A stretch of DNA of 64,000 bases, taken from the NCBI GenBank assembly GCA_934155005.1, contig CAKPGR010000002.1:21415-85414 (forward strand). The letters are read 5' to 3'. Under the pieces are notes generated by a model. That model did no database searches, had not been told where the DNA came from, and saw only the letters and a program-made list of their open reading frames with translations. The translations under genes and the position numbers were made by a program. This stretch comes from an uncultured Bacilli bacterium (lineage in GTDB: Bacteria; Bacillota_I; Bacilli_A; RF39; UBA660). Of this stretch, positions 1-64,000 are shown piece after piece (positions within the stretch are counted from its first letter, which is position 1; every line of letters begins with the position of its first letter).

Positions 1-890
1 CCATCAAAGGCAGGAAATGGAATTAAATTAATAATTGCTACATTAATACATAAATAAGCAATTAAATAAATGATATTAATAATACCAGCACTTGCAGCGC
101 TTCCAACTACATTAAAAATACCAAGTGGTCCAGATAAATTGTCTAATCCAAGTTTACCTGTTATTAAATATAATAGGATTTTACCCATTTGACATATCAA
201 ATTTTTAGTTTGAATAAAAGCATACTCTATTGATGGTATGATACCTTTTTCTGTATCATTTGATAAAGAAAAACCATATGAATATCCTTCTACACCATTT
301 CTTTCAACTAAAATAGGTTTTACCGCAACTACTTCCCTATTACCATTTTGATGTTCGACTTCTAAATTAATAATCTCTCCACTATTAACAGCTATTTCTA
401 AAACAAGCATTTCAGAAGAATTTACTTTTTTGGAATTTATTTTAGTTATTTTATCTCCAACTTTAATATTTTCAAGTTCTGAAATAGGATAATTTTCTTT
501 TTCAATATATGATATCTTAGTTGGATTAGTTGGTTTACCATTACAAAGTCCAACAATAAATAAGAAAATAATTGCTAGTAAGATATTAAACATAATTCCC
601 GCTATTAAAGTCATAAAACGCCATATCCAACTTTTATTACAAAGTTGTCTATCTTTTGGAACGTTTTCCCCATCTTCTAAATCCTCACCAGCCATACTAA
701 CAAAACCACCTATTGGAAATAGTCTAATTGAGTATTCTGTTTCATTTTTTTTCTTAGAAAAAATTTTAGGACCCATTCCTAAACAAAATTCATATACATA
801 TACACCTGCTTTTTTAGCAAATAGAAAATGGCCCAGTTCATGAACCATTATCGTTACACATAATACAATTATAAAATATATTAATGTCAT
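1..890 (-). CDS. rseP: RseP/RasP-type site-2 zinc metalloprotease (peptidase M50), C-terminal part runs off the window
   Basis: Absent from the ORF track because there is no stop in the window. My translation from ATG 890 gives MTLIYFIIVLCVTIMVHELGHFLFAKKAGVYVYEFCLGMGP, with HExxH in TM1. GGAGGGG SD lies 4 nt upstream. It follows cdsA directly, as in Bacillus. Confidence 0.8.
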   Translation of the reverse strand, partial: MTLIYFIIVLCVTIMVHELGHFLFAKKAGVYVYEFCLGMGPKIFSKKKNETEYSIRLFPIGGFVSMAGEDLEDGENVPKDRQLCNKSWIWRFMTLIAGIMFNILLAIIFLFIVGLCNGKPTNPTKISYIEKENYPISELENIKVGDKITKINSKKVNSSEMLVLEIAVNSGEIINLEVEHQNGNREVVAVKPILVERNGVEGYSYGFSLSNDTEKGIIPSIEYAFIQTKNLICQMGKILLYLITGKLGLDNLSGPLGIFNVVGSAASAGIINIIYLIAYLCINVAIINLIPFPAFD

Positions 891-900
891 AAAACCCCTC

Positions 901-1701
901 CTATAAAATTCCAATAAAGAATATAAATCCTAAGAGAACAAAAATAATACTATCAAGTCTATCTAATATACCACCATGACCTGGCATAATATTAGAGAAA
1001 TCTTTTTTACCAAAGTATCTTTTAATTGATGAAAATACTAAATCTCCAAGTTGTCCTAAAATAGATAAGAACAAAGTTACTGAAATGATTAACAATAAAT
1101 TGATGTAAGGATCAATTACCGTTATATAAAACATTGTAGCAATTAATGTACCAAAAACAGTACCGGCGATCATACCTTCCCAAGTCTTATTTGGAGAAAC
1201 ATCTTCAAGTAATTTATGTTTTCCTATTAACATTCCTATAATATAAGCATATGTATCAGTCATAATAGTTATTAAAAATAAATATATTATTAAATTTAAA
1301 TCCATATTTCTAATAACTATTAAAATAGAAAAACTAATTGCTAAAAAGAAAACACCACCAATTAAATAAAAAGCATCTGTAATACTATACTTACTTCTAT
1401 CATGATACAAAATAGCTGGTAATAGAAAAACTAAAAATAATGCTGATAAAATTCTATAATCAACCATAAATACCATCTTAGAAACATTTAGACTTGATAT
1501 TAATATAAGTGTTAAAATAATGTAAGATATAAAGCTAATAAAGCTAGGTATTTGTTTTTTAGTTTCTTTAACTTTTAAAAATTCTCTTAATCCTAAAAGG
1601 GCTAATGCTATTACTGCCAAATCAAAAATGATTCCACCAACATAAAATATAGGAACTAAAATTAGGAGTGCTACTACTGCACTTATTACTCTTTTTTTCA
1701 T
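901..1701 (-). CDS. cdsA: Phosphatidate cytidylyltransferase (CDP-diglyceride synthase)
   Basis: 266-aa polytopic protein with the C-terminal signature SPNKTWEG...GDLVFSSIKRYFGKKDFSNIMPGHGGILDRLDS. Confidence 0.9.
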   Translation of the reverse strand: MKKRVISAVVALLILVPIFYVGGIIFDLAVIALALLGLREFLKVKETKKQIPSFISFISYIILTLILISSLNVSKMVFMVDYRILSALFLVFLLPAILYHDRSKYSITDAFYLIGGVFFLAISFSILIVIRNMDLNLIIYLFLITIMTDTYAYIIGMLIGKHKLLEDVSPNKTWEGMIAGTVFGTLIATMFYITVIDPYINLLLIISVTLFLSILGQLGDLVFSSIKRYFGKKDFSNIMPGHGGILDRLDSIIFVLLGFIFFIGIL

Positions 1702-1715
1702 AAAATCACTCTTTT

Positions 1716-1912
1716 CTAAATTTGATTTACTAAATCAATCATCATTCCATAAAATTTATAAGCATAAATAATAGAAAATACAACAATTAAAATAATGATA
1801 ATAATGTTAAATATGCTTCTTATTTTTTTATTTTTTTCTCTTTTTTCTAATATTTCAACTCTTTTTTTAACAAAATTATTTCTTGATTTAGTTTTTCAAT
1901 TTTCTCTTCCAT
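1716..1912 (-). pseudogene. Small coiled-coil plus single-TM ORF interrupted at an A7 run (frameshift or sequencing error)
   Basis: ATG 1912 reads MEEKIEKLNQEIILLKKELKY then stops. The adjacent frame continues KKRVEILEKREKNKKIRSIFNIIIIILIVVFSIIYAYKFYGMMIDLVNQI to a stop at 1716. One extra A in the run at 1862-1868 would fuse the two frames. Confidence 0.3.
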
Positions 1913-2007
1913 AAATCATCTACCCTATATATAGATTACCACAAAATATGTATAAAAGTAAAGAATAATACTATATAAATTTATAAATAAAACTAGAGAA
2001 TTCATCT

Positions 2008-2991
2008 CTAGTTTTCACCTTCTTTTAACATATTAGTTATAAAAATACCATAACCTTTTTTAGGATCCTCTACAACAACGTGTGTGACTGCACCAATAAT
2101 TAAATCATTTTGTAAAATTGGTGATCCACTCATTCCTTGAACTATCCCACCGGTTTTTTCTAATAATTCTTTATCAGTAACTTCAAATAAAATATTTTTA
2201 TTATTAGCATCTTTTTTCATAATTTTGATGATGTTAATATCATATTCTTTTATTTCATCTCCATCAATTACTGTAAGTATTTTGGCTGGTCCTGTTTTTA
2301 TTTCATCTGGATTTGCTACTTTTTTTAGTTCTTTATTTGGTAAACTATTTGTATACTTTCCAAAAATACCACTAGATGTATTTTCTTTTATTGTACCTTC
2401 TTCGTCTTCTAAATTAATATTCGCATTTTTACTACCTGGATTTCCATTTTCACTTCTATCTATGGTTGTAACATTTGTTGATACAATCTTCCCATCTTTA
2501 ACCTCTAAAAGTAAACCAGAATTTGATTCTATGACTTCATGACCTAATGCACCATATATTAATGTTTTTGGATCTATATAACTAAGTGTTCCTATTCCTG
2601 TCACATTATCTTTTACATATAAACCTGTTTTTGAAACACCATCTTCTTTAATTAATTTTAATTTTGTTTCAAATTCTTTATCATTTCTTAAAGAAGTAAT
2701 TGAAGCTTCATTTTCAGATTTACTTATTTGATTTACAAGTTCATCAATATTTGTAACATCTACATTATTTACTTTCTTTATAATATCACCTGTTTTAAGT
2801 CCTGCTTCTATTGCAGGATTTTGGTTATTTATTTCATATGTTCCAACTATTAAAATACCTTTTGTATTAATACTGATACCAATATTTTCACCACCAGGTA
2901 TAATATATGAAGAATAAGCAAATATATTTATAGGAATTAAAGTTATTAAAAGAAGTAAGATTTTAAAGGATTTTTTAATTTTTAAAAACAT
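2008..2991 (-). CDS. spoIVB: SpoIVB-like sporulation signalling serine peptidase (S55) with PDZ domain
   Basis: PDZ-like AGLKTGDIIKKVN, catalytic-type GALGHEV and GMSGSPIL, N-terminal signal anchor. Start moved to ATG 2991 (AAAGGAG SD 8 nt upstream); the track start at 3033 looks like an extension. Confidence 0.8.
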   Translation of the reverse strand: MFLKIKKSFKILLLLITLIPINIFAYSSYIIPGGENIGISINTKGILIVGTYEINNQNPAIEAGLKTGDIIKKVNNVDVTNIDELVNQISKSENEASITSLRNDKEFETKLKLIKEDGVSKTGLYVKDNVTGIGTLSYIDPKTLIYGALGHEVIESNSGLLLEVKDGKIVSTNVTTIDRSENGNPGSKNANINLEDEEGTIKENTSSGIFGKYTNSLPNKELKKVANPDEIKTGPAKILTVIDGDEIKEYDINIIKIMKKDANNKNILFEVTDKELLEKTGGIVQGMSGSPILQNDLIIGAVTHVVVEDPKKGYGIFITNMLKEGEN

Positions 2992-3066
2992 TACATCGTC
3001 TCCTTTAAAACAGGCTACACTATTATTATTCAAATAAAAAAATAAAAAATACTTAAAAAAGTACTT

Positions 3067-3288
3067 TTATTCATCTATTTCAAATTTTTCTTCTAAACCA
3101 TTTTCTGAAACCATTTTGCTAACTTGTTCTTCTACATTTTTAAGTTCTGTATCACATTCATTTATAAGTTTCATAGCTTTAGTATATTTATTAATTGACT
3201 CTTCTAAATCAATTTCGCCATTTTCAAGAGAATCAATTATTTCATTTAATTCATTCATTTTATCTTCAAATTTAATTTTCTTTTCCAT
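3067..3288 (-). CDS. xseB: Exodeoxyribonuclease VII small subunit
   Basis: About 73 aa, helical, with LNEIIDSLENGEIDLEESINKYTKAMKL. It follows and overlaps xseA. ATG 3288 has an AGGTGA SD 5 nt upstream; the track used GTG 3297. Confidence 0.85.
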   Translation of the reverse strand: MEKKIKFEDKMNELNEIIDSLENGEIDLEESINKYTKAMKLINECDTELKNVEEQVSKMVSENGLEEKFEIDE

Positions 3289-4555
3289 AACTTTCACCTA
3301 CCACTTCATTAACTGTTACTTTTAAATTACCATCCCTAAATCTAATTTTTAATTTGTCATCTATTTTAATATTTTTTACTGATTTTATAATTTCTTCATT
3401 TTTATAACTTAAACTATATCCTTTTTTTAGTAAAGATAAAGGATTTAATAGTTCTAATTTTTCAATTATGACTTTTAAATTATCAAAATATTTTTGATAT
3501 AGTATTTTAGGATTATTTATAATATAGTTCTTTTTATAAATATCTAAGTTCATTTTTTCTTTTTCGATTTTTTTAGAAAGAATATTTTTTATTTTTTCTA
3601 ATGCTATATCTAGTTGTTGTTTTTTATTATTAAACATTAACATTGGATTTTTTATAACAAATGAATTTTTTAATGCTTCTATCTCTAATTTTTTATATTT
3701 TATTTTTTTAATAATTCCTTCATTTAATCTAATTTTAAATTGATCAAATGTATTCTTTAAATCAACAATATTAGGTACAGCCATTTCAGCAGCTCCTGTT
3801 GGTGTTGGAGCTCTAAGATCAGATACAAAATCAATTATTGTATAATCTATCTCATGACCAACAGCACTTATAATAGGCGTTTTGGCATTAAAAATAGTTC
3901 TTGCTAGTTCTTCATTATTAAAGCAATTCATATCTTCAAAAGAACCACCACCACGACCAACAATTAAAACATCTAAATTGTAATCATCTGCTTGTTTTAC
4001 TTTATTTATAATATCAATACTCGCATTTTCACCCTGAACTAAGCATGGAAATAAATAAGTTTCACATAAAGGAAATCTCCTTCTTATTGTTGATATTATA
4101 TCTTTTACAGCAGCTCCTGTCTTAGCTGTAACAATTCCAACTTTTTCTGGAATTTTTGGTATTTCTTTTTTATATTTTTGATCAAATAAACCTTCTTTTT
4201 TTAATTTTTCTTTTAACTGTTCAAAGGCAACATATAAATTACCTACACCATCTTCTAATAAATCTTCAACATATATTTGATAATTACCACTTAAAGGATA
4301 TACTCCTATACTTCCAGTTATTAATACTTTCATTCCTTCTGTTGGCACAAAAGATAATTTCTGAGCATTTCCTCTAAACATAATTGCTCTTATAACACTA
4401 TTTTCATCTTTTATAGAAAAATAGTAATGTCCTGTTGAATGAGCTTTAAAATTAGATATTTCACCTTTTAAATAAATTTTTTTTAGATTTATATCTGATT
4501 CTAGCTTAAATTTTAAATATTTTGTTAAAGCTGTTACAGTTAAATATTTATCCAT
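3272..4555 (-). CDS. xseA: Exodeoxyribonuclease VII large subunit
   Basis: 427 aa. N-terminal OB fold (GEISNFKAHSTGHYYFSIKD), catalytic core (GRGGGSFEDM) and a long C-terminal coiled coil. Confidence 0.9.
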   Translation of the reverse strand: MDKYLTVTALTKYLKFKLESDINLKKIYLKGEISNFKAHSTGHYYFSIKDENSVIRAIMFRGNAQKLSFVPTEGMKVLITGSIGVYPLSGNYQIYVEDLLEDGVGNLYVAFEQLKEKLKKEGLFDQKYKKEIPKIPEKVGIVTAKTGAAVKDIISTIRRRFPLCETYLFPCLVQGENASIDIINKVKQADDYNLDVLIVGRGGGSFEDMNCFNNEELARTIFNAKTPIISAVGHEIDYTIIDFVSDLRAPTPTGAAEMAVPNIVDLKNTFDQFKIRLNEGIIKKIKYKKLEIEALKNSFVIKNPMLMFNNKKQQLDIALEKIKNILSKKIEKEKMNLDIYKKNYIINNPKILYQKYFDNLKVIIEKLELLNPLSLLKKGYSLSYKNEEIIKSVKNIKIDDKLKIRFRDGNLKVTVNEVVGESYGKEN

Positions 4556-4563
4556 ATTTACAC

Positions 4564-4965
4564 CTACTTATTATGATATACTTTATCTAGTACGCCATTT
4601 ATCATATTTTTAACTGAATCATCACTATATAATTTAGCAAGTTCTACTGCCTCATTTATACAAACAATATCAGGAGTATCTGTATAAATAAGTTCATATA
4701 TTCCTATCTCTAAAATAGCCTTATCAGTATTTCCTAATCTATCTATTGTCCAATTATCTAAATATTTATTAGCAAGAGAGTCAATATCATTTTGATATGT
4801 AACAACCCCATATACTAAATCTTTTACAAATTCATTTTCTATTTCCATGACTTCTTTTATTATATTATTTATATCATATTCCATTTTATTACTTTTATAA
4901 ACATTTATTTGATAAAGAATTGTCATTGCTTTTTTTCTAAGTTCACTTCTATTTAATTGTTCCAC
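4564..4965 (-). CDS. nusB: Transcription antitermination factor NusB
   Basis: 133 aa with RSELRKKAMTILYQ...INEAVELAKLY. nusB-xseA-xseB order matches other Firmicutes. GTG start with a GGTGA SD. Confidence 0.85.
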   Translation of the reverse strand: MEQLNRSELRKKAMTILYQINVYKSNKMEYDINNIIKEVMEIENEFVKDLVYGVVTYQNDIDSLANKYLDNWTIDRLGNTDKAILEIGIYELIYTDTPDIVCINEAVELAKLYSDDSVKNMINGVLDKVYHNK

Positions 4966-5048
4966 CTTAAATCACCTTATTTGATTATAACATAATTAAA
5001 ATTTTTTATAAAGACATCTTGATAAGAAAAAAAGATTAGTTTCCTAAT

Positions 5049-5591
5049 CTATACAGTCATTAATTCTTTTTCTTTTTCTTTTGCTTTTTCATCTACTATT
5101 TTATTATATTTATTTATTAATTCTTGAACTTCATTTTGAACATCTTTTACTTCATCTTCTGTGATTTCAAGCTTTTTAGCGTCACTATTAGCTTCTTGTC
5201 TAATATTTCTTAAAGCAATTTTTGCTTCTTCAGCAATACTTTTTGCTTGTTTAACATATTCTTTTCTTGTTTCTTCTGTTAAAGCTGGAATATTTAATAT
5301 GATAACTTCACCATTATTATTTGGCGTTAATCCAATATTAGCTTCATAAATCGCTTTTTCTATTAAACTAATTGATGATTTATCAAATGGTTTTATTTGA
5401 AGCATTCTAGCTTCTGGAATAGAAATTGTAGCTAATTGAACAAGTGGTGTTGGAACACCATAATATGAAACATTAACTTTATCTAAAATAGCTGGATTAG
5501 CTCTTCCTGCTCTAATATTTGTAAGTCTTTTTTCTAAATTAGTTATTGTGTTTTGCATTTTTTCTTCTGTTGTAATTAAAATATCATCCAT
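5049..5591 (-). CDS. frr: Ribosome recycling factor
   Basis: LTNIRAGRANPAILDKVNVSYYGVPTPLVQLATISIPEARML. The second ATG (5591) is preferred because GGAGAG abuts the first ATG (5597). Confidence 0.93.
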   Translation of the reverse strand: MDDILITTEEKMQNTITNLEKRLTNIRAGRANPAILDKVNVSYYGVPTPLVQLATISIPEARMLQIKPFDKSSISLIEKAIYEANIGLTPNNNGEVIILNIPALTEETRKEYVKQAKSIAEEAKIALRNIRQEANSDAKKLEITEDEVKDVQNEVQELINKYNKIVDEKAKEKEKELMTV

Positions 5592-5655
5592 CTTCATCTC
5601 TCCTTATTAATATTATAATATATCAATATTAATTATTCAAGAATAAAATTATATA

Positions 5656-6486
5656 TCATTTAATTCTTTTATACATATAAACTGTTATATATGGATTTTG
5701 CACTGAAAAAGACGTTCCATTACAATTTGTACATGCTGTTGTTGATAAAGTTGTTCCAGTAAAAGTACTTGTAACTTTTCCGCTTGGTGTATAATAGTGT
5801 TGATGGTTACCTGGATTATCAGTATATACATTATCCTTAGCAGAATAACCACCTCCAAACCAAGGACCCCAATGTTGTGAACTTAAGTCGCTAACATACA
5901 TTCCTAAGCCTGATTCAAGGCGATAATTATAGCCATCATATTCACCACCGTATATTCTATGTGTATGACCTCCACTTCCTTCTGTTAAAGCTCTATTTCC
6001 ACTAAAACTAGAACTAATATTTCCTTTTGGTGTATATGTATGACTGTGACTTGGAAGATTTGAAGTTGTAAGTGTTGTTGTACTACTTCCTCCTGTCTTA
6101 CTTACTGTGTTAAAATTAGTATTACTTGTGTCTACTCCAACTAATGTCTTTCCTGTTCCATATGCTTCCCATGTCCCACCAAATTTTTTAGCTATATCAT
6201 TAGCTGTTGTTATATTCGTTGAAAGATATATACTTCCAACAGGGTACATTTCATTTAACATATCGCTTTTTAATGAATTAATTTCTTTTTTTAATTCATC
6301 ATATTTATCAGCTATACTATATAGTTCATCTAGTGAATTTTGAAGTGTTGCATCACTTCCTAAATTAGATCCTGTTGGAGCATTTACTGATATTCCATTT
6401 GCATAAAAATTACTTCCTGCATATACTCCAACACTTCCAAATATTAGTCCACCTATTATTATTCCTAGTATTATCTTTTTATTCAT
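5656..6486 (-). CDS. Family member 1: Sec-signal N-module (A) plus tail-fibre-like C-module (T) with three HxH motifs
   Basis: MNKKIILGIIIGGLIFGSVGVYA signal, SNLGSDATLQNSLDELYS motif, YPVGSIY...GGTWEAYGTGKTLVG...LPSHSHTY, GHTHRIY, NHQHYY, ending QNPYITVYMYKRIK. Preceded by the poly-G leader cassette. Confidence 0.75.
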   Translation of the reverse strand: MNKKIILGIIIGGLIFGSVGVYAGSNFYANGISVNAPTGSNLGSDATLQNSLDELYSIADKYDELKKEINSLKSDMLNEMYPVGSIYLSTNITTANDIAKKFGGTWEAYGTGKTLVGVDTSNTNFNTVSKTGGSSTTTLTTSNLPSHSHTYTPKGNISSSFSGNRALTEGSGGHTHRIYGGEYDGYNYRLESGLGMYVSDLSSQHWGPWFGGGYSAKDNVYTDNPGNHQHYYTPSGKVTSTFTGTTLSTTACTNCNGTSFSVQNPYITVYMYKRIK

Positions 6487-6619
6487 TTTTATCTACTCCT
6501 TTACACAAAAAAAAGAGGGTTTTATACCCCCCCCCGACTTTGAAATTTTTTTATCTCTCAGTCAATATTATTATTTTGCTTTACATACCCATTTTAACAA
6601 ATATCTTTTATTTTTTCAA
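6487..6619 (-). promoter_or_regulatory. Poly-G leader cassette, copy 1 (promoter plus ~95-nt 5' leader)
   Basis: -35 TTGAAA at 6614-6619, 17-nt spacer, extended -10 TGTTAAAAT (-10 at 6591-6596), invariant core, C9 (+ strand) at 6527-6535, GAGGG/loop/C-run hairpin plus U8, AAGGAG SD, ATG 6486. Confidence 0.7.
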
Positions 6620-6671
6620 TATGCCTAATAATATTACTCTACTTATATTATTAAATAAAATTTTATAACTT

Positions 6672-9011
6672 CTAATCTTGCCACTTAAAGTTTCTTATTT
6701 CCTCTAAATCTTGTCCATATTCTCTAATATATTCTTTATGCTCAACTAATTTATCTTTACATAATTGATATAAACTTGAAGATTTATCTTCTAAACAATC
6801 TAAATATTTTAAAGCATCCATTACTAAGTGAAATCTATCTAATTCATTTTGAACACGCATATCAAATGGTGTTGTAATTGTTCCTTCTTCTTTATATCCA
6901 TGTACATGTAAATCTTTATTTGTTCTTTTATAAGTTAATTGATGTATCAAGCTAGCATAACCATGGAACGCAAATATTATTGGTTTATCTTTTGTAAAAA
7001 TAGCATCATAATCAGAATCAGTAAGTCCATGTGGATGTTTTATATTAGATTCTAGTCGCATTAAATCAACTACATTTACAACTCTAATTTTTAGTTCAGG
7101 AAAATATGTTCTTAACATTTTAGTTGCAGCCAATGTTTCAAGAGTTGGCGTATCACCACAACAAGCCATAACAATATCTGGTTCTACACCTTCATCATTA
7201 CTTGCCCATGACCAAATACCAATTCCCTCTGTACAATGTTTAATTGCTTCATCCATAGTAAGCCATTGTGGTCTTGGATGTTTTGAAGCTACTATAACAT
7301 TTATATAATTTTTAGATTTAATACAGTGATTAAAACAAGATATCAAACAATTAGCATCTGGTGGTAAATAAATACGTGTTATATCAGCTTTCTTTGTAAC
7401 TAAATGATTTAAGAATCCTGGATCTTGATGAGTATAACCATTATGATCTTGTTGCCAAATATGAGATGTTAAAACATAGTTCAAAGAAGCTATTGGTCTT
7501 CTCCAAGAAAGTTCTTTTGTAACTTTTAACCACTTAGCATGTTGACTAGCCATTGAATCAACAATTCTAACAAAAGCTTCATAACTATGTAAAAATCCAT
7601 GCCTTCCAGTAAGAAGATATCCTTCTAATGCCCCTTCACAAACGTGTTCTGATAAAATAGAATCAATTACCCTTCCATCAGGAGATAAAAATTCATCATT
7701 ATTATCAGTTTGTAAAACCCATTTTCTATTAGTATCTTCAAAAATATGATTCAATCTATTGGATAGTGCTTCATCTGGTCCAAATATTCTAAAATTATCT
7801 GGATTTTCCTTAATTATATCTCTTACAAAAGCTCCAAGTTCTATCATATCTTGAGCTTCAGTATCACCTTTCACTTCAACTTTAACACCATAATTTTTAA
7901 AATCTGGAATTCTAAGTTCTTTTAAAAGCATTCCACCATTTGCATGCATATTAGAACCCATTCTTCTATTTTTGCTTGGAACAAATTCTTTATACTCGTC
8001 TTTTAATTTACCTGTCTCATCAAATAATTCTTCTGGATGATAACTCAACATCCAATCTTCTAATGCTTTTAAAGACTCTTCTGTAACCGTAATTGGAACT
8101 TGATGAGCTCTAAAACTTCCCTCAATTTTCTTACCATCTTGTTCTTTGGGACCTGTCCAACCTTTTGGTGTTCTAAGAACAACCATTGGCCATAATTGTC
8201 TTTGATAATTAGGTTCTTTTGCTTTTTCTTTCATTTCTTTTAATTTTAAAACAATTTGATCTAAGACTGTTGCCATAACTTCATGCATAGTAACTGGATC
8301 ATTACCTTCCACATAATAAGGTAGCCAACCATTTCCTTTTAATAAACAGTCTAATTCAGCCTTAGAAATCCTTGATAATATTGTTGGATTAGATATTTTG
8401 AATCCATTTAAATGAAGAATTGGTAAAATTGTACCATCTGTTTTAGGATTTAAAAATTTATTAACATGCCAAGAAGTAGCAAGCGGACCTGTTTCAGCTT
8501 CACCATCACCTACAACAGTCGCTACAATTAAATCAGGGTTATCTAAGGCGGCACCTAAAGCATGCGAAAGACTATAGCCAAGCTCTCCACCCTCATTAAT
8601 TGATCCTGGTGTTTCAGGTGCGACATGACTACTAATACCACCTGGGAAACTAAATTGTTTAAATAATTTTTTTAATCCCTCTTCATCTTCTGTTATATTT
8701 GGATATACTTCGCTATAGGTTCCTTCCAAATATGTATTTGCAACAATAGCATTACCACCATGTCCTGGTCCCGAAATATAAATCATATCTAAATCATATT
8801 TTTTGATTATTCTATTTAAATGTGTATATATAAAATTTTGACCTGGTACTGTCCCCCAGTGTCCAACTACATTAGGTTTTATATCCTTTAAACTAAGTGG
8901 CCTTTTTAAAAGAGGGTTATCTAATAAATATAATTGTCCCACTGATAAATAGTTACATGCTCTAAAATAACCATCTAAACTCTTTACTTCTTTTTCTGTT
9001 AAAGTACTCAC
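6672..9011 (-). CDS. xfp: Xylulose-5-phosphate/fructose-6-phosphate phosphoketolase
   Basis: About 780 aa with [28 protein letters not shown] and a TPP-binding [12 protein letters not shown] 9011 (AGGGGA SD 7 nt upstream) is preferred over the track's TTG 9038. Confidence 0.93.
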
Positions 9012-9200
9012 TATCCCATCCCCTATTCTTAAAAACAATTATACACTATTTTTTTTAATAATGAAATAAAAAAGAACAAATAAAATTATTATCTATTTGT
9101 CTACACTCTGAATAACTATACTATTTTTGATATACAAAAACTTTTATTTTTAAATTAATAATAATCATACTTTATTATTTTGTTCTTTTCATGCTTATTT

Positions 9201-9231
9201 AAAAAAATATTGAAACTAAGTCAATATTTTT
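9201..9231 (-). terminator. AT-rich hairpin terminator after family member 2, overlapping its stop codon
   Basis: Coding strand reads TAAAAAATATTGA-CTTAGTT-TCAATATTTTTTT, a 10-11 bp stem. The paralogous site at 31846-31871 carries a compensatory G/C swap. Confidence 0.5.
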
Positions 9232-10226
9232 TACTTTATTATTGATTTTGAGACTGTTATTACTGGACGAACACCGATACCAGTAAGGCTAACAGTACCG
9301 CTACCCAAACGACCGTCCTTACCCACACTCCACGCACTAGAAGAGTAGCTTATATTCGCATTACTTGTCCAATATCCCCATGTGTCTTGATCAGCATTAT
9401 TTAAACATCCATAGTCTTTACAGTCACTTCTTGTTCTATCATATAGCCAGCCATAATTACTTCTTTTACTTGTATCACTTTGATTACTACTTCCAAAATA
9501 AAACCATGGTTGCCCTATTTTACTTGCATCCCAATTTACATTATTTGATATTTTAGCCACTTCATTTGCTGTGATTAAACGAGCTGCATTTTTCCAGTCT
9601 TTTGTATCATTTTTTAACTGTGTAGCTACTTCTTTCATTTCACTATTACTTTCACTTGAATTCCATGCTACACGAGCTGTTGTATTATGGTCTAATATTA
9701 AATTAACGGATGAAGCCCCTTCTTCATCATTAAATGTATACCATTTCATACATCCACTCTTTGTTCCTGTTGAGCTTACTGATTCACTTTTACTACCTTT
9801 TTCTCCTGTTGTTGGATTATAGTATATAGCTGTTCCATTTTCATATTTCTTTTTTACACTTGATTTTATTGCTTTTCCATTTGTTACTATATAGTTATCA
9901 AACGTTAAATCATATCTTGTTACATTACCTTTACTTATTACTACAACTCCATTACTTGGAGTACTTCCTTTTACTGATATTCCTAAGCTTTTTAATTCTT
10001 CTACTGAATAAGCTCTATCTTTAAACTTACTTGCCGTTGTATCAACTTCATTTATCATTACTTGTTTTTCTATGGCATCTATATAACCTAAAGCTGATGA
10101 CTCTGCTGCTCCTTTTTTAGCTTTTTCTATTACTCCTAATATTGTTGGAGTTGCAATTAATACAATTATTGCTAGTATTACTATTACAGCTAGTAGTTCT
10201 ATTAAAGTAAAACCTTTTTTATTCAT
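9231..10226 (-). CDS. Family member 2: prepilin-type N-module (B) plus DUF1566/Lcl-like Cys-containing C-module (D)
   Basis: MNKKG|FTLIELLAVIVILAII is a class III signal with Glu at +5. C-terminal part has YYNPTTGEK, GCMKWYTF, RLITANEVAKIS, SDCKDYGCLNN, GYWTSNA and GVRPVITVSKSIIK. Preceded by the cassette. Confidence 0.75.
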   Translation of the reverse strand: MNKKGFTLIELLAVIVILAIIVLIATPTILGVIEKAKKGAAESSALGYIDAIEKQVMINEVDTTASKFKDRAYSVEELKSLGISVKGSTPSNGVVVISKGNVTRYDLTFDNYIVTNGKAIKSSVKKKYENGTAIYYNPTTGEKGSKSESVSSTGTKSGCMKWYTFNDEEGASSVNLILDHNTTARVAWNSSESNSEMKEVATQLKNDTKDWKNAARLITANEVAKISNNVNWDASKIGQPWFYFGSSNQSDTSKRSNYGWLYDRTRSDCKDYGCLNNADQDTWGYWTSNANISYSSSAWSVGKDGRLGSGTVSLTGIGVRPVITVSKSIIK

Positions 10227-10359
10227 TTTATCATTCCTTCCTATACAAAAAAAGAGGGTTTTGTACCCCCCCCCCGACTTTGAAATTTTTTTATCTCTCA
10301 GTCAATACTATTATTTTGTTTTACATACTCATTTTAACAAATTAACTATTTTTTTTCAA
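10227..10359 (-). promoter_or_regulatory. Poly-G leader cassette, copy 2
   Basis: -35 TTGAAA at 10354-10359, 17-nt spacer, -10 TAAAAT at 10331-10336, core with one substitution (CAATACTATT), C10 at 10266-10275, GGAAGGA SD, ATG 10226. Confidence 0.7.
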
Positions 10360-10383
10360 GTACTTAATTAGGTTATAAATTTT

Positions 10384-11310
10384 TTAATTTTCTAATATGA
10401 ACATTTCAAGTCCTAATTTCTTATCTACTTTGCCACTTTTTATATTGTAATCTAAATCAGCTAATTTTGATAAATTATTAATTAATTCTTCTAATGTAAA
10501 ATTATTACTTTTAGCAAGTGCTAGTTCAATTGGATATTTTTTTTTGCCTAAAATATTTATCATATCATATATTGACATTCTTTTATTTTTTAGTACTTTT
10601 ACTTGGTATATTAGACGATATTGATTAGCTAGCATAACAATAATTTTAATAGGTTCTTCCCCTCTTTTTATCATTTCATAATAACTTTCTAATGCTTTTT
10701 CTTTATTTTTATTAATAATGTTTTCAATTAAATGAAATATATCAATATCAATAGACTTAACAGTTACATTTATAATATCTTCTCTTGTTATATCGTAATT
10801 TTTATTTTTATATATTTTAAGTTTATTAATTTCTTGTTCTAAAATATATAAATTATCTCCCACTCGATCAATTAAAAAATTAATATCATTCATATTTATT
10901 TTATAATTTCCAAACATGTCTAATACTTCTTTTTGAATATTTGTTTTATTACAATTGATTAATTTTCCTTGTTTTTCCATTAAACTAACTATTTTTTTTC
11001 TACTATCTAGCTTTTCTTCATTACAAATAAATATAATTATATTTTCTGATTTTTCAGTTAAATATTTTTCTAATATTTTAGTATCTTGCTTAGGTTTATT
11101 AGTTGCGCTTGTAAAAATGTAACTATTATTGATAATTGTTATTCTATTATTTGAAAATAAAGATATTGTAAAAGCATCGTCTAATATATTTTTTAAATTT
11201 GATTCCATTAAATCATATTCATTGATATTATACGTTTCAATCTTTTCTGTTATTTTTTTAATATTTTTTTTTATTAAATATTCATCTGTTCCATATAGCA
11301 AATAAAACAT
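10384..11310 (-). CDS. holA: DNA polymerase III delta subunit
   Basis: 308 aa with the N-terminal MFYLLYGTDEYLI typical of HolA, and matching length and architecture. Confidence 0.7.
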   Translation of the reverse strand: MFYLLYGTDEYLIKKNIKKITEKIETYNINEYDLMESNLKNILDDAFTISLFSNNRITIINNSYIFTSATNKPKQDTKILEKYLTEKSENIIIFICNEEKLDSRKKIVSLMEKQGKLINCNKTNIQKEVLDMFGNYKINMNDINFLIDRVGDNLYILEQEINKLKIYKNKNYDITREDIINVTVKSIDIDIFHLIENIINKNKEKALESYYEMIKRGEEPIKIIVMLANQYRLIYQVKVLKNKRMSIYDMINILGKKKYPIELALAKSNNFTLEELINNLSKLADLDYNIKSGKVDKKLGLEMFILEN

Positions 11311-11356
11311 ACTATCACCAAAATAATTATATCAAAAATAGGATAATTTATCTATC

Positions 11357-12754
11357 CTATTTTTTTATTTGAAAATAAAATTTTGTACCTTTATTTTTTA
11401 TTGATTCTACACCATAATTAAAATCATGCATAATAAAGATATTTTTAACTATTGAAAGTCCAAGTCCTGTTCCAACCATATTTCTTTTATGTTTTTTATC
11501 AACTCTGTAATACTTATCCCATATTAAATCTAATTTATCTTTATCTATTCCTTTACCATGATCTATAACTTCAACTTGATAGTAAGTATTATTGTCTATT
11601 AAATTAACAATAACTTTCTTATCATCACCAATATAGTTAGTTGCGTTTCCTATCAAATTATATATAACTTGCCCTATTTTTAGTTTATCAGCTTTTATTA
11701 TGGCTTTTGTACCATTATAAATTATTTTATAATTCATCGTTTCTTCTAAATCAGAAAAACGTTTTGCTACTGTTTCTATTAATTCATTTAAATCGAATTC
11801 TTCTATTTTTAATTCAACAACATTTGATTGAATTTTTGATAATTCAAGAATATCATTTACTAGTAAATTCAAACGATCTGTTTCATCTATGATAGTATTT
11901 AAATTATCATTTCTTTTTTCTTTATTATCATAAGTTAAATCTCTAACCATTTCCGCATAAGCTTTTATCATTGTAAGTGGTGTTTTTAAATCATGAGAAA
12001 CATTAGCTAGAAGTTCTTTTCTAAGTTCATCGGTTTTAGCAAGCTCAGTATTAGCGTCATTTAATGTTTTAGCAAGAGAATTTAATTCATCTATATCTGT
12101 TTTAGGATCAAATTTGATATCATGTCTTCCTTTTGCCATTAATTTAGCTGTATTATTTAATCTAACAATAGGTGATGATATATATTTAGAAATATAATAG
12201 GAAAGTAAAAATGATAAAACAAAAACACCTATTGTAACATAAATTAATTGTCCCGCTAATATTTTAATTGTAGAATTAAGAGGCTCTAGTGATGTATTTA
12301 CTATAACAAAATAATCATCATCTAATTTTAAACCATACATTATAATTTTATTACCTAATTCTCTATTTCTAAGTTTATAAATTGTTTTGTTTGTTGTACT
12401 ATTTATAAGTTCTTCTTTATATTTTAAATAAGAAACATTATTATTTTTACTAATGCATCCACCATTTACGTTATTAGAAGAATATATTTCACTACCTTTA
12501 TAAATTAGATCTATACAAATACCTTGCTTATATGTTATTGAATTAAATAAATCCTCTAAGGAATCATTTTCTTTATACTTTTTAAATACTTGTTTAGCCA
12601 CTTCACTAACTTCATGAGTTTTGACTAATTCATAATAACCATTTAAAAATATAACTTGAAAAAACCATAAGAAAACTAAGATAGCTAATGAAAACATTAT
12701 CATATATAACCATATTTTGTTTCCTAAGCTATTTTTATTTAATTTATATCTCAA
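11357..12754 (-). CDS. Sensor histidine kinase (two TM segments, HAMP, HisKA, HATPase_c)
   Basis: H box LLANVSHDLKTPLT, N box NLIGNATNY, G boxes DHGKGI and GTGLGLSIVK. Overlaps the upstream response regulator by 11 nt. The TTG start is uncertain; ATG 12703 is the alternative. Confidence 0.85.
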   Translation of the reverse strand: MRYKLNKNSLGNKIWLYMIMFSLAILVFLWFFQVIFLNGYYELVKTHEVSEVAKQVFKKYKENDSLEDLFNSITYKQGICIDLIYKGSEIYSSNNVNGGCISKNNNVSYLKYKEELINSTTNKTIYKLRNRELGNKIIMYGLKLDDDYFVIVNTSLEPLNSTIKILAGQLIYVTIGVFVLSFLLSYYISKYISSPIVRLNNTAKLMAKGRHDIKFDPKTDIDELNSLAKTLNDANTELAKTDELRKELLANVSHDLKTPLTMIKAYAEMVRDLTYDNKEKRNDNLNTIIDETDRLNLLVNDILELSKIQSNVVELKIEEFDLNELIETVAKRFSDLEETMNYKIIYNGTKAIIKADKLKIGQVIYNLIGNATNYIGDDKKVIVNLIDNNTYYQVEVIDHGKGIDKDKLDLIWDKYYRVDKKHKRNMVGTGLGLSIVKNIFIMHDFNYGVESIKNKGTKFYFQIKK

Positions 12755-13406
12755 ATTTATATCCTACTGCTCTAACAGTAACAATTAAATTACGATATTT
12801 TCCAAGATTATTTCTAAGCATTTTTATATGAGTATCAATTGTTCTATCATCACCAAAAAAATCATATCCCCAAATATTGCTTAAAAGTTGTTCTCTTGTT
12901 AAGGCAATATTTTTGTTTTTAACAAAGTAAACTAATAAATCGTATTCTTTTGGTGTTAATTTTAAAATTTTATCTTCTATTTTTACATTGTGAGCTTTAA
13001 AATCAATAACTAAATCTTCATATTTAAATATATCATTTGATGTTTTATTTTCTCTCTTTAAAACAGCTTTAATACGCGCTACTAACTCTTTTGGACTGAA
13101 TGGTTTAGTAACATAATCATCTATCCCTAAATCAAATCCTACTAGTTTATCAAACTCTTCAGTACGAGCTGATAATACAATAATTGGTATATCTTTAATT
13201 TTTTTAATTTCTTTACAAGCAGAAAATCCATCTAATTTTGGCATCATTATATCCATAATAATTAAATCAATATCATCATTAAATTTAACAAAGTCAATTG
13301 CTTGTTCCCCATTTTCAGCTTCAATACAAGTGTATGATTCATTTTCTAAATATTCTTTAATAACATTTCTAATCATTATTTCGTCATCAACAATTAAAAT
13401 TTTCAT
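12744..13406 (-). CDS. OmpR-family response regulator
   Basis: Receiver domain MKILIVDDE...DLIIMDIMMPKLDG...KPF, plus a winged-helix C-terminus ending RTIDTHIKMLRNNLG...VRAVGYKFEI. Confidence 0.9.
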   Translation of the reverse strand: MKILIVDDEIMIRNVIKEYLENESYTCIEAENGEQAIDFVKFNDDIDLIIMDIMMPKLDGFSACKEIKKIKDIPIIVLSARTEEFDKLVGFDLGIDDYVTKPFSPKELVARIKAVLKRENKTSNDIFKYEDLVIDFKAHNVKIEDKILKLTPKEYDLLVYFVKNKNIALTREQLLSNIWGYDFFGDDRTIDTHIKMLRNNLGKYRNLIVTVRAVGYKFEI

Positions 13407-13439
13407 AATATCACATCCTTTAAGTATTCTAAATTAATA

Positions 13440-14426
13440 TTATGTATTTTTTGTGAAATCATTAGAATACATAATTTTATTATCATTTGTGTATATCATA
13501 ACTTCTACATTATCAAGTTTATTTACTTCTTTTATAACTTCACTAGGATTTTTCATAAATAAATATTTTGATAAATATAAAAAATAATTTTCATTAGTTG
13601 TAATAATCGTTATACTTTTCATATTGTTAACTAATTTCTTTTCTTTTGTATCAACTATTTTACTATAAATTTTGTTATTATATTTGTAATAATCAGAAGT
13701 ATTAATAGTTGAAATATATTTATTTTTAACATTTATAGTTTTTAGTAGTTCGTTATTGTCAGGATTTATAGTAGCTACTTTATATTTACCATTTGTTTTA
13801 CTTCCAACAATAGATTCATTATCACAAGATATATAGTAGTATTTTATATCATTTTTATCTAATATTTTTTTTATTTCATTTAATATATATGGTGTTTTAA
13901 TATAATCTAAATTAATATTCATATAATTATTATTTATCTTTTTGTCTTTTATTTCAATATTATCTATTGTTTGATTATCTGCTAGCGAGATTTCTATATC
14001 ACTTGGATAACCTGTATTTATAGTAAAATATTCATCAAATAAATCATATAAATTTCCTTTGCTTATATCAATTTTTCCATTTGTTTTATCATATATTTCT
14101 AAGCCTTTATCAATCATATTTACTAATTCTTTATCTAATTTTAACTCTTTATTTTGTAAAAAATTATGTCTTATATAATATAAATTATTAATTCCTTCAT
14201 ATTCGTTTTTGGTATCAGTTAATTTTTCATATTTATTAATTAAAGTTTCTATTTTATTAAATATGGAATCTATATTTTTATTAGTAGTTATTTTAACTGT
14301 TATATTTTTATTTAAATAACTAAATTGTTTTACTTGTTCTTTTTTTACAAAAATAATTTTCATTATAAAAAGAAAAGTTAATAATATTAAGATAGAATAT
14401 ATTACTATATTTAGCTTTTTTTGCAT
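13440..14426 (-). CDS. Hypothetical N-terminally anchored extracytoplasmic protein
   Basis: Single N-terminal TM (IVIYSILILLTFLFIMKIIF), Asn/Lys-rich, no motif recognised. Located downstream of the two-component system. Confidence 0.5.
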   Translation of the reverse strand: MQKKLNIVIYSILILLTFLFIMKIIFVKKEQVKQFSYLNKNITVKITTNKNIDSIFNKIETLINKYEKLTDTKNEYEGINNLYYIRHNFLQNKELKLDKELVNMIDKGLEIYDKTNGKIDISKGNLYDLFDEYFTINTGYPSDIEISLADNQTIDNIEIKDKKINNNYMNINLDYIKTPYILNEIKKILDKNDIKYYYISCDNESIVGSKTNGKYKVATINPDNNELLKTINVKNKYISTINTSDYYKYNNKIYSKIVDTKEKKLVNNMKSITIITTNENYFLYLSKYLFMKNPSEVIKEVNKLDNVEVMIYTNDNKIMYSNDFTKNT

Positions 14427-14471
14427 TTAAATCACCTATCTATATTATATCAAAAAAAAGCCTATTTGGCT

Positions 14472-15473
14472 TTATTTCATTAAATTTTTATATATGTCAA
14501 TTAATTTTTTACCAACTATTTTTGTATCTTTGGAAGTAGCTTTTTTATATCCTTGTTCTTTTAGGCTTTTCTTTTTACCATTTAGAATATCTTTTATTAA
14601 TATTTCAAATTCATCTACATCTTTTGCTTTATATACTTCTTCATCTTTTATAAATTCTTCAAAGACAGGAATATCTCTAACTAATGTTGGTATTTTTGCT
14701 ATTAAAGCTTCTAATATTGGGATACCTTCTGTTTCTTCAAGTGTTGGAAACAAATATAAGTCACTTCCGCTATATGCTTTTCTTATAAAACTTTGATCTA
14801 CATATCCAGCAAATATTAAATTATCTAATTTAGTATTTACAGCATCTTTTATTTCTTTTGGAACTAGATTTAAATCAAGATAACCGAACCATATAAATTT
14901 ATATTCTGGCATTCTTTTTGCAAGTTCAACAAAATCTAAAATTCCTTTTCTTTTTAAATATAAACCTACACCCATAATAACTTTTTCATTATCTTTAAAA
15001 CCATATTTTTTTCTAAATTCACGAGCAAATTCGTCATTATGTTCAAAATATTCAGTATCAATTCCATTTGATATAGCGTATATTGGTCTATTTAAATTAT
15101 AATTTTCAAGTAATCTTTTAGAATATTCAGTTGGTGTTATTATAACATCCCCTAGTTTATAACATTTAGATATCCACCATTTAAAAAGTGGCGCTACTGC
15201 ATTGGAAAATTTAAAAGAATTTTTAAAATCTTCTTCTGTTGAATGAGCATGATATACAACTTTCTTTCCTAATCTCTTAGCCTTTTTAGCGAGAAAATAA
15301 CTCTTAAGTAAATACCAATTTATATGAACAATATCAACATTTTTAATTTCCTTAGGATCTAATGTATATTCAACATTATTTCTCTCTAAAGCATTTATTT
15401 GATGTTTAACAGCTTTACCTAACCCTGACTTTCCAACAGTTTTAAGTCCTTCTGTATATAATAATACCTTCAT
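14472..15473 (-). CDS. GT-B (family 4-like) glycosyltransferase, possibly a glycolipid synthase
   Basis: MKVLLYTEG...GLGKAV N-terminus and an EX7E-type motif (PTLEETEGIPILEAL). Start set at ATG 15473 (AAAGGTGA SD); the track start at 15518 is an extension. Confidence 0.7.
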   Translation of the reverse strand: MKVLLYTEGLKTVGKSGLGKAVKHQINALERNNVEYTLDPKEIKNVDIVHINWYLLKSYFLAKKAKRLGKKVVYHAHSTEEDFKNSFKFSNAVAPLFKWWISKCYKLGDVIITPTEYSKRLLENYNLNRPIYAISNGIDTEYFEHNDEFAREFRKKYGFKDNEKVIMGVGLYLKRKGILDFVELAKRMPEYKFIWFGYLDLNLVPKEIKDAVNTKLDNLIFAGYVDQSFIRKAYSGSDLYLFPTLEETEGIPILEALIAKIPTLVRDIPVFEEFIKDEEVYKAKDVDEFEILIKDILNGKKKSLKEQGYKKATSKDTKIVGKKLIDIYKNLMK

Positions 15474-15501
15474 TTTATCACCTTTAAGAATTATATCATA
15501 T

Positions 15502-15723
15502 CTAAATTGTATTAACAAGAATTACATCTTTGCCTATTTTTCTTACTTGACGCCAGGCAATTTCAATTATATTTTGATTTGCAAAAAAATTAAATCTACT
15601 TTTTTGAACAACTAATGATTTCATATTTCCATTATCATCTATAATTACATCTATAATATTGCCAATTTTCGTTCCATTTTCAATATCAACTATATCTTTA
15701 CTTTGTAAATCAGATAAACGCAT
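15502..15723 (-). CDS. ylmC: YlmC/YmxH-family PRC-barrel sporulation protein
   Basis: MRLSDLQSKDIVDIENGTKIGNIIDVIIDDNGNMKSLVV is the typical family N-terminus. ATG 15723 has a GGTGA SD; the track start at 15804 is an extension. Confidence 0.75.
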   Translation of the reverse strand: MRLSDLQSKDIVDIENGTKIGNIIDVIIDDNGNMKSLVVQKSRFNFFANQNIIEIAWRQVRKIGKDVILVNTI

Positions 15724-15763
15724 ACAATCACCTATATAATTATATTCATATTTATTATTAATT

Positions 15764-15959
15764 TTACGAATCTTTAATTTTAATAAAATGTTTATATATT
15801 CCAATATCTCCTATTGATCTAGTTAAAAAATTAATGAATATTAAACTACCACATACAATAATTGCATCTATACCAATAGAATTATTAAAAAAAATCAACA
15901 TTATCAGTTAAATTCATCAATATAAAACTTATAAGGATTGAAATAAAATCATTCATCAT
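15764..15959 (-). pseudogene. Small membrane-protein ORF interrupted at a T8 run (frameshift or sequencing error)
   Basis: ATG 15959/15956 reads MMNDFISILISFILMNLTDNVDFF then stops. The adjacent frame continues NNSIGIDAIIVCGSLIFINFLTRSIGDIGIYKHFIKIKDS to a stop at 15764. The run lies at 15887-15894; one base fewer would fuse the frames. Confidence 0.3.
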
Positions 15960-15988
15960 AACACCTATTTCTAATTATAAAAAAAATA

Positions 15989-16762
15989 TTAAAGAATCAT
16001 TTTTTTAATATTTTCAATACCGCTTTTTTCTAGTCTAGATATTTGGGCTTGTGATATTCCAATTTCTTCTGCTAGTTCTAATTGTGTTTTTCCTGTTATA
16101 TATCTTTCTAAAATAATATACTTTTCTTTTTCTTTTAATTTATTAATAGCATCTTTAAGCGATATTCTTATATCGTTATCATAATTATTTTTTTTATCTT
16201 CAAGTTGATCACATAGATATATAGTATCTCCACCATCACTATAAATAGGATCAAACATACTAAGAGTATCTCTCATTGAATTTAGAGCATTAACAACTTC
16301 TATTTCATCAATTTCTAAGGCTTTTGCAATCATTTTTACTGTTGGCTCTTTACCATATTTATTAGTTAATTCTTCTTTTACTTTCAAAGCTTTATAAGCT
16401 ATATCTTTAATCCCTCTTGATATCCTAACACTTGAATTATCTCTTAAATATCTTCTTATTTCACCTAATATCATTGGTACAGCATATGTAGAAAATTTGA
16501 CATCAAAAGATAAGTCAAAATTATCTATTGCTTTTATAAGACCAATACATCCAACTTGAAATAAGTCATCCATATTATCAGTTCTATTATTATATTTTTT
16601 AAGTATTGATAAAACTAATTTTAAATTTCCGTTTACTAATTCATCTTTTGCTAAAATATTTCCATTTCTATATTCTAAAAATAATTTATTCATCTCTTCA
16701 CTACTTAAAACCTTAATACTCGCAGTGTTCACGTTCGCAATTTCTACCTTGTGACGTGCCAT
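15989..16762 (-). CDS. sigG: Sporulation sigma factor SigG (SigF/G group)
   Basis: Collinear with my recollection of B. subtilis SigG: MARHKVEIANVNT..., LVNGNLKLVLS, DDLFQVGCIGLIKAIDNFD, KFSTYAVPMILGEIRRYLRDN, GISQAQISRLEK. Confidence 0.85.
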   Translation of the reverse strand: MARHKVEIANVNTASIKVLSSEEMNKLFLEYRNGNILAKDELVNGNLKLVLSILKKYNNRTDNMDDLFQVGCIGLIKAIDNFDLSFDVKFSTYAVPMILGEIRRYLRDNSSVRISRGIKDIAYKALKVKEELTNKYGKEPTVKMIAKALEIDEIEVVNALNSMRDTLSMFDPIYSDGGDTIYLCDQLEDKKNNYDNDIRISLKDAINKLKEKEKYIILERYITGKTQLELAEEIGISQAQISRLEKSGIENIKKMIL

Positions 16763-16833
16763 ATATTCTCCTTTCTATCTAATTATGAATATAGATTGAA
16801 AAAATATTCAAAAAAAAGATGAATTTTTTTATT

Positions 16834-18012
16834 TCATCTTTTAATTATCTCTTTTACTTTATTTAATTGATTTTCTAATTCATCCATTTCAGCTATATTA
16901 GTTTCAAGTGACTTAAATTCTGACTCTATATCTATTATTTTTTTTATATATTCATATTGAATAGTATATTCTGATTCTAATGTTAATGTTAGGTTTGATA
17001 AAATGCAATTGTTTTTAAACTCTTTCATTTTATTAAAATATTCTTGACTTAAATATTCTAATTTTTTTATGGCTTTCTTTTTATTTTCACAATCTATATT
17101 CAATTTTTCTACGTTATCTTTTGTTTCTATTACAAGTTTTAGCACTCTATCTTTCACTACTATATTTTTTGGTTCTATACTTTCTGACTTTATATTTTCT
17201 GATTCTATTTTTGGAGTAGTAATGTATTGACATAAATCCATTTTAAAAGTGCTATTTAAAAATTTAGACATATTACTATTTTCAAAATCTCCGTTATTAA
17301 AATAATCATCACAAAGATATTCTATTCCAGAAAAAAGAATTTTTTCACTAATCATGATATTTTCATTTTCATCAACAATCCATTTAACTGGTTCAACTTT
17401 CATCCAAACTTCAACATTTTTATCATTAAATGAGCCATCATTACTACGAATTTTAGCGTTGTGAAGAACAACCCTTACATATTTTTCTTTTTTATATTCA
17501 TATACATCAAAATAAGGGTAGTTAATTTTAAAAGTTCCATCTATTTTTTTTAAAAATCTAAGTTTTCGTTTCTTATAAAGTTTTTCTAGTTTATTATGAA
17601 GTGGAGGATAAATTTGATGTTGTGGATAAAAGCCATATTCTACCTCAATAACTCCGTCATCTGCTCTTTTAATTATCCCGTCATTTGTAGGAATATTGTC
17701 TATTGATAAAATTTTTAAGGCTGGACGAACTCCTGTCCCATAAGGTATGTAAAAATTATGATTAGGTCCTAAGCCTCCTAAATTATCAATAGAAATAAAC
17801 TCTCCATTCTCAGTTAAATCACTTGTTAAATATTCTCCCTTTCTACTTTCAAACTTTTTATTTTTAGTTTTATCATAATTATTAAATAAATCTTCTAATC
17901 CTAAAAATACAGAAAAATCTGTTGATGTTGCTATTACTCCTCTTTTTTTTAAAACTTCTAATTTGTTAGGGCCATATAATTGCTCTAGTCTTAAAAGCGT
18001 AAATTCATTCAT
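16834..18012 (-). CDS. Hypothetical protein, no signal peptide, C-terminal coiled coil
   Basis: 392-aa intact ORF. The N-terminal region ends in YGTGVRPALKILS, reminiscent of the GVRPVITV end of the D-module. The C-terminal half is Lys/Glu-rich and helical. Confidence 0.5.
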   Translation of the reverse strand: MNEFTLLRLEQLYGPNKLEVLKKRGVIATSTDFSVFLGLEDLFNNYDKTKNKKFESRKGEYLTSDLTENGEFISIDNLGGLGPNHNFYIPYGTGVRPALKILSIDNIPTNDGIIKRADDGVIEVEYGFYPQHQIYPPLHNKLEKLYKKRKLRFLKKIDGTFKINYPYFDVYEYKKEKYVRVVLHNAKIRSNDGSFNDKNVEVWMKVEPVKWIVDENENIMISEKILFSGIEYLCDDYFNNGDFENSNMSKFLNSTFKMDLCQYITTPKIESENIKSESIEPKNIVVKDRVLKLVIETKDNVEKLNIDCENKKKAIKKLEYLSQEYFNKMKEFKNNCILSNLTLTLESEYTIQYEYIKKIIDIESEFKSLETNIAEMDELENQLNKVKEIIKR

Positions 18013-18134
18013 AAAAACACCTCTTTTTGCTCTGGTATTATAACACCTTTTTCCCTATTTATCAATTTTTTTTGACTTATTCCTATTGTAAAAAAATTAA
18101 AATAAGTGTACTATTTAATTCAGAGGTAAATTAT

Positions 18135-28046: not shown

Positions 28047-28955
28047 TTAGTCATTAACTTTTTCTATAGCTTCTTTAATAACATTCACACAATTTTGTAA
28101 TTTTTTTGTTTCTTCTTCATTTAATTCAACATATATTTTTTTTGCTATTCCATTTCTATTAACAATCGCTGGCATTCCCATATATATATCATTATCTTTA
28201 TCATAATTTGATACAGTCATAACTGTGTTTTCATTTCCTAAAATCGCGTTTGTAATTCTAACTAAACACATTCCTATTCCATAATAAGTAGCACCTTTTT
28301 TATTTATTATTTCATAAGCCGCATTTTTTACTTCTTCACATATATTATCAAGTTCATCATTACTTAAAAATGTATCAATTTTTTGAAGACTTACATTAGC
28401 ATTACTCCAAGGAACAAATTCAGAATCACCATGTTCTCCAATTACATAAGCATGGATATTTTTAGGGTTAATATTAAGCTTACTTCCAACTAAATATCTA
28501 AGTCTTGAAGTATCCAAACTTGTTCCAGAACCTATAACTTTACTAGAATCAAGTCCAGAATATCTATAAGTTAAATAAGTCATAACATCAAGTGGATTAG
28601 TGGCAACTAAAAATATTCCATTAAATCCATTTTCCATTACTCTTCCAACAATATCTTTAAAAATTACACTATTCTTATTAATTAAATCCATTCTTGTTTC
28701 ACCAACATTTTGGTTTGCTCCGGCTGCAATTAAAACAAGATCAGCATCTTTACAATCAGAATAATTTCCTATTTTTATATCTATTTTAGAAGGAGCATAA
28801 GATAAACAATGATTAAGATCCATTACTTCTCCTTCTATTCTATCGATATCTAAATCAATTAAAGCAAGTTCTGTAACATTTGTTCTTTGATTAAGTAAAG
28901 CATAAGCATAACTCATGCCTACATTACCACAGCCTATTAAAACTACTTTTCCCAT
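28047..28955 (-). CDS. ldh: L-lactate dehydrogenase
   Basis: Rossmann VVLIGCGNVGMSYA, plus GTSLDTSRLR and IGEHGDSEFVPWS. Confidence 0.9.
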   Translation of the reverse strand: MGKVVLIGCGNVGMSYAYALLNQRTNVTELALIDLDIDRIEGEVMDLNHCLSYAPSKIDIKIGNYSDCKDADLVLIAAGANQNVGETRMDLINKNSVIFKDIVGRVMENGFNGIFLVATNPLDVMTYLTYRYSGLDSSKVIGSGTSLDTSRLRYLVGSKLNINPKNIHAYVIGEHGDSEFVPWSNANVSLQKIDTFLSNDELDNICEEVKNAAYEIINKKGATYYGIGMCLVRITNAILGNENTVMTVSNYDKDNDIYMGMPAIVNRNGIAKKIYVELNEEETKKLQNCVNVIKEAIEKVND

Positions 28956-29029
28956 ATCATCACCATAAACATTATAGCATATTTAACAAAAAACAACTAG
29001 TTATACTATTTATTTTTACTTGAAAATAA

Positions 29030-29260
29030 TTATTTATTTATAGTTTCATAATAATCAACATAATTATCTAAATTTTGATTATATAAATCTAAAATGATAT
29101 TTTCATATTCTAATAATTGTTGTTCCCATTTTTGATGTTTCTTTTTAAATATAGGACATGGTTCAAAAACAAAATGATCTCTTCTAATTTGTTCCCAAAT
29201 CTTAATTCTTTTTTCAATTAAATCAATATCTGATTTAATATTTAATTTTTGAAATTTCAT
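29030..29260 (-). CDS. Hypothetical small protein
   Basis: 76-aa ORF in its own gap, no motif recognised. Confidence 0.35.
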   Translation of the reverse strand: MKFQKLNIKSDIDLIEKRIKIWEQIRRDHFVFEPCPIFKKKHQKWEQQLLEYENIILDLYNQNLDNYVDYYETINK

Positions 29261-29476
29261 TATAGCACCCCCTCTATATAGGTTATATGACCTATATATA
29301 TAATAATGATTTTAATTAAAAAAGACAAGTATTAGTACAATAAAAAAGAGAAAAATCTCTAATTTGGATTATATTCCGAGTATTTATATAAAACATCAAC
29401 TGATGTATTTTTATTGTATTTAAATATAGTGATTATTTTTTGATAAAAATATGTATTTTTAATGAAAAAAACAAAG

Positions 29477-30553
29477 CTATTTAACTTTGTTAATACATAT
29501 TTTATTACGTCCATTTGCTTTAGCATAATATAGATTATCATCAGCATGTTTAATCATACTATCAATATCTTTAAAATCTTTAAGTGCTGCTACACCACCA
29601 CTTATAGTAATTTGTCTATTATCAGACTCGATTTTAACATTATTCATTATTTTCTTCCTGATCTTCTCAGCTAATGCATATGCAGTTGAACTTGTAGTAT
29701 TAGGCAAAATAAGTAAAAATTCTTCTCCTCCATAGCGTGTTAAAATATCATTATATCTAAGACAAGAATTAATAGTCACAGCAATTTGTTTTAAAATAGC
29801 ATCTCCCACTTGATGTCCATATGAATCATTTATTTTTTTAAAATAGTCTATATCAAACATAACAATAGATAAAGTTTCACTATTTTTTAATTCATTCAAT
29901 TTTTGATCCATATATTTTCTGTTCCAAATTCCAGTAAGTGAATCTATAACAGAAATTTGATTTAAATATTTATTTAATTTTTGTAATTCTGATCTTTGTC
30001 GTTCATTTAATCGTAATATTGCAAAAAAACATAACCCTAATGATATACTCATCAAAAATAATGACATCATATTTTCTATCATAAACATTTGATGATCAAT
30101 GTTAAAATTATTATTCAAAAAATCTATTATCATAACAAGTGAATAAATTACAATCTCTAAGGTTAAGCAAAATATTTTCTCACCATTAGAAAAGTGTATT
30201 AATATAAATGTTAAAATTATTGATGGTAAAAAATAATAATAGACACAATAATCAAATCCACCACCATAGAGATAAAAAATCGATAAATATATAATATTCA
30301 CAATCAACATAAAAATTTGACATTTTTGAATTTTCTTTTTTATGTTAATGTATAAGAAAAAGGAAAAATTTATTAATATATATATTAAAGAAAAAATCGT
30401 ATATTTAATATTTTGCACTAAAAAATAATGTGAAAATAAATCAAAAAAAGCAAAACCACATATAGCAAGGGATATGGAATTAAAAACTTTAATATTCATT
30501 TCTCTGTCAAATCCAAATTTTTCGTTAATTTTCTTTTCAACTTGTTTTAACAT
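29477..30553 (-). CDS. Membrane-bound diguanylate cyclase (GGDEF domain)
   Basis: About 6 N-terminal TM helices, a coiled linker, then DSLTGIWNR...FDIDYFKKINDSYGH...RYGGEEFLLIL. Confidence 0.85.
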   Translation of the reverse strand: MLKQVEKKINEKFGFDREMNIKVFNSISLAICGFAFFDLFSHYFLVQNIKYTIFSLIYILINFSFFLYINIKKKIQKCQIFMLIVNIIYLSIFYLYGGGFDYCVYYYFLPSIILTFILIHFSNGEKIFCLTLEIVIYSLVMIIDFLNNNFNIDHQMFMIENMMSLFLMSISLGLCFFAILRLNERQRSELQKLNKYLNQISVIDSLTGIWNRKYMDQKLNELKNSETLSIVMFDIDYFKKINDSYGHQVGDAILKQIAVTINSCLRYNDILTRYGGEEFLLILPNTTSSTAYALAEKIRKKIMNNVKIESDNRQITISGGVAALKDFKDIDSMIKHADDNLYYAKANGRNKICINKVK

Positions 30554-30708
30554 ATTTATAATTCCTTTCTCATTTTAATAATTTTATCACTATTTTATAA
30601 TATGACCTTTTACTAAAAATATTATTAGTATCCTATATTAAAAAGATTTAAAAATTCTTAATTGTTGTTCTTTTTTTTAAGAAAATTTCAAATCTATTTA
30701 TATCTAAA

Positions 30709-30785
30709 TGGCGTCCTCGATGTGATTTGAACACACGACCTATCGCTTAGGAGGCGATTGCTCTATCCAACTGAGCTACGAAGAC
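30709..30785 (-). tRNA. tRNA-Arg (anticodon CCU), CCA encoded
   Basis: Manual fold of GTCTTCGTAGCTCAGTTGGATAGAGCAATCGCCTCCTAAGCGATAGGTCGTGTGTTCAAATCACATCGAGGACGCCA. 7-bp acceptor stem with one G-U, anticodon loop CUCCUAA, T loop TTCAAAT, 77 nt. Confidence 0.9.
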
Positions 30786-30829
30786 ATAAATAAATTATAT
30801 CATAAAAAAAAAGGAATGTTAAATCCTTT

Positions 30830-31369
30830 TTAATAATTATTAGCTTTTCTTTCAAAGTAACTTTGTGGATGATTACATACTGGACATACCTCAGGAGCAT
30901 ATTTACCAACTACAATATGTCCGCAGTTACGACAAATCCAAATACATTCATCATCATTTGAAAATACTACTTTATCATTTATATTTTTTAACAATTTTCT
31001 ATATCTTTCTTCATGATGTTTTTCTATTTTTCCAACTTCTTCAAATAAATAAGCAATATGATCAAAACCTTCTTCTTTTGCTATTTTAGCAAAATTATCA
31101 TACATATCAGTCCATTCATAGTTTTCACCATTTGCAGCATCTTCTAAATTATCTACTGTTGAAGGAACATTACCATCATGTAATAACTTAAACCACATTT
31201 TAGCATGTTCTTTTTCATTGTTTGCTGTTTCTTCAAAAATAGCAGCAATTTGTTCATAACCATCTTTTTTAGCTTTACTAGCGTAATAAGTATATTTATT
31301 TCTAGCTTGACTTTCACCAGCAAAAGCTGTCATTAAGTTTTGTTCTGTTTTACTTCCTTTTAATTCCAT
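30830..31369 (-). CDS. rbr: Rubrerythrin
   Basis: N-terminal diiron ferritin-like domain ([27 protein letters not shown]) plus a C-terminal rubredoxin CRNCGH...CPVCNHP. Confidence 0.92.
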
Positions 31370-31372
31370 TTA

Positions 31373-31750
31373 CTATACCTCTTTTCTTAAACATTCTTCA
31401 CATAAACCTGTAAAAGTTATTTGGTAATCATTAACCTTATTTTTACCAAGTGATATATTTATATTAATATCATCATATACATCAATAATTTTATGACATT
31501 TATCGCAAATAAAATGATAATGTTTTCCTCTTTTAGCATCATACCTATCTTTATCATCGCTAGTTTTTATTTTTATTATTTTATTTTGTTCTAACAATAA
31601 ATTTAAATTTCTATATACTGTCCCCAAACTTATATTAGGTAAAATTTCTTTTGCTTTATCATATATTTGAAATGCATTTAAATGATCATAAGAATTATTA
31701 ATAATATTAAGTATTAATTCTTTTTGAATCGTATTTCTAATGTATATCAC
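31373..31750 (-). CDS. Fur-family metalloregulator (PerR-like, upstream of rubrerythrin)
   Basis: Winged helix LGTVYRNLNLL, HYHFICDKCHKIIDV and C-terminal CEEC. The exact start is uncertain: GTG 31750 abuts its SD. Confidence 0.8.
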   Translation of the reverse strand: MIYIRNTIQKELILNIINNSYDHLNAFQIYDKAKEILPNISLGTVYRNLNLLLEQNKIIKIKTSDDKDRYDAKRGKHYHFICDKCHKIIDVYDDININISLGKNKVNDYQITFTGLCEECLRKEV

Positions 31751-31845
31751 TTCCTTATTAGTAATGATTACTAATAAGATTATATCATATTAATATAACA
31801 TAGTAAATATGATAATAATAATTTTATCATTAAACATTATATAGC

Positions 31846-31871
31846 AAAAAATATTCAAAAATGAATATTTT
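31846..31871 (-). terminator. AT-rich hairpin terminator after family member 4, overlapping its stop codon
   Basis: Coding strand reads TAAAATATTCA-TTTT-TGAATATTTT-TT. Paralogous to 9201-9231, with a compensatory change (TTGA/TCAA becomes TTCA/TGAA). Confidence 0.5.
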
Positions 31872-32865
31872 ATTTTATTATTGATTTTGATATTGTTATT
31901 ACTGGGCGAATACCATTATCAGCACTACTAACAGCATGGTCGACTAAATTACCAAACCTATTCACATTCCATGTACTATATGAAACACTTATATTTGCAT
32001 TACTTGTCCAATATCCTCCTGTGCCTTGATCGGCATTATTTAAGCAACCATAATTCTTACAATCGCTTCTTGTTCTATCATATAGCCATCCATAATTACT
32101 TCTTTTACTTGTATCACTTTTATTATTACTTCCAAAATAGAACCATGGTTGTCCTGTTTTACTTGAATCCCAGTTTGTATTTCCTGATATCTTAGCGACT
32201 TCATTTGCAGTTATTAATCTAGCAGCATTTTTCCAAGCTTTTGTATCATTTTCAAGCTCTCTCGCTACTTCCTTCATTTCACTATTATTTCCACTTGAAT
32301 TCCAAGCTACACGAGCTGTTGTATTATGGTCTAATATTAAGTTTACTGAACTATTTCCTTCTTCATCATTAAATGTATACCATTTCATACATCCGCTCTT
32401 TGTTCCTGTTTTACTATCAGATTCACTTTCACTACATTTTTCTCCTGTTGTTGGATTATAGTATATAGCTGTTCCATTTTCATATTTCTTTTTAACACTC
32501 GATTTTATTGCTTTTCCATTTGTTACTATATAGTTATCAAATGTTAAATCATATCTTGTTACATTACCTTTACTTATTACTACAACTCCGTTACTTGGAG
32601 TACTTCCTTTTATAGTTATTCCAAGATTTTTTAATTCTTCTACTGAATAAGCTCTATCTTTAAACTTAGCTGCATTTGTATCAACTTCATTTATCATTAT
32701 TTGTTTTTCTACAGCATCTATATAACCTAGAGCTGATGATTCTGCTGCTCCTTTCTTAGCTTTTTCTATTACTCCTAATATTGTTGGAGTTGCGATTAAT
32801 GCGATTATTGCTAGTATTACTATTACTGCTAGTAGTTCTATTAGCGTAAAACCTTTTTTATTCAT
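31870..32865 (-). CDS. Family member 4: prepilin-type N-module (B) plus DUF1566/Lcl-like C-module (D)
   Basis: 331 aa, collinear with member 2 (roughly 85% identity by eye). MNKKG|FTLIELLAVIVILAII; ends GIRPVITISKSIIK. Preceded by the cassette. Confidence 0.75.
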   Translation of the reverse strand: MNKKGFTLIELLAVIVILAIIALIATPTILGVIEKAKKGAAESSALGYIDAVEKQIMINEVDTNAAKFKDRAYSVEELKNLGITIKGSTPSNGVVVISKGNVTRYDLTFDNYIVTNGKAIKSSVKKKYENGTAIYYNPTTGEKCSESESDSKTGTKSGCMKWYTFNDEEGNSSVNLILDHNTTARVAWNSSGNNSEMKEVARELENDTKAWKNAARLITANEVAKISGNTNWDSSKTGQPWFYFGSNNKSDTSKRSNYGWLYDRTRSDCKNYGCLNNADQGTGGYWTSNANISVSYSTWNVNRFGNLVDHAVSSADNGIRPVITISKSIIK

Positions 32866-33001
32866 TCTATCATTCCTTTCAAAACATTAAAAAAAGAGGG
32901 TTTTTTACCCCCCCCCCGACTTTGAAATTTTTTTATCTCTCAGTCAATATTATTATTTTGTTTTACATACTTATTTTAACAAATTAATTTTATTTTGGCA
33001 A
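32866..33001 (-). promoter_or_regulatory. Poly-G leader cassette, copy 4
   Basis: -35 TTGCCA at 32996-33001, 17-nt spacer, -10 TAAAAT at 32973-32978, invariant core, C10 at 32908-32917, ATG 32865. Confidence 0.7.
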
Positions 33002-33007
33002 TATATC

Positions 33008-34060
33008 TTATTCTGTTATTGATGGAGTTTGATTAATTGGCTCTATTTGAATAAATGTATTACCATCATTTACCTTAATTTCATTACCATCATTATATTT
33101 ATAAATTGTTTTACTACTTCTTGAATCTTTTTGCCAAGTTATAGGTCTAGCATATCCATTAGTTATATAATATCCAGAACCACTTCCTACATTATTCAAA
33201 GATTGTCTTCCGTATGAATCAATATTATAATTTTCAACTTTAATGATAATTATATTTTTATAATGATATTGTAATCCTGTAATATAATCTTTATGTTCTA
33301 TTCCATTTGCATACCTTAAATAATATTTATTAGTAGCATCATATACATATGAAGAAGTCATATAATTTGAATACGGAATGACAACATTATTAGCAACCAT
33401 ACTATCTTCATTTTCGTTTATATTAACTTCTTTACTACTATAATTAAATAATAATTCTTGTTTTACATTTTTACTTTTATAATCTGTTCTATAATTTTTT
33501 GAAGAAATAGCATTATTAATTTTTTCCATATTAGTTACTGCTTTATGTTCATAACTAACAGGTAATTTTAAATCTCTCCAAAAAGCATCATCATAAAGAC
33601 CATTTATATTATTAACGCCTAATGCTGACATATCACTTTGTGCTTGTGGACTCCAACCATAATGAACATATATAGCGTCATTTTCAAGAGCATAATCTAA
33701 AAAATAATGTCTACTACTTCTAACAGAACCTATTCTTTCTGTTGTTTGATCTTTAAAAACAGCCATCAATCTAGTAATACCACCTTCAACAATAATTTCA
33801 TATGTAACAAAAGCATCTTGAAGTCCTGAATGATATGGTCTTGCCTGATTATGGTTATTTATCATAACCGCTACTGGTCTTTTAGTAGAAGATAAATCTA
33901 CAATTTGAAGTGTTGGTTCTTTTTTTGTTGTTTTTTTAATTTCATCTATTACATCTTTATTATCTAGATTAAAAAGAAAGTATGCACCTATTAAAGCTAA
34001 AACTAATAAAAGAAATAAAACAAATATTTTTTTCTTCTTTTTATTTTTCCTCTTTTTCAT
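33008..34060 (-). CDS. DUF3048 (YerB-like) extracytoplasmic protein
   Basis: N-terminal TM anchor, then PVAVMINNHNQARPYHSGLQDAFVTYEIIVEGGITRLMAVF, which I recall as the DUF3048/YerB signature. Confidence 0.6.
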   Translation of the reverse strand: MKKRKNKKKKKIFVLFLLLVLALIGAYFLFNLDNKDVIDEIKKTTKKEPTLQIVDLSSTKRPVAVMINNHNQARPYHSGLQDAFVTYEIIVEGGITRLMAVFKDQTTERIGSVRSSRHYFLDYALENDAIYVHYGWSPQAQSDMSALGVNNINGLYDDAFWRDLKLPVSYEHKAVTNMEKINNAISSKNYRTDYKSKNVKQELLFNYSSKEVNINENEDSMVANNVVIPYSNYMTSSYVYDATNKYYLRYANGIEHKDYITGLQYHYKNIIIIKVENYNIDSYGRQSLNNVGSGSGYYITNGYARPITWQKDSRSSKTIYKYNDGNEIKVNDGNTFIQIEPINQTPSITE

Positions 34061-34135
34061 GAAATCACCTCTTGTTAACTTAATTATAACAAAAAAAAGA
34101 ATAATTAAAAACTTATTCTTTATATTATATGTAAA

Positions 34136-35260
34136 TTAAATGAAAACTAAATAGGATAAGAATAATATTAATAATATAGAAATTATTAATCCATTTATTT
34201 TTTCTGATTTAGTTGTTTTATATTTAACACCCATCGCCATAGAAATAAATATTCCTCCTATAAGTCCACCTATATGAGCAGCATTATCTATATTAGGAAA
34301 CATAAATCCTATAAATAAGTTAGCTAATATTAAAGGAATTATTTGTTTTGTTAAAACACTGCCTAAATACAAACGATAATTATATCCAAAATATAAAAGA
34401 GAACCCATAAGACCAAATATAGCGCCACTAGCTCCTAACGAATAACTTCCGCTTGGTAAAAAAACTAAGGAAGTTAAACTAGCAACTATACCACTTATTA
34501 AATAAATAATTAAATATTTACATTTACCATAAAAGCTTTCAATTTGTGCTCCAATTATATATAATGCATACATATTAAAAAGTAAATGAAATATATCATA
34601 ATGAGTAAAAAAGGAAGTAAATATTCTATAATACTCATGATTGTTTATTAAAATCATTTGATTAGCGAAAGCAATATCAATGTGACACATTATAAATATT
34701 AAGACATTTATAACAATTAAAGCATATGTTATATACGGTTTTTTAACTTTAAAAACTTCCTCTGCTTTAATAGAGTCTTCTTTATTTTTATTTCCAATCT
34801 CTGATGTTATTTTAGAAAAAAGTTCCAATCCTTTTTCCTTAAAATTAGTCTTTTTAGAAATAGTTGGAAAGTTATTTAAAATAAAATCATATTTTTTTAA
34901 ATCATTTAAATTATTAACCTTGGCACAATCGACATTTTCACAATGTAAATAATTATCAATATTTACATTGTCTCCTAAATTTATAAATAAACTAAGTGTA
35001 TTCATATTAATTGATAAAGTTTTTTTCTTTATTTGTTTCATAATTTGTTTAGTTCTAAACAAATCAAAATCTAATTGTTCATTATTGTGAATGTAGTTAG
35101 AGACAATTCTAACAATTTGATAATCGCTATTTAAATTTTCTAACCAAATTTCATCCTTAGCACCATGAAGTACAATAGGACTATAACCCATCTCAGTTAT
35201 AAAATAATGAAGAAGTTTCATAACTAATTCGTCATTTTTATTTATTATTATTTCTTCCAT
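34136..35260 (-). CDS. Rhomboid-family intramembrane serine protease (GluP/YqgP-like)
   Basis: Cytoplasmic N-domain plus 6-7 TM helices. Catalytic GASGAIFGLMG and AAHIGGLIGG. Confidence 0.8.
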   Translation of the reverse strand: MEEIIINKNDELVMKLLHYFITEMGYSPIVLHGAKDEIWLENLNSDYQIVRIVSNYIHNNEQLDFDLFRTKQIMKQIKKKTLSINMNTLSLFINLGDNVNIDNYLHCENVDCAKVNNLNDLKKYDFILNNFPTISKKTNFKEKGLELFSKITSEIGNKNKEDSIKAEEVFKVKKPYITYALIVINVLIFIMCHIDIAFANQMILINNHEYYRIFTSFFTHYDIFHLLFNMYALYIIGAQIESFYGKCKYLIIYLISGIVASLTSLVFLPSGSYSLGASGAIFGLMGSLLYFGYNYRLYLGSVLTKQIIPLILANLFIGFMFPNIDNAAHIGGLIGGIFISMAMGVKYKTTKSEKINGLIISILLILFLSYLVFI

Positions 35261-35324
35261 AAAGCCTCCTTCGATGTAATATTATTATAAAACAGAACAT
35301 ATTATAAAGTAAAGGGGTGGGAAT

Positions 35325-35777
35325 GTGAAAAATATTCTCAAATTCATTTTAATTTTACTTCCATGGTTTTTAAGTAGTCTATTTTTTAATAATAATGATT
35401 TCTACCAAACTTTAAATTTACCATTTTTTGCATTAAAAGATTATATGTATGGTATTGTTTGGACTACGTTATATATTCTAATTGGTATATCTATTTACAT
35501 AATTTATAAAAATTATAAATTTAGAGAAATTAAAAATTATAACTTAACTTTACTTTCTAATTACATTTTTAATCAATTGTATACTTTTATCTTTTTTAGA
35601 TTACAAAATTTATTTTTAGCTTTTGTTGATACATTACTTATTTTTTTAACTTCTCTATATCTTTATAAGGAAACAAAAGAATTAGATAATAAAGCTAGTA
35701 AATTTTTAATACCTTATATTATTTTTAGCTTGTTTGCTTTTATATTAAGTATAACAATATATTTTATGAACTTATAA
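35325..35777 (+). CDS. tspO: TspO/MBR-family membrane protein
   Basis: 150 aa with 5 TM helices and LNLPFFALKDYMYGIVWTTLYILIGISIY. GTG start with a GGGGTGGG SD. Plus strand; its 3' end converges on the next gene. Confidence 0.6.
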   Translation: MKNILKFILILLPWFLSSLFFNNNDFYQTLNLPFFALKDYMYGIVWTTLYILIGISIYIIYKNYKFREIKNYNLTLLSNYIFNQLYTFIFFRLQNLFLAFVDTLLIFLTSLYLYKETKELDNKASKFLIPYIIFSLFAFILSITIYFMNL

Positions 35778-37023
35778 TATTAATAAATGTATTTAGCGTA
35801 ATAGAGCTTTGAATAGGATATCTTGGTATAGCGTATTTATTAGAATTTCTAGTTGCTTTTCTACTACCACCAGCAAAAGCAACTTTAAAACCCGCTTGTT
35901 TTACAAGACTCATTGTTCTTTCATCGTAGGCATAAAAAGGATAACAAAAAGCTTTTTTACTTCCCGTTATAGAAATCGATTTATTTAAATCTTCTATAAT
36001 AGCCTCATTATTTGAGCAAAGCATTTGAGCACCACGACTAACACCACTGCATTTTCCTTCTGTATGCATATCGTTAGTATGACTTTCAACATCTAAATAA
36101 CTTGATTTATAATTACTTATATCCCACCAACCAGTTATCAAAAATAATGTAGCATGAATTTGATACTTTTCTAGTAGAGGAATTAATTTGTTACCGTTAT
36201 GAAACCCTGTTCCCATCGCACCATCATCAATTGTTAATAAAACAGATTTATCCGGAATTTCTATTTCTCCATACATCCATTTTACAAATTCATCCATTGT
36301 TAAAGTTTTATAATTATTTTCTTTTAAATATTTTAATTGTTCTTCAAATTTAACAGTACTTAAACAAATTCCTTGATTGCAATTTTCTCCTTCACCAAAG
36401 AAAAAATGATAATTAAGTACAGCAACTCCTTTTTTTGAATTAATTATAGGTCTTTCTTTTACTTCAACTTTTCTTTTGATAGTATTTTCATTACCACTTG
36501 TATCTTTAACACTATAAACAAATTCATACACTCCTACTTTATTAACATCTAAATTATTTGTTACCTTAATTTTATCTGTTATATCACCATCATAATTATC
36601 AGTTGCCTTAGCGCCTAAATCGTTATATGTATTTCCAACATAAATAGAAATATTTTCATCACCATTTAAAGTTATTTCTGGCTTAATATCATCTATCACT
36701 TTTACATTTCTTTTTATAATTTTAATTTTATTTTTATATTTTACTTTATATTCTACTATATAATTACCTATTTTTTTATTATTAATATTACTATTTATTT
36801 TTGTTAATGTAGTAATATCTTTATTTCTAAAAGTTACTTTAACACCATTTTCTTTATATTCTTCATTTAATTTTATTGTTATAGTTTTATTCCCTTTTAA
36901 ATTCATTACAATTGGACTTTTATAATCTAAATAAACTGTATTATAAATTAATAATATAAGAAATAATACTAAAATAATAATACCAATAATTATTATTTTT
37001 TTATGTTCTTTTATAAATTTCAT
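35764..37023 (-). CDS. Polysaccharide deacetylase (NodB domain) with an N-terminal Ig-like domain
   Basis: TM anchor, Ig-like DDIKPEITLNGD...ATDNYDGDIT, then NodB motifs LLTIDDG and HATLFLITG/ESHTNDMH. Confidence 0.7.
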   Translation of the reverse strand: MKFIKEHKKIIIIGIIILVLFLILLIYNTVYLDYKSPIVMNLKGNKTITIKLNEEYKENGVKVTFRNKDITTLTKINSNINNKKIGNYIVEYKVKYKNKIKIIKRNVKVIDDIKPEITLNGDENISIYVGNTYNDLGAKATDNYDGDITDKIKVTNNLDVNKVGVYEFVYSVKDTSGNENTIKRKVEVKERPIINSKKGVAVLNYHFFFGEGENCNQGICLSTVKFEEQLKYLKENNYKTLTMDEFVKWMYGEIEIPDKSVLLTIDDGAMGTGFHNGNKLIPLLEKYQIHATLFLITGWWDISNYKSSYLDVESHTNDMHTEGKCSGVSRGAQMLCSNNEAIIEDLNKSISITGSKKAFCYPFYAYDERTMSLVKQAGFKVAFAGGSRKATRNSNKYAIPRYPIQSSITLNTFINIISS

Positions 37024-37034
37024 ATTTTCCCCTT

Positions 37035-37925
37035 TTATTTATCTATTAATGTCAAAATATTTTTAAAACATTTTGGTAGTTCAGATGTAAATTCCATATA
37101 TTCACCTGTTCTTGGATGCTTAAATCCAAGTGTTGCAGCATGTAAACATTGTCCTGAATTATCTATTATTTTTCTTTTGCCATAAACAGGATCATTAACT
37201 ACTGGATGATTTATATAATTCATATGTACCCTAATTTGATGAGTTCTACCTGTTTCTAATTTAAGTTCAATTAAAGTTGTATCTTTATATCTTTCTAATA
37301 CTTTAAAGTGCGTTATAGCATTTTTAGCATTTATATCTGTTACAGCCATTTTTTTTCTATCCTTAGAATCTCTTCCTATAGGAGCATCAATTGTACCTGT
37401 ATCTTCTTTTATAACTCCCCAAACTAAAGCAATATATTTTCTTGTTGTTTCTTTTTTTTCTAGTTCTCGCGCTAATATCTCATGAGCCTTATTATTCTTA
37501 GCAACCATTAAAAGACCTGTTGTATAAGCATCTATTCTATGGACTATACCAGGTCTAAATTCTCCGTTTAAATTACTTAATTTAGAATGATATAAAAGAC
37601 CATTTACTAATGTATGAGATTTATTACCGACAGCTGGGTGAACAACAACACCATTTGCTTTATTTACAACTATTACATCATCATCTTCATATACAATATC
37701 TAAATCCATTTTTTCAGGTTCTAAATTCATTTCTTCTTCTTGATACTCCTCAGAATTAATAATGTCACCTTTTTTTAAAATATATCCACTTTTAGTTTTA
37801 TTTTGATTTACTAAAACTTTATTTTCTTTAATCATTTTGCTTACCTTAGCACGGCTTATATTTAATTTATCCGTCAAATATTGATCAAGCCTTTTATTTA
37901 TATCATCATCTATTTTAAATATCAT
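37035..37925 (-). CDS. rluD: 23S rRNA pseudouridine synthase, RluA/RluD family
   Basis: S4 domain followed by HRIDAYTTGLLMVAKN and TGRTHQIRVH. lspA-rluD order matches other Firmicutes. Confidence 0.85.
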   Translation of the reverse strand: MIFKIDDDINKRLDQYLTDKLNISRAKVSKMIKENKVLVNQNKTKSGYILKKGDIINSEEYQEEEMNLEPEKMDLDIVYEDDDVIVVNKANGVVVHPAVGNKSHTLVNGLLYHSKLSNLNGEFRPGIVHRIDAYTTGLLMVAKNNKAHEILARELEKKETTRKYIALVWGVIKEDTGTIDAPIGRDSKDRKKMAVTDINAKNAITHFKVLERYKDTTLIELKLETGRTHQIRVHMNYINHPVVNDPVYGKRKIIDNSGQCLHAATLGFKHPRTGEYMEFTSELPKCFKNILTLIDK

Positions 37926-37926
37926 T

Positions 37927-38370
37927 TTATTCCTCCTTTATAGTAAAAATTAAAAGTATACAACTTATTACTATACAAATATCAGCTATATTAAATATTG
38001 GAAAATTATAATTAAAAATAGTAAAATCTAAGTAATCTACCACATATCCTCTAATTATTCTATCAATTAAATTTCCTATAATTCCACCTATCAATAAAGA
38101 ATAATTAATAATATTTATTTTGTTTAAATTTTTATTTTTTACCAATAATTTGTAGATTATATAAATTGCTATTAGAGCAATAATAATTAATAAAAATCTA
38201 CCACCACTTAAAATACTAAAAGCAGCACCAATATTTTTCACATATGTAATATTAAAAAAATCTTTTATAATAGTAATTGATGAATTTACAAGCATTTTAC
38301 TTGAAATAATCATTTTTACTATTTGATCTAAAATTATTATAAATAAACTTATAGGTATAATTTTTTTCAA
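37927..38370 (-). CDS. lspA: Lipoprotein signal peptidase II
   Basis: 147 aa, 4 TM helices, with NIGAAFS, GGIIGNLIDR and FNIADICI. TTG start with a GGTGA SD. Confidence 0.85.
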   Translation of the reverse strand: MKKIIPISLFIIILDQIVKMIISSKMLVNSSITIIKDFFNITYVKNIGAAFSILSGGRFLLIIIALIAIYIIYKLLVKNKNLNKINIINYSLLIGGIIGNLIDRIIRGYVVDYLDFTIFNYNFPIFNIADICIVISCILLIFTIKEE

Positions 38371-38487
38371 AAGACAATCACCTAGTCAATTATAACACTT
38401 TTAAAGCATTTTTTCTATACTAGTATTAAAATAAAAATTACCAAATTAGGTAATCTTTATTTTAAATTTTCTATTTCTTTTTTCAAG

Positions 38488-41400
38488 TTAAAATAAGCTA
38501 AGTTGATTAGTTTCATCCATTCCTTCAAAAATACCCATAAAACGCATTTTTTCGATTAATGTTTGTGAAACTTTACACCTTCTTTGAAAATCTTCTATAC
38601 TAATAAATTTTCTTTTTTTTCTTTCTTCTACAATATTCTTAGCAACTGTATCTCCAAGTCCATCAATAGACGCAAATGGAGGATATATATTATCATCATC
38701 TTTTGGTTTAAATGTTGTAGCTTCACTTTCATATAGGTCAATATTCAAGAAATTAATACCTCGCGCTGTTGCTTCTAACGCAACATGGAGACTTTCAGAA
38801 ATACCTGCATCTTTATTAGTTGCTTCATTACCTTTGTTAGCTATTTCAATTAAAGTATTTTTAATCGCATTATAACCTTTAATCATTGAATCAACATCGA
38901 AATCAGTTGCCTTAGAACTTAACCATGATGCATAATAATAAACTGGCATATGAACTTTATACCAAGCTATACGAAAGGCACTAATAACATATGCAGCCGC
39001 ATGAGCTTTAGGGAACATATATTTAATTTTCGCACAACTATCTATAAACCAATCAGCAATTCCTGCTTTTTTCATAATATCTTCATATTCCAACCATTGT
39101 TCATGATCCTTAGGTTTACTTGCTCTACCTTTACGAACAAATTCCATTATTTTAAATGCTTTTATTGGTTCTAAGCCATTATACATAAGATAAACCATAA
39201 TATCATCACGACATCCAATAACTTCACTAAAAGGAACTACTTTTTGTCTTATTAATTCTTGAGCATTTCCAAGCCAAACATCAGTACCATGAGAAAGACC
39301 TGATATTTTAATTAATTCAGCAAATGTTGTTGGTTTTGTATCAGCAAGCATTTGTAAAGTAAATTTAGTACCAAATTCAGGAATTCCAAGTGTTCCTGTT
39401 TCACACATAATTTGTTCTTTTGTAACCCCAAGAGGTTTTGGCGACAAGAATATTCCCATTGTTTCTTTGTCATCCAAAGGAACTTTTGTAACATCCATTC
39501 CTGTTAAATCTTGAATCATACGAAGTTGTGTCGGATCAGAATGACCTAAAATATCTAGTTTTAAAACATCATCTTCAATTGAGTGATAATCAAAGTGAGT
39601 TGTACGCCAAGCACTATTAGGATCATCAGCTGGATATTGAAATGGTGTGAAATCAAAAACATCCATATAATCAGGTATAACAACAATTCCACCTGGATGT
39701 TGTCCTGTTGTTCTTTTAACACCTGTACATCCTAGTGATAATCTTTCAACTTCTGCTGTACGCATAACAATATTTTTATCTTCACAATACCCTTTAACAT
39801 ATCCAAAAGCTGTCTTACTAGCTACAGTTCCAATAGTTCCTGCTCTATAAACATTATCAACACCAAATAAAACTTTTGTATATTCATGGGTTGCTGCTTG
39901 ATTTAAATCACTAAAATTAAGATCTATATCAGGAACTTTATCTGCATTAAAACCTAAGAAAGTTGCAAAAGGCATATCTTGTCCGTCTTTAATCATATCA
40001 ATATTACAATCAGGACATTTTTTATTAGGTAAGTCAAATCCGCTCGAATATTTAGCTCCTAATTCATTACCATTTTCATCTTCAAAAATACTTAGTTTAC
40101 AATTAGGACAACGATAATGAGCAGGAAGTGGATTAACCTCGGTAATTCCCATCATTGTAGCAACAAATGAAGATCCAACTGAACCACGGGAACCAACTAA
40201 GAAACCATCATCATTCGATTTTTTAACTAGTCTTTGAGCAATTAAATAAATAGGATCGAATCCACCACCAATTATACCACCTAGTATTTTTTTTAGTTTT
40301 TTTTCTAATTCATCTTTTTCTAATTTTTCTTCTGCTGTATCAATAATATTTTGTTTAACTAACTCTTCAACAGCATCTCTACCTTTTAATATAACCTCAT
40401 GAAGTTTTTTAAATGCTTCACCGTTTGGAGAATCGATTTTTAAATTATAATTGATACTATTTAAAACAGCATCTCCATAAAGTTCTTTGGCAATTCTCTC
40501 TTCTATATTTAAAGGAAGAGGATCTCCGTACCAAGACTTAGCTTTATTATAAACTAAGTCTGTTACAACACGAGCACAATCTAGGTAAGTTCCATCATCA
40601 TCTTTAACTCTTGGTGAAAAAGGAACACCACCAGTTTGTATAATAACTTCTATTTCCTCTATCATATCAGCAATTTTATTTGTATTACTAACAACTATTT
40701 CATAAGCTTTATCTGTTCCTAAAAAATTAAAATCATTAAGCATTTCGCGTGTTGTTCTAAAATGATAACTTGGAATATTTTTATAACGCGCTAGTGGATG
40801 TCTACCTCCACCTGGTACTTTTTGATTAACAATAATTTCACGATATATCTTATCTTCTTTTGTTAAATGATGAACATCCCCTGTTGCAACTACAATTTTA
40901 CCGCTATCTTCTGTTGTTTTAATTATTTTTTTAATAACTTCAATTAATTCTTCTTCGGAACCAAAATCACCAGATTCAACTAAATGACTATAAACGTCTA
41001 ATGGTTGTACCTCAACATAATCATAAAAACTAATTATATTAGCAAGTTCTTCTTCACTTTTACTTCTAGCTTCAATAAATACCTCTGATTCATAGCAGCC
41101 ACTTCCAATAAGTAGACCCTCTCTATGTTTTTCTATTTCACTTCTAAGAATTCTAGGAGTTTTATATAAATATGTAGTATTAGCAAGAGAAACTATTTTA
41201 AATAAATTTTTTAATCCTTTTTTATTTACACACAACAAATTAACATGAAAAGCTCGACCATATTTATGAATTTCATCTTTAGAAACTAGTTTATCTAAAT
41301 CAGTCATTATATCAAAATTCATGCCTGATAATTTATTTAACATTTTTGCAAATACCAAAGCTGTACCCTCAGCATCATAGTCAGCTCTATGATGAGCATC

Positions 41401-43026
41401 TTCATCAAATGGAACATTATATCTTTTTACCAAAGCGGAAAGACTATGACGAGCAAATGTATTATCCATTGTTCTAGATAGTTCTAATGTATCAATAACA
41501 GGATTTTTAAATTCTCCCATATTATATTTTTTGTATGCCATTTCAACAAAGGATGTATCAAATTTAGCGTTATGAGCTACCATTGGTAAATCTCCAATCC
41601 ACTCTTTAAATTCTTTTATCGCAGTCTCTTCATTTGGTTTTCCTTTTAACATATCATTTGTAATATTGGTTACATTTGTAATACGTTCACTGATATCACG
41701 ACCTGGATCAACTAATTGGTCATATCTATCAATAATCATGCCTTCACATAATTTAACTGCACCTATTTCAATAATAGAGTCTTCACCACCGGCATTAAAA
41801 CCAGTTGTTTCTAAGTCAAATACAACATATGTACTTTTAAGTAAATCAGCGTCAGTTGGTCTTAACACAATTTTAACAGTATCATCAATTAATGTTAATT
41901 CTGTTCCATAAATAGCTTTAAAATGATCACTCTCTTCTAACCCTTTATTTAAGTTTCTAACTAGGTTAAAAACATGAGGATATGCTTGACATCCGTTATG
42001 GTCAGTTATTGCAATAGCTTTATGCCCCCATTTATGAGCTTGTTTAACCAAGACTTCCTCATTAACGACTCCATCCATTTGACTCATCATTGTATGAGCA
42101 TGTAGTTCAACCCTTTTAACGGGAGCATCATCTATAATTTCTTCTTCTTCTCTATCTAAGACATTAATATCTAAAACACCTAATGTTATATCAGGATTAT
42201 ATTTATCTGGGTCTTTAACACGAGCTCTTATTTTATACCATTTTTTTTCCTCAATTTTAGGGACTTCTTCTGTACCATTCATAAAAAGAGTTCCATAAAT
42301 ACTATCTGTAAAATCAGTCATTTTTAAATTTAATATTTTAAATTCTCTACCATCCTTAGTCTTTATTTCACGAAACTCTACACCAAACATAAAGGCTTCG
42401 ACTGTAACTGTTTTACTACTTTCTGTTATTGTATCCATGCGTGTTATAGCATCTGTTATAAGTCTTCCATATAAAACATCAGGATGATCTTCCTTTTCTC
42501 TTGGCTTTCTTGTATAGTTTTTAAATTTTGGTTTTTCTTCTATTTCTTTTTTTTCTACCACAACTTCATTTACAATTTGTTTTTCTTCTTTTTCTTTTAA
42601 AATAATATTAACTATAAAACCTACCTTATTTAAATTAAATTCTAATGCTTTTTTTTGTTCACTTGAAATAGATAAATCTGTTTCAATATAAACATTATCT
42701 CCTTTATATAAAACATCATCATTATCCTTTAATTCATCTATTTTTAAATTCTCTATAAAATAATCATAATATTTATAAAATTCTTTATGATCACTATTTT
42801 TAGCAATAATATTAAGTGTCACATTAATTTTAAAATAATTTTTTAATAGTTCTAATAATTTTAAATAGATATCTAAGTTCAATGTATTTTCAAGTTCAAT
42901 AACAATATGACAATTATCCTTAGCATTATTCAAGATAATTTTTTCTAATGAACCGTTATTAAAATATGTATATAAATCTTTTTCTAAATTAATTTTCTTT
43001 AACAATAAATCTAACTTATCTTGCAT
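38488..43026 (-). CDS. polC: DNA polymerase III alpha subunit, PolC type
   Basis: 1512 aa. PHP VELHAHTMMS, inserted 3'-5' exonuclease VVFDLETTGF, and the polymerase core. Confidence 0.97.
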   Translation of the reverse strand: MQDKLDLLLKKINLEKDLYTYFNNGSLEKIILNNAKDNCHIVIELENTLNLDIYLKLLELLKNYFKINVTLNIIAKNSDHKEFYKYYDYFIENLKIDELKDNDDVLYKGDNVYIETDLSISSEQKKALEFNLNKVGFIVNIILKEKEEKQIVNEVVVEKKEIEEKPKFKNYTRKPREKEDHPDVLYGRLITDAITRMDTITESSKTVTVEAFMFGVEFREIKTKDGREFKILNLKMTDFTDSIYGTLFMNGTEEVPKIEEKKWYKIRARVKDPDKYNPDITLGVLDINVLDREEEEIIDDAPVKRVELHAHTMMSQMDGVVNEEVLVKQAHKWGHKAIAITDHNGCQAYPHVFNLVRNLNKGLEESDHFKAIYGTELTLIDDTVKIVLRPTDADLLKSTYVVFDLETTGFNAGGEDSIIEIGAVKLCEGMIIDRYDQLVDPGRDISERITNVTNITNDMLKGKPNEETAIKEFKEWIGDLPMVAHNAKFDTSFVEMAYKKYNMGEFKNPVIDTLELSRTMDNTFARHSLSALVKRYNVPFDEDAHHRADYDAEGTALVFAKMLNKLSGMNFDIMTDLDKLVSKDEIHKYGRAFHVNLLCVNKKGLKNLFKIVSLANTTYLYKTPRILRSEIEKHREGLLIGSGCYESEVFIEARSKSEEELANIISFYDYVEVQPLDVYSHLVESGDFGSEEELIEVIKKIIKTTEDSGKIVVATGDVHHLTKEDKIYREIIVNQKVPGGGRHPLARYKNIPSYHFRTTREMLNDFNFLGTDKAYEIVVSNTNKIADMIEEIEVIIQTGGVPFSPRVKDDDGTYLDCARVVTDLVYNKAKSWYGDPLPLNIEERIAKELYGDAVLNSINYNLKIDSPNGEAFKKLHEVILKGRDAVEELVKQNIIDTAEEKLEKDELEKKLKKILGGIIGGGFDPIYLIAQRLVKKSNDDGFLVGSRGSVGSSFVATMMGITEVNPLPAHYRCPNCKLSIFEDENGNELGAKYSSGFDLPNKKCPDCNIDMIKDGQDMPFATFLGFNADKVPDIDLNFSDLNQAATHEYTKVLFGVDNVYRAGTIGTVASKTAFGYVKGYCEDKNIVMRTAEVERLSLGCTGVKRTTGQHPGGIVVIPDYMDVFDFTPFQYPADDPNSAWRTTHFDYHSIEDDVLKLDILGHSDPTQLRMIQDLTGMDVTKVPLDDKETMGIFLSPKPLGVTKEQIMCETGTLGIPEFGTKFTLQMLADTKPTTFAELIKISGLSHGTDVWLGNAQELIRQKVVPFSEVIGCRDDIMVYLMYNGLEPIKAFKIMEFVRKGRASKPKDHEQWLEYEDIMKKAGIADWFIDSCAKIKYMFPKAHAAAYVISAFRIAWYKVHMPVYYYASWLSSKATDFDVDSMIKGYNAIKNTLIEIANKGNEATNKDAGISESLHVALEATARGINFLNIDLYESEATTFKPKDDDNIYPPFASIDGLGDTVAKNIVEERKKRKFISIEDFQRRCKVSQTLIEKMRFMGIFEGMDETNQLSLF

Positions 43027-43096
43027 AATACCACCTTATTTAATTTTATCAAAAAATAGTTCTTTTTTAAACCCATTTTAGAAAAAAAGAAAGTTT

Positions 43097-44161
43097 TTAG
43101 CTTTCTTCTAATACATCCATCTCAACTTTATTAATAGAATCAAATCTTTTTGTAATTTTCTCTGTTGTTGTATGAATATCTTTAACATCTCTTCCAACTG
43201 TTTCAATACTTCTAGATAATTTATCCCATCTATCTTTATATCTTTTAAACTCTTCATCTAATAATTTTAATTCTTTATGAATAACTCTAGCATATTTATC
43301 TCTTTCCATATTCATAATAATAACTTGAATTGTAGTTAAAGTACTAATCAAAGTTGTTGGACTAGCAAGCCAAACTCTTTTTTTGTAAGCGTATTCTATT
43401 AAATCTGTATGATATGCATTTATCTCAGCAAATATGGCTTCTGCTGGCAAAAAGAGAATTGCTTGATCACTAGTTATACCAGGAATTATATATTTACTAC
43501 TAATAGCATCTATATGTTTTTTTACATCTTGTTTAAACATTCTGGTTGCAAGTTCTCTATCAGTTTTTGATAGTGTTTGATCAACCATTCTTGTATAATT
43601 TTCGAGTGGGAATTTTGAATCTATACCAATTGTTCCAAGTGGTTCTGGTGCGAATAAAGCACAATCAACAATAGTACCATTAGAAAACGTGTGTTGTAGA
43701 TCATATATTTTTTTATTATTTTCTCCAAAAACATTTTCCATGATATTTTTTAAATTAATTTCTCCATAAATACCTCTAGTTTTTTTATCAGTTAAAACAC
43801 TTTGTAAAGACACAATATCACTAGATAAAGTATCTATTTTCTTTTGAGCTTCATCTATTTTAGACAATCTTTCTAACACATTTGTAAATGTTTTATTTGT
43901 CTTTTCAAAATTCTCATCTAATCTTTCATTTACAGCATCATTAATAAGTCTAAGTCTATTTTCAAGTTTATCATTAAGTTTAGTGAAATCTTCGTTTAAT
44001 TCCCTATTTAATGTATTTTTAAATTCACTAAATTCTTTTATTATATTGGTTTCTAAATTGCTTATTTTTAAAACGGTATCAGCTTCATTTTTCTTATTTA
44101 AAATAAGTATAATAGATACCAACAAATTAATTATGATTAATATTAATAAAACATATTCCAT
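43097..44161 (-). CDS. rmuC: DNA recombination protein RmuC
   Basis: N-terminal TM, long coiled coil, and a C-terminal nuclease-like region (VDCALFAPE...IDSKFPLENY). Confidence 0.8.
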   Translation of the reverse strand: MEYVLLILIIINLLVSIILILNKKNEADTVLKISNLETNIIKEFSEFKNTLNRELNEDFTKLNDKLENRLRLINDAVNERLDENFEKTNKTFTNVLERLSKIDEAQKKIDTLSSDIVSLQSVLTDKKTRGIYGEINLKNIMENVFGENNKKIYDLQHTFSNGTIVDCALFAPEPLGTIGIDSKFPLENYTRMVDQTLSKTDRELATRMFKQDVKKHIDAISSKYIIPGITSDQAILFLPAEAIFAEINAYHTDLIEYAYKKRVWLASPTTLISTLTTIQVIIMNMERDKYARVIHKELKLLDEEFKRYKDRWDKLSRSIETVGRDVKDIHTTTEKITKRFDSINKVEMDVLEES

Positions 44162-44170
44162 ATAAACCTC

Positions 44171-44752
44171 CTATAAATCAAATTTTTTAGTAACTATCTT
44201 TGATACTACAAAAATAGTTAAAATCATAATTCCAAGTCTAATCATTAAACTAATATCAGTTATATTTTCTAAAATAGTATTACCAACATATCCCCAAAAA
44301 TAAACCATAAATAGTTTAGATATTAATAAAGCTAGTAAATATTTTTTATATTTCATATTTGATAATCCGGCAGCTATATTAATTGAAAAAGCTGGCGTAA
44401 ATGGCATAGCTAATATAAGCGTTAAACTACTGAATTTTAAATCATTTATTTTATTAATAAAGTTTAATATTTTAGAATCTTTTTTTAGTTTTTTTTGAAT
44501 TAAATCTTTAAATTTTCTAAATATGAAAAAACTTATACTACATCCCATTACAGTTGCTAAAAAAGATATAGTAAAACCGACAATATTTCCAAAAGCTATT
44601 ATATTTATTGCTATAAAAACAGCTAGTGGAAGTATTGGAATAATTGATTCTAATATTATAGCAAATATTCCCATTCCTAAACTAAGTATTATATTGTTAT
44701 TACTAACAAAATTTTGAATAAATGAAACAAGTTGTTGTAATAAGTCTTCCAT
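44171..44752 (-). CDS. TVP38/TMEM64 (DedA-related) membrane protein
   Basis: 193 aa with about 5 TM helices. Assignment rests on topology and size; motif-level evidence is weak. Confidence 0.55.
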   Translation of the reverse strand: MEDLLQQLVSFIQNFVSNNNIILSLGMGIFAIILESIIPILPLAVFIAINIIAFGNIVGFTISFLATVMGCSISFFIFRKFKDLIQKKLKKDSKILNFINKINDLKFSSLTLILAMPFTPAFSINIAAGLSNMKYKKYLLALLISKLFMVYFWGYVGNTILENITDISLMIRLGIMILTIFVVSKIVTKKFDL

Positions 44753-44812
44753 TCTATCACCATAATTATTATATTACAAAATTTGAAATAAAAAAAGAAT
44801 TTTTCAATTCTT

Positions 44813-45193
44813 TCAATTATTAATTTTAAATTTTTTTATTTGAGCTATTTCGTTTATTACAGCAATTGATGGTTTTTTATGTTCAAATAATATCTCGTAA
44901 TTGTCATTATACGCTTCTAACATTTTTATATCTTCTTCTTTTATTAATTCATAATCTGACCATGTAACAATCCCATAGGCATCATAAATTTTATTATCTA
45001 TTTTTAAAGCAATATGATTGTATTCTTTATTAATCACCATTTCACCATTTTTATAATAATGATTTAATATTTTAGCAAATTCTAAACAACCTCCATTTGT
45101 AAAATAATATTTAGAATCACAATCAAGAAAACAATCAAATTCATCATTTACTAAATCATTAATAAAATCTATAAAATTTAAAATTTCTTCCAT
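44813..45193 (-). CDS. Hypothetical protein
   Basis: 126-aa ORF in its own gap, no motif recognised. Confidence 0.4.
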   Translation of the reverse strand: MEEILNFIDFINDLVNDEFDCFLDCDSKYYFTNGGCLEFAKILNHYYKNGEMVINKEYNHIALKIDNKIYDAYGIVTWSDYELIKEEDIKMLEAYNDNYEILFEHKKPSIAVINEIAQIKKFKINN

Positions 45194-45236
45194 ATAATCA
45201 TCCTATCAATGCGAACTATTATATCATTTTTGATTT

Positions 45237-48050
45237 CTATTGTAAATATTTTTTTAAGTATTTTCCAGTATAACTTTCCTTTATTTTAGTGATTTGTTCT
45301 GGAGTTCCTTTAGCAATTATAGTTCCACCTAAATCTCCACCTTCAGGTCCTAAATCAATTAAATAATCTGCAACTTTAATAACATCAAGATTATGTTCAA
45401 TTACTAATACTGTATCACCATTATCAACAATTCTATTTAATATTACTAATAATTTTTTTATATCATCAATATGTAATCCTGTTGTAGGTTCATCTAAAAT
45501 GAATAAACTTTTACCAGTTGGCTTTTTTTGAAGCTCCTTAGCTAATTTAACACGAGCAGCTTCTCCACCTGATAAAGTTGGCGCTGATTGGCCTAACTTA
45601 ATATATGAAAGTCCTACATCACTCAACATTTGAAGTTTATTTTTAATTTTAGGAAAGTTTTCAAAAAATTCTAAAGCTTCTTCTACACGCATTTCTAAAA
45701 CATCATAAATACTTTTTCCTTTAAATTTAACTTCTAATGTTTCACTATTATATCTTGTACCACCACATATTTCACATGGAACATAAACATCTGGCAAAAA
45801 GTGCATTTCAATTCTTTTAACACCATCACCAAAACATGCTTCACATCTACCACCTTTTACGTTAAATGAAAATCTTCCTTTATCATATCCTCTAATTTTA
45901 GCTTCTTTTGTTTCAGTAAATACATCCCTAATATCATCAAAAACACCTATATATGTTGCCGGATTACTTCTTGGAGTTCTACCAATTGGAGTTTGAGTTA
46001 TATCAATTACCTTATCAATATTTTCTAATCCTTTTATTTCTTTAAATTTACCAGGTCTTTCTTTTGATTTATATAGGTTATTTGAAACAGCCTTATAAAT
46101 AATTTCATTAACCAAGGTACTTTTACCACTACCACTAACTCCTGTTACACAAGTAAATGTTCCAAGTGGTATTTTAACATTTATATTTTTTAAATTATTT
46201 TCACGAGCTCCTTTAACTTCTAAATATTTTTTATTACCTTTTCTTCTTTTTTCAGGAATATCTATTTTTAGTTCTCCGTTTAAGTATTTACCAGTTAAAC
46301 TATTTTTATTTTTCATAACTTCTTCTGGGGTACCAGAAGCAACAACAGTTCCACCATGTTCTCCTGCACCTGGGCCGATATCAACTAAATAATCAGCTTT
46401 TAACATAGTATCTGAATCATGTTCTACAACTATTAAAGTATTTCCTAAATCACGCATTTCTAACATTGAATTTATTAGTCTATCATTATCTCTTTGATGA
46501 AGTCCTATACTAGGTTCATCTAAAACATACAATACACCACTTAATCTAGAACCAATTTGGGTTGCCAAACGAATTCTTTGAGCTTCTCCCCCTGATAATG
46601 TAGATGCACTACGAGATAAAGTTAAATATTCAAGTCCAACATTTATTAAAAAATGTAATCTTTCTTTTATTTCTTTCACTAATAAACCACTTATTTCAAG
46701 TTGTTCTTTATTTAGTTTTAAATTGTTTAAAAATTCATATAAGTCTTTAATACTTAAATTAGTTACTTCAAAGATATTTTTATGGTTTATTAAAACAGAT
46801 AAGACATCATCACTTAGACGAGCACCATGACATTTATAACATGTATCTTCGACCATATAGTTTTCGATCCAATCTCTAATCCAACCACTTTTTGTTTCTA
46901 TATATCTTCTATGCAAATTGACAATAACACCTTCAAATGTATCTCTTGTTTTTCTAATATTTCCATTTTTAGCTATATATTTATATTCTAATATTTCATT
47001 TGTTCCATATAGAATAATATCTAATTTTTTTCTATCAAGATTTTTAATAGGGGTATTTAAATCTATATCAAAATGATTAGCTATAGTATTTATTTGTGTC
47101 CTAATGATGCTATTGCCATCTTCTAAGTTAATTACTTTTATACCTCCTTCATTGATTGATAAATTTTTATCTGGAATAACTAGATCTTCATCAATATGGT
47201 AATTAATTCCCAATCCCTTACATTCTGGACAAGCATAATAAGGAGCATTAAAAGAAAACATTCTTGGCTCTAATTCTGGAAGTGAGAAATCACAATCAGG
47301 GCAAGCATATTTTTCACTCATCATAAAACCTGGTGCGCCAATAACATCTATATAAACTTTTCCATTTGAAAGTTTTGTTGCATTTTCGATAGATTCATAA
47401 AGTCTACTTCTTATACCATCTTTTATTATTAATCTATCTATAATAACACTTATATTATGTTTTTTCGTTTTTGAAAGGTCTATTTCTTCTGATAAATCAA
47501 ATTCTTCATCATCTATTAATACTCTAACATATCCATCGCTTCTTAAGCTTGATAAATAATCCTTAAAAGTTCCTTTTTCTCCTGTTATAACAGGACTTAA
47601 TATTTTAATTTTAGTATTTAATTCTAATTTTAAAACTTGATTAGTCATTTCTTCTATACTTTGACTAGTTATTGGTCTATGATGCTTTGGACAATACGGA
47701 ATTCCTATTCTAGCATATAATAATCTTAAATAATCATATATTTCAGTTACTGTTCCAACTGTTGATCTAGGATTTTTATTTGTTGTTTTTTGATCAATAC
47801 TAATAGATGGCGATAATCCCTCAATAGAATCAACGTCTGGTTTTTCAGAACCACCTAAAAATTGTCTAGCGTAAGCACTTAAACTTTCTACATATCTTCT
47901 TCTACCTTCTTCATATATTGTATCAAAAGCTAAACTACTTTTCCCACTACCGCTAACGCCTGTCATAACTATCAATTTATTTTTAGGAAGTTCAATAGAA
48001 ACATTTTTTAAATTATTTTCACGAGCATTTTTAATAATTATTTTATCCAT
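45237..48050 (-). CDS. uvrA: Excinuclease ABC subunit A
   Basis: 937 aa with two ABC modules (GVSGSGKSS and GVSGSGKST), zinc-finger Cys clusters and LSGGEAQR/LSGGEAAR. Confidence 0.97.
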   Translation of the reverse strand: MDKIIIKNARENNLKNVSIELPKNKLIVMTGVSGSGKSSLAFDTIYEEGRRRYVESLSAYARQFLGGSEKPDVDSIEGLSPSISIDQKTTNKNPRSTVGTVTEIYDYLRLLYARIGIPYCPKHHRPITSQSIEEMTNQVLKLELNTKIKILSPVITGEKGTFKDYLSSLRSDGYVRVLIDDEEFDLSEEIDLSKTKKHNISVIIDRLIIKDGIRSRLYESIENATKLSNGKVYIDVIGAPGFMMSEKYACPDCDFSLPELEPRMFSFNAPYYACPECKGLGINYHIDEDLVIPDKNLSINEGGIKVINLEDGNSIIRTQINTIANHFDIDLNTPIKNLDRKKLDIILYGTNEILEYKYIAKNGNIRKTRDTFEGVIVNLHRRYIETKSGWIRDWIENYMVEDTCYKCHGARLSDDVLSVLINHKNIFEVTNLSIKDLYEFLNNLKLNKEQLEISGLLVKEIKERLHFLINVGLEYLTLSRSASTLSGGEAQRIRLATQIGSRLSGVLYVLDEPSIGLHQRDNDRLINSMLEMRDLGNTLIVVEHDSDTMLKADYLVDIGPGAGEHGGTVVASGTPEEVMKNKNSLTGKYLNGELKIDIPEKRRKGNKKYLEVKGARENNLKNINVKIPLGTFTCVTGVSGSGKSTLVNEIIYKAVSNNLYKSKERPGKFKEIKGLENIDKVIDITQTPIGRTPRSNPATYIGVFDDIRDVFTETKEAKIRGYDKGRFSFNVKGGRCEACFGDGVKRIEMHFLPDVYVPCEICGGTRYNSETLEVKFKGKSIYDVLEMRVEEALEFFENFPKIKNKLQMLSDVGLSYIKLGQSAPTLSGGEAARVKLAKELQKKPTGKSLFILDEPTTGLHIDDIKKLLVILNRIVDNGDTVLVIEHNLDVIKVADYLIDLGPEGGDLGGTIIAKGTPEQITKIKESYTGKYLKKYLQ

Positions 48051-48143
48051 TATACCACCTCAAACTACTAGTTATTATACCATATAAAAGATTAAAAATG
48101 TGTGCTATTTTTGTCAAAAATAAAAAACTAATTTAATAGTTTC

Positions 48144-48716
48144 TTATGATGCATAGATGTCAGTTAGAGTAAAGCCATACCCTCCAATAAAGAAATTCCC
48201 GGCAACTCCCTCAAAGTTAAGCGTATATGTTCCTGTCGTTGAAGCTGTTTTATAAAACTCAGTACTACGATTAGCGCCAGTTGTTATTATTGTTGGCAAT
48301 GTACCATTAAAATCACACATTCCATATTGTACATAATTATTGGTCTCTGTTTTTATTGTAAAAGTAATTTTTGTTGTTCCATAAGGTATTTTAAAAACAA
48401 CACCACCAATCTCATTATTTGCTTTATTAGGATAAATAACTCCATTTCTTATATGAACTCCATAAAAATTATCAATATATAGTAAATATTTACTAGTTTT
48501 TGTTTCCAAACTCTTTATTCTTGTTTCTATTTTTTCATTATTATCAGCTATACTATATAATTCATCGAGTGAGTCTTGTAAAGTGGCATTACTTCCTAAG
48601 TTAGACCCTGTTGGAGAATCAATTGATACATCACTTGCATAAAATTTTGTCCCTGCATAGACACTTACACTACCTAATATTAATCCTATTATTGCTATTA
48701 TTAATTTCTTATTCAT
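48144..48716 (-). CDS. Family member 5: Sec-signal N-module (A), short coiled coil, unique beta-rich C-module (X)
   Basis: MNKKLIIAIIGLILGSVSVYAGTKFYASDVSIDSPTGSNLGSNATLQDSLDELYSIAD, then EKIETRIKSLETK, then about 115 aa with no similarity to the T or D modules. Preceded by the cassette. Confidence 0.7.
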   Translation of the reverse strand: MNKKLIIAIIGLILGSVSVYAGTKFYASDVSIDSPTGSNLGSNATLQDSLDELYSIADNNEKIETRIKSLETKTSKYLLYIDNFYGVHIRNGVIYPNKANNEIGGVVFKIPYGTTKITFTIKTETNNYVQYGMCDFNGTLPTIITTGANRSTEFYKTASTTGTYTLNFEGVAGNFFIGGYGFTLTDIYAS

Positions 48717-48848
48717 GTTATAACTCCTTTACACAAAAAAAGAAGGGTTTTTTACCCCCCCCCCGACTTTGAAATTTTTTTATCTCTCAGTCAATATTAT
48801 TATTTTGTTTTACATACTTATTTTAACAAATTAAATCTATTTTTTCAA
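48717..48848 (-). promoter_or_regulatory. Poly-G leader cassette, copy 5 (archetype)
   Basis: Coding strand: TTGAAA (48843-48848), 17 nt, TGTTAAAAT (-10 at 48820-48825), AAGTATGTAAAACAAAATAATAATATTGACTGAGAGATAAAAAAATTTCAAAGTC, G10 (48755-48764), TAAAAAACCCTTC, T7, GTGTAAAGGAG, ATG 48716. Confidence 0.72.
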
Positions 48849-48865
48849 GTTATAAAAGATTAAAA

Positions 48866-48896
48866 CAAAAAAAGAATTGGTTAATTACCAATTCTT
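48866..48896 (-). terminator. Intrinsic terminator of the rpoBC operon
   Basis: Coding strand reads AAGAATTGG-TAATTAA-CCAATTCTT followed by a T run. The 5' arm overlaps the rpoC stop codon. Confidence 0.75.
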
Positions 48897-51800
48897 AGTC
48901 CATTAATTCATCTTCTAAAACATCTAATGGTTCTATATTAGAAGAATCATTTTCTAATTCATAGTCAACATCTTTATATCTTCTAGCACCTGTTCCAGCT
49001 GGAATAAGTTTACCAATGATAACATTTTCTTTAAGACCTTCTAGTTTATCAACTTTACCATGAATAGCAGCATCAGTTAATATTCTAGTTGTCTCTTGGA
49101 ATGATGCAGCAGATAGGAATGAATCTGTTTCCAATGATGCTTTAGTAATTCCAAGTAATACTGGTCTACCAGTAGCTGGATTTTTACCTTCTAGAATTAA
49201 TTCTTTATTAATATCTCTAAAATGATTTATATTTATCATTGTACCAGGTAAGAATAATGAATTTCCTGAATTAATTATTTTAATTTTTGAAATCATACGT
49301 TTAGCAATAATTTCAACGTGTTTATCTGAAATATCAACACCTTGTGAACGATAAACTTTTTGAATTTCTGATAAGATATATTGTTGTACAGCAATTGGAT
49401 CTGTTACAACTAATAATTCTTTTGGACTAATAGCACCATGAGTAAGTCTTTGTCCAGCTTTAACTTCCTCACCTTTTTCTACTGCTAATTTAGCTCCATA
49501 ATTAGATGTATGATTTTTAACTTCAACATCATTTTTAACAGAAATAATAAATTTACCATTTTCTTCTATAATATCTGATACCACACCATTAATTTCTGAA
49601 ATAGTAGCTTTTCCTTTTGGATTACGAGCTTCAAATAATTCTTGAACACGAGGAAGACCTTGTGTAATATCGTCTCCGGCAACCCCACCAGTATTAATAG
49701 TACGCATTGTAAGTTGGGTACCTGGTTCACCAATTGATTGAGCAGCCATAATACCAACAGCTTCTCCTATCTCAACAATTTGTCCTGTCGCTAAATTACG
49801 CCCGTAGCAATGTTTACAAATTCCATTTTCACTCTTACAAGTTAAAACAGTTCTAATAGAAATCTTAGTGATACCAGCTTTAATTATTTTATCAGCTAAA
49901 TTTTCAGTTATATAAGTGTTTCTATCAACTATAACTTCTTTTGTTTCTGGATCAATTACTTTTTTATTGGTATAACGACCAACAATACGATCTCTAAATG
50001 ATTCGATTAATGTACCATCAGTATTTAGGAATGCTTCAACTATAACTCCTTCATCAGTACCACAATCTTCTTCTTTAATAATAATATCTTGGGCTACATC
50101 AACAAGTCTACGAGTTAAGTATCCAGCATCTGCTGTTTTAAGAGCTGTATCAACGAATCCTTTTCTAATACCATGTGTTCCAAGGAAGAATTCAGAAACT
50201 CTAACACCTTCAAGGAATGAAGATGTAATAGGAATTTCAACAGTACCACCATCTGGTTTTGCCATAAGTCCACGCATACCAGCCATTTGGTTATAACTTC
50301 CCATATCTCCACGGGCCCCAGAATCAATCATAATTGAAATTGGATTATCCTTATTTGATTCAATAATCTTTGTAAGTTCATCAGCAATTTTATTTTTAGC
50401 ATTACTCCAAGTTGCGATAACATTTTCATATCTTTCATGCTCAGTGATAATACCACGTTTATATTGCTTATTAATTTTATTAACTCTATCTTCAGCGTCA
50501 TCAAGAATTTGTTTTTTATCTTTTGATGGAATAATATCTGAAATAGCAATTGAAATACCAGAAATTGTTGATTCTCTAAATCCTAAATCTTTCATTTTAT
50601 CTAGCATTATAGAAGTCTCAGTTGTTTGATAACGTTTATAAATTTGAGCAATTAATTTTTTCAATACTCCCTTACCAAATGGTTTTACTAAATCCATTTC
50701 TTTAATAGCTTCTTTAATATTAGTTCCTTTAACTAAGAAATATTTATCAGGAGTAATTCCTTCAATATTTTCTTTTGTTCCATCATTAATATATTGGAAT
50801 GTATCTGGGAATATTTCATTAAATTTAAGTTTTCCTACTGTTGTAACTAAATATTTATCTTGTTGTTCTTCTGTAAATAATTTATGTTTAAATCCTTTTA
50901 CTGGAATAGCGATTCTTGTATGTTGAGTAATTTCTCTTCTTTCATAAGCCATTAAAGCCTCATCTGGATCTTTAAATACTCTACCTTCACCAGGTTCTCC
51001 AGATTTTTCAATAGTAATATAATAGTTACCTAAAATCATATCTTGACCTGGTGTAACAATTGGATTACCATCAGAAGGTTTCAAGATATTGTTTGCACCA
51101 AGCATAAGGATTCTTGCTTCTGCTTGTGCTTCTTCACTAATTGGAACGTGAACAGCCATTTGATCTCCATCGAAATCGGCATTAAATGCTGCACATACAA
51201 GTGGATGAAGACGAATTGCTCTACCACTAATTAGTTTAGGTTCAAATGCTTGAATACCAAGTCTATGTAGTGTTGGAGCACGGTTTAACATAACTGGATG
51301 TTCTTTAATTTTCTCCTCAACTATATCCCAAACACGTGGATCTTGATTTTCAATCATACGTTTAGCAGCTTTTATATTAGAAGCTAATTCTTTTGACACT
51401 AATCCATTAATTATATATGGTTTAAATAATTCAAGTGCCATTTCTTTTGGAATACCACATTCATACATTTTTAAATCTGGTCCAACAACGATAACTGAAC
51501 GCCCTGAATAGTCAACACGTTTACCAAGTAAGTTTTGACGGAAACGTCCTTGTTTACCTTTTAACATGCTAGATAAAGATTTTAAAGGTCTATTCCCAGC
51601 TCCTGTTATATTACGACCACGTCTACCATTATCAAATAAAGCATCTACTGATTCTTGTAACATACGTTTTTCATTTTGAATAATGATTGATGGCGCTCCT
51701 AATTCCATTAATTTTTTTAAACGATTATTACGGTTAATTACACGTCTATATAAATCATTTAAATCGGATGTAGCGAATCTACCACCATCTAATTGAATCA

Positions 51801-52527
51801 TTGGTCTAAGTTCTGGTGGAATAACTGGAATAACATCCATAATCATCCACTCAGGTTTATTTCCTGATTCTAAGAAAGCATCTAATACATCTAATCTTTT
51901 AACTAGACGAATTCTCTTTTGACTAGTTGAATCTTTTATTTCTTCTATTTCTTCTTTTATTTTTTTTACTTCTTCTTCAATGTTTACTTCACAAAGTAGT
52001 TCTTTAATTGCCTCAGCACCCATTCCTACTCTAAAAGTATTACCATATTTTTCATAATAAGAACGATATTCTTTATCAGAAATAGTTTGTTTTTTCTCTA
52101 AAGGTGCTTCACCTGGATCTAATACAACATATGAAACGAAATATAAAACTTCTTCCAAATCTCTTGGTGACATATCAAGCACTAGTCCCATTCTTGATGG
52201 AATTCCTTTAAAGAACCATATGTGAGATACTGGTGTAGCAAGTTCGATATGTCCCATACGTTCACGACGAACTTTTGATTTAGTAACTTCTACACCACAT
52301 CTATCACAAACGATATTTTTATATCTTAATCTTTTATATTTACCACAACTACATTCAAAATCTTTAGTTGGTCCAAATATCTTTTCACAGAATAAACCAT
52401 CTCTTTCTGGTTTTAAAGTACGATAGTTTATTGTTTCAGCTTTTTTTACTTCTCCATGTGACCAAGCACGAATTTTTTCAGGAGAGGCAATTGAAATTCT
52501 TAATCCTTCAATATTATTAACATCCAT
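48895..52527 (-). CDS. rpoC: RNA polymerase beta' subunit
   Basis: 1210 aa with the NADFDGDQM catalytic motif and an N-terminal zinc-binding CxC...CxxC. The start overlaps the rpoB stop (TAATG). Confidence 0.98.
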
Positions 52528-55500
52528 TAATCTTCAGCCCCTTCCATTTTTTCTAATTCTTCTAAAGGTACATCTTCAATATTATCTAAATCATTATCAA
52601 ATTCTTCATTTTCTTCTAATGGTTCATTATCTTCAACTTCTTCTGGTTCTATATTAGTAGGTTGTAAATATGAATCTTCTTCATCTTCTTCTACTTCTTT
52701 AAAATCAACATATTCCCCTTCTTTATTTAAAACAGAAATATCTAATCCTAAAGCTTGGAATTCTTTTATTAAAACTCTAAAGCTTTCTGGAACTCCTGAT
52801 TTTGGAAGTGGTGTTCCCTTAACTAATGATTCATAAACTTTAACACGTCCAACAACATCATCTGATTTTATAGTAATCATCTCTTGTAAAACGTGAGCAG
52901 CACCATAAGCATAAAGTGCCCAAACTTCCATTTCACCAAATCTTTGTCCACCAAATTGAGCTTTACCACCAAGTGGTTGTTGTGTAACAAGTGAATAAGG
53001 TCCTGTTGATCTAGCATGTAGTTTATCATCAACCATGTGATGAAGTTTTATCATGTACATAACACCTACACTAATTCTATTATCAAATTTTTCACCTGTA
53101 CGTCCATCATATAGTTCAGATTTACCATCAGCATCACATCCTGCTTCTTTTAAGGCATCAACAATTTCTTCTACATTAGCACCATCAAATACTGGTGTTG
53201 CTACATATATACCAAGTTCTTTGGCAGCTAAACCTAAATGCATTTCTAGGATTTGCCCTAAATTCATACGCGATGGAACTCCAAGTGGGTTAAGTAAGAT
53301 ATCAATTGGCTCACCATTTGGTAAGTATGGCATATCTTCTTCTGGTAATATTAATGATACAACACCTTTATTACCATGACGTCCAGCCATTTTATCTCCA
53401 ACTGTTATTTTACGTTTTTGAGCTATATAAACACGAACAATTTTTGAAACTCCTGCTGGAAGTTCATCAGAATCTTCTTTTGTAAATATTTTTACATCAT
53501 GTACGATACCTGCTCCACCATTTGGAACTCTTAATGATGTATCTCTTACTTCACGAGTTTTTTCTCCAAAAATAGCATGTAATAATTTTTCTTCGCTTGT
53601 AAGTTCAGCCATTCCTTTTGGTGTTACCTTACCAACTAATATATCATCACTTTTAACCTCTGTACCTATTCTAATAATACCATTTTCATCTAAGTTTTTA
53701 CGTGCTTCTTCACCTATATTTGGAATATCACGTGTAAATTCTTCTGGTCCAAGTTTAGTATCACGACATTCAATTTGATAATCTTCAATATGGATTGAAG
53801 TATAAACATCATCTTTAACTAGTCTTTCATTTAATATAACGGCATCTTCATAGTTATATCCATTATAGTTCATAAATGCTACTGTAACATTTTTACCAAG
53901 TGACATTTCACCTTTATCAGTTGAAGGCCCATCGGCAATTACTTGTCCCATTTTTACTTTATCATTTTTTCTTACAATTGGTACTTGATGATAACATGTA
54001 CCAGCATTACTTCTTTCATATCCATTTAAGTAGTATGTATCCATTCCACCTAATGTTTTAACAATTATTTTTTTAGCATCAACATAGTCAACTATACCAT
54101 CAGCATTTGCTATTACAACTGCTCCAGAATCTTTTGCTGCAACTCCTTCTACACCTGTTCCAACAAGTGGTGCCTCTGCTTTTAAAAGTGGTATTGCTTG
54201 ACGTTGCATGTTAGCACCCATAAGGGCTCTTTTTCCATCATCGTGTTCCAAGAATGGAATACCTTGTGTTGCAATTGATACAACTTGTTGTGGTGAAACA
54301 TCCATATAATCAACTTTTTCAGCTTCAATCATAATGTTATCTCCACGATATCTAACTGGAACCATTTCATCAGCAATTATATCATCTTTAACATTAACTG
54401 CTGCTTGTGAAATATAATAATCTAATTCTTCATCAGCAGTCATATAAACAACTTCATCAGTTATTTTTTTATTATTTACTTTTCTATATGGAGTCATTAT
54501 AAATCCATAATCATCAACCTTAGCGTAACTTGAAAGTTGTGTTATTAAACCGATATTAGGTCCTTCTGGTGATTCTACTGGACAAAGTCTACCATAGTGT
54601 GATGCATTAACGTCACGAACATCCATACCAGCTCTATCTCTTGAAAGTCCACCAGGTCCTAATGAAGAAAGTCTTCTTTTATTTGAAAGTTCAGCAACTG
54701 GATTTGTTTGATCCATAAATTGTGAAAGTTGTGATGAACCAAAGAATTCCTTAATAGAAGCTGTAAGCGGTCTAATATTAATTAATGATTTTGGTGTTAC
54801 CTCTTCTATTTCTTGAGTACTCATACGATCACGAATAACTCTTTCAATTCTTGAAATACCAATTCTAAATTGATTTTGTAATAATTCACCAACTTGACGA
54901 ACACGTCTATTTGATAAGTGATCTATTTCATCAAAATTTCCAATTCCATCTAATAAATTTAAATAATATGATACTGATGCATAAATATCAGAAATAGTAA
55001 GTCTTTTTACGTCAATTTCTGGATCATTACCAATTATTTCAACTACTTTAGTCTTGTCTACATTTGAGTAAACTTTAACTGTTTGAACTCTATTATATGA
55101 ATCTAATTCTTCATTTATTAAAGTTTCTTTTATACCGTATCCTTTTTCAAAAATAGGTTTTAAAGTTTCTAGAACTTCTTTTGTAACAAGTGTATCTTTT
55201 TCAGCAACAACTTTATTTCCATCTTTAATTGTTTCTGCTAATACACATCCAAGTAATCTATCAACAACATTTAATTTACGATTAAATTTATAACGTCCTA
55301 CACGAGCTAAATCATATCTAAATGAATCAAAAAATCTAGATATTAATTGGTTTTTAGCACTATCTAATGTTGAAGGTTCACCTGGTCTTAATTTAGAATG
55401 AATATCAATTAATGATTCATCTGTATTTTTGTTAGTGTCTTTATTAATTGTATTATTTAAATATTCATTTTCTCCAAATAAGTCAATTATATCTTCATCA

Positions 55501-56108
55501 CTTGAAAGTCCAATTGCTCTAAGTAATGTAGTGATAGGAACTTTTCTAGTTCTATCGATTCGAACATAGATAACATTTCTAGCATCTAGTTCATATTCAA
55601 GCCATGTACCTCTTGTTGGTATAACTTGACTAGTTACAACAGATCTACCATTTTTATCTATTTCTTTTGAGAAATAAACAGATGGAGACCTAACTAATTG
55701 TGAGACAATAACTCTCTCAGCACCATTAATAATAAATGTACCGCTTTCAGTCATAACAGGCATATCTCCAAGATAGATTTCTTGTTCTTTTACTTCTCCT
55801 GTTTCATGATTAAAAAGTCTAGCTTGCACTTTTAAAGGCGCTGCATAAGTTGCATATCTCTCTTTACAATCTTTAATTGAGTATCTTGGTTTGTCAAAAT
55901 AATATTCACCAAATTCTAACGCTAAATTACCAGTAAAACTCTCTACTGGAAAAATATCTTCAAATACTTCGGTTATACCATTAGTTAAAAACCAATCATA
56001 AGATTTTTTTTGAATTTCAAGTAAATTACCTAATTCAATAGCATTTTTTGTTTTTGCATAATTTCTTCTTTCGCGATAATCGCTAAATTTTTTAACTGTA
56101 TAAGCCAC
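52527..56108 (-). CDS. rpoB: RNA polymerase beta subunit
   Basis: Conserved throughout, with an acidic C-terminal tail. GTG 56108 (AGGGGTGA SD) gives an N-terminus that aligns with Bacillus RpoB; the track's TTG 56153 adds 15 aa. Confidence 0.97.
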
Positions 56109-56352
56109 TCTTTCACCCCTACGTACTATATTTTTTAAAAGAACATAACTCAAAATAAAGTGTATGCGTCAATTTATAATTTTAACAAATTTGTTTCAAA
56201 TTGTCAATTATTTTCATGATGTTCCTATATTTAGATCAACATTCTTTCTTGCCAATTCCAAGATCCTTCTGTTATATCAATTACAAGAATATCTTTATTA
56301 AGTTTATATAGATATTAATTGGTGAATATCATACTTAAATAAATACGACCAA

Positions 56353-56374
56353 AGCCCATACATACGTATAGGCT
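56353..56374 (-). terminator. Hairpin (partial terminator/attenuator) between rplL and rpoB
   Basis: Coding strand reads AGCCTATAC-GTAT-GTATGGGCT, 9 bp with one G-U, 12 nt after the rplL stop. The trailing U run is weak. Confidence 0.45.
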
Positions 56375-56386
56375 ATAATCATATAA

Positions 56387-56755
56387 CTATTTTAATTCGA
56401 TAGTAGCTCCAGCTTCTTCGAATTTAGCTTTAATTTCATTAGCTTCATCAGTAGATACATTTTCTTTAATAACTCCACCATTATCAGCGATAGCTTTAGA
56501 TTCTCCTAAACCTAATCCTGTAATTTCTTTGATTAATTTGATAACTGGAAGTTTATTAGCACCAGCGCTTGCTAATACAACATTAACTGAGCTTGGTCCT
56601 TCTTCTACAGCTTCACCTTGAGCTGGTGCAGCAACTGCAACAGCACTTGGATCTACACCAAATTCTTCTTTCATTGCATCTACTAATTCTTTTACTTCAA
56701 GAATTGTCATTTCTTTTAATCCACTAATAAATTCGTCTTTTGTAAATTTTGCCAT
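56387..56755 (-). CDS. rplL: 50S ribosomal protein L7/L12
   Basis: 122 aa with an Ala-rich hinge and a C-terminal KLIKEITGLGLGESKA...EEAGATIELK. Confidence 0.97.
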   Translation of the reverse strand: MAKFTKDEFISGLKEMTILEVKELVDAMKEEFGVDPSAVAVAAPAQGEAVEEGPSSVNVVLASAGANKLPVIKLIKEITGLGLGESKAIADNGGVIKENVSTDEANEIKAKFEEAGATIELK

Positions 56756-56787
56756 TTTACATTCCTCCTCTTTTTTATTTTATATTT

Positions 56788-57279
56788 TTATTTTTCTAAA
56801 TCTTTACTATATAAATCTAAACTAATAGATAAGTCGCGAACAACTCCCATAAGTCCAGAAGCAAGCATTGTAAGCAATCCTTCTCTTGATGGAATAGCAG
56901 CTAATTCGCTTAACATTTTTTGATCAGCAATTTCGCCATCTACAACTCCAACTTTAAGTTCTAATGCTTTATGTTTTTTTGCAAAATCGCTTAGCACTTT
57001 GATTGGCGCTACTGCATCACTACCAAATGCTATTGCCTTTGGTCCATTTAAATGTTCATCAATATTGATATTCAAATTATCTAAGGCTCTTTTTGTTAAT
57101 GTATTTTTATAGATCTTAAATTCTGAACCAGTTTCTTTTAATTTTCTTCTAAGTTCATTTGTTTCAGAAACTGTAAGTCCACGATATTCAAATAAAACAT
57201 AAGTTGATGCATTTTTCATTTTATCTGTTATTTCATTAACAACTTCTTGTTTCTTTTCAATTATTTTTTGATTTGCCAT
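56788..57279 (-). CDS. rplJ: 50S ribosomal protein L10
   Basis: 163 aa with VLFEYRGLTVSETNELRRKLKE and a strong GAAGGAGGTG SD. Confidence 0.96.
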   Translation of the reverse strand: MANQKIIEKKQEVVNEITDKMKNASTYVLFEYRGLTVSETNELRRKLKETGSEFKIYKNTLTKRALDNLNINIDEHLNGPKAIAFGSDAVAPIKVLSDFAKKHKALELKVGVVDGEIADQKMLSELAAIPSREGLLTMLASGLMGVVRDLSISLDLYSKDLEK

Positions 57280-57403
57280 CTTGCACCTCCTTCATATTTT
57301 CCCGTAAAAAAGTCCTTAACACTGTAAGGACCCGAAAGACTTAGTATAAGTTCCTCGGTAGGATATTTAAGCATACGCACCTACTGTCTACGGTTCCAAT
57401 CAC
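57280..57403 (-). ncRNA. rplJL 5' leader (L10-leader-type autoregulatory attenuator)
   Basis: About 124-nt structured UTR. GUAGG/CCUAC helix, then GTCCTTA-CAGTGT-TAAGGAC followed by T6 (57306-57331) just before the SD. The position matches the Firmicutes L10 leader. Confidence 0.6.
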
Positions 57404-57409
57404 ATTTAA

Positions 57410-57438
57410 ATTATAACATATTATTTATTACATGTCAA
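57410..57438 (-). promoter_or_regulatory. Consensus SigA promoter for rplJL
   Basis: TTGACA (57433-57438), 17-nt spacer, then TGTTATAAT with extended -10 (TATAAT at 57410-57415). It lies within the last codons of rplA. Confidence 0.75.
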
Positions 57439-58123
57439 AGTCATTTATATCAATTTTAACACCTGGACCCATAGTTGATGATAAACTAACATTTAAAATG
57501 TATTTACCTTTTACAACTGATGGTTTTGTTTTACTTATAAGTGATACAAATGCTTTAATATTTTCAACTAGTTTTTGATCTTCAAAAGATACTTTTCCAA
57601 CTAAAACATGTACATTTCCGTAACTATCTGTACGATATTCAATACGTCCTTTTTTAACATCTTCAACAGCTGTTTTTGTATCCATTGTAACAGTTCCAGT
57701 TTTAGGGTTTGGCATTAATCCTTTTGGTCCTAAAACTCTACCTAATTTACCAAGTAATGGCATCATATCAGGTGTTGCTATCATTGTATCAAAATCAAAC
57801 CAATTTTCTTTTTCTATTTTTTCTAAATAATCACTGTCTCCAACATAATCAGCGCCAGCTTCTTTTGCAGCTTTTGCAGCTTCTCCCTTAGCAATAACTA
57901 AAACTTTTTTAGTTTTTCCTGTTCCATTTGGTAAAACGATTGCTCCTCTTAATTGTTGGTCAGCTTTCTTAGTATCAAGATTTAATCTTAATGCTAATTC
58001 GATTGAAGCATCAAAATTAGTTATTGAAGTTTCTTTTGCTAATTTTACAGCTTCTTCTAATGTATAGCTTTTTGTTTTATCAATTTTTTTTGCAGCTTCT
58101 ACATATTTTTTTCCTTTTTTCAT
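57428..58123 (-). CDS. rplA: 50S ribosomal protein L1
   Basis: 231 aa with [19 protein letters not shown] and [16 protein letters not shown]. Confidence 0.97.
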
Positions 58124-58187
58124 TTTATACCTCCTTATGTGGTCTAATAGCGGATTTTACTTCCTCCCACAGGGGAAATTATTATTT

Positions 58188-58616
58188 TTAATTTTCTTCT
58201 ATTTTAACGCCCATATTACGAGCTGTTCCAGTAACACTTTTCATAACTGCTTCAACATCATAAGCGTTTGAATCTGGTAATTTAATTTCAGCTATTTCTC
58301 TAAGTTGAGCTTGTGTTAAAGTTGCAACTGTTTCATTAGATCCTTTAACAGAACCTTTTTTAATACCAGCAAACTTTTTGATTAATTCAGCTACCGGTGG
58401 AGTTTTTAATACGAAATCAAATGTTCTATCTTCATAAACATTGATTACAACTGGTATTATATCTCCCATTTTATCTTTTGTAGCGTCATTATATTTTGTA
58501 CAAAATTCACCTAAATTAATACCTGCAGGTCCTAAAACTGTTCCTACTGGTGGTGCTGGTGTTGCTTTTCCAGCTGGAATTTGTAACTTAATAACTTTTG
58601 AAATTTGTTTTGCCAC
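58188..58616 (-). CDS. rplK: 50S ribosomal protein L11
   Basis: [31 protein letters not shown] 58616 has a GGAGGTG SD upstream. The track's start at 58625 is the GTG inside the SD itself. Confidence 0.96.
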
Positions 58617-58711
58617 GAAAAACACCTCCTATACTTTTTTCGCGAGTGGTTCAAATGATATCCGCTTTTTCAATCTCCCACTTTATCTATATAAATATAT
58701 ATAGCTAGTTA

Positions 58712-58740
58712 AATATATCATATTTTTAACATTTTGTAAA
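58712..58740 (-). promoter_or_regulatory. SigA-type promoter for rplKA
   Basis: TTTACA (58735-58740), 17-nt spacer, then TGATATATT with extended -10 (58712-58717), about 90 nt upstream of rplK. Confidence 0.6.
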
Positions 58741-58742
58741 TA

Positions 58743-59399
58743 TTATTTAGTCTTAGAAATAATTTTTTCTCTATTTTGAACATTTACAATGAACTCATAT
58801 TTATCTACTTTTTTATAAACTTCTCCAATTTTAGAATATTCAATTGGATTTATTTTTATACTTATAAAGTAATTAGATAAGTAATGATTTTCACTTAATA
58901 ACATTTTTAAATCATGTGAAAAATCTTCTAAAAATTTATTAGGTACAGGAAAACCAATCCCACCTATCAATACTTTTGCATTTAAATCTTTAAAAAGTGG
59001 ATCGTTATAAAAAAATTGATTTTTTTGATATTGACTAAGCAATTGGTTTATCAAAATACTATTAACCTTATCAATTTGATTATTCAAATCTAAATAATAA
59101 TTATATAGTCCACTATTCATATAATTAATCTCATCCGTTGTATATTGTTTTTTTGTTTTATCAATAAAATCTAGTTGTTTTCTTTTTTCTTCCATTATAA
59201 TTTCATCAGCAATTTGTTTACTACTAGAAGAATTATTTAAAATATTGTCTACATTTTCTTGGTAATTAATCATATTATTCAAAATTTCATTTTTTATTTT
59301 TTCTTGTTCTAATAGTGAGTCTACATTATTTTGGATATTTTTTTTACTTTCAAATTGATTTAAAATTTGATCTATTTTTTCTTCTAAATTCTCAGTCAT
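58743..59399 (-). CDS. Hypothetical protein inserted between nusG and rplK
   Basis: 218-aa intact ORF. Asn/Gln/Glu-rich helical N-terminal half and a globular C-terminal half. Its ATG lies 1 nt after the nusG stop. Confidence 0.55.
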   Translation of the reverse strand: MTENLEEKIDQILNQFESKKNIQNNVDSLLEQEKIKNEILNNMINYQENVDNILNNSSSSKQIADEIIMEEKRKQLDFIDKTKKQYTTDEINYMNSGLYNYYLDLNNQIDKVNSILINQLLSQYQKNQFFYNDPLFKDLNAKVLIGGIGFPVPNKFLEDFSHDLKMLLSENHYLSNYFISIKINPIEYSKIGEVYKKVDKYEFIVNVQNREKIISKTK

Positions 59400-59400
59400 A

Positions 59401-59934
59401 TTATGCCTTTTCTATTTCAGAAAGACCAAGTTCTACAACTGTTTCTTGTCCAAATAAATCTAGCGCTACTTCTAATGATTGGTTTTCTACATTAATTTTT
59501 TTAACTTTTCCAAACATGTTAGCAAATGGTCCACTTGAAACTTTAACCATATCGTCTACATTCAAATCGTTTCCAATTTCAAGTCTACTCATACCCATTG
59601 ACCCTAATATTTTATCAACTTCGTTTGGAGCTAATGGGAAAGGTTTTGCACCTTTACCAGATGATCCAATAAACCCTGTAACACCAGGTGTATTTCTAAC
59701 TATAAACCAAGCTTCGTCTGTCATTACCATTTCAACTAATATATAACCTGGAAACATCTTTTTTACTTTTTTCTTTTCTTTACCATCTTTTATTTCAACT
59801 TCTGTTTGTTCTGGAACTATAACTCTTAAAATATAATCTTCCATTCCCATAGTTGAAGCACGCATTTCAAGTTTTTCTTTTACCTTATTCTCATGCCCTG
59901 AATAAGTATTTACTACATACCATTCTTTTTCCAT
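59401..59934 (-). CDS. nusG: Transcription termination/antitermination factor NusG
   Basis: MEKEWYVVNTYSGHENKVKEKLE, NGN domain plus KOW (VKVSSGPFANMFGKV). Confidence 0.95.
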   Translation of the reverse strand: MEKEWYVVNTYSGHENKVKEKLEMRASTMGMEDYILRVIVPEQTEVEIKDGKEKKKVKKMFPGYILVEMVMTDEAWFIVRNTPGVTGFIGSSGKGAKPFPLAPNEVDKILGSMGMSRLEIGNDLNVDDMVKVSSGPFANMFGKVKKINVENQSLEVALDLFGQETVVELGLSEIEKA

Positions 59935-60113
59935 TATCTAATCACCGTCTTTACTACTGAAAATATTAAATCTAAACTTGTAAAAAATAATCCAAATATT
60001 AAAATACAAGCTAAGGTTGCAATTGAATTTTCAATCATTTCTTTCTTTTCAGGCCATCTTACCTTTTTCATTTCTTTTTTTACGCTTACTAAAAACCTAA
60101 CTATTTTTTTCAT
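59934..60113 (-). CDS. secE: Preprotein translocase subunit SecE
   Basis: Not in the track (59 aa). My translation is MKKIVRFLVSVKKEMKKVRWPEKKEMIENSIATLACILIFGLFFTSLDLIFSVVKTVIR. AAGGA SD. The stop overlaps the nusG start (TAATG). Confidence 0.85.
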   Translation of the reverse strand: MKKIVRFLVSVKKEMKKVRWPEKKEMIENSIATLACILIFGLFFTSLDLIFSVVKTVIR

Positions 60114-60218
60114 TTTACCATCCTTTATTCCAAATAAAAAACACTTGCGTGTTAATTAAATTATATCATTTTTTTTTATTTAGTCAATAATAATATGATA
60201 TTTATATAAGTTTATTTA

Positions 60219-60926
60219 TTACTTTATTCTTTTATACATATAAACTGTTATATATGGCTGTAAATTTGTAAATGATGTTCCTTGGCAATTTACACAACTT
60301 GTCGTTGTTCCACTATATGTATGGGTATGATTACCTAATGTACCCCATGTTGTATATGGATTAGATGTATCATAATTATGCCATACAAGTTGCCATTCAG
60401 AATTTGTAGGAGTTGCTGCTGGCCACGCTACATACTTACCAAAGTTAGAACTATTATCAGTTGTTCCGCTATATGTATGATTATGACTTGGAAGGTTTGA
60501 TGTTGTAAGTGTTGTTGTGCTACTTCCTCCTGTCTTACTTACCATATTGAAGTTTGTATCATTTATATCTACTCCAACTAATGTCTTTCCTGTTCCATAT
60601 GCTTCCCATGTTCCACCAAATTTGGTCGCTACATCAGATGCACTTTTTATATCTGTTGATATATAAATACTTCCCACTGGATACATTTTATCTAACATTG
60701 AATTTATTTTTGTACTTAATTCGTCATACTTATCAGCTATACTATATAATTCATCTAGTGAGTTTTGAAGAGTTGCATCACTTCCTAAATTAGAACCTGC
60801 AGGAGAATCTACTGATACATCACCTGCATAAAATTTTGTTCCTGCATATACACTTACGCTTCCAAATATTAATCCTATTATTATTCCAAATATATTCTTC
60901 TTTATTAAATTTAAAACTTTCTTCAT
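60219..60926 (-). CDS. Family member 6: Sec-signal N-module (A) plus tail-fibre-like C-module (T) with two HxH motifs
   Basis: Start set at ATG 60926 (AAAGGA SD); the track's TTG 60950 lies in the leader. SNLGSDATLQNSLDELYSIADKYDEL, YPVGSIY, GGTWEAYGTGKTLVG, LPSHNHTY, GNHTHTY, ending QPYITVYMYKRIK. Confidence 0.75.
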   Translation of the reverse strand: MKKVLNLIKKNIFGIIIGLIFGSVSVYAGTKFYAGDVSVDSPAGSNLGSDATLQNSLDELYSIADKYDELSTKINSMLDKMYPVGSIYISTDIKSASDVATKFGGTWEAYGTGKTLVGVDINDTNFNMVSKTGGSSTTTLTTSNLPSHNHTYSGTTDNSSNFGKYVAWPAATPTNSEWQLVWHNYDTSNPYTTWGTLGNHTHTYSGTTTSCVNCQGTSFTNLQPYITVYMYKRIK

Positions 60927-61026
60927 ACCATTAATCCTTTCTACATACAAAAAAGAGAGGTTTTGTACCCCCCCCCCCGACTTTGAAATTTTTTTATCTC
61001 TCAGTCAATATTATTATTTAATTTTA
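60927..61026 (-). promoter_or_regulatory. Poly-G leader cassette, copy 6 (5'-shortened)
   Basis: Invariant core present, C11 at 60968-60978, stem variant CCTCTC. TAAAAT at 61021-61026 overlaps the yneF stop. There are 13 nt fewer between TAAAAT and TTGACT, and no -35 match. Confidence 0.6.
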
Positions 61027-61236
61027 ATCCATATATTTACTCATTTGTTTCATCATTTGATTAACTTGCTTTTGACTAGGTGTTCTACCCATTCCCATCA
61101 TCATTGTTTTAATCATTTGTTCATTTATTGGTGGATTTTTCTTTAAATATTTTTGCATATATTTCTTTGCTAATAAAAATCCTATTACTAAGCCAATTAT
61201 TAAACCTACTATTATTAATAATATATCGTGTAACAT
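61024..61236 (-). CDS. yneF: UPF0154 (YneF-like) small membrane protein
   Basis: 70 aa, N-terminal TM, then [32 protein letters not shown], which is typical of the family. Confidence 0.8.
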
Positions 61237-61286
61237 ATAATCATCCTTTCTCGTTTATTATACTTTATTTTAAAATTTTATTCAAC

Positions 61287-63791
61287 TTATTTTAAATCTT
61301 TAAGAAAATCGTCTATTGTAAGTATTTTTTCATCAATAGTTTCTAAATCAACATTTTCTTTTTCAATTTTTTCTTTTTTTGTTTCTTTTGTTACAAGGTT
61401 TACTTTCTTAAAAATATTTTCTACTGGTTCTTTTATTATGCTTGAACCTGATGAATAACGATCTGATATTGGAAATTCTGTTAGCTTAATTTCTTTTATT
61501 TCATCGTCTAATTTAAAACATAAGCTTTCTTTATAATTTATGATAAAGACAGCAACAATATGATATGGATTTGTTTTTATATCTCTTATAATTTGAACAC
61601 CACGTCTTGCTCTTGATATATAATCAAATTCTGATAGTTTAATTCTTTTTGCTGTATTTTTATCTGTAATAACAGTTAAATATTCCATATCACTTCCGTA
61701 TATTATTCCTTTAATTACAAAGTCATTTTTTAAAGTTATCGCTTTAACGCCACTTGTTTTTAATCCTGTTGTAGGAATCTCTTCTGTTTTAAATAATAAT
61801 CCATATCCTAAATTAGTTGTAACAAAGGTATTTATGTCATTATTACTACTTATATTAACAACTAAATCATCACCTTTTAATTTCATAAAACAAATTGGTT
61901 TTGAATATCTAAGTGCTTTAAAATCAATTAATTTTGTTCTCTTTACCATACCATTTTTAGTAAAGCTTGTAATATAAGTATCACTTTTAAAGTCATATAC
62001 TGGATAACTACCAATTATATTTTCATCAGATTTAATCGGAATAATATTACTTATATGTTTTCCAAGTTCCTTCCATTTTAAATCAGGAATATCGTGAACA
62101 GGAATATGTAAATAATTACCTTTATCAGTAAATAATAGTAATGTATCCATTGTATTCATTTTATATTTTGAAATAACGAAATCGGAATCTTTTAATCCTG
62201 TTTCATCAGTATTTGCTTCATATATTCTATTACTTACTCTTTTTATATATCCTTCATTAGTTAATATAACTACAACATCCTCTTTTGGAATCATTTTTTT
62301 AGTGTCAATTTTAATTTCTGTAATTTCATCTTTTATTTCCGACTTACGAGGAGTAGCATACTCATCTTTTATTTTCTTTAATTCATGTTTCATTAAAGCT
62401 TTCATTTTATTTTCATCATTTAGTATAAGTTCTAAGGCCTTAATCTTATTTTTAAGATCAGCTTGTTCTTCTTCTAATTCTACAACATCAGTATTAGTTA
62501 AACGATAAAGTTGTAATGTAACAATAGCCTCTGCTTGTTCCTCTGTAAATTCAAATTTTTTAATTAAGTTTATTTTTGAATCAGCTTTATTCTTACTTTG
62601 TCTGATCGTTTTTATAACATCATCTAATATAGAGATTGCTTTTATTAAACCTTCTATAATATGCATTCTTTTTTTATAGACTGCTAAATCAAAGTCACAT
62701 CTTCTTGTTATAACAGTCTTTTGATGTTCTATATAAGAATCTAGTATCTTTAAAATACCTACTGTCATTGGTCTACCATTATCAATAGCAACCATGTTAT
62801 AGTTATAAGAAATTTGTAAATCTGTATTTTTAAGTAAATAATTTATTATCAATTCTTTATCTGCATCTTTTTTTAAGATAATAGCTATTTTGGTTTGGTC
62901 TTCAAAGTTTGATTCATCTAATACTTCAACAATTCCGTCTATTTTTTTATCTATTCTAATTTCATCTATTTTTCTAACCAACGCAGCTTTGTTTACATCA
63001 AAAGGTATTTCTGAAACAACAATTTGTTCTTTTCCATTTTCTTTTTTAAATTCATATTTAGAACGAATTATAACTTTACCACGGCCTGTTGTAAAAGCAT
63101 CAATTATCCCTTTTTTTCCTTCTACAATAGCGCCAGTTGGAAAATCTGGCCCTTTTACTATATCTAAAATTGTATCTAGTCTACAATTTGGACTATCAAT
63201 TCTTTTTATTGTTGCTTCTATTACTTCTCCTAAATTATGTGTTGGTATATTAGTTGCATATCCAGCACTTATTCCATTTGCCCCATTAACAAGCAAATTA
63301 GGATATTTAGCAGGAAGAACAACTGGTTCTTTTAAAGTATCATCAAAGTTCCATACCATATCAACAGTATCTTTATCGATATCTTTTAAGAGTTCATTGC
63401 TTATTTTAGAAAGTCTAGCTTCTGTATAACGCATAGCGGCAGCACTATCACCATCTATAGATCCATTATTACCATGCATATCTATATATGGCGTATTTTG
63501 TTTCCACCACTGACTCATACGAACCATCGCATCATATATTGAAGAATCCCCATGAGGGTGATAATTACCCATTATATTACCAACTGCTTTAGCTGACTTT
63601 TTATATGCTTTATCAAAAGTATTTTTATCTCGATACATGGCATATAAAATTCTTCTTTGAACAGGCTTAAGGCCATCTCTAATATCTGGTAATGCCCTAT
63701 CTTGAATAATTGATTTAGAATATCTACCAAATCTATCTCCCATTATTTCTTCTAATGTATATTCATAAATTTTATTAAGTACTGTCTCCAT
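61287..63791 (-). CDS. parC: DNA topoisomerase IV subunit A
   Basis: LEEIMGDRFGRYSKSIIQDRALPDIRDGLKPVQRRILYAM...AAMRYTEARLS is the ParC-type pattern (QRRILY), not GyrA-type. ATG 63791 has an AAAGGTGG SD; the track start at 63836 is an extension. Confidence 0.9.
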   Translation of the reverse strand: METVLNKIYEYTLEEIMGDRFGRYSKSIIQDRALPDIRDGLKPVQRRILYAMYRDKNTFDKAYKKSAKAVGNIMGNYHPHGDSSIYDAMVRMSQWWKQNTPYIDMHGNNGSIDGDSAAAMRYTEARLSKISNELLKDIDKDTVDMVWNFDDTLKEPVVLPAKYPNLLVNGANGISAGYATNIPTHNLGEVIEATIKRIDSPNCRLDTILDIVKGPDFPTGAIVEGKKGIIDAFTTGRGKVIIRSKYEFKKENGKEQIVVSEIPFDVNKAALVRKIDEIRIDKKIDGIVEVLDESNFEDQTKIAIILKKDADKELIINYLLKNTDLQISYNYNMVAIDNGRPMTVGILKILDSYIEHQKTVITRRCDFDLAVYKKRMHIIEGLIKAISILDDVIKTIRQSKNKADSKINLIKKFEFTEEQAEAIVTLQLYRLTNTDVVELEEEQADLKNKIKALELILNDENKMKALMKHELKKIKDEYATPRKSEIKDEITEIKIDTKKMIPKEDVVVILTNEGYIKRVSNRIYEANTDETGLKDSDFVISKYKMNTMDTLLLFTDKGNYLHIPVHDIPDLKWKELGKHISNIIPIKSDENIIGSYPVYDFKSDTYITSFTKNGMVKRTKLIDFKALRYSKPICFMKLKGDDLVVNISSNNDINTFVTTNLGYGLLFKTEEIPTTGLKTSGVKAITLKNDFVIKGIIYGSDMEYLTVITDKNTAKRIKLSEFDYISRARRGVQIIRDIKTNPYHIVAVFIINYKESLCFKLDDEIKEIKLTEFPISDRYSSGSSIIKEPVENIFKKVNLVTKETKKEKIEKENVDLETIDEKILTIDDFLKDLK

Positions 63792-63839
63792 GTAACCACC
63801 TTTGTTCATTATAACAAAAAAACAATGATTTAGCAAAAG

Positions 63840-64000
63840 TTATATTACTTTTTTCATTGTTTTACTTTTAACATAATATTCTAATTCAATATAATTATCT
63901 AGTTTTTCTAAAATTTGTTTAGAATTATTATCTGGCATTCTTAAAATAAAAAGTTTTATAGTTTCTAAAATATTTATAACTGACCCATATAAACATTTTT
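63840..64000 (-). CDS. 3' end of an unidentified gene entering from the right window edge
   Basis: My translation of the open frame is ...KCLYGSVINILETIKLFILRMPDNNSKQILEKLDNYIELEYYVKSKTMKKVI, with a stop at 63840-63842. It does not resemble a ParE C-terminus. Confidence 0.3.
   Translation of the reverse strand, partial: KCLYGSVINILETIKLFILRMPDNNSKQILEKLDNYIELEYYVKSKTMKKVI

Follow-up and report, generated by a model that had tools for sequence, protein, structure and literature searches.

The window, that is, the whole 64,000-nt stretch of DNA analysed, contains at positions 5656..6486 of the minus strand an open reading frame for a protein of 276 aa, which begins with an ATG at 6486 (Table 1). 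The genes around it are all housekeeping genes (CDP-diglyceride synthase, SpoIVB peptidase, xseA, nusB, frr, phosphoketolase, holA and a two-component system), in agreement with a preliminary description of the locus that had seen no other phage gene nearby, and the strings quoted in that description (KYDELKKEINSLKSD, YPVGSIYLS, FGGTWEAYGTGKTLVGVD, KTGGSSTTTLTTSNLPSHSHTY and the C-terminus QNPYITVYMYKRIK) are all present in the reading frame. For the hairpin in the leader, 3 terminator-like matches were observed against 0.2 expected, and the same poly-G-containing leader context lies upstream of approximately 45 cassettes genome-wide. In 5 other assemblies, this locus encodes an identical protein, and comparable multi-copy sets are found in other gut Bacilli metagenome-assembled genomes (MAGs); as a matter of sequence comparison, this conservation indicates that the protein is maintained by selection.

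Table 1. Features of the 5656-6486 gene, its leader and a paralog in the window
Feature	Position	Strand	Basis
Promoter-like site: TTGAAA, 17-nt spacer, TG-TAAAAT	6591..6619	minus	consensus match only
Leader hairpin, terminator-like: G9 run, TATAAAA loop, CCCTC, then T tract	6510..6535	minus	sequence scan
Ribosome-binding site AAAGGAG, 9 nt upstream of the ATG	6496..6502	minus	direct sequence reading
Putative Sec-type signal peptide, codons 1-23 (MNKK, hydrophobic core, VYA followed by G)	6418..6486	minus	sequence; cleavage inferred
N-module ('A module'), codons 24-56, GSNFYANGISVNAPTGSNLGSDATLQNSLDELY; probably one diverged unit of a repeat from phage tail fibres	6319..6417	minus	alignment, profile
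Heptad coiled-coil stalk, codons 57-80; helix from about residue 48	6247..6318	minus	AlphaFold, periodicity, 2FKK alignment
Conserved Gp10_C core, codons 81-150 (YPVGSIY...GGTWE...TGGS...LPSHSH); invariant first HxH at 6040-6048	6037..6246	minus	Pfam, structure/profile matches
Variable tip, codons 151-255	5722..6036	minus	paralog/allele variation, low pLDDT
Second HxH, in tip	5959-5967	minus	sequence
Hypervariable stretch in tip, codons 193-204	5875-5910	minus	allele comparison
Third HxH, in tip	5797-5805	minus	sequence
CxxC in tip	5722-5733	minus	sequence
Conserved return strand closing the head, codons 256-276 and stop, NPYITVYMYKRIK	5656..5721	minus	alignments, model
Paralog with same N-module and core, different tip; upstream of secE-nusG	60219..60950 (also 60219-60926)	minus	sequence, Pfam

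The N-terminus of the protein consists of MNKK, the stretch IILGIIIGGLIFGSVGV and the residues V-Y-A followed by G, which by a heuristic reading correspond to a positively charged n-region, a hydrophobic core and small residues at positions -3 and -1. The hydrophobic stretch is 17 residues long and the VYA-GS that follows it fits cleavage by the Sec/SPase I pathway according to the -3,-1 rule. A hydrophobic N-terminus is also present in 113 of 120 homologs, many of them with textbook A-x-A sites. The Sec signal reported in the preliminary description is therefore upheld, since the pattern fits the rule and recurs in divergent homologs, and the protein is likely exported by this route. Its sequence contains no LPXTG motif, lipobox or wall-binding domain that could serve as an anchor. 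After cleavage of the signal, it may therefore simply leave the cell, and display by the cell, as the preliminary description had it, is only a possibility.

The motif of the N-module that follows the signal reads ..VSYDNSxLGxxNVQxAIDELY in the alignment of relatives. The profile of the N-module family matches 4,609 proteins, in which the motif occurs as a 3-53-fold repeat, and the repeat-bearing proteins that were tested (10/10) match phrog_2137, 'tail fiber protein', with E-values of 1e-6 to 1e-17. N-module copies of relatives match the same family at E 0.004-0.05, whereas the copy in the window, searched alone against the PHROGs, gives no significant tail match and hits only a family of unknown function at E ~7e-4; in a search of PDB sequences, the N-module profile yielded chance matches only. 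The homology of the N-module to the tail-fibre repeat VSYDNTxSGLxAxxVQxAIDEL is hence transitive, running through the relatives and the family profile, and by this path the likeness to a tail-fibre motif proposed earlier gains support. The short coiled coil that had been suggested to come next is recognizable as a hydrophobic period of 3.5 residues over residues 48-80 in 21 paralogs and as one long helix, spanning the same residues, in an AlphaFold monomer model. This stretch aligns with the N-terminal helix of the T4 gp10 C-domain (2FKK), and a heptad stalk of this kind would be consistent with an oligomer.

The stalk leads into a head with clear phage homology. Residues 76-275 match the Pfam family Gp10_C (PF21939) at E 2e-21 and 77.8 bits, well above the cut-off of 27 bits and over profile positions 1-139 of 139, and the paralog at 60219-60926 scores 92.6 bits against the same profile. 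PHROG tail families match the protein at E 1e-21, and T4 gp10 (2FKK) is found at E 4.5e-5 with the single sequence and at E 1e-14 with a profile of 100 homologs; the same profile matches the long tail fibre of Anabaena phage A-1(L) (8KEC) at E 1e-9, with the HxH run aligned. NCBIfam returned no match for the protein. The AlphaFold monomer (mean pLDDT 69, pTM 0.43) is an extended helix plus head and not compact, with pLDDT values above 90 at residues 81-130, below 50 at residues 186-216 and of 96 in the last block. Foldseek searches with this model retrieved T4 gp10 together with viral baseplate and fibre models; the matches to 5IV5 gp10 and 2FKK have E-values of 2e-4 to 2e-3, with a TM-score of only ~0.3 that is explained by the model being a monomer with a disordered tip, and T4 gp12, the classic HxH-zinc head, gave no significant Foldseek match. 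The earlier assignment to the tail-collar/baseplate family thus stands: the Pfam, PHROG, 2FKK-profile and Foldseek gp10 matches all point to it, the profile match is significant, and the modelled shape is elongated, not that of a globular monomer.

Tail proteins of gut Lachnospiraceae phages align with the protein over residues 53-274, including all three HxH motifs, and the tail protein XTK84608.1 of Faecalimonas phage NatCom_33527 is 37% identical over 226 residues, again with all three. In phage genomes, the domain forms the end of the final tail gene ahead of the lysin, or else follows Dit-Tal. Two further paralog heads compared with GenBank phages gave identities of at most 35% or no match, and with a best phage identity of ~37% there is no sign of recent phage exchange. 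On the Gp10_C matches, the phage tail alignment over residues 53-274 and the relation of the N-module to the tail-fibre repeat, the whole mature protein appears, as judged from sequence, to descend from the distal part of a phage fibre or receptor-binding protein, placed behind a Sec-type signal.

The HxH motifs at residues 147, 174 and 228 contain 6 of the 7 His residues of the protein, and three or more such motifs arose in only 0.02% of 20,000 shuffles of its sequence (P = 2e-4). Among 100 homologs, no change is seen at H147 or H149, conservation is at least 90% at H174 and H230, and each of the 21 Gp10_C paralogs has 1-4 HxH motifs that hold nearly all of its His residues. The three motifs had been noted before; their significance is strengthened by the invariance of the first and by the alignment of the run with a solved trimeric long tail fibre. 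In gp37, gp12 and pyocin fibres and spikes, HxH motifs from three chains form an octahedral Fe or Zn site (PMC6116203), and by analogy the motifs in the 5656-6486 protein are predicted to bind metal.

Most of the variation in the family falls in the stretch from the first HxH to the last, whether paralogs or the alleles of a single locus are compared. Nucleotide identity among the 21 Gp10_C paralogs is 0.85 in the N-module and 0.69 in the core, falls to 0.42 in the tip (residues 151-255) and is 0.63 in the C-terminal strand. An aromatic-rich stretch of the tip has 10 aromatic residues in 51, compared with 19 in 202 elsewhere. The gene differs from its nearest allele mainly in codons 193-204, and its product is 54% identical overall to that of the paralog at 60219-60926/60950, with residues ~160-235 that do not align. 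An allele of this paralog lies on a 38.7-kb contig, where the flank of the locus is 99.5% identical; most of its changes are in the 52 tip codons 149-200, 20 of them nonsynonymous and 8 synonymous, as against 8 and 7 in the N-terminal 148 codons. The view that the tip is unrelated to that of the paralog is thus confirmed by the unalignable stretch, the low tip identity and the focus of allelic changes. Some of the sequences that look like tip-swap recombinants lie on 1-kb metagenome contigs and could be chimeras of the assembly. One of them, P0003, in which residues 1-147 are identical to the 5656-6486 protein and are followed by the tip of another paralog, was set aside as evidence of recombination because its 996-bp metagenome contig may be chimeric.

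The gene is not a lone domesticated fibre gene: it is one of at least 36 cassettes, each a single gene with a different tip, which are scattered over the 0.97-Mb genome. The N-module is common to all of these paralogs, and the Gp10_C head is present in 21. Related heads are fused to type IV pilins in the relatives P0094 and P0110 (PF07963+PF21939) and in the window itself at 9231-10226; the 5656-6486 protein has no PF07963 match and is thus without a type IV pilin domain. Other PF21939 matches in the order were considered as members of the same family and rejected, since the multi-copy ones inspected are head-only tandem prophage arrays without signal peptides. G or C runs of at least 7 were absent from the five phage head arrays examined. 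A literature search for RF39 together with tail fibres or adhesins found nothing relevant.

We propose, with a probability of roughly 0.6, that the product of the 5656-6486 gene is exported by the Sec pathway and serves as a binding protein, probably a trimer stapled by metal ions, whose tip sets its specificity. Behind a cleavable signal (residues 1-23), it would comprise one tail-fibre repeat, a short heptad coiled coil and a head of the T4 gp10/gp12 type, whose chain would extend into a variable, aromatic-rich tip and come back as the conserved last strand. Three chains would assemble around the coiled coil, and each of the HxH motifs at 147, 174 and 228 would supply six His residues to a metal ion placed on the threefold axis, an arrangement known from phage fibres; stapled at these sites, the fibre would be rigid and roughly 10 nm long. 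A surface ligand, most likely a glycan, may be bound by the loops that lie between the first HxH and the last. The cassettes would together encode a set of exported binding proteins, with each gene probably switched individually, by which the cell attaches to host material or other microbes, and the product is in this sense probably a switchable attachment protein. An extracellular binding role is supported by the fusion of related heads to pilins, in relatives and at 9231-10226; retention on the cell, adhesion and switching are what we infer. Against this reading stand the missing anchor, the lack of a significant match to gp12 and a probable cell wall: the genome encodes PBP, MraY and FtsW, and a fibre held at the membrane by a short tether would stay below the surface. 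A more specific version, in which a switchable arsenal of exported phage-derived tips, on stalks and pilins, recognizes and latches onto partner bacteria, so that the tip defines a 'host range' for an epibiotic or cross-feeding life, is doubtful; such tips could possibly feed type IV secretion and pilus machinery.

Since Gp10_C is a bona fide phage tail domain and the assembly, in 32 contigs, reaches only 91% completeness, the cassettes might be taken for a stock of spare fibres that serves a prophage or tailocin at another site, or for the debris of a decaying prophage. This is very improbable. No match to capsid, TerL (one family, PF03354), portal, tape-measure or sheath proteins was found in the 0.97-Mb genome, although control genomes scored, and the tail genes of three phages searched against it matched nothing beyond the head; the prophage or tailocin cluster elsewhere that had been considered earlier thus did not appear in these searches. 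A Sec signal is also unfit for cytoplasmic virion assembly, the reading frames are intact in 21/21 Gp10_C paralogs, which have their leader in common, and the protein recurs unchanged in the 5 other assemblies.

The hydrophobic segment might instead remain uncleaved, making the protein a type II membrane-anchored stalk with its head just outside the membrane and within the wall, and with a role in the envelope or at cell-cell junctions and not as a distal adhesin. The length of the segment (17-19 residues) would allow this, and the strong conservation of the 'YAG...' segment in 36/36 paralogs could reflect a membrane-proximal function. We nevertheless consider it unlikely, because divergent relatives with unrelated signal sequences retain Ala at -1 and, at -3, a residue that is small or aliphatic, and because in many relatives the A-x-A site directly precedes the coiled coil, as is typical of cleaved signals. 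With a signal that looks cleavable and no anchor behind it, the secreted tips could also act as soluble decoys or receptor masks, which bind the cell's own wall glycopolymers or free phage-receptor material and block the adsorption of phages with related receptor-binding proteins; the many tips would then track phage diversity. Diversification focused on the tip would agree with such a role, as would the tandem arrays of the same head in prophages of the same order, from which it is plausible that these heads recognize the surfaces of the order's bacteria. However, the fusion of similar heads to type IV pilins favours display on a fibre over masking, the poly-G leader of each gene hints at expression of a subset, a pattern better suited to adhesin repertoires, and we know of no precedent for soluble phage-receptor decoys of such a kind. 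A decoy function therefore also appears improbable to us, and an exported attachment protein is preferred.

Several known systems resemble parts of this attachment protein. The T4 gp10 head (PF21939; 2FKK, 5IV5), which we take to share its fold with gp11 and gp12, has the same helix, YP[VI]GSIY...GGTW...TGGS...NLP core and closing PYITVY strand, and is trimeric in T4. In the 5656-6486 protein, by contrast, the domain lies behind a Sec signal, without a baseplate or other phage gene, and its core is separated from the last strand by a large variable insert with HxH motifs, which the gp10 alignment does not cover. XTK84608.1, with 37% identity over the whole head and the same three HxH positions, and 8KEC, with its aligned HxH run, also resemble it, and the tips of phage receptor-binding and tail proteins are likewise varied, in tandem arrays. 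However, the tail proteins of Firmicutes siphophages are 600-700 aa long, dock to the virion through their N-terminal parts, lack a signal peptide and are encoded between Dit/Tal and the lysis genes. Non-phage bacterial proteins with the same fold are represented by C24 of Bizionia argentinensis (PDB 6OV6; Foldseek E 0.06) and by the MdpB type (COG4675), presumably a cellular 'phage tail collar' protein, but the match is weak and the architecture differs. To our knowledge, no gene-family expansion or tip variation comparable to that of the 5656-6486 family exists for these cellular tail-collar proteins.

Mycoplasma Vlp/Vsa and Neisseria Opa are phase-variable multigene surface-protein families. 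Like the 5656-6486 family, they have many paralogs scattered around the genome, in which the export end is conserved and the exposed end varies, a homopolymeric tract ahead of each gene, and a reduced genome and host-associated life. They have no sequence relation to it, and the variable part here is a folded phage head and not the repeats or loops of a lipoprotein or porin, with switching being our supposition; phase-variable surface families are reviewed in PMC11475388. The fusion of shufflon PilV with a tail-collar domain (PMC9881135) and modular type IV pilins likewise place a phage receptor-binding-type domain with a variable binding end on an extracellular structure made by the cell, and relatives of the family carry PF07963+PF21939. 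The 5656-6486 protein differs from them in lacking a prepilin motif and in having a Sec signal and a stalk of fibre repeat and coiled coil, and its variation comes from many paralogs and allelic tip change and not from an invertible shufflon.

A genome of less than 1 Mb would thus devote roughly 3% of its DNA to at least 36 apparently exported proteins built from phage fibre parts, and their tips diversify within the species, which points to attachment specificity as a central, fast-evolving trait. The host group consists of uncultured gut bacteria with very small genomes, and how these are retained in their niche is the question on which the family bears. As the heads could be expressed recombinantly, they offer concrete reagents for finding binding partners. 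The family also appears to be a clean case of a cell taking over phage receptor-binding modules wholesale (repeat, stalk and head), beyond the addition of a head to a pilin. In public annotation, its members are labelled 'hypothetical' or 'phage baseplate protein', labels that would mislead prophage callers.

The 276-aa product of the ORF at 5656..6486 (-) contains all of the protein strings quoted in the preliminary description, whose interpretation as a phage tail-fibre-like protein of the tail-collar/baseplate type is supported by profiles, structures and phage counterparts. The profile search for tail-fibre and collar families that it had called for gave a significant match: residues 76–275 cover the full Pfam profile PF21939 (Baseplate structural protein Gp10, C-terminal domain; E 2e-21), to which the paralog upstream of secE-nusG matches with E 5e-26, and PHROG tail, tail-fibre and tail-collar families also match the target (best E 1e-21). 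As a single sequence the protein aligns with 2FKK, the crystal structure of the T4 gp10 C-terminal domain (E 4.5e-5), while a profile of 100 homologs matches gp10 with E 1e-14 and 8KEC, the long tail fibre structure of Anabaena phage A-1(L) (PMC10966104), with E 1e-9 in an alignment spanning the HxH series. The three HxH motifs described earlier lie at residues 147, 174 and 228 and hold six of the seven histidines; at least three such motifs are reached by 0.02% of shuffled target sequences. The AlphaFold2 monomer model (mean pLDDT 69, pTM 0.43) has a long helix (48–80), a core at pLDDT >90 (81–130), a confident last strand (270–274) and a poorly defined stretch at residues 186–216, which suggests that the chain leaves the core, builds the tip and comes back. 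Its Foldseek neighbours are T4 gp10 and many viral baseplate, tail-fibre and tail-collar models. Several lines thus agree that the C-terminal part is a phage head of the gp10 type.

Residues 1–23 resemble a Sec signal (MNKK, a 17-residue hydrophobic core and V-Y-A↓G). A hydrophobic N-terminus is present in 113 of the top 120 public-metagenome homologs, many of which have unrelated signal sequences with textbook A-x-A sites immediately preceding the coiled coil; in two, a type IV prepilin motif replaces the signal. The A module (codons 24–56) gave no convincing family match when the target's copy was searched alone. In relatives of the same architecture it reads ..V(S/Y)YxDNSxLGxxNVQxAIDELY, and a profile of it, run against 1.84 billion representative proteins, retrieved 4,609 proteins (E up to 1e-3) that have no signal peptides and in which the motif is a repeat, present in 3 to 53 copies. 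Each of the ten repeat proteins scanned hits phrog_2137 "tail fiber protein" (E 1e-6 to 1e-17), and the hits fall on the same profile positions. Since the relatives' A module leads to the repeat profile and this in turn to phrog_2137, the resemblance to a tail-fibre motif proposed earlier is correct by a transitive argument. Residues 48–80 have a hydrophobic period of 3.5 residues across paralogs and line up with the helix at the N-terminus of the gp10 domain. With repeat, stalk and head all fibre-like, the mature protein would be built entirely from fibre parts. The repeat, VSYDNTxSGLxAxxVQxAIDEL, is very widespread (repeat proteins P0121–P0269; P0121 has 5,298 aa and 53 repeats), and in the ten scanned proteins it is recognized by PHROG and not by Pfam.

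The tip is the most variable part of the protein. Nucleotide identity among the 21 Gp10_C paralogs falls from 0.85 in the N-module through 0.69 in the core to 0.42 in the tip (151–255) and stands at 0.63 in the last strand; similarity in the N-module does not predict that in the core (Spearman 0.04), indicating that the genes are mosaics. Each paralog has one to four HxH motifs, and nearly every histidine of every paralog falls within one. The target is 54% identical overall to the secE-nusG paralog, of which residues ~160–235 cannot be aligned, as the preliminary description had noted for the tip, and its own tip has no close relative within this genome. At the same xfp-frr locus the target protein is identical in five other assemblies. 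Some allele comparisons are based on short metagenome contigs, including that with the nearest differing allele, on a single 1,077-bp contig, which has seven nonsynonymous changes in codons 193–204 and two in the remaining 93 tip codons. A firmer case is an allele of the secE-nusG paralog on a 38.7-kb contig with the same flank (99.5% identical): tip codons 149–200 (52 codons) have 20 nonsynonymous and eight synonymous changes and one indel, codons 1–148 eight and seven, and codons 201–235 (35 codons) zero and one, with no other changes in the latter two segments. The scaffold residues W, P, EWQ, YDTS and PYT are preserved between these alleles. For this one allele pair, it is the pattern that a specificity-determining surface would show. 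The target tip is also rich in aromatic residues (10 of 51, versus 19 of 202 elsewhere). Just ahead of the closing strand, the target and five paralogs (six of the 21) have a CxxC motif, C[TVQI]NC[NQS]G, where most others read STGSG; the motif may provide one tip class with an additional site for a metal or a disulfide.

Phage counterparts are found among the tail proteins of phages of human-gut Faecalimonas, Blautia and Dorea, and these align to residues 53–274; one of them shares 37% identity with the target across 226 residues and has its HxH motifs at the same three positions. In phages, the last tail gene ahead of the lysis genes ends in this head domain at its C-terminus, or the domain follows Dit and Tal; this is the position of a receptor-binding protein. 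IMG/VR holds more than 500 viral relatives with full-head identities up to ~37%; against GenBank phages, two further paralog heads either reached no more than 35% identity or had no hit. Hence, these comparisons make the phage origin of the head clear, and neither collection shows signs of a recent exchange with a known phage. That the gene belongs to a prophage or tailocin encoded elsewhere in the genome is unlikely. Within the order, 43 of 201 genomes have PF21939, most of them in a single copy, and the multi-copy cases inspected are tandem head-only ORFs beside holin and lysin genes, which points to prophage arrays. These arrays (L097–L101) comprise 3–8 ORFs of ~130–180 aa each, starting MKLNIDFIYPVGSIY, without signal peptides and directly upstream of the holin and lysin genes. 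In the present genome, no phage gene adjoins the target, as stated previously; the neighbours within ~8 kb are ordinary housekeeping genes, including frr, nusB, xseA, phosphoketolase and holA. A six-frame whole-genome search, in which control genomes scored, found no HK97-type capsid, TerL (PF03354), portal, tape-measure or sheath protein, and the tail-module proteins of three phages matched only the head domain. For the limited range of families searched, and with the assembly 91% complete, a hidden phage or tailocin is likely to be absent. The sole phage-like item is a large serine recombinase in a ~3-kb insert splitting a PBP gene.

The target belongs to a large cassette family. Searching the assembly (968,583 bp, 32 contigs, ~25% GC, 91% complete) with the N-module identified 36 ORFs, 21 with a Gp10_C head, nine with a DUF6273-like head, which is also found on a type IV pilin encoded in the window, and six with other small beta-rich heads. 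Despite the low GC content, 46 runs of G or C with at least eight bases (8–11) occur in the genome, of which ~45 lie in one leader context, TTTCAAAGTC-Gn-TAnAAACCCTC-Tn, ahead of cassette genes. The target ORF has a good ribosome-binding site, a promoter-like site and, in its leader, a terminator-like hairpin. Many contigs terminate within the leader element, and some contig ends fall within a leader or cassette. A 98.6-kb contig of the same species from a Hadza sample (L181), 99.9% identical to contigs C24 and C27, joins the two and shows six successive cassettes, of which three are Gp10_C, one encodes a pilin, one a membrane protein of 527 aa and one another head. As it also has cassettes missing from the assembly, including a 284-aa member, 36 is a minimum. 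In nine other species of the genus (L088–L096), tsf precedes frr, sometimes with one extra ORF between; here, phosphoketolase and the fibre cassette precede frr, and the genome's own tsf is found on contig C18, at whose end another family leader lies. The cassettes thus lie at rearrangement points and mark breaks in synteny. Other species of the genus have 0–4 weak matches each, and multi-copy signal, motif and head genes are found in other uncultured gut "Bacilli"/"Tenericutes" MAGs (Hadza people, rabbit, deer, ruminants), with at least 14 and at least nine copies in two representative genomes. Of 79 such loci, 64 have a hydrophobic N-terminus and 27 a G or C run of at least seven within 200 nt upstream. 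The design is thus common to several lineages and patchily distributed.

Coordinates of the features discussed (window positions unless a contig is named)
Feature	Position	Strand
Target ORF	5656..6486	-
CxxC motif of target (codons 252-255)	5722-5733	
Terminator-like hairpin containing G9, target leader	6535-6511	-
Promoter-like site of target	6619-6591	-
Region of frr, fibre cassette and phosphoketolase (synteny break)	5049-9038	
Type IV pilin (N_methyl, ComGC-like N-terminus, DUF6273-like C-terminal head)	9231-10226	-
Paralog upstream of secE-nusG	60219-60950	-
G or C runs	6527-6535, 10266-10275, 26766-26775, 32908-32917, 48755-48764, 60968-60978	
SpoIVB-type S55 peptidase	2008-3033	-
Split PBP gene	C9:30282-35169	
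Large serine recombinase	C9:32670-34259	
Prophage array L097, another genome of the order	G072:C36:1-6000	

The analysis shows homology to phage receptor-binding heads, an export signal, a heptad stalk, conserved HxH motifs, an aromatic-rich hypervariable tip, a large shared-leader family and pilin-fused relatives. We hypothesize that the signal peptide is cleaved, that three chains assemble and that each HxH triplet coordinates an axial metal ion, the arrangement seen in gp37, gp12 and pyocin fibres (PMC6116203). The tip would bind a surface ligand, probably a sugar, and the poly-G leader would set which cassettes are expressed. Judged from sequence, display on the cell, the trimer and metal binding are putative. 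The closest functional precedent is a shufflon PilV fused to a tail-collar domain, which its authors interpreted as a phage domain taken over for recognising partners (PMC9881135). Retention on the cell is the weak point: the target has no anchor motif, and a cell wall is likely, since the genome encodes PBP, MraY and FtsW. The trimer might attach to some shared surface structure by way of its conserved N-module, much as fibres dock on virions by their N-termini.

The PBP gene (FtsI/SpoVD-like) lies outside the window and is seemingly split by the ~3-kb insert, which encodes the 529-aa recombinase and two small ORFs and is followed by mraY and ftsW. This insert is reminiscent of the intervening elements found within sporulation genes. 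An S55 peptidase of the SpoIVB type, PDZ domain included (E 2.5e-74), is also encoded in the window and would be odd in a genome of <1 Mb if the organism is non-sporulating.

Follow-up and report, generated by a model that had tools for sequence, protein, structure and literature searches.

A poly-G tract as the 5' arm of a conserved, predicted leader terminator in a large family of modular surface-protein genes

Introduction

Homopolymeric repeats in promoter spacers are known from the poly-G/C tracts of Neisseria porA and opc, the poly-C tract of Bordetella fim, the poly-A tract of Mycoplasma hyorhinis vlp and the poly-G tract of Treponema pallidum tpr. The last of these is also mentioned in PMC7864442. 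A heritable switch of a different kind operates in the leader of Clostridioides difficile cwpV, where a 9-bp stem with four G-C pairs and a poly-U stretch, located 60-70 nt after the start site, decides expression (PMC2784873). The tlpB-hp0102 leader of Helicobacter pylori carries a slippage-prone G-repeat (6-16 G) in its 5' UTR that is targeted by the sRNA RepG and results in graded control (PMC8295292). Finally, pyrG of Bacillus subtilis is attenuated by reiterative transcription (Meng, Turnbough & Switzer 2004, cited in PMC8812562). As summarized in that citing paper, pairing of poly-G with a C/U-rich strand of the leader terminator decides termination without protein or leader peptide. Leader terminators, repeat-based phase variation, the leader-terminator switch of cwpV and the G-repeat pairing of tlpB and RepG are therefore already known.

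Here we analyze a 64,000-nt stretch of DNA (the window) in which six genes share a leader whose poly-G tract can pair with a short pyrimidine segment followed by a U tract. The cwpV gene, a gut clostridial surface-protein gene with its promoter upstream of the switch, resembles these genes in having a surface-protein leader terminator. There, however, the RecV recombinase flips a DNA segment and so makes or destroys the stem, whereas our leaders have no invertible repeat and the variable part is a homopolymer arm; furthermore, cwpV is one gene and the element described here fronts dozens. As in tlpB, a variable G-repeat in the 5' UTR pairs with C/U-rich RNA, in our case in cis and by prediction. 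In H. pylori the G-repeat pairs with the loop of a terminator that belongs to a trans-acting sRNA, and control is post-transcriptional, in contrast to a cis partner with a U tract and terminator geometry; tlpB also belongs to another phylum and a single operon rather than a gene family. In pyrG, to the extent covered by the citing paper, untemplated Gs added at the 5' end at low CTP prevent the terminator, while here the Gs are templated and internal and would form it. With the repeat-in-spacer promoters our leaders share a homopolymer upstream of surface-protein genes that varies in length between strains, and one relative (contigs L021-L025) has their exact anatomy; in the window, however, the only good promoter is located ~55 nt upstream of the tract, and TAnAAA has no usable -35 element. 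We found no description in the literature of a templated homopolymer that provides one arm of a leader terminator throughout a large gene family, and the novelty that we claim is one of sequence anatomy.

Results and Discussion

Six copies of one leader cassette

A sequence-only reading of the window had proposed a terminator-like hairpin and U tract at 6507-6565. Alignment bore this out for copy 1, on the minus strand, and recovered the loops and arms that had been listed for the six copies (Table 1). The parts follow one another in the same order in all six: hairpin 1, G9-11, a UAnAAAA loop, a CCCUC-type arm, U6-8, the Shine-Dalgarno sequence (SD) and ATG, with hairpin 1 abutting the G run without a linker. 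A 39-nt core (TTGACTGAGAGATAAAAAAATTTCAAAGTCG9) is present in six exact copies (0 mismatches), where shuffles predict 0. The G runs measure 9, 10, 10, 10, 10 and 11 nt and are the only runs of G or C of at least 7 nt within the 64 kb. Loops read UACAAAA and UAAAAAA in two copies each and UAUAAAA and UUAAAAA in one each (alignment), and 3' arms read CCCUC (three copies), CCCUUC (two) and CCUCUC (one). A U tract does follow each stem as had been proposed, its length being 6-8 nt rather than the suggested 7-8, since the copy at 60949-60954 has U6.

Table 1. Positions of the leader cassettes and their genes in the 64,000-nt window
Feature	Position	Strand	Description
Predicted sigma-A promoter, copy 1	6591..6619	-	TTGAAA (6619-6614), 17-bp spacer, TAAAAT (6596-6591), TG extension
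AU-rich stretch, copy 1	25 nt between promoter and hairpin 1	-	
Hairpin 1, copy 1	6536..6565	-	Outer UGACU/AGUCG, 2x2 internal loop, inner GAGAU/AUUUC, A6 loop (fold)
Poly-G tract, copy 1	6527..6535	-	G9; 5' arm of predicted hairpin 2; putatively hypermutable simple repeat
Hairpin 2 loop, copy 1	6520..6526	-	UAUAAAA; consensus UAnAAA(A); also candidate -10 if a promoter is embedded here
Hairpin 2 pyrimidine 3' arm, copy 1	6515..6519	-	CCCUC
U8 tract, copy 1	6507..6514	-	Adjoins stem; part can pair with surplus Gs as G.U
GUGU, copy 1	Between U8 and SD	-	
SD and ATG, copy 1	6484..6502	-	SD AAAGGAG 6502-6496; ATG 6486-6484
Copy 1 gene	5656-6486	-	276-aa Gp10_C-domain secreted protein
Copy 2 cassette	10247..10359	-	Promoter 10359-10331; hairpin 1 10305-10276; G10 10275-10266; loop, CCCUC and U7 10265-10247
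Copy 2 gene	9231-10226	-	Prepilin-type N terminus
Copy 3 cassette	26746..26858	-	Promoter ~26858-26830; hairpin 1 26805-26776; G10 26775-26766; loop, CCCUUC and U7 26765-26746
Copy 3 gene	25919-26725	-	
Copy 4 cassette	32889..33001	-	Promoter ~33001-32973; hairpin 1 32947-32918; G10 32917-32908; loop, CCCUC and U7 32907-32889
Copy 4 gene	31870-32865	-	Prepilin-type
Copy 5 cassette	48735..48848	-	Promoter ~48848-48820; hairpin 1 48794-48765; G10 48764-48755; loop, CCCUUC and U7 48754-48735
Copy 5 gene	48144-48716	-	rpoC terminator just upstream of cassette
Copy 6 cassette	60949..61008	-	Without own promoter; hairpin 1 61008-60979; G11 60978-60968; loop, CCUCUC and U6 60967-60949
Copy 6 gene	ATG 60926	-	Leader begins 15 nt past the stop of a 71-aa ORF

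Each of the six genes behind these leaders codes for a secreted protein assembled from shuffled modules. The N-terminal modules are of two kinds, either prepilin-type (GFTLIELL, PF07963) or a signal-anchor with a conserved 'SNLGS-ATLQ' segment behind it, and the C-terminal modules of at least three (a Gp10_C domain, a DUF6273-like domain or another). In the window lineage the element fronts every family gene that we found and no other gene, which amounts to about one tenth of the window's genes, 6 out of 57 when ORFs of 100 aa or more are counted. Leaders are 100% identical while coding regions are 50-80% identical. Each family gene is followed by its own ordinary AT-rich terminator and consequently forms a monocistronic cassette. 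The upstream neighbors are xfp, holA, a Fic gene, a DUF3048 gene, rpoC and gyrA, the last by way of a 71-aa ORF; as had been noted earlier, no recognizable terminator precedes the leader behind the first four, and rpoC has one of its own.

Relatives in the human gut

Scans of genome and metagenome collections with the core returned chance hits only (L001-L003), and viral scans returned nothing related (L020, a phage terminator, is unrelated). When the protein of one family member was used as query, the search recovered more than 3,000 homologues, encoded on contigs from human gut metagenomes (Hadza and others). The genes that neighbor them (SpoVG, YabP/Q, GerA, CotE/Z, Spo0A and SigE-type) and a GC content of 25-30% mark the source of these contigs as an uncultured spore-forming Firmicute. 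From them we assembled a comparison set of 25 unique element copies belonging to the window lineage (W) and to a second lineage (L2) whose proteins are ~51% identical. Related contigs carry 1-4 copies of the element per 20 kb, and in ~300 kb of related loci the G runs of at least 7 nt are all on the sense strand and all upstream of a family gene. Three homologous loci of other taxa (L009, L018 and L019) have a plain leader with no G run, which marks the element as an innovation of this clade. Searches of Rfam gave no match at the gathering threshold for the whole window and none at E<=10 for the leader.

A promoter held in position and a conserved first hairpin

A candidate sigma-A-type promoter of the form TTGnnA-17-TAnAAT with a TG extension ends 54-55 nt before the G run in W and 65-69 nt before it in L2. 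Its end is always 25-28 nt from hairpin 1 in both diverged lineages, and it keeps this distance in five of the window's six copies as well as in the majority of copies from both lineages. For copy 1 the predicted transcription start is ~18-20 nt upstream of the hairpin. The hexamers themselves vary among copies (TTGAAA, TTGTAA, TTGCCA, TTGTCA and TTGTTA at -35; TAAAAT, TAGAAT, TACAAT, TATAAT and TAAGAT at -10). A promoter that is kept in position and not in sequence is the best available evidence that both hairpins belong to the transcript, most likely within its 5' UTR. Three copies, one of them copy 6 of the window, have no promoter and lie right next to the stop codon of the preceding gene. 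The earlier proposal of a terminator between promoter and SD in all six genes agrees with the predicted promoters of five copies; copy 6 lacks such a promoter.

Hairpin 1 had been recognized as a second hairpin closed by TTGACT...AGTCGG and pictured as a 6-bp stem with a 20-nt loop. The comparison with L2 supports the hairpin, but its predicted fold is a two-part stem closed by a loop of six As. In L2 it reads GUUUGC-nnnn-GGCAAA-loop-UUUGCC-nnnn-GCAAAC, two-part as in W and unrelated to it in sequence. Among ten distinct L2 copies, 210 of 210 pair cells are standard, compared with 51-69% in slid controls. One double change (G-C to A-U) was found in L2, and the one-sided changes are all wobble-compatible on the sense strand. 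Short forms keep the outer stem alone, one of them with the double change GUUUGA/UCAAAC, and an insertion variant keeps a different outer stem, GACUUG/CAAGUC. Covariation within L2 is modest, with 42 of 500 shuffles reaching the observed score, because the L2 copies are close relatives; it is the comparison between lineages that carries most weight for the proposed pairing of hairpin 1. The short forms resemble deletions between GTTTGC repeats.

These results bear on two readings that would take hairpin 1 out of the transcript or deny it a role in RNA. The first invokes a pyrG-like start inside the G run, with TTGACT-17-CAAAGT as promoter and transcription beginning at about the sixth G, so that transcripts would carry n-5 templated Gs plus reiterative ones; nine or fewer Gs would be too few for a hairpin (ON), and ten or more would complete the terminator (OFF). 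TTGACT does match the -35 consensus at five of six positions, CAAAGT retains A2 and T6 at 17-bp spacing, and the lengths seen (8-11) fall on both sides of the 5-G threshold that applies to a 5-bp stem. There is also precedent in B. subtilis pyrG, as described in the paper citing it, for reiterative initiation at a homopolymeric start combined with a poly-G/pyrimidine terminator decision (Meng et al. 2004, cited in PMC8812562). However, CAAAGT is a weak -10 element, and the transcript would miss hairpin 1, whose pairing is under selection. In L2, furthermore, CCGAGAGCAAAC contains no T and consequently no -10-like hexamer lies near the G run, so that the mechanism would not be shared between lineages. 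We consider this start very improbable.

The second treats leaders and G runs as a DNA-level signal, namely sites of recombination or gene conversion that shuffle N- and C-terminal modules among paralogues. Such a role would agree with the mosaic nature of the proteins (two N-terminal and at least three C-terminal modules), with the identity of leaders next to diverged coding regions, and with the deletion-like appearance of the short forms. Yet the G.U-compatible changes on the sense strand, the fixed promoter position and the conserved distance to the SD point to a role at the RNA level, and G9-11 cannot form a canonical three-tetrad quadruplex. As an explanation of the element it strikes us as equally far-fetched.

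Hairpin 2 has the geometry of an intrinsic terminator

The most conserved part of the element in the 25 unique copies is hairpin 2, consisting of G8-11, UAnAAA(A), a pyrimidine arm and U6-8. Its arm occurs as CCCUC, CCCUUC, CCUCUC, CCCCUC or CCUC, always of pyrimidines only, and its changes are exclusively between C and U, exactly those that keep pairing with G. Both arms are kept and loop position 3 varies, while T1, A2, A4, A5 and A6 of the loop are kept. The U6-8 tract is directly 3' of the stem in every copy of both lineages. A pattern scan for terminator-like sites in positions 1-20000 of the window returned 14 sites against 2.8 expected, with the G:pyrimidine hairpins (9-10 pairs, 4 G-C pairs, a loop of 5-8 nt, then a U tract) ranking best. 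The Lesnik criteria for intrinsic terminators, as quoted in PMC2784873, ask for a stem of 4-18 bp that includes no fewer than 4 G-C pairs and for 3-10 nt in the loop; nearly all of the 25 unique copies conform, the exception being a copy with a CCUC arm, whose three Cs offer three G-C pairs.

Folding supports the same conclusion. The six window leaders have minimum free energies (MFE) of -19 to -21.5 kcal/mol and fold better than shuffles (z of -2.2 to -3.8). Hairpin 2 of the window copies reaches -10 to -11.5 kcal/mol, whereas six terminators native to the window have -4 to -10.7, and in confirmation of the geometry first suspected it is as strong as or stronger than these. Folded alone, it has -10 to -14 kcal/mol in 24 of the 25 unique copies and -8.3 in the CCUC-arm copy. 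The terminator geometry is real and conserved, and hairpin 2 would qualify as an intrinsic terminator by every sequence criterion.

The attenuation control originally suggested is supported in part. Terminator geometry and its conservation speak for it, but no antiterminator, leader peptide or trans-acting factor was found, nor any sign that read-through is conditional. In agreement with the sequence-only reading, folds of the window leaders and of the 25 unique copies revealed no competing pairing in standard copies. No leader peptide or uORF runs through the G run in the window lineage, where all three frames have stops 18-29 nt upstream and there is no start codon. A single copy stands apart. 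On contig L007, hairpin 1 of the copy with its G run at 9950 is interrupted by an 88-nt insertion that no other copy has and that contains CCCCUCCC and a purine run; the former is predicted to pair with the G run and the latter with CCCUC-U8, and in this model the pairings would disable the terminator hairpin.

An alternative that accepts the hairpins and denies termination is a structural leader, in which they stabilize or process the mRNA (an RNase cut in the AU-rich tail, with 5' exonuclease blocked), the pyrimidine/U tract is a ribosome standby or S1 site, and the G run persists with neutral length since any G pairs with C or U. An AUAAUAU motif just 5' of hairpin 1 is conserved even in promoter-less copies, strong promoters and strong SDs suggest high expression, the promoter-less copies require read-through, and the small energy effect of G length (~-0.5 kcal/mol for each extra G in our folds) is compatible with neutrality. 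Against this, a hairpin stronger than native terminators and immediately followed by U6-8 is expected to terminate, and if any complementary arm sufficed, a hypermutable G9-11 would not have persisted at 26% genomic GC, both in two diverged lineages and in a third architecture (see below). Hairpin 1, moreover, lies ~19 nt from the predicted 5' end, too far for protection without processing. We regard a leader of this kind as unlikely.

Other candidate elements were set aside. On inspection, sequestration of the SD (CUCUUUU pairing with AAAGGAG) is available in four window copies and is lost with other SDs and in L2. Many MFE folds show an outer helix that joins the A-rich 5' tail to the U tract, but its partners vary by copy and are AU-only, and we take it as chance. 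A sigma-B-like GGGTAT -10 element would have -35 offsets that are inconsistent between lineages (inspection), and TAATAT just 5' of hairpin 1, taken as a -10 element, would place the start inside the outer stem of a conserved pairing.

The G run varies in length and has a second use in the family

We defined orthologous copies as those with identical flanks (70 nt upstream and 45 nt downstream) in different samples. G-run length differs in five of seven such groups, over a range of 8-11, in Illumina assemblies in which homopolymer errors are possible. Contigs L013 and L023 break exactly at the G run. To judge from these assemblies, the G run is hypermutable; the earlier reading had made no use of the length polymorphism at orthologous sites. 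Two features of contingency loci are present, a slippable homopolymer that is polymorphic at orthologous sites and an association with surface or secreted proteins. A change of one G in the window copies would alter neither a reading frame nor a -35/-10 spacing, there being no ORF through the tract and no usable -35 element, and only the L021-type relative has a tract so placed that length alters promoter spacing.

This relative (P0089, same family; L021-L025) represents a third architecture. The terminator of its upstream gene is followed by TTGACA-AAAAAGCTC-G(10 or 11)-TATACT and a short leader with an SD, the segment between TTGACA and the G run being 9 nt long (N9). Its leader lacks hairpin 1, CCCUC, the U tract and the upstream promoter. 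The spacer is 19-20 bp as assembled, and 17 bp would need G8. By its predicted anatomy this is a classic repeat-in-spacer promoter. Two of its contigs (L021 and L023) share samples with L2 contigs (L015 and L017). The architecture indicates that the family uses poly-G as a contingency tract, which raises the prior probability that the window tract is also kept for its mutability, and it revives, at least for the second lineage, a -10 reading of the loop. The earlier preference for a stem-loop over a -10 box thus gains from the kept arms and the variable third base of the loop, and is tempered by a family member whose G run is a promoter spacer.

Extended to the standard element, this would mean an embedded phase-variable promoter, with the G run as sigma-A spacer, the loop TAnAAA as -10 element, a start in or after CCCUC and slippage, by altering the distance from -35 to -10, as the on/off switch of the gene. 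Transcripts from upstream would hold both arms and be terminated, while those of the embedded promoter would lack the G arm and pass through. The P0089 promoter is a textbook example of the arrangement, and in L2 a TTG hexamer is similarly placed (TTGCCG-9 nt-G(n)-TAYAAA, with TTGCTG-9 or TTGACG-8 in short forms). As in a -10 box, position 3 of the loop varies whereas T1, A2, A4 and A5 are retained, and the promoter-less copies would acquire a promoter. However, the window lineage has no workable -35 element, the spacer being 12-15 bp for TTTCAA and 35-38 bp for TTGACT; the putative -10 element always ends in A and not T, and the start would land in a pyrimidine-only stretch. The length range of 8-11 is the same in lineages whose -35 offsets are 5 nt apart. 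Left unexplained, furthermore, are the upstream promoter, the compensatory changes of hairpin 1 and the pyrimidine-only arm with its U tract. An embedded promoter is conceivable in L2 and not well supported in the window lineage, and as an account of the element we judge it quite unlikely; the RNA-level reading fits both lineages.

Proposed mechanism

We favor a leader terminator or insulator with a slippage-prone 5' arm, in which partial read-through is tuned by tract length. It is the best reading of the element, held tentatively and with slightly less than even confidence. The same confidence, for the mechanism as a whole, attaches to our best explanation of each copy as the transcribed 5' leader of a self-contained cassette belonging to a large family of modular secreted or pilin-like surface proteins. 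From anatomy, conservation, promoter position, stability relative to native terminators and tract polymorphism, all of them observed, we infer that termination occurs, that it is partial and that it depends on tract length.

In this leader terminator, the sigma-A promoter would start an RNA with an AU-rich tail of ~19 nt, on which the stable two-part hairpin 1 would form next. The poly-G would then pair with CCCUC and the first Us, directly abutting hairpin 1, with the remainder of U6-8 and the SD following. Hairpin 2 most likely stops a fraction of transcripts arriving from the cassette promoter or from upstream housekeeping genes; those that read through would be translated into surface protein, so that gene output would depend on read-through. 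A strong promoter just upstream of an efficient terminator would be wasteful unless read-through is substantial, and the three promoter-less copies would be silent if termination were efficient and would need read-through. Regulon-wide antitermination may come about through a pyrimidine-tract-binding protein, for which a cold-shock protein is presumably one candidate.

Slippage would change the length of the homopolymer arm heritably, from cell to cell and locus to locus. Surplus Gs could lengthen the stem by forming G.U pairs with the U tract, the RNA that has to be pulled from the hybrid for release, and by setting this zipping the tract length would probably tune read-through in small steps rather than on and off. 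At ~-0.5 kcal/mol per G, lengths of 8-11 offer no obvious switch and a rheostat at best. That tract length could tune termination is suggested by analogy with the graded control exerted through the tlpB G-repeat (PMC8295292). A bolder version is a slippage-programmable attenuator, in which the poly-G arm is a contingency tract, slippage heritably resets termination at many, possibly more than 100, surface-protein cassettes, and the tract also serves as promoter spacer, giving one repeat module two switches; we see this as possible but on the doubtful side.

Biological significance

If true, the proposed mechanism would constitute an undescribed route to heritable variability of expression, in which a homopolymer is a strand of a leader terminator instead of a promoter spacer or part of a reading frame. 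In practical terms, assemblies break at the tract, and the cassette, with its promoter, insulating hairpins and SD, would be a compact expression module of natural origin. Each gene may have a read-through that is heritably adjustable on its own, and the scale of the family suggests surface variation like that of mycoplasmas or Campylobacter, yet in a commensal.

The G run in terminator-like hairpins, a predicted promoter and variant elements

A poly-G:poly-C hairpin followed by a U tract also occurs in an unrelated phage contig (L020; see table), and its placement immediately behind a capsid gene shows that this arrangement works elsewhere as an ordinary 3' terminator. At a family gene of related gut-metagenome contigs (L021-type), the poly-G is, as judged from sequence, the spacer of a canonical promoter, a site with no hairpin and no U tract. 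The spacer measures 19-20 bp in the assemblies, and from this length an OFF state is predicted in all four samples. Two related contigs, L013 and L023, start at position 1 exactly at the G run, which in L023 means that the contig start falls within the G run of the same TTGACA...TATACT site; assembly breaks of this kind are consistent with length heterogeneity or with homopolymer sequencing trouble.

In contig L007 the insertion within hairpin 1 holds CCCCUCCC and a purine run, for which pairing with the G run and with CCCUC-U8, respectively, is predicted, so that it resembles an antiterminator naturally built into the leader. No relative of this insertion turned up among the collected loci. 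The short forms in the diverged lineage 2, which lack the inner stem and a promoter of their own and begin directly after the upstream stop codon, look like deletions between two GTTTGC repeats.

Features of the elements, the window and related contigs
Feature	Location	Strand	Remarks
G8-TAAAAA-C5-T7	L020 3047-3075		directly 3' of major capsid gene
TTGACA-AAAAAGCTC-G(10-11)-TATACT	L021 9935-10000; also L022, L024, L025		upstream of family gene
88-nt insertion within hairpin 1	L007 9858-9945		single copy only
Lineage-2 short forms	L015 9930-9975, 15400-15445; L016 equivalents		
Unlisted 71-aa ORF	window 61024-61236	minus	between gyrA and copy 6
Ribosomal protein L10 leader	window 57297-57411	minus	RF00557, 65 bits; upstream of rplJ-rplL
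tRNA gene	window 30712-30785	minus	Rfam
Six family genes	window 5656-6486, 9231-10226, 25919-26725, 31870-32865, 48144-48716, 60219-60926		

Genomic setting and family proteins

The L10 leader and the tRNA gene were the only window matches to Rfam at the gathering threshold. In the window as a whole (GC about 26%), the minus strand carries nearly all long ORFs and the GC skew is negative throughout, a pattern that fits the leading strand of a PolC-type Firmicute. Hairpin 1 of copy 6, the leader without its own promoter, sits 15 nt from the stop codon of the 71-aa ORF. This ORF comes with an SD of its own, and its product is a small membrane protein. Mechanical ORF calling starts the copy 6 gene at a TTG within the U tract (60950, minus); the plausible start is the ATG at 60926 (minus), and the resulting N-terminus, MKKVLNLIKK, agrees with paralogues in contigs L005 and L007.

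Each of the six window proteins is a mosaic: the N terminus is of one of two types (prepilin GFTLIELL, or a signal-anchor followed by SNLGS-ATLQ) and the C terminus of one of at least three (Gp10_C, DUF6273-like and other). These combinations imply that modules have been shuffled among paralogues.

Follow-up and report, generated by a model that had tools for sequence, protein, structure and literature searches.

The 64,000-nucleotide stretch of DNA analysed here (the window), which derives from an uncultured Bacilli bacterium, carries six dispersed copies of a cassette consisting of a promoter and a 5′ leader, each of which lies on the minus strand directly ahead of a gene. An earlier sequence-only reading had described six such copies, and both a search with their 40-nt core and an independent parse of each copy place them at 6487-6619 (copy 1; -35 at 6619-6614, -10 at 6596-6591, hairpin P1 at 6564-6536 and G9 at 6535-6527), 10227-10359 (copy 2; G10 at 10275-10266), 26726-26858 (copy 3; G10 at 26775-26766), 32866-33001 (copy 4; G10 at 32917-32908), 48717-48848 (copy 5) and 60927-61018 (copy 6; G11 at 60978-60968). 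The core, GACTTTGAAATTTTTTTATCTCTCAGTCAATATTATTATT, is matched at 6536, 10276, 26776, 32918, 48765 and 60979, always on the plus strand and thus in the orientation expected for minus-strand genes, while no match is expected in shuffled sequence; five matches are identical, as had been claimed, and that at 10276 carries the sole substitution, situated within the A-rich part (AAUAAUAGUAU) of copy 2. In copy 5, to which attention had been drawn, a -35 element TTGAAA (48848-48843) and a TG-extended -10 element TAAAAT (48825-48820), scoring 10/12 with TG in a promoter scan (site 48848-48820), are followed by a predicted transcription start near 48813, an A-rich segment AAUAAUAAUAU (48804-48794), the P1 hairpin (48793-48765) and a second hairpin composed of G10 (48764-48755), a UAAAAAA loop (48754-48748) and a pyrimidine arm with U tract (48747-48735), after which come the Shine-Dalgarno sequence AAGGAG and the ATG at 48716. 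The parse also recovered the promoter motifs proposed earlier, namely a -35 of TTGAAA, TTGTAA or TTGCCA, a 17-nt spacer ending in TG and a -10 of TAAAAT with the leader next to it, and such a promoter is present in five of the six window copies. The sixth, rightly described as shortened at its 5′ end, is a leader without promoter (61018-60927), preceded at 9 nt by the stop of a 70-codon YneF-like ORF, and an identical twin, with G11 too, occurs in a second sample (L013); counting copy 6, two copies retain the leader while missing the standard promoter. For L005, only a weak overlapping promoter-like site was seen by eye. The promoter of copy 4 begins 4 nt past the stop of a DUF3048 gene that itself lacks a terminator at that site. 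The window G runs (9, 10, 10, 10, 10 and 11) agree with the range of 9-11 given previously, whereas the U tract, given as seven or eight residues, is in fact six to eight.

The genes that follow the cassettes, all on the minus strand, form one modular surface-protein family, in agreement with the earlier view of paralogous secreted-protein genes with differing domain classes. Two encode a prepilin-type (N_methyl) N-terminus (9231-10226, 331 aa, with a DUF6273-like C-terminal domain, and 31870-32865, likewise 331 aa), while four specify a signal-anchor followed by a common ATLQxxLDELY stalk: 5656-6486 (276 aa) and 60219-60926 (235 aa), both ending in Gp10_C, a phage tail-fibre/baseplate head; 25919-26725 (268 aa), which bears the C-terminal domain of the pilin-type paralogues and is ~77% identical to them across 78% of its length; and 48144-48716 (190 aa, stalk ATLQDSLDELY), for whose C-terminal domain no match was found in Pfam or PDB. 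The C-termini are accordingly Gp10_C in two, DUF6273-like in three and without assignment in one, the DUF6273-like call being a weak, sub-cut-off Pfam hit in one gene that was carried to the others via the ~77% C-terminal identity. The product of 60219-60926 shows ~35% identity to Streptococcus-phage tail proteins and matches the C-terminal domain of T4 gp10. When the 77-aa N-terminal module was used as query just six fragments were returned. Pfam bore out the statement that the flanking genes are unrelated housekeeping genes, confirming frr, xfp, holA, hrcA, Fic, fur, DUF3048, uvrA, rpoC and nusG/secE, and upstream of copy 6 lies a gyrA/parC-like gene of 849 aa. The nearest solved RNA polymerase for RpoC is that of B. 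subtilis, and the 16S gene of L005 (17399-18957) shares only ~80% identity with the 16S copies of Bacillus and Staphylococcus contained in a plasmid collection. An obvious hairpin and T run directly follow the stop codon in just four of the six genes, so that the suggestion of monocistronic genes is less well founded for 5656-6486 and 60219-60926.

Among the six window copies mean pairwise identity is 99.2% for the core, 68.8% for the promoter block, 68.3% for the discriminator/+1 block, 77.8% from the G run to the ATG (the RBS-proximal part of the leader), 65.5% for the first 180 nt of the coding sequence and 53.9% for the rest, confirming that the non-coding cassette is better conserved than its genes (99.2% in the core versus 54-65%). 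The conserved stretch reaches from the predicted +1 to the U tract, with a variable discriminator, hairpin loop and RBS spacer and with diverged flanks on both sides; high identity spans ~60 nt, gives way to diverged sequence within 10-20 nt on either side, and has the same boundaries in more than 20 loci and three N-terminal gene classes. The covariance-model search that had been recommended covered 241 kb drawn from several samples and returned 22 matches, all at E ≤ 3e-10, and the linkage is exclusive: all 22 leaders are positioned 5′ of a family gene, on the same strand and ending 18-27 nt ahead of the start codon, each of the 22 family genes has a cassette, and unrelated pilin-like genes are without it. 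The copies are therefore placed at random neither in position nor in orientation, and this linkage, the single orientation and the conservation profile support a shared regulatory promoter and 5′ leader, kept, as had been suggested, by selection or gene conversion. These two are hard to separate because all cassette-bearing contigs fetched represent one species-level lineage (97.9-100% identity), and gene conversion could account for part of the core identity. The cassette could not be matched to a known family, also as reported before: Rfam 15 returned nothing but tRNA and an L10 leader from the whole window at gathering scores, and only sub-threshold chance matches for two leaders at E ≤ 10.

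The leader comprises two adjacent hairpins: P1 comes first, and in the second G(8-11) pairs across an A-rich loop with an arm of pyrimidines only, which leads into the U tract. All six window leaders fold in this manner (z-scores -2.0 to -2.9). P1 is always closed by GACU...AGUC, while its interior is interchangeable: six types were seen, with lengths from 6 nt (type D) to ~85 nt and of 20 nt in type A, the main type, and 6 of 22 copies carry a wholly exchanged interior; that of type A and the A6 loop are nearly invariant across 16 copies. The 3′ arm of the second hairpin occurs in four haplotypes (CCCUCU, CCCUUC, CCCCUC and CCUCUC), consisting of pyrimidines only and all still able to pair with G, and its loop in eight different sequences. 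At L009:9916-10003, where P1 is GACU-UGGAAU-AGUC, the G hairpin has been swapped for an unrelated ordinary hairpin, GAGAAUG-GGAAAAA-CAUUCUC-AUUUUUAUU, with a U tract (z -5.5). Both helices were recovered by RNAalifold with one-sided changes from G-C to G-U; two-sided covariation was seen in 0 of 12 pairs, its strict form being absent because the copies all derive from one species-level lineage, and structural support was, with formal covariation being weak, taken from the whole-hairpin replacement and the pyrimidine-only substitutions. The second hairpin is picked up by a terminator scan (four sites in the region versus 0.2 expected), and its stem of -7.2 kcal/mol, or -12 when G-U pairs extend into the U tract, compares with -3.6 to -10.3 for five 3′ terminators folded from the same window, a range within which it falls. 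The modelled structure is thus terminator-like, resembling an intrinsic terminator set between promoter and ribosome-binding site. The fold is specific to the sense strand because of its G-U pairs, and a reverse-strand terminator was rejected as the U tract is missing after the hairpin on that strand. Three further candidates were set aside: P1 as a dimeric DNA operator of fixed spacing, given half-sites 6 to ~85 nt apart; the pyrimidine arm as an anti-Shine-Dalgarno sequence on AAAGGAG, which on paper forms 7 bp, far weaker than the G hairpin, and which also fails in the pilin-type genes, from whose ribosome-binding site this pairing is absent; and a leader peptide, as the only candidate, an AUG-UAA at the extreme 5′ end, lacks conservation, several copies having TTG instead.

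The G runs are the sole G/C homopolymers of at least 8 nt in a window of 26.5% GC, and G8-11 is present in 21 of 22 leaders, the exception being the replaced hairpin. Across assemblies, 25 tracts were found to comprise G8 (three), G9 (four), G10 (sixteen) and G11 (two), without a single interruption in 242 G positions; none of these positions has changed from G to A opposite U, although pairing would thereby improve. L003 and L004 differ by no substitution over 11.4 kb, yet in their assembly consensus both tracts differ in length (10 to 9 and 10 to 8), and the tract of copy 3 is G8 in L017 (99.15% identical over 8.8 kb) as compared to G10 in three other assemblies. Such differences could in part be Illumina or assembler error at homopolymers; judged from the sequence, the G run is probably slippage-prone and hypermutable. 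The tract begins ~50 nt downstream of the -10 and predicted start, and a poly-G promoter spacer of the Mycoplasma vlp type was rejected, no acceptable -35/-10 pair being seen by eye around the tract. The energy of the core stem is constant for five or more G residues, so that any effect of length between G8 and G11 requires a mechanism subtler than stem stability.

The best explanation for these observations, to which we give about an even chance of being correct, is that a sigma-A promoter has an attenuator close behind it, which serves at the same time as a contingency switch based on a simple sequence repeat. Each family gene would possess a private expression cassette of promoter and leader RNA, the former a putative near-consensus sigma-A promoter (TTGAAA-17-TGnTAAAAT) and the latter a predicted ~100-nt RNA with an A-rich single-stranded start GUAAAACAAAAUAAUAAUAUU, P1 (GACU...AGUC) and the G(8-11)/pyrimidine hairpin (CCCUC...) leading into U6-8. 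The majority of transcripts would end at the second hairpin, and translation would take place from read-through RNA only. The 5′ arm, being pure G, could pair in whatever register with either C or U and would slip in replication, so that tract length may change often; a changed length would alter both the invasion of the U tract by the stem and its abutment on P1, thereby resetting read-through for each gene, and the outcome would be a population whose cells differ in the set of tail-fibre-like or pilin-borne proteins on their surface. The common P1 and A-rich segment may in addition allow control of the whole family by one trans-acting factor. As a terminator-like hairpin with a slippage-prone G arm, the leader is probably a per-gene dimmer or on/off switch of an uncatalogued kind. 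The wider form of this proposal, a 'slippage-tuned attenuator' in which a hypermutable homopolymer is the 5′ arm of the terminator and slippage sets read-through before ~100 dispersed genes, resulting in genome-wide combinatorial variation of tail-fibre-like and pilus-tip surface proteins in a gut commensal Firmicute, perhaps with a common P1-recognising controller, is offered tentatively and seems to us possible rather than probable; the figure of ~100 genes is extrapolated from about one cassette per 10-15 kb. It speaks against an attenuator that the main (type A) leader offers no antiterminator structure, that no trans factor was found in the 241 kb, and that a strong promoter and a strong terminator in every copy are wasteful unless the short RNA is useful.

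A different role for the same elements, which we hold to be rather unlikely, would be that of a regulon tag, where P1 and the A-rich segment bind one trans-acting factor (an RNA-binding antiterminator, a LoaP-type NusG paralogue or a small RNA) that overcomes the leader terminator and so turns on the whole family, the G run being a mere terminator arm with incidental mutability. This would fit with the conservation of sequence and not of structure alone, GACU/AGUC showing no variation and the type A interior with its A6 loop almost none, and by analogy with the LicT/SacY RAT and LoaP leaders, in which protein-dependent antitermination operates on the order promoter, hairpin and terminator that is also seen here. 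In the type C leader, and in that type only, the minimum-energy fold joins the G run to an upstream C-rich insert, CCCCUCCC, which shows that another partner can capture the run in the predicted fold. However, the wholesale replacement of the P1 interior in 6 of 22 copies is at odds with a binding site, no candidate trans regulator was found in the 241 kb (part of the genome) and no intergenic candidate for a trans-acting C/U-rich small RNA in the window and cassette-lineage loci making up the same 241 kb, and the uninterrupted G run and its length variation among near-identical strains are left unexplained.

The cassette might also lack a dedicated function and merely form the start of a gene unit that was amplified recently, made uniform by duplication and short-tract gene conversion, which we consider improbable. 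In its favour, the cassette contigs stem from one lineage, two patterns gave no match in GTDB species representatives, and JGI metagenomes yielded one chance match, in high-GC DNA, and are otherwise without the cassette. A degenerate P1-plus-G pattern had no match in viral contigs, and blastn of the cassette found nothing in phage genomes. The family is moreover recombining, given that the same C-terminal domain is found on a pilin or a membrane-anchor N-terminus and that a whole unit has been gained or lost, and some copies have a further 420 bp upstream in common. Amplification by itself would nevertheless not predict ~60 nt of identity with sharp and equal limits in more than 20 loci and three N-terminal classes, nor would it restrict substitutions in the hairpin arms to those that preserve pairing or maintain hairpins where the sequence is swapped.

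Were the functional product an abundant ~85-nt RNA, with gene expression a by-product of read-through, this would account for the presence in every copy of a strong promoter and, after it, a credible terminator, and for the exact coincidence of the conserved block with the predicted short transcript, whose layout of (AAU)3, hairpin and terminator with U tail would be typical of an Hfq-type small RNA. We nonetheless see little prospect of this, in view of the association, without exception, with a single gene family whose ribosome-binding site is always equally far away, the retention of the leader in two copies without a standard promoter, and the failure to find a complementary target.

It is very unlikely that the cassette is a mobile or recombination element, whether a MITE/REP-like repeat, an invertible promoter or a recombinase site that shuffles gene cassettes. 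Copies are indeed scattered among housekeeping genes, assemblies break at the repeat (L016 begins inside a leader), and the unit formed by copy 4 and the gene at 31870-32865 is absent from a strain ~99% identical in the flanks, which has 1.9 kb of unrelated DNA instead. The segment swapped at this single gain/loss junction is, however, the entire gene unit from promoter to terminator and not the repeat alone, with neither direct nor inverted repeats visible by eye at its ends, and the cassettes, unlike MITE/REP repeats, keep one orientation and lie at a constant distance from the start codon. In the three copies examined for flanking inverted repeats, only copy-specific AT-rich chance pairs were found and none that was consistent, so that an inverton was rejected, and no recombinase gene was present among the neighbouring gene calls. 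A ligand-binding riboswitch, suggested by a P1-like helix directly ahead of a terminator and by the 85-nt insert of one variant, can practically be dismissed, as the P1 interior has just 20 nt in the main type, or 6 nt in type D, without conservation from one type to the next, no Rfam family was found even at E ≤ 10, and the type A fold contains no alternative pairing or antiterminator structure.

Simple-repeat phase variation is well established in Neisseria, Haemophilus, Campylobacter, Helicobacter and the Mollicutes; to our knowledge it is barely documented in spore-forming gut Firmicutes, where the switches known to us are DNA inversions. If the attenuator and repeat switch proposed here is real, an abundant uncultured bacterium of the human gut would vary dozens of phage-tail-fibre-like adhesins or receptors singly, with a bearing on colonisation, immune evasion and interactions with phages or decoys, and repeat switching would act through transcription termination, a mechanism without earlier description. 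It would also provide a compact RNA motif outside Rfam, suitable as a query against metagenomes, and the same motif would account for the poor assembly of such genomes at the loci concerned.

Homopolymer-switched surface proteins are reportedly encoded by the vlp genes of Mycoplasma hyorhinis (Rosengarten and Wise, 1991, listed in PMC11868660) and the similar vsp/vpma families of Mollicutes, and the likeness extends to a low-GC genome, a multigene surface family with own transcription units, a conserved 5′ non-coding region and signal sequence, and independent combinatorial switching. The vlp poly(A), however, lies in the -35/-10 spacer and the vlp genes are clustered lipoprotein genes, whereas here poly(G) is part of a hairpin in the leader RNA and the genes are dispersed, specifying membrane-anchored or prepilin-type proteins with phage tail-fibre-like heads. 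Attenuation of B. subtilis pyrG is said to rely on reiterative transcription (Meng, Turnbough and Switzer, 2004), in which poly-G RNA becomes the partner of the C/U-rich strand in a leader terminator, G pairing both C and U; that poly-G arises from polymerase slippage at the 5′ end under low CTP and serves as antiterminator, while here it is DNA-encoded and itself the 5′ arm of the putative terminator. For uspA1 of Moraxella catarrhalis, a single gene of a Gram-negative bacterium, we know of no description of a terminator hairpin or conserved companion hairpin. It is alike in that an adhesin gene is accompanied by a non-coding G8-12 tract, the length of this upstream repeat setting the mRNA level, which in strain 195ME is low with 8-10 G and high with 11-12 G (PMC7302503). 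The cwpV and flgB leader switches of C. difficile likewise achieve phase variation of surface structures in a Firmicute after initiation, through termination in a long leader, but do so by DNA inversion with the recombinase RecV (PMC5914908, PMC7446863), in contrast to the cassettes described here, where no flanking inverted repeats were found in three copies. In the tlpB-hp0102 system of H. pylori a length-variable G repeat (7-16 G) in the 5′ UTR sets expression via RepG, in a graded and not an on/off fashion, by interaction with a C/U-rich partner (PMC8295292). That partner is the terminator loop of the trans-acting small RNA RepG, and regulation is post-transcriptional and confined to a single locus (PMC8295292). 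No RepG-like RNA was found in the window and cassette-lineage loci (241 kb); here the C/U-rich partner is supplied in cis, 7 nt downstream of the G run, so as to form a terminator-like hairpin, and the module stands before dozens of genes.

A search of the window with the conserved 40-nt core of the leader gave six occurrences at no more than one mismatch and none in 100 shuffles, all six on the plus strand in the orientation of minus-strand genes, which bears out the six cassettes (promoter plus leader of about 100 nt) that a sequence-only reading had placed upstream of genes. Parsing of every copy reproduced the coordinates and motifs of that reading, with a -35 of TTGAAA, TTGTAA or TTGCCA, a 17-nt spacer ending in TG and a -10 of TAAAAT. 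Its description of copy 6 (61018-60927) as a 5′-shortened cassette held for the leader and not for a promoter, which is missing; a 70-codon YneF/UPF0154-like membrane ORF (61030-61242, minus strand) stops 9 nt before this leader, likewise in the related contig L013, and the copy-6 leader hairpin probably serves as its terminator. The housekeeping neighbours named earlier (frr, xfp, holA, hrcA, fur, rpoC/uvrA and secE) were all identified among the flanking genes, together with Fic, DUF3048, a gyrA-like gene and nusG. Pairwise comparison of the six copies gave a mean identity of 99.2% for the core, 68.8% for the promoter block, 68.3% for the discriminator/+1 block and 77.8% from the G run to the ATG, as compared to 65.5% for the first 180 nt of the CDS and 53.9% for the rest, and these values establish that the non-coding core is, as claimed, better conserved than the genes. 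When 16 main-type (type A) copies were aligned, the sequence proved random upstream of the -35, both promoter hexamers were conserved and the 5 nt past the -10 varied; conservation restarts at TGTAAAAC, the predicted +1, and extends to the U tract, the loop of the second hairpin and the pre-SD spacer being variable again. The RBS-proximal part of the leader tracks the N-terminal class of the gene, while the block from +1 to the U tract is common to all classes.

The products of the six cassette genes form one modular family, with either a prepilin-type GFTLIELL motif (N_methyl) at the N-terminus or a signal-anchor that leads into a conserved SVNAPTGSNLGS-ATLQxxLDELY stalk. The C-terminus may be a Gp10_C head, which matches PHROG tail and tail-fibre families and the T4 gp10 C-terminal domain and is approximately 35% identical to Streptococcus-phage tail proteins, or a DUF6273-like domain ending in RPVITVSKSIIK, an assignment weakly backed by Pfam (one gene, at 18.2 bits, under the 23.5-bit cut-off), or belong to a third type for which Pfam and PDB gave no match. 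One DUF6273-like C-terminal domain (approximately 77% identical) is found on either N-terminal type at 9231-10226, 25919-26725 and 31870-32865, an arrangement indicative of domain shuffling. A GGDEF-domain protein, also matching the Cas10-Cmr2 palm2 family, is encoded at 29477-30553 (minus strand), a few kb from two cassettes; pili under cyclic-di-GMP control are known in Clostridia.

The window lies on a contig of 137 kb assembled from a Hadza human-gut metagenome, and 241 kb were gathered from at least five samples by retrieving contigs via family proteins and GrpE. A covariance model trained on 15 leaders returned 22 matches at E<=3e-10 in these 241 kb, approximately one cassette per 10-15 kb. 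The sequence-only reading had proposed counting the copies and listing the genes that follow, with random placement speaking against it; all 22 directly precede a family gene in the same orientation, and every one of the 22 family genes whose 5′ end is intact has the leader, while other pilin-like genes lack it. Element scans of GTDB representatives, IMG/VR, phage genomes and Rfam gave no match, the empty Rfam scan upholding the view that the leader fits no known leader, riboswitch or repeat family, and a JGI metagenome scan yielded nothing beyond one chance match. In the whole window Rfam recognised just an L10 leader (RF00557, 65 bits; 57297-57411, minus strand) upstream of rplJ and a tRNA (30712-30785, minus strand). 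Several independent assemblies end inside or beside a cassette or family gene (L016:1-95, L015:1-540 and L009:1-175); the cassette repeat probably fragments MAGs of the organism, and such breakage may account for the empty scan of GTDB representatives. Sporulation genes (YabP, YabQ, SpoIIR and GerA) are present on neighbouring contigs, and of the RNA polymerases with solved structures that of B. subtilis is the closest by RpoC. A sister contig, L005, holds a full-length 16S rRNA gene (17399-18957) and the start of the 23S gene (19162-20332) from this organism; the 16S is only approximately 80% identical to the Bacillus and Staphylococcus 16S copies of a plasmid collection. Together these traits point to a deep-branching Firmicute, Bacilli-like and uncultured. 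In a second lineage (L002, L010 and L011), pilin homologues of approximately 60% identity lack the cassette and are preceded by another conserved region, the L002 locus being syntenic with cassette-bearing L013 (Mur ligase, Ddl, pilin); the family seems to carry lineage-specific 5′ regions. These upstream regions (L002:2736-3000, L010:9848-10000 and L011:7529-7681) are without hairpin or G run.

On folding, all leaders are predicted to form two adjacent hairpins. The first, P1, reads UGACU-GA-GAGAU-A6-AUUUC-AA-AGUCG in the main type, and in five further types its interior is wholly swapped (6 nt to about 85 nt) with the GACU...AGUC closure always kept; such variable half-site spacing is in keeping with an RNA hairpin and rules out a dimeric DNA operator. 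In the type C leader a CCCCUCCC insert pairs with the G run in the minimum-energy fold, making an antiterminator-like alternative possible. At L006:9843-10003 an 85-nt insert within P1 holds two C-rich segments (UUCCCCU and CAUCCCCUCCC) and the minimum-energy fold has the G run paired to the upstream CCCCUCCC and not to the terminator arm; this insert is a possible built-in antiterminator. An intergenic module of approximately 420 bp, 89-93% identical, lies upstream of some cassettes (L006:9440-9860, L003:10808-11224, L008:6282-6660 and, partially, L013:16303-16541) and contains a hairpin terminator, aattcctaatgccataggggtcattaggaatttt, the loop of which is G7 in L013, as well as a highly hydrophobic mini-ORF of approximately 30 codons.

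The second hairpin, called by a terminator scan, consists of G(8-11), an A-rich loop of 6-8 nt, a pyrimidine-only arm and U6-8, with a computed stem energy of -7.2 kcal/mol alone and -12 when G-U pairs extend into the U tract, as compared to -3.6 to -10.3 for five 3′ terminators of the window (rpoC and four family genes). Owing to the G-U pairs the fold is specific to the sense strand. There are eight loop haplotypes and four of the 3′ arm (CCCUCU, CCCUUC, CCCCUC and CCUCUC), and as all of the latter are pyrimidine each pairs with G, so that the variation is consistent with a constraint on pairing. The G run is missing from the paralogue L009:9916-10003: GAUG after P1 pairs with the upstream UAUU, extending P1 to 8 bp, and the second hairpin is an unrelated, ordinary GAGAAUG-GGAAAAA-CAUUCUC-AUUUUUAUU (z = -5.5), the predicted structure being retained across a change of sequence. 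Formal two-sided covariation was absent from the leader alignment, as is expected since all copies share one lineage.

Within the window, whose GC content is 26.5%, G or C homopolymers of at least 8 nt occur only as the six tracts of the cassettes. The 25 tracts collected comprise G8 (3), G9 (4), G10 (16) and G11 (2), and none is interrupted in a total of 242 G positions, even though an A in place of G would pair better where it faces U. Contigs L003 and L004 are identical over 11.4 kb except in both G runs (10 to 9 and 10 to 8), and this sample pair has 2 substitutions over another 18 kb; L017, 99.15% identical over 8.8 kb, has G8 as against G10 in three assemblies, the block holding just three other indels, all single-base and in shorter homopolymers. 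Subject to the limits of consensus sequences built from short reads, this is the pattern of a hypermutable tract.

The observations comprise the anatomy, the linkage to the family, variation compatible with pairing, a hairpin retained under a new sequence, and a G tract that is pure and polymorphic in length. They are best accounted for by a putative sigma-A promoter with an attenuator close behind it, the 5′ arm of which would be a contingency repeat. Transcription presumably begins at the predicted +1, the second hairpin would terminate it, and tract length would affect output. As the computed energy of the core stem stays the same for all n>=5, a length effect would need another source: the reach of G-U pairing into the U tract, competition or stacking with a UAUU-GGGG extension of P1, or a toehold available to a partner acting in trans. 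Insulation from upstream genes may be a further role of the leader terminator; in the window strain the DUF3048 gene lacks its own terminator and runs straight into cassette 4, and has one in the strain lacking that cassette. Copy 6 likewise comes directly after a small ORF. In the strain without cassette 4 (L017:1069-2960, as against L014:1779-2961, about 31826-33008 of the window) the cassette-4-plus-pilin unit between DUF3048 and fur is swapped for 1.9 kb of unrelated DNA encoding a small HTH protein and a collagen-like (GXY repeat) protein, the strain flanks being approximately 99% identical and fur being called shorter (84 aa).

The leader may instead, or in coexistence with a repeat switch, mark the regulon of a trans-acting antiterminator or of a small RNA, an idea that leaves the purity and polymorphism of the tract unexplained. 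Passive duplication or gene conversion, in keeping with copies that all come from one species lineage, is weakened by a sharply bounded 60-nt identity recurring at more than 20 loci and by variation that preserves pairing. Specific tests contradicted a riboswitch, a small-RNA factory (the leader being 5′ of family genes in 22/22 cases), a mobile or recombination element (gene orientation being constant) and an inverton (no consistent flanking inverted repeats in three copies).

An attenuator with a repeat arm has partial counterparts. In H. pylori the G-repeat of the tlpB 5′-UTR pairs with RepG, a C/U-rich partner acting in trans (PMC8295292), and in M. catarrhalis a G(n) tract upstream of uspA1 changes transcription (PMC7302503), so that G-tract length outside a coding region can set expression. 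Unlike the RepG system, no trans small RNA was found for the cassette in the 241 kb gathered; unlike vlp, the G tract is not in the promoter spacer; and the inverted repeats of C. difficile switches are lacking in the three copies examined. A limited literature survey gave no precedent for a repeat as leader-terminator arm multiplied before a large dispersed family in a gut Firmicute; we consider it rather doubtful that the switching mechanism is truly new. Belonging to no catalogued family, the cassette resembles a repeat-based contingency switch combined with a leader attenuator.

Follow-up and report, generated by a model that had tools for sequence, protein, structure and literature searches.

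A run of 9–11 G residues lies in the leader of each of six genes that are scattered across the window, the whole 64-kb stretch of DNA analysed here, and encode secreted or pilin-like proteins. The tract is best explained, tentatively and at a little under even confidence, as a hypermutable homopolymer forming one arm of a terminator-like hairpin, the length of which could serve as a graded dial on expression; this reading draws on sequence comparison and RNA folding. The leader as a whole, approximately 100 nt, is a strongly conserved candidate cis-regulatory RNA, previously undescribed and absent from Rfam. In the proposed mechanism, the G9–11 tract would be a hypermutable element in the transcribed 5' leader of a dispersed family of secreted and pilin-like protein genes. 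It would provide the 5' arm of the hairpin, the 3' arm consisting of four C residues followed by U residues that lead into a U tract, which would end approximately 10–20 nt 5' of the ribosome-binding site. Since C and U are both partners for G, pairing is possible at every tract length and in every register, and each extra G would add one G·U pair and remove one U from the tail. The leader may act as an attenuator or stability element, setting the share of the output of a strong constitutive promoter that reaches the coding region, and slipped-strand gain or loss of a single G would retune each locus independently, in the graded manner of a rheostat and not as a binary switch.

On the + strand the tracts appear as six C runs of 9, 10, 10, 10, 10 and 11 nt, at exactly the coordinates given by the first-pass annotation (Table 1), and each corresponds to a minus-strand G tract within a cassette of approximately 125 nt. 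They are the sole G/C homopolymers of 6 nt or more in 64 kb, the next longest being five C5 and four G4 runs; the earlier statement that no other G/C run exceeds 5 nt holds across the window, which has a GC content of 26.5%. C makes up 16.6% of the bases, and the chance expectation for a C run of 9 nt or more in 64 kb is approximately 0.006. The tracts are also found in independent assemblies of the same species, and are therefore not an artefact of a single assembly. The window has a strong strand asymmetry, with nearly every long ORF on the minus strand. A function on the + strand was rejected, as there are no + strand genes and the U tail is missing in that orientation.

Read along the minus strand, the cassette consists in order of a sigma-A promoter, hairpin 1, the G tract with its pyrimidine-only arm and U tail, a ribosome-binding site and a start codon. 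The promoter, TTGAAA-17-TGTTAAAAT, is near-consensus in five of the six copies (10/12 match with a TG extension in the consensus scan) and is followed by an A/U-rich single-stranded segment of about 25 nt. The invariant core comprises AAATAATAATATTGACTGAGAGATAAAAAAATTTCAAAGTC, G9–11, TAnAAAA and CCCTCTTTTTTT. The 45 nt upstream of the tract are identical in all six copies, and the flanking 28-nt hairpin motif occurs six times, compared with no occurrence in 100 shuffles. Downstream, the ribosome-binding site lies approximately 10–20 nt 3' of the T run, and the start codon 38–42 nt 3' of the G tract. Tract length had been described as one of the few differences between the cores, and the copies do differ mainly in tract length, hairpin loop and the order of C and U in the 3' arm. 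In cassette 6, the core begins where a small membrane-protein ORF ends, directly after its stop codon, and the promoter is present only in decayed form. Since this copy lacks an intact promoter, expression of c6 may rely on read-through from the ORF, the 3' end of which overlaps the decayed promoter region (61045–61260/60979–61030).

Table 1. Leader cassettes and downstream genes (c1–c6) in the window
Feature	Position	Strand	Remarks
Cassette 1 promoter P1	6591..6619	-	TTGAAA-17-TAAAAT, TG-extended -10; 10/12 architecture
Cassette 1 hairpin 1	6536..6563	-	GACU..GAGAU-A6-AUUUC..AGUC
Cassette 1 G9 tract	6527..6535	-	5' arm of hairpin 2; G10 in orthologous L004
Cassette 1 loop, 3' arm and U tract	6507..6526	-	Loop UAUAAAA; pyrimidine-only 3' arm and U tract, CCCUCUUUUUUUU
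Gene c1	5656..6486	-	Signal-anchor protein with Gp10_C domain (phage baseplate fold), 276 aa
Cassette 2 promoter P1	10331..10359	-	
Cassette 2 hairpin 1	10276..10303	-	
Cassette 2 G10 tract	10266..10275	-	
Cassette 2 loop, CU arm and U tract	10247..10265	-	
Gene c2	9231..10226	-	Prepilin-type N-terminus (GFTLIELL; MNKKGFTLIELL; N_methyl, ComGC-like), DUF6273-like C-terminus, 331 aa
Cassette 3 promoter P1	26830..26858	-	TTGTAA-17-TAAAAT
Cassette 3 hairpin 1	26776..26803	-	
Cassette 3 G10 tract	26766..26775	-	Likewise G10 in L008 and L009
Cassette 3 loop, CU arm and U tract	26746..26765	-	CCCUUCUUUUUUU
Gene c3	25919..26725	-	Signal-anchor N-terminus; C-terminal module common to c2 and c4; 268 aa
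Cassette 4 promoter P1	32973..33001	-	TTGCCA-17-TAAAAT
Cassette 4 hairpin 1	32918..32945	-	
Cassette 4 G10 tract	32908..32917	-	Likewise G10 in L008
Cassette 4 loop, CU arm and U tract	32889..32907	-	
Gene c4	31870..32865	-	Prepilin-type protein; c2/c3 C-terminal module, no Pfam match of its own; 331 aa
Cassette 5 promoter P1	48820..48848	-	TTGAAA-17-TAAAAT, TG present, 10/12
Cassette 5 hairpin 1	48765..48792	-	G>A in orthologs L002 and L003: G·U pair to A-U
Cassette 5 G10 tract	48755..48764	-	Likewise G10 in L002 and L003
Cassette 5 loop, CU arm and U tract	48735..48754	-	Scored terminator-like with the G tract
Gene c5	48144..48716	-	Signal-anchor protein, C-terminus of no known family, 190 aa
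Cassette 6 hairpin 1	60979..61006	-	Without intact P1
Cassette 6 G11 tract	60968..60978	-	Likewise G11 in L010
Cassette 6 loop, CU arm and U tract	60949..60967	-	Loop UACAAAA; CCUCUCUUUUUU
Gene c6	60219..60926	-	Signal-anchor protein with Gp10_C domain, 235 aa from ATG

RNA folding predicts the same two hairpins in 6/6 copies. In hairpin 2 the G tract is paired with the pyrimidine stretch CCCUCUUUUUUU, followed by U residues, and the structure resembles an intrinsic terminator; this role of the tract as one arm of a terminator-like hairpin was overlooked in the first-pass annotation. The consensus scan made three terminator-like calls against 0.1 expected, for hairpins of 9–11 pairs, including four G-C pairs, with a loop of 5–8 nt and a T tail. 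A G+C-containing stem-loop with a U tract is thus located between the promoter and the ribosome-binding site. The 3' arm of hairpin 2 is purine-free in 21/21 distinct leaders and varies only by exchange or insertion of C and U (CCCUCU, CCCUUCU, CCUCUC and CCCUCUC), as is predicted if poly-G pairs with it through G·U wobble.

Hairpin 1 varies in a manner that preserves pairing. In two leaders, here termed type B (L007:9952 and L045:9951), it is 12 nt longer, with the stem GACUUGGA...UCCAAGUC, and in the c5 orthologs a G>A change converts a G·U to an A-U pair. This is consistent with an RNA stem rather than with a DNA site of fixed spacing. With a strong promoter upstream and an RNA-type hairpin in between, the G tract is very probably transcribed, a conclusion drawn from sequence; the earlier placing of the tract downstream of the -10 and within the transcript is supported by both the 10/12 promoter and the compensatory variants of hairpin 1. 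Hairpin 1 as a palindromic DNA operator was rejected, as the half-site spacing differs by 12 nt between the two leader types. Neither a dimeric DNA operator nor a fixed -10 served by TTGACT as its -35 could accommodate such a change, which is normal for an RNA loop. An intramolecular G-quadruplex was also rejected, G9–10 being too short for four G pairs plus loops.

In the type-A leaders, there is no convincing alternative pairing or cis antiterminator. The hairpin 1 loop of the type-B leaders (L007 9890–10005; L045 9889–10004) contains a pyrimidine-only stretch, UUUUCUCUU or UUUUUCUUUU, which could pair with the G tract instead of the CU arm, making it a possible antiterminator. Outside the cassettes, no RepG-like pyrimidine-rich RNA was found in the 64-kb window, the only minus-strand CCC-containing pyrimidine stretches being the 3' arms of the cassettes and one site in a coding region.

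A very improbable alternative is transcriptional slippage or reiterative transcription, in which polymerase would slip on the C10 template, or start within it from TTGACT-17-CAAAGT, and the resulting variable poly-G would pair with the CU arm and couple expression to nucleotide pools. In type-A leaders, the 17-nt spacing of TTGACT and CAAAGT would put the start site within the G run. A precedent is the pyrG leader of Bacillus subtilis, in which poly-G interacts with the pyrimidine-rich arm of a terminator and attenuation is prevented by the extra G residues (PMC4448216, citing Meng et al. 2004). However, the CAAAGT hexamer is weak. The 12 extra nt of the type-B leaders break the spacing yet leave the tract in place, for which reason TTGACT-17-CAAAGT was rejected as a working promoter. 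Whereas the pyrG residues are non-templated, added at the 5' end and block a terminator, those of the cassette are templated and form a terminator-like stem, so that G:CU pairing here creates a terminator instead of preventing one.

The first-pass annotation had linked the tracts to a multi-copy gene family, and this link is upheld, the genes encoding secreted or pilin-like proteins. The C-terminal module shared by c2, c3 and c4 constitutes repeat family D1, with 77–83% DNA identity. The combination of signal-anchor or prepilin N-termini with swapped C-terminal modules indicates that the family is modular. All six genes are co-oriented single-gene insertions amid housekeeping genes, the sites being xfp/c1/frr, holA/c2, fic/c3/hrcA, DUF3048/c4/fur, rpoC/c5/uvrA and small ORF/c6/secE-nusG. 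A GGDEF diguanylate cyclase is encoded between cassettes c3 and c4 (29477–30553); an Rfam search found no c-di-GMP riboswitch in the leaders of the pilin-like genes.

Exact-protein look-ups yielded same-species contigs, 99.9–100% identical to the window, that derive from human-gut metagenomes, among them Hadza and SPIRE-style assemblies. These contigs and the window comprise at least 18 distinct leader loci in 27 instances, the leaders preceding genes for Gp10_C-type or prepilin-type secreted proteins. The tract is an uninterrupted G9, G10 or G11 in 27/27 instances, with a mode of 10, and in all 27 this pure tract exceeds the G/C instability threshold of about 8 or more. Conservation across the loci may owe something to recent duplication or gene conversion, since 18/18 of them derive from one species-level lineage.

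The cassette matched no family in Rfam 15, either at the gathering threshold or at E values up to 10, the best score being 12.7 bits against a threshold of 56 bits. A covariance model (R1) built from 19 leaders recovered the 18 known loci only, with no homologous leader in the other-species loci examined. Scanning of genome contigs with the pattern GACTGAGAGATN{4,10}TTTCAAAGTC gave one chance match, in Prochlorococcus and without a G run; the pattern proved overly strict, as GAGAAAT occurs in orthologs. Of 20 chance matches to AAGTCGGGN{4,14}AAAACCCTYYTTT in a metagenome collection that does not include this lineage, none had a G run, and no leader copy was found in viral scans by DNA pattern (AAGTCGGGGGGGGG) and by protein-based searches. 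There is no cassette in the locus downstream of rpoC in relatives with RpoC identity of at least 90% (L014–L023). This flank therefore offers no cross-species comparison, and the c5 cassette is a lineage-specific insertion. In these sequences, from a widespread human-gut relative, a small HTH-like ORF and an AraR/NrtR-type regulator are found downstream of rpoC.

In another species (GCA_947589275.1, 23% GC), a Gp10_C homolog is preceded by TTGACA-AAAGTGCC-G10-TATACT (L044 9944–9973), an 11/12 sigma-70 match with the G10 inside an 18-nt spacer. On sequence grounds, this is the classical layout of a phase-variable promoter spacer, and it has neither a CU partner nor a terminator-like hairpin. 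This suggests that the G tract itself, rather than the hairpin, is the feature retained in the gene family. Homologs in a second species (GCA_964533935.1) lack the tract, so that the cross-species evidence amounts to one locus. The L044 promoter raises the question of whether the tracts of the window are themselves part of a DNA-level promoter switch, setting the spacing between an upstream element and a -10-like TAnAAA and thereby controlling initiation. The gene at L044 is homologous and its start codon lies at a similar distance, the tract in the window is followed by TATAAA, TACAAA or TAAAAA, and the AAAGTC that precedes it resembles AAAGTGCC. However, no -35-like hexamer is found in the window 16–18 nt upstream of TAnAAA, where the sequence is AAATTT, AATTTC or AAAATT, and the distance from TTGACT to TAnAAA is 34 nt in type A and 46 nt in type B, neither canonical nor conserved. 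The -10-like hexamer also lacks the conserved final T, its second and third bases vary as would those of a loop, a strong promoter is present upstream and the behaviour of hairpin 1 is that of an RNA stem. A spacer of porA/opc/tp0126 type (approximately 16–19 nt) containing the tract is found solely at L044 and not in the window. A promoter switch in the window is thus considered quite improbable.

Orthologous stretches from assemblies at least 99.9% identical, approximately 73.6 kb in total and all from consensus assemblies, were compared for length changes. The only indels were two changes of 1 nt in G tracts: the c1 tract, G9 in the window, is G10 in L004, and the tract at the locus downstream of miaA, G9 in L005, is G10 in L006. 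Length thus differed in 2/9 comparisons of G tracts, compared with 0/167 A/T runs of 7 nt or more, 34 of which were of 8 nt or more. The remaining tracts were stable across assemblies (c3 10/10/10, c4 10/10, c5 10/10/10, c6 11/11). The comparison of strains proposed earlier therefore gave a divided result, the tracts accounting for every indel while 7/9 comparisons were identical. On the sequence evidence, this is the pattern to be expected if the tract is hypermutable and each locus has its own modal length.

Sequencing is known to be error-prone at poly-G. All tracts could in truth be of one length, about G10, the 9s and 11s representing homopolymer miscalls in short-read metagenome assemblies; every source is a metagenome assembly, and the differences never exceed 1 nt. 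This explanation appears unlikely. The 167 A/T runs of 7 nt or more contain no discrepancy, and the lengths of c3, c4 and c5 agree across two to three assemblies. The G11 of c6 is reproduced in L010, although L010 matches the window with 100% identity over 6.7 kb, which leaves the independence of this second G11 in doubt. Two other differences between assemblies of this strain lineage, a split of dnaK by a TGA-creating SNP (L009, approximately position 9587) and a gene call that divides rpoC in two on either side of a short unaligned stretch (L003, approximately 235–246), are probably assembly or strain defects in which the G tracts are not involved.

Folding of the c5 leader with G4 to G15 predicts that stability rises smoothly, by approximately 0.5 kcal/mol for each G, without a jump at 9, 10 or 11. 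Each added G leaves one unpaired tail U fewer, and the predicted accessibility of the ribosome-binding site is 0.67, 0.71 and 0.75 at G9, G10 and G11, respectively. The lack of a predicted step between these lengths makes a graded effect likelier than an on/off one, and at only 0.5 kcal/mol per G any effect of length may be small. Six G residues suffice for the C-containing part of the stem, and an attenuator model does not in itself explain why about 10 are kept.

The main rival explanation is that the tract is purely structural or regulatory and belongs to a regulon-wide attenuator, in which it matters only as a hairpin arm or because a trans-acting protein or C/U-rich sRNA targets it; changes of 1 nt would then be neutral noise or assembly error, with no contingency function. 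This is a substantial possibility, though on balance a doubtful one. It would account for the invariance across loci of the entire 45-nt core, well beyond the tract, and for the terminator-like architecture between a strong promoter and the ribosome-binding site. The small predicted energy change per G and the tight clustering of lengths at 10, with most orthologous comparisons identical, are also in its favour. However, a hairpin does not require a pure homopolymer: at a genomic GC content of 26%, the outer G·U pairs could have become A-U, yet 0/27 tracts are interrupted. The tract is the sole indel hot spot, and G10 recurs in the promoter of another species without a CU partner. Nor does the leader match an Rfam riboswitch or leader family, and type A has no evident cis antiterminator. 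A structural role alone predicts that interrupted tracts that still pair (GGGGAGGGGG and AAAAGGGGGG) would act like the wild-type.

Given instability at the assembly level, the purity of the tract and the promoter-spacer tract of the relative, slipped-strand phase variation, as proposed in the first-pass annotation, is plausible and partly supported. What stands of that proposal is a real, pure tract that is the sole indel hot spot and has a counterpart in the promoter spacer of a relative; an on/off switch is less likely, as the predicted effect of length on folding is graded, and a rheostat fits better.

A transcribed variable tract had been put forward as mechanistically new, but Helicobacter pylori RepG/tlpB and Moraxella catarrhalis uspA1 precede it; given the known 5'UTR G repeat of H. 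pylori, the principle of a variable G tract within a transcript is already established. The uspA1 tract is reportedly located 3' of the transcription start. G tracts that exert control according to their length have been described in a 5'UTR (PMC8295292), upstream of an ORF (PMC7302503) and in a promoter (PMC7864442). The closest parallel is RepG/tlpB, in which a length-variable G repeat in the 5'UTR of tlpB pairs with a C/U-rich segment of the sRNA RepG; the repeat ranges from 6 to 16, with lengths of 9–12 regulated most strongly (PMC8295292). The likeness lies in a homopolymeric G repeat in a 5'UTR pairing with C/U-rich RNA. However, the partner in H. pylori is the terminator loop of a trans-acting sRNA, whereas that of the cassette is in cis, directly downstream and within a terminator-like hairpin, and tlpB is one locus, whereas the cassettes occupy at least 18 paralogous ones in a gut bacterium of Gram-positive type. 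In M. catarrhalis, a G9–12 tract lies upstream of the uspA1 adhesin ORF and a change of 1–2 nt shifts mRNA about 20–21-fold (PMC7302503; Lafontaine et al. 2001). This is a single locus in a Gram-negative host, and its tract is not known to have a hairpin partner.

In Treponema pallidum, poly-G tracts of approximately 7–11 nt lie upstream of the surface-protein genes tpr, tp0126 and tprL and vary, mostly by 1 nt around a mode, within and between isolates (PMC7864442). The tpr genes resemble the cassettes in being multi-copy surface-protein genes, each with its own poly-G tract; the treponemal tracts differ in lying in the promoter, between or near the -35 and -10, and affecting initiation, whereas those of the cassettes lie downstream in a structured leader. 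Promoter-spacer poly-G/C tracts are likewise described at the surface-protein genes porA, opc and fetA of Neisseria meningitidis (summarised in PMC2791445). Their layout is identical to that of the L044 promoter, while the tract in the window is not between a -35 and a -10. The departures of the cassette from known systems are the C/U partner in cis within a terminator-like hairpin, the number of loci (at least 18) and the host, an uncultured low-GC gut member of the Bacilli.

It is conceivable, though fairly unlikely, that this gut Bacilli species varies its surface by means of dozens of scattered genes for secreted or pilin-like proteins, each tuned by a hypermutable G tract in a self-contained attenuator hairpin, in effect the logic of RepG/tlpB in cis. 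If true, with each of at least 18 loci free to mutate independently, the possible combinations of surface states would be very numerous, with a bearing on phage, immune and niche interactions in the gut. We know of no other repeat-based combinatorial system of surface variation in a Gram-positive-type gut commensal. Repeat-mediated contingency control is best documented in Gram-negative and spirochaete pathogens, and would, if length tunes read-through, extend to an abundant uncultured member of the human-gut Bacilli. The format would then be new, since the repeat itself is the terminator arm, and the G10 in the sigma-70 spacer of a related species would show a contingency tract rewired between DNA- and RNA-level control. 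Whatever tract length does, the leader is the hallmark of a regulon whose members encode modular secreted proteins of the Gp10_C, DUF6273-like and prepilin types. The tracts are also the dominant indel sites between near-identical metagenome-assembled genomes, which calls for caution in strain tracking. Elsewhere in the window, the only matches at Rfam gathering score were an L10 leader (RF00557, 65 bits; 57297–57411) and a tRNA (30712–30785).
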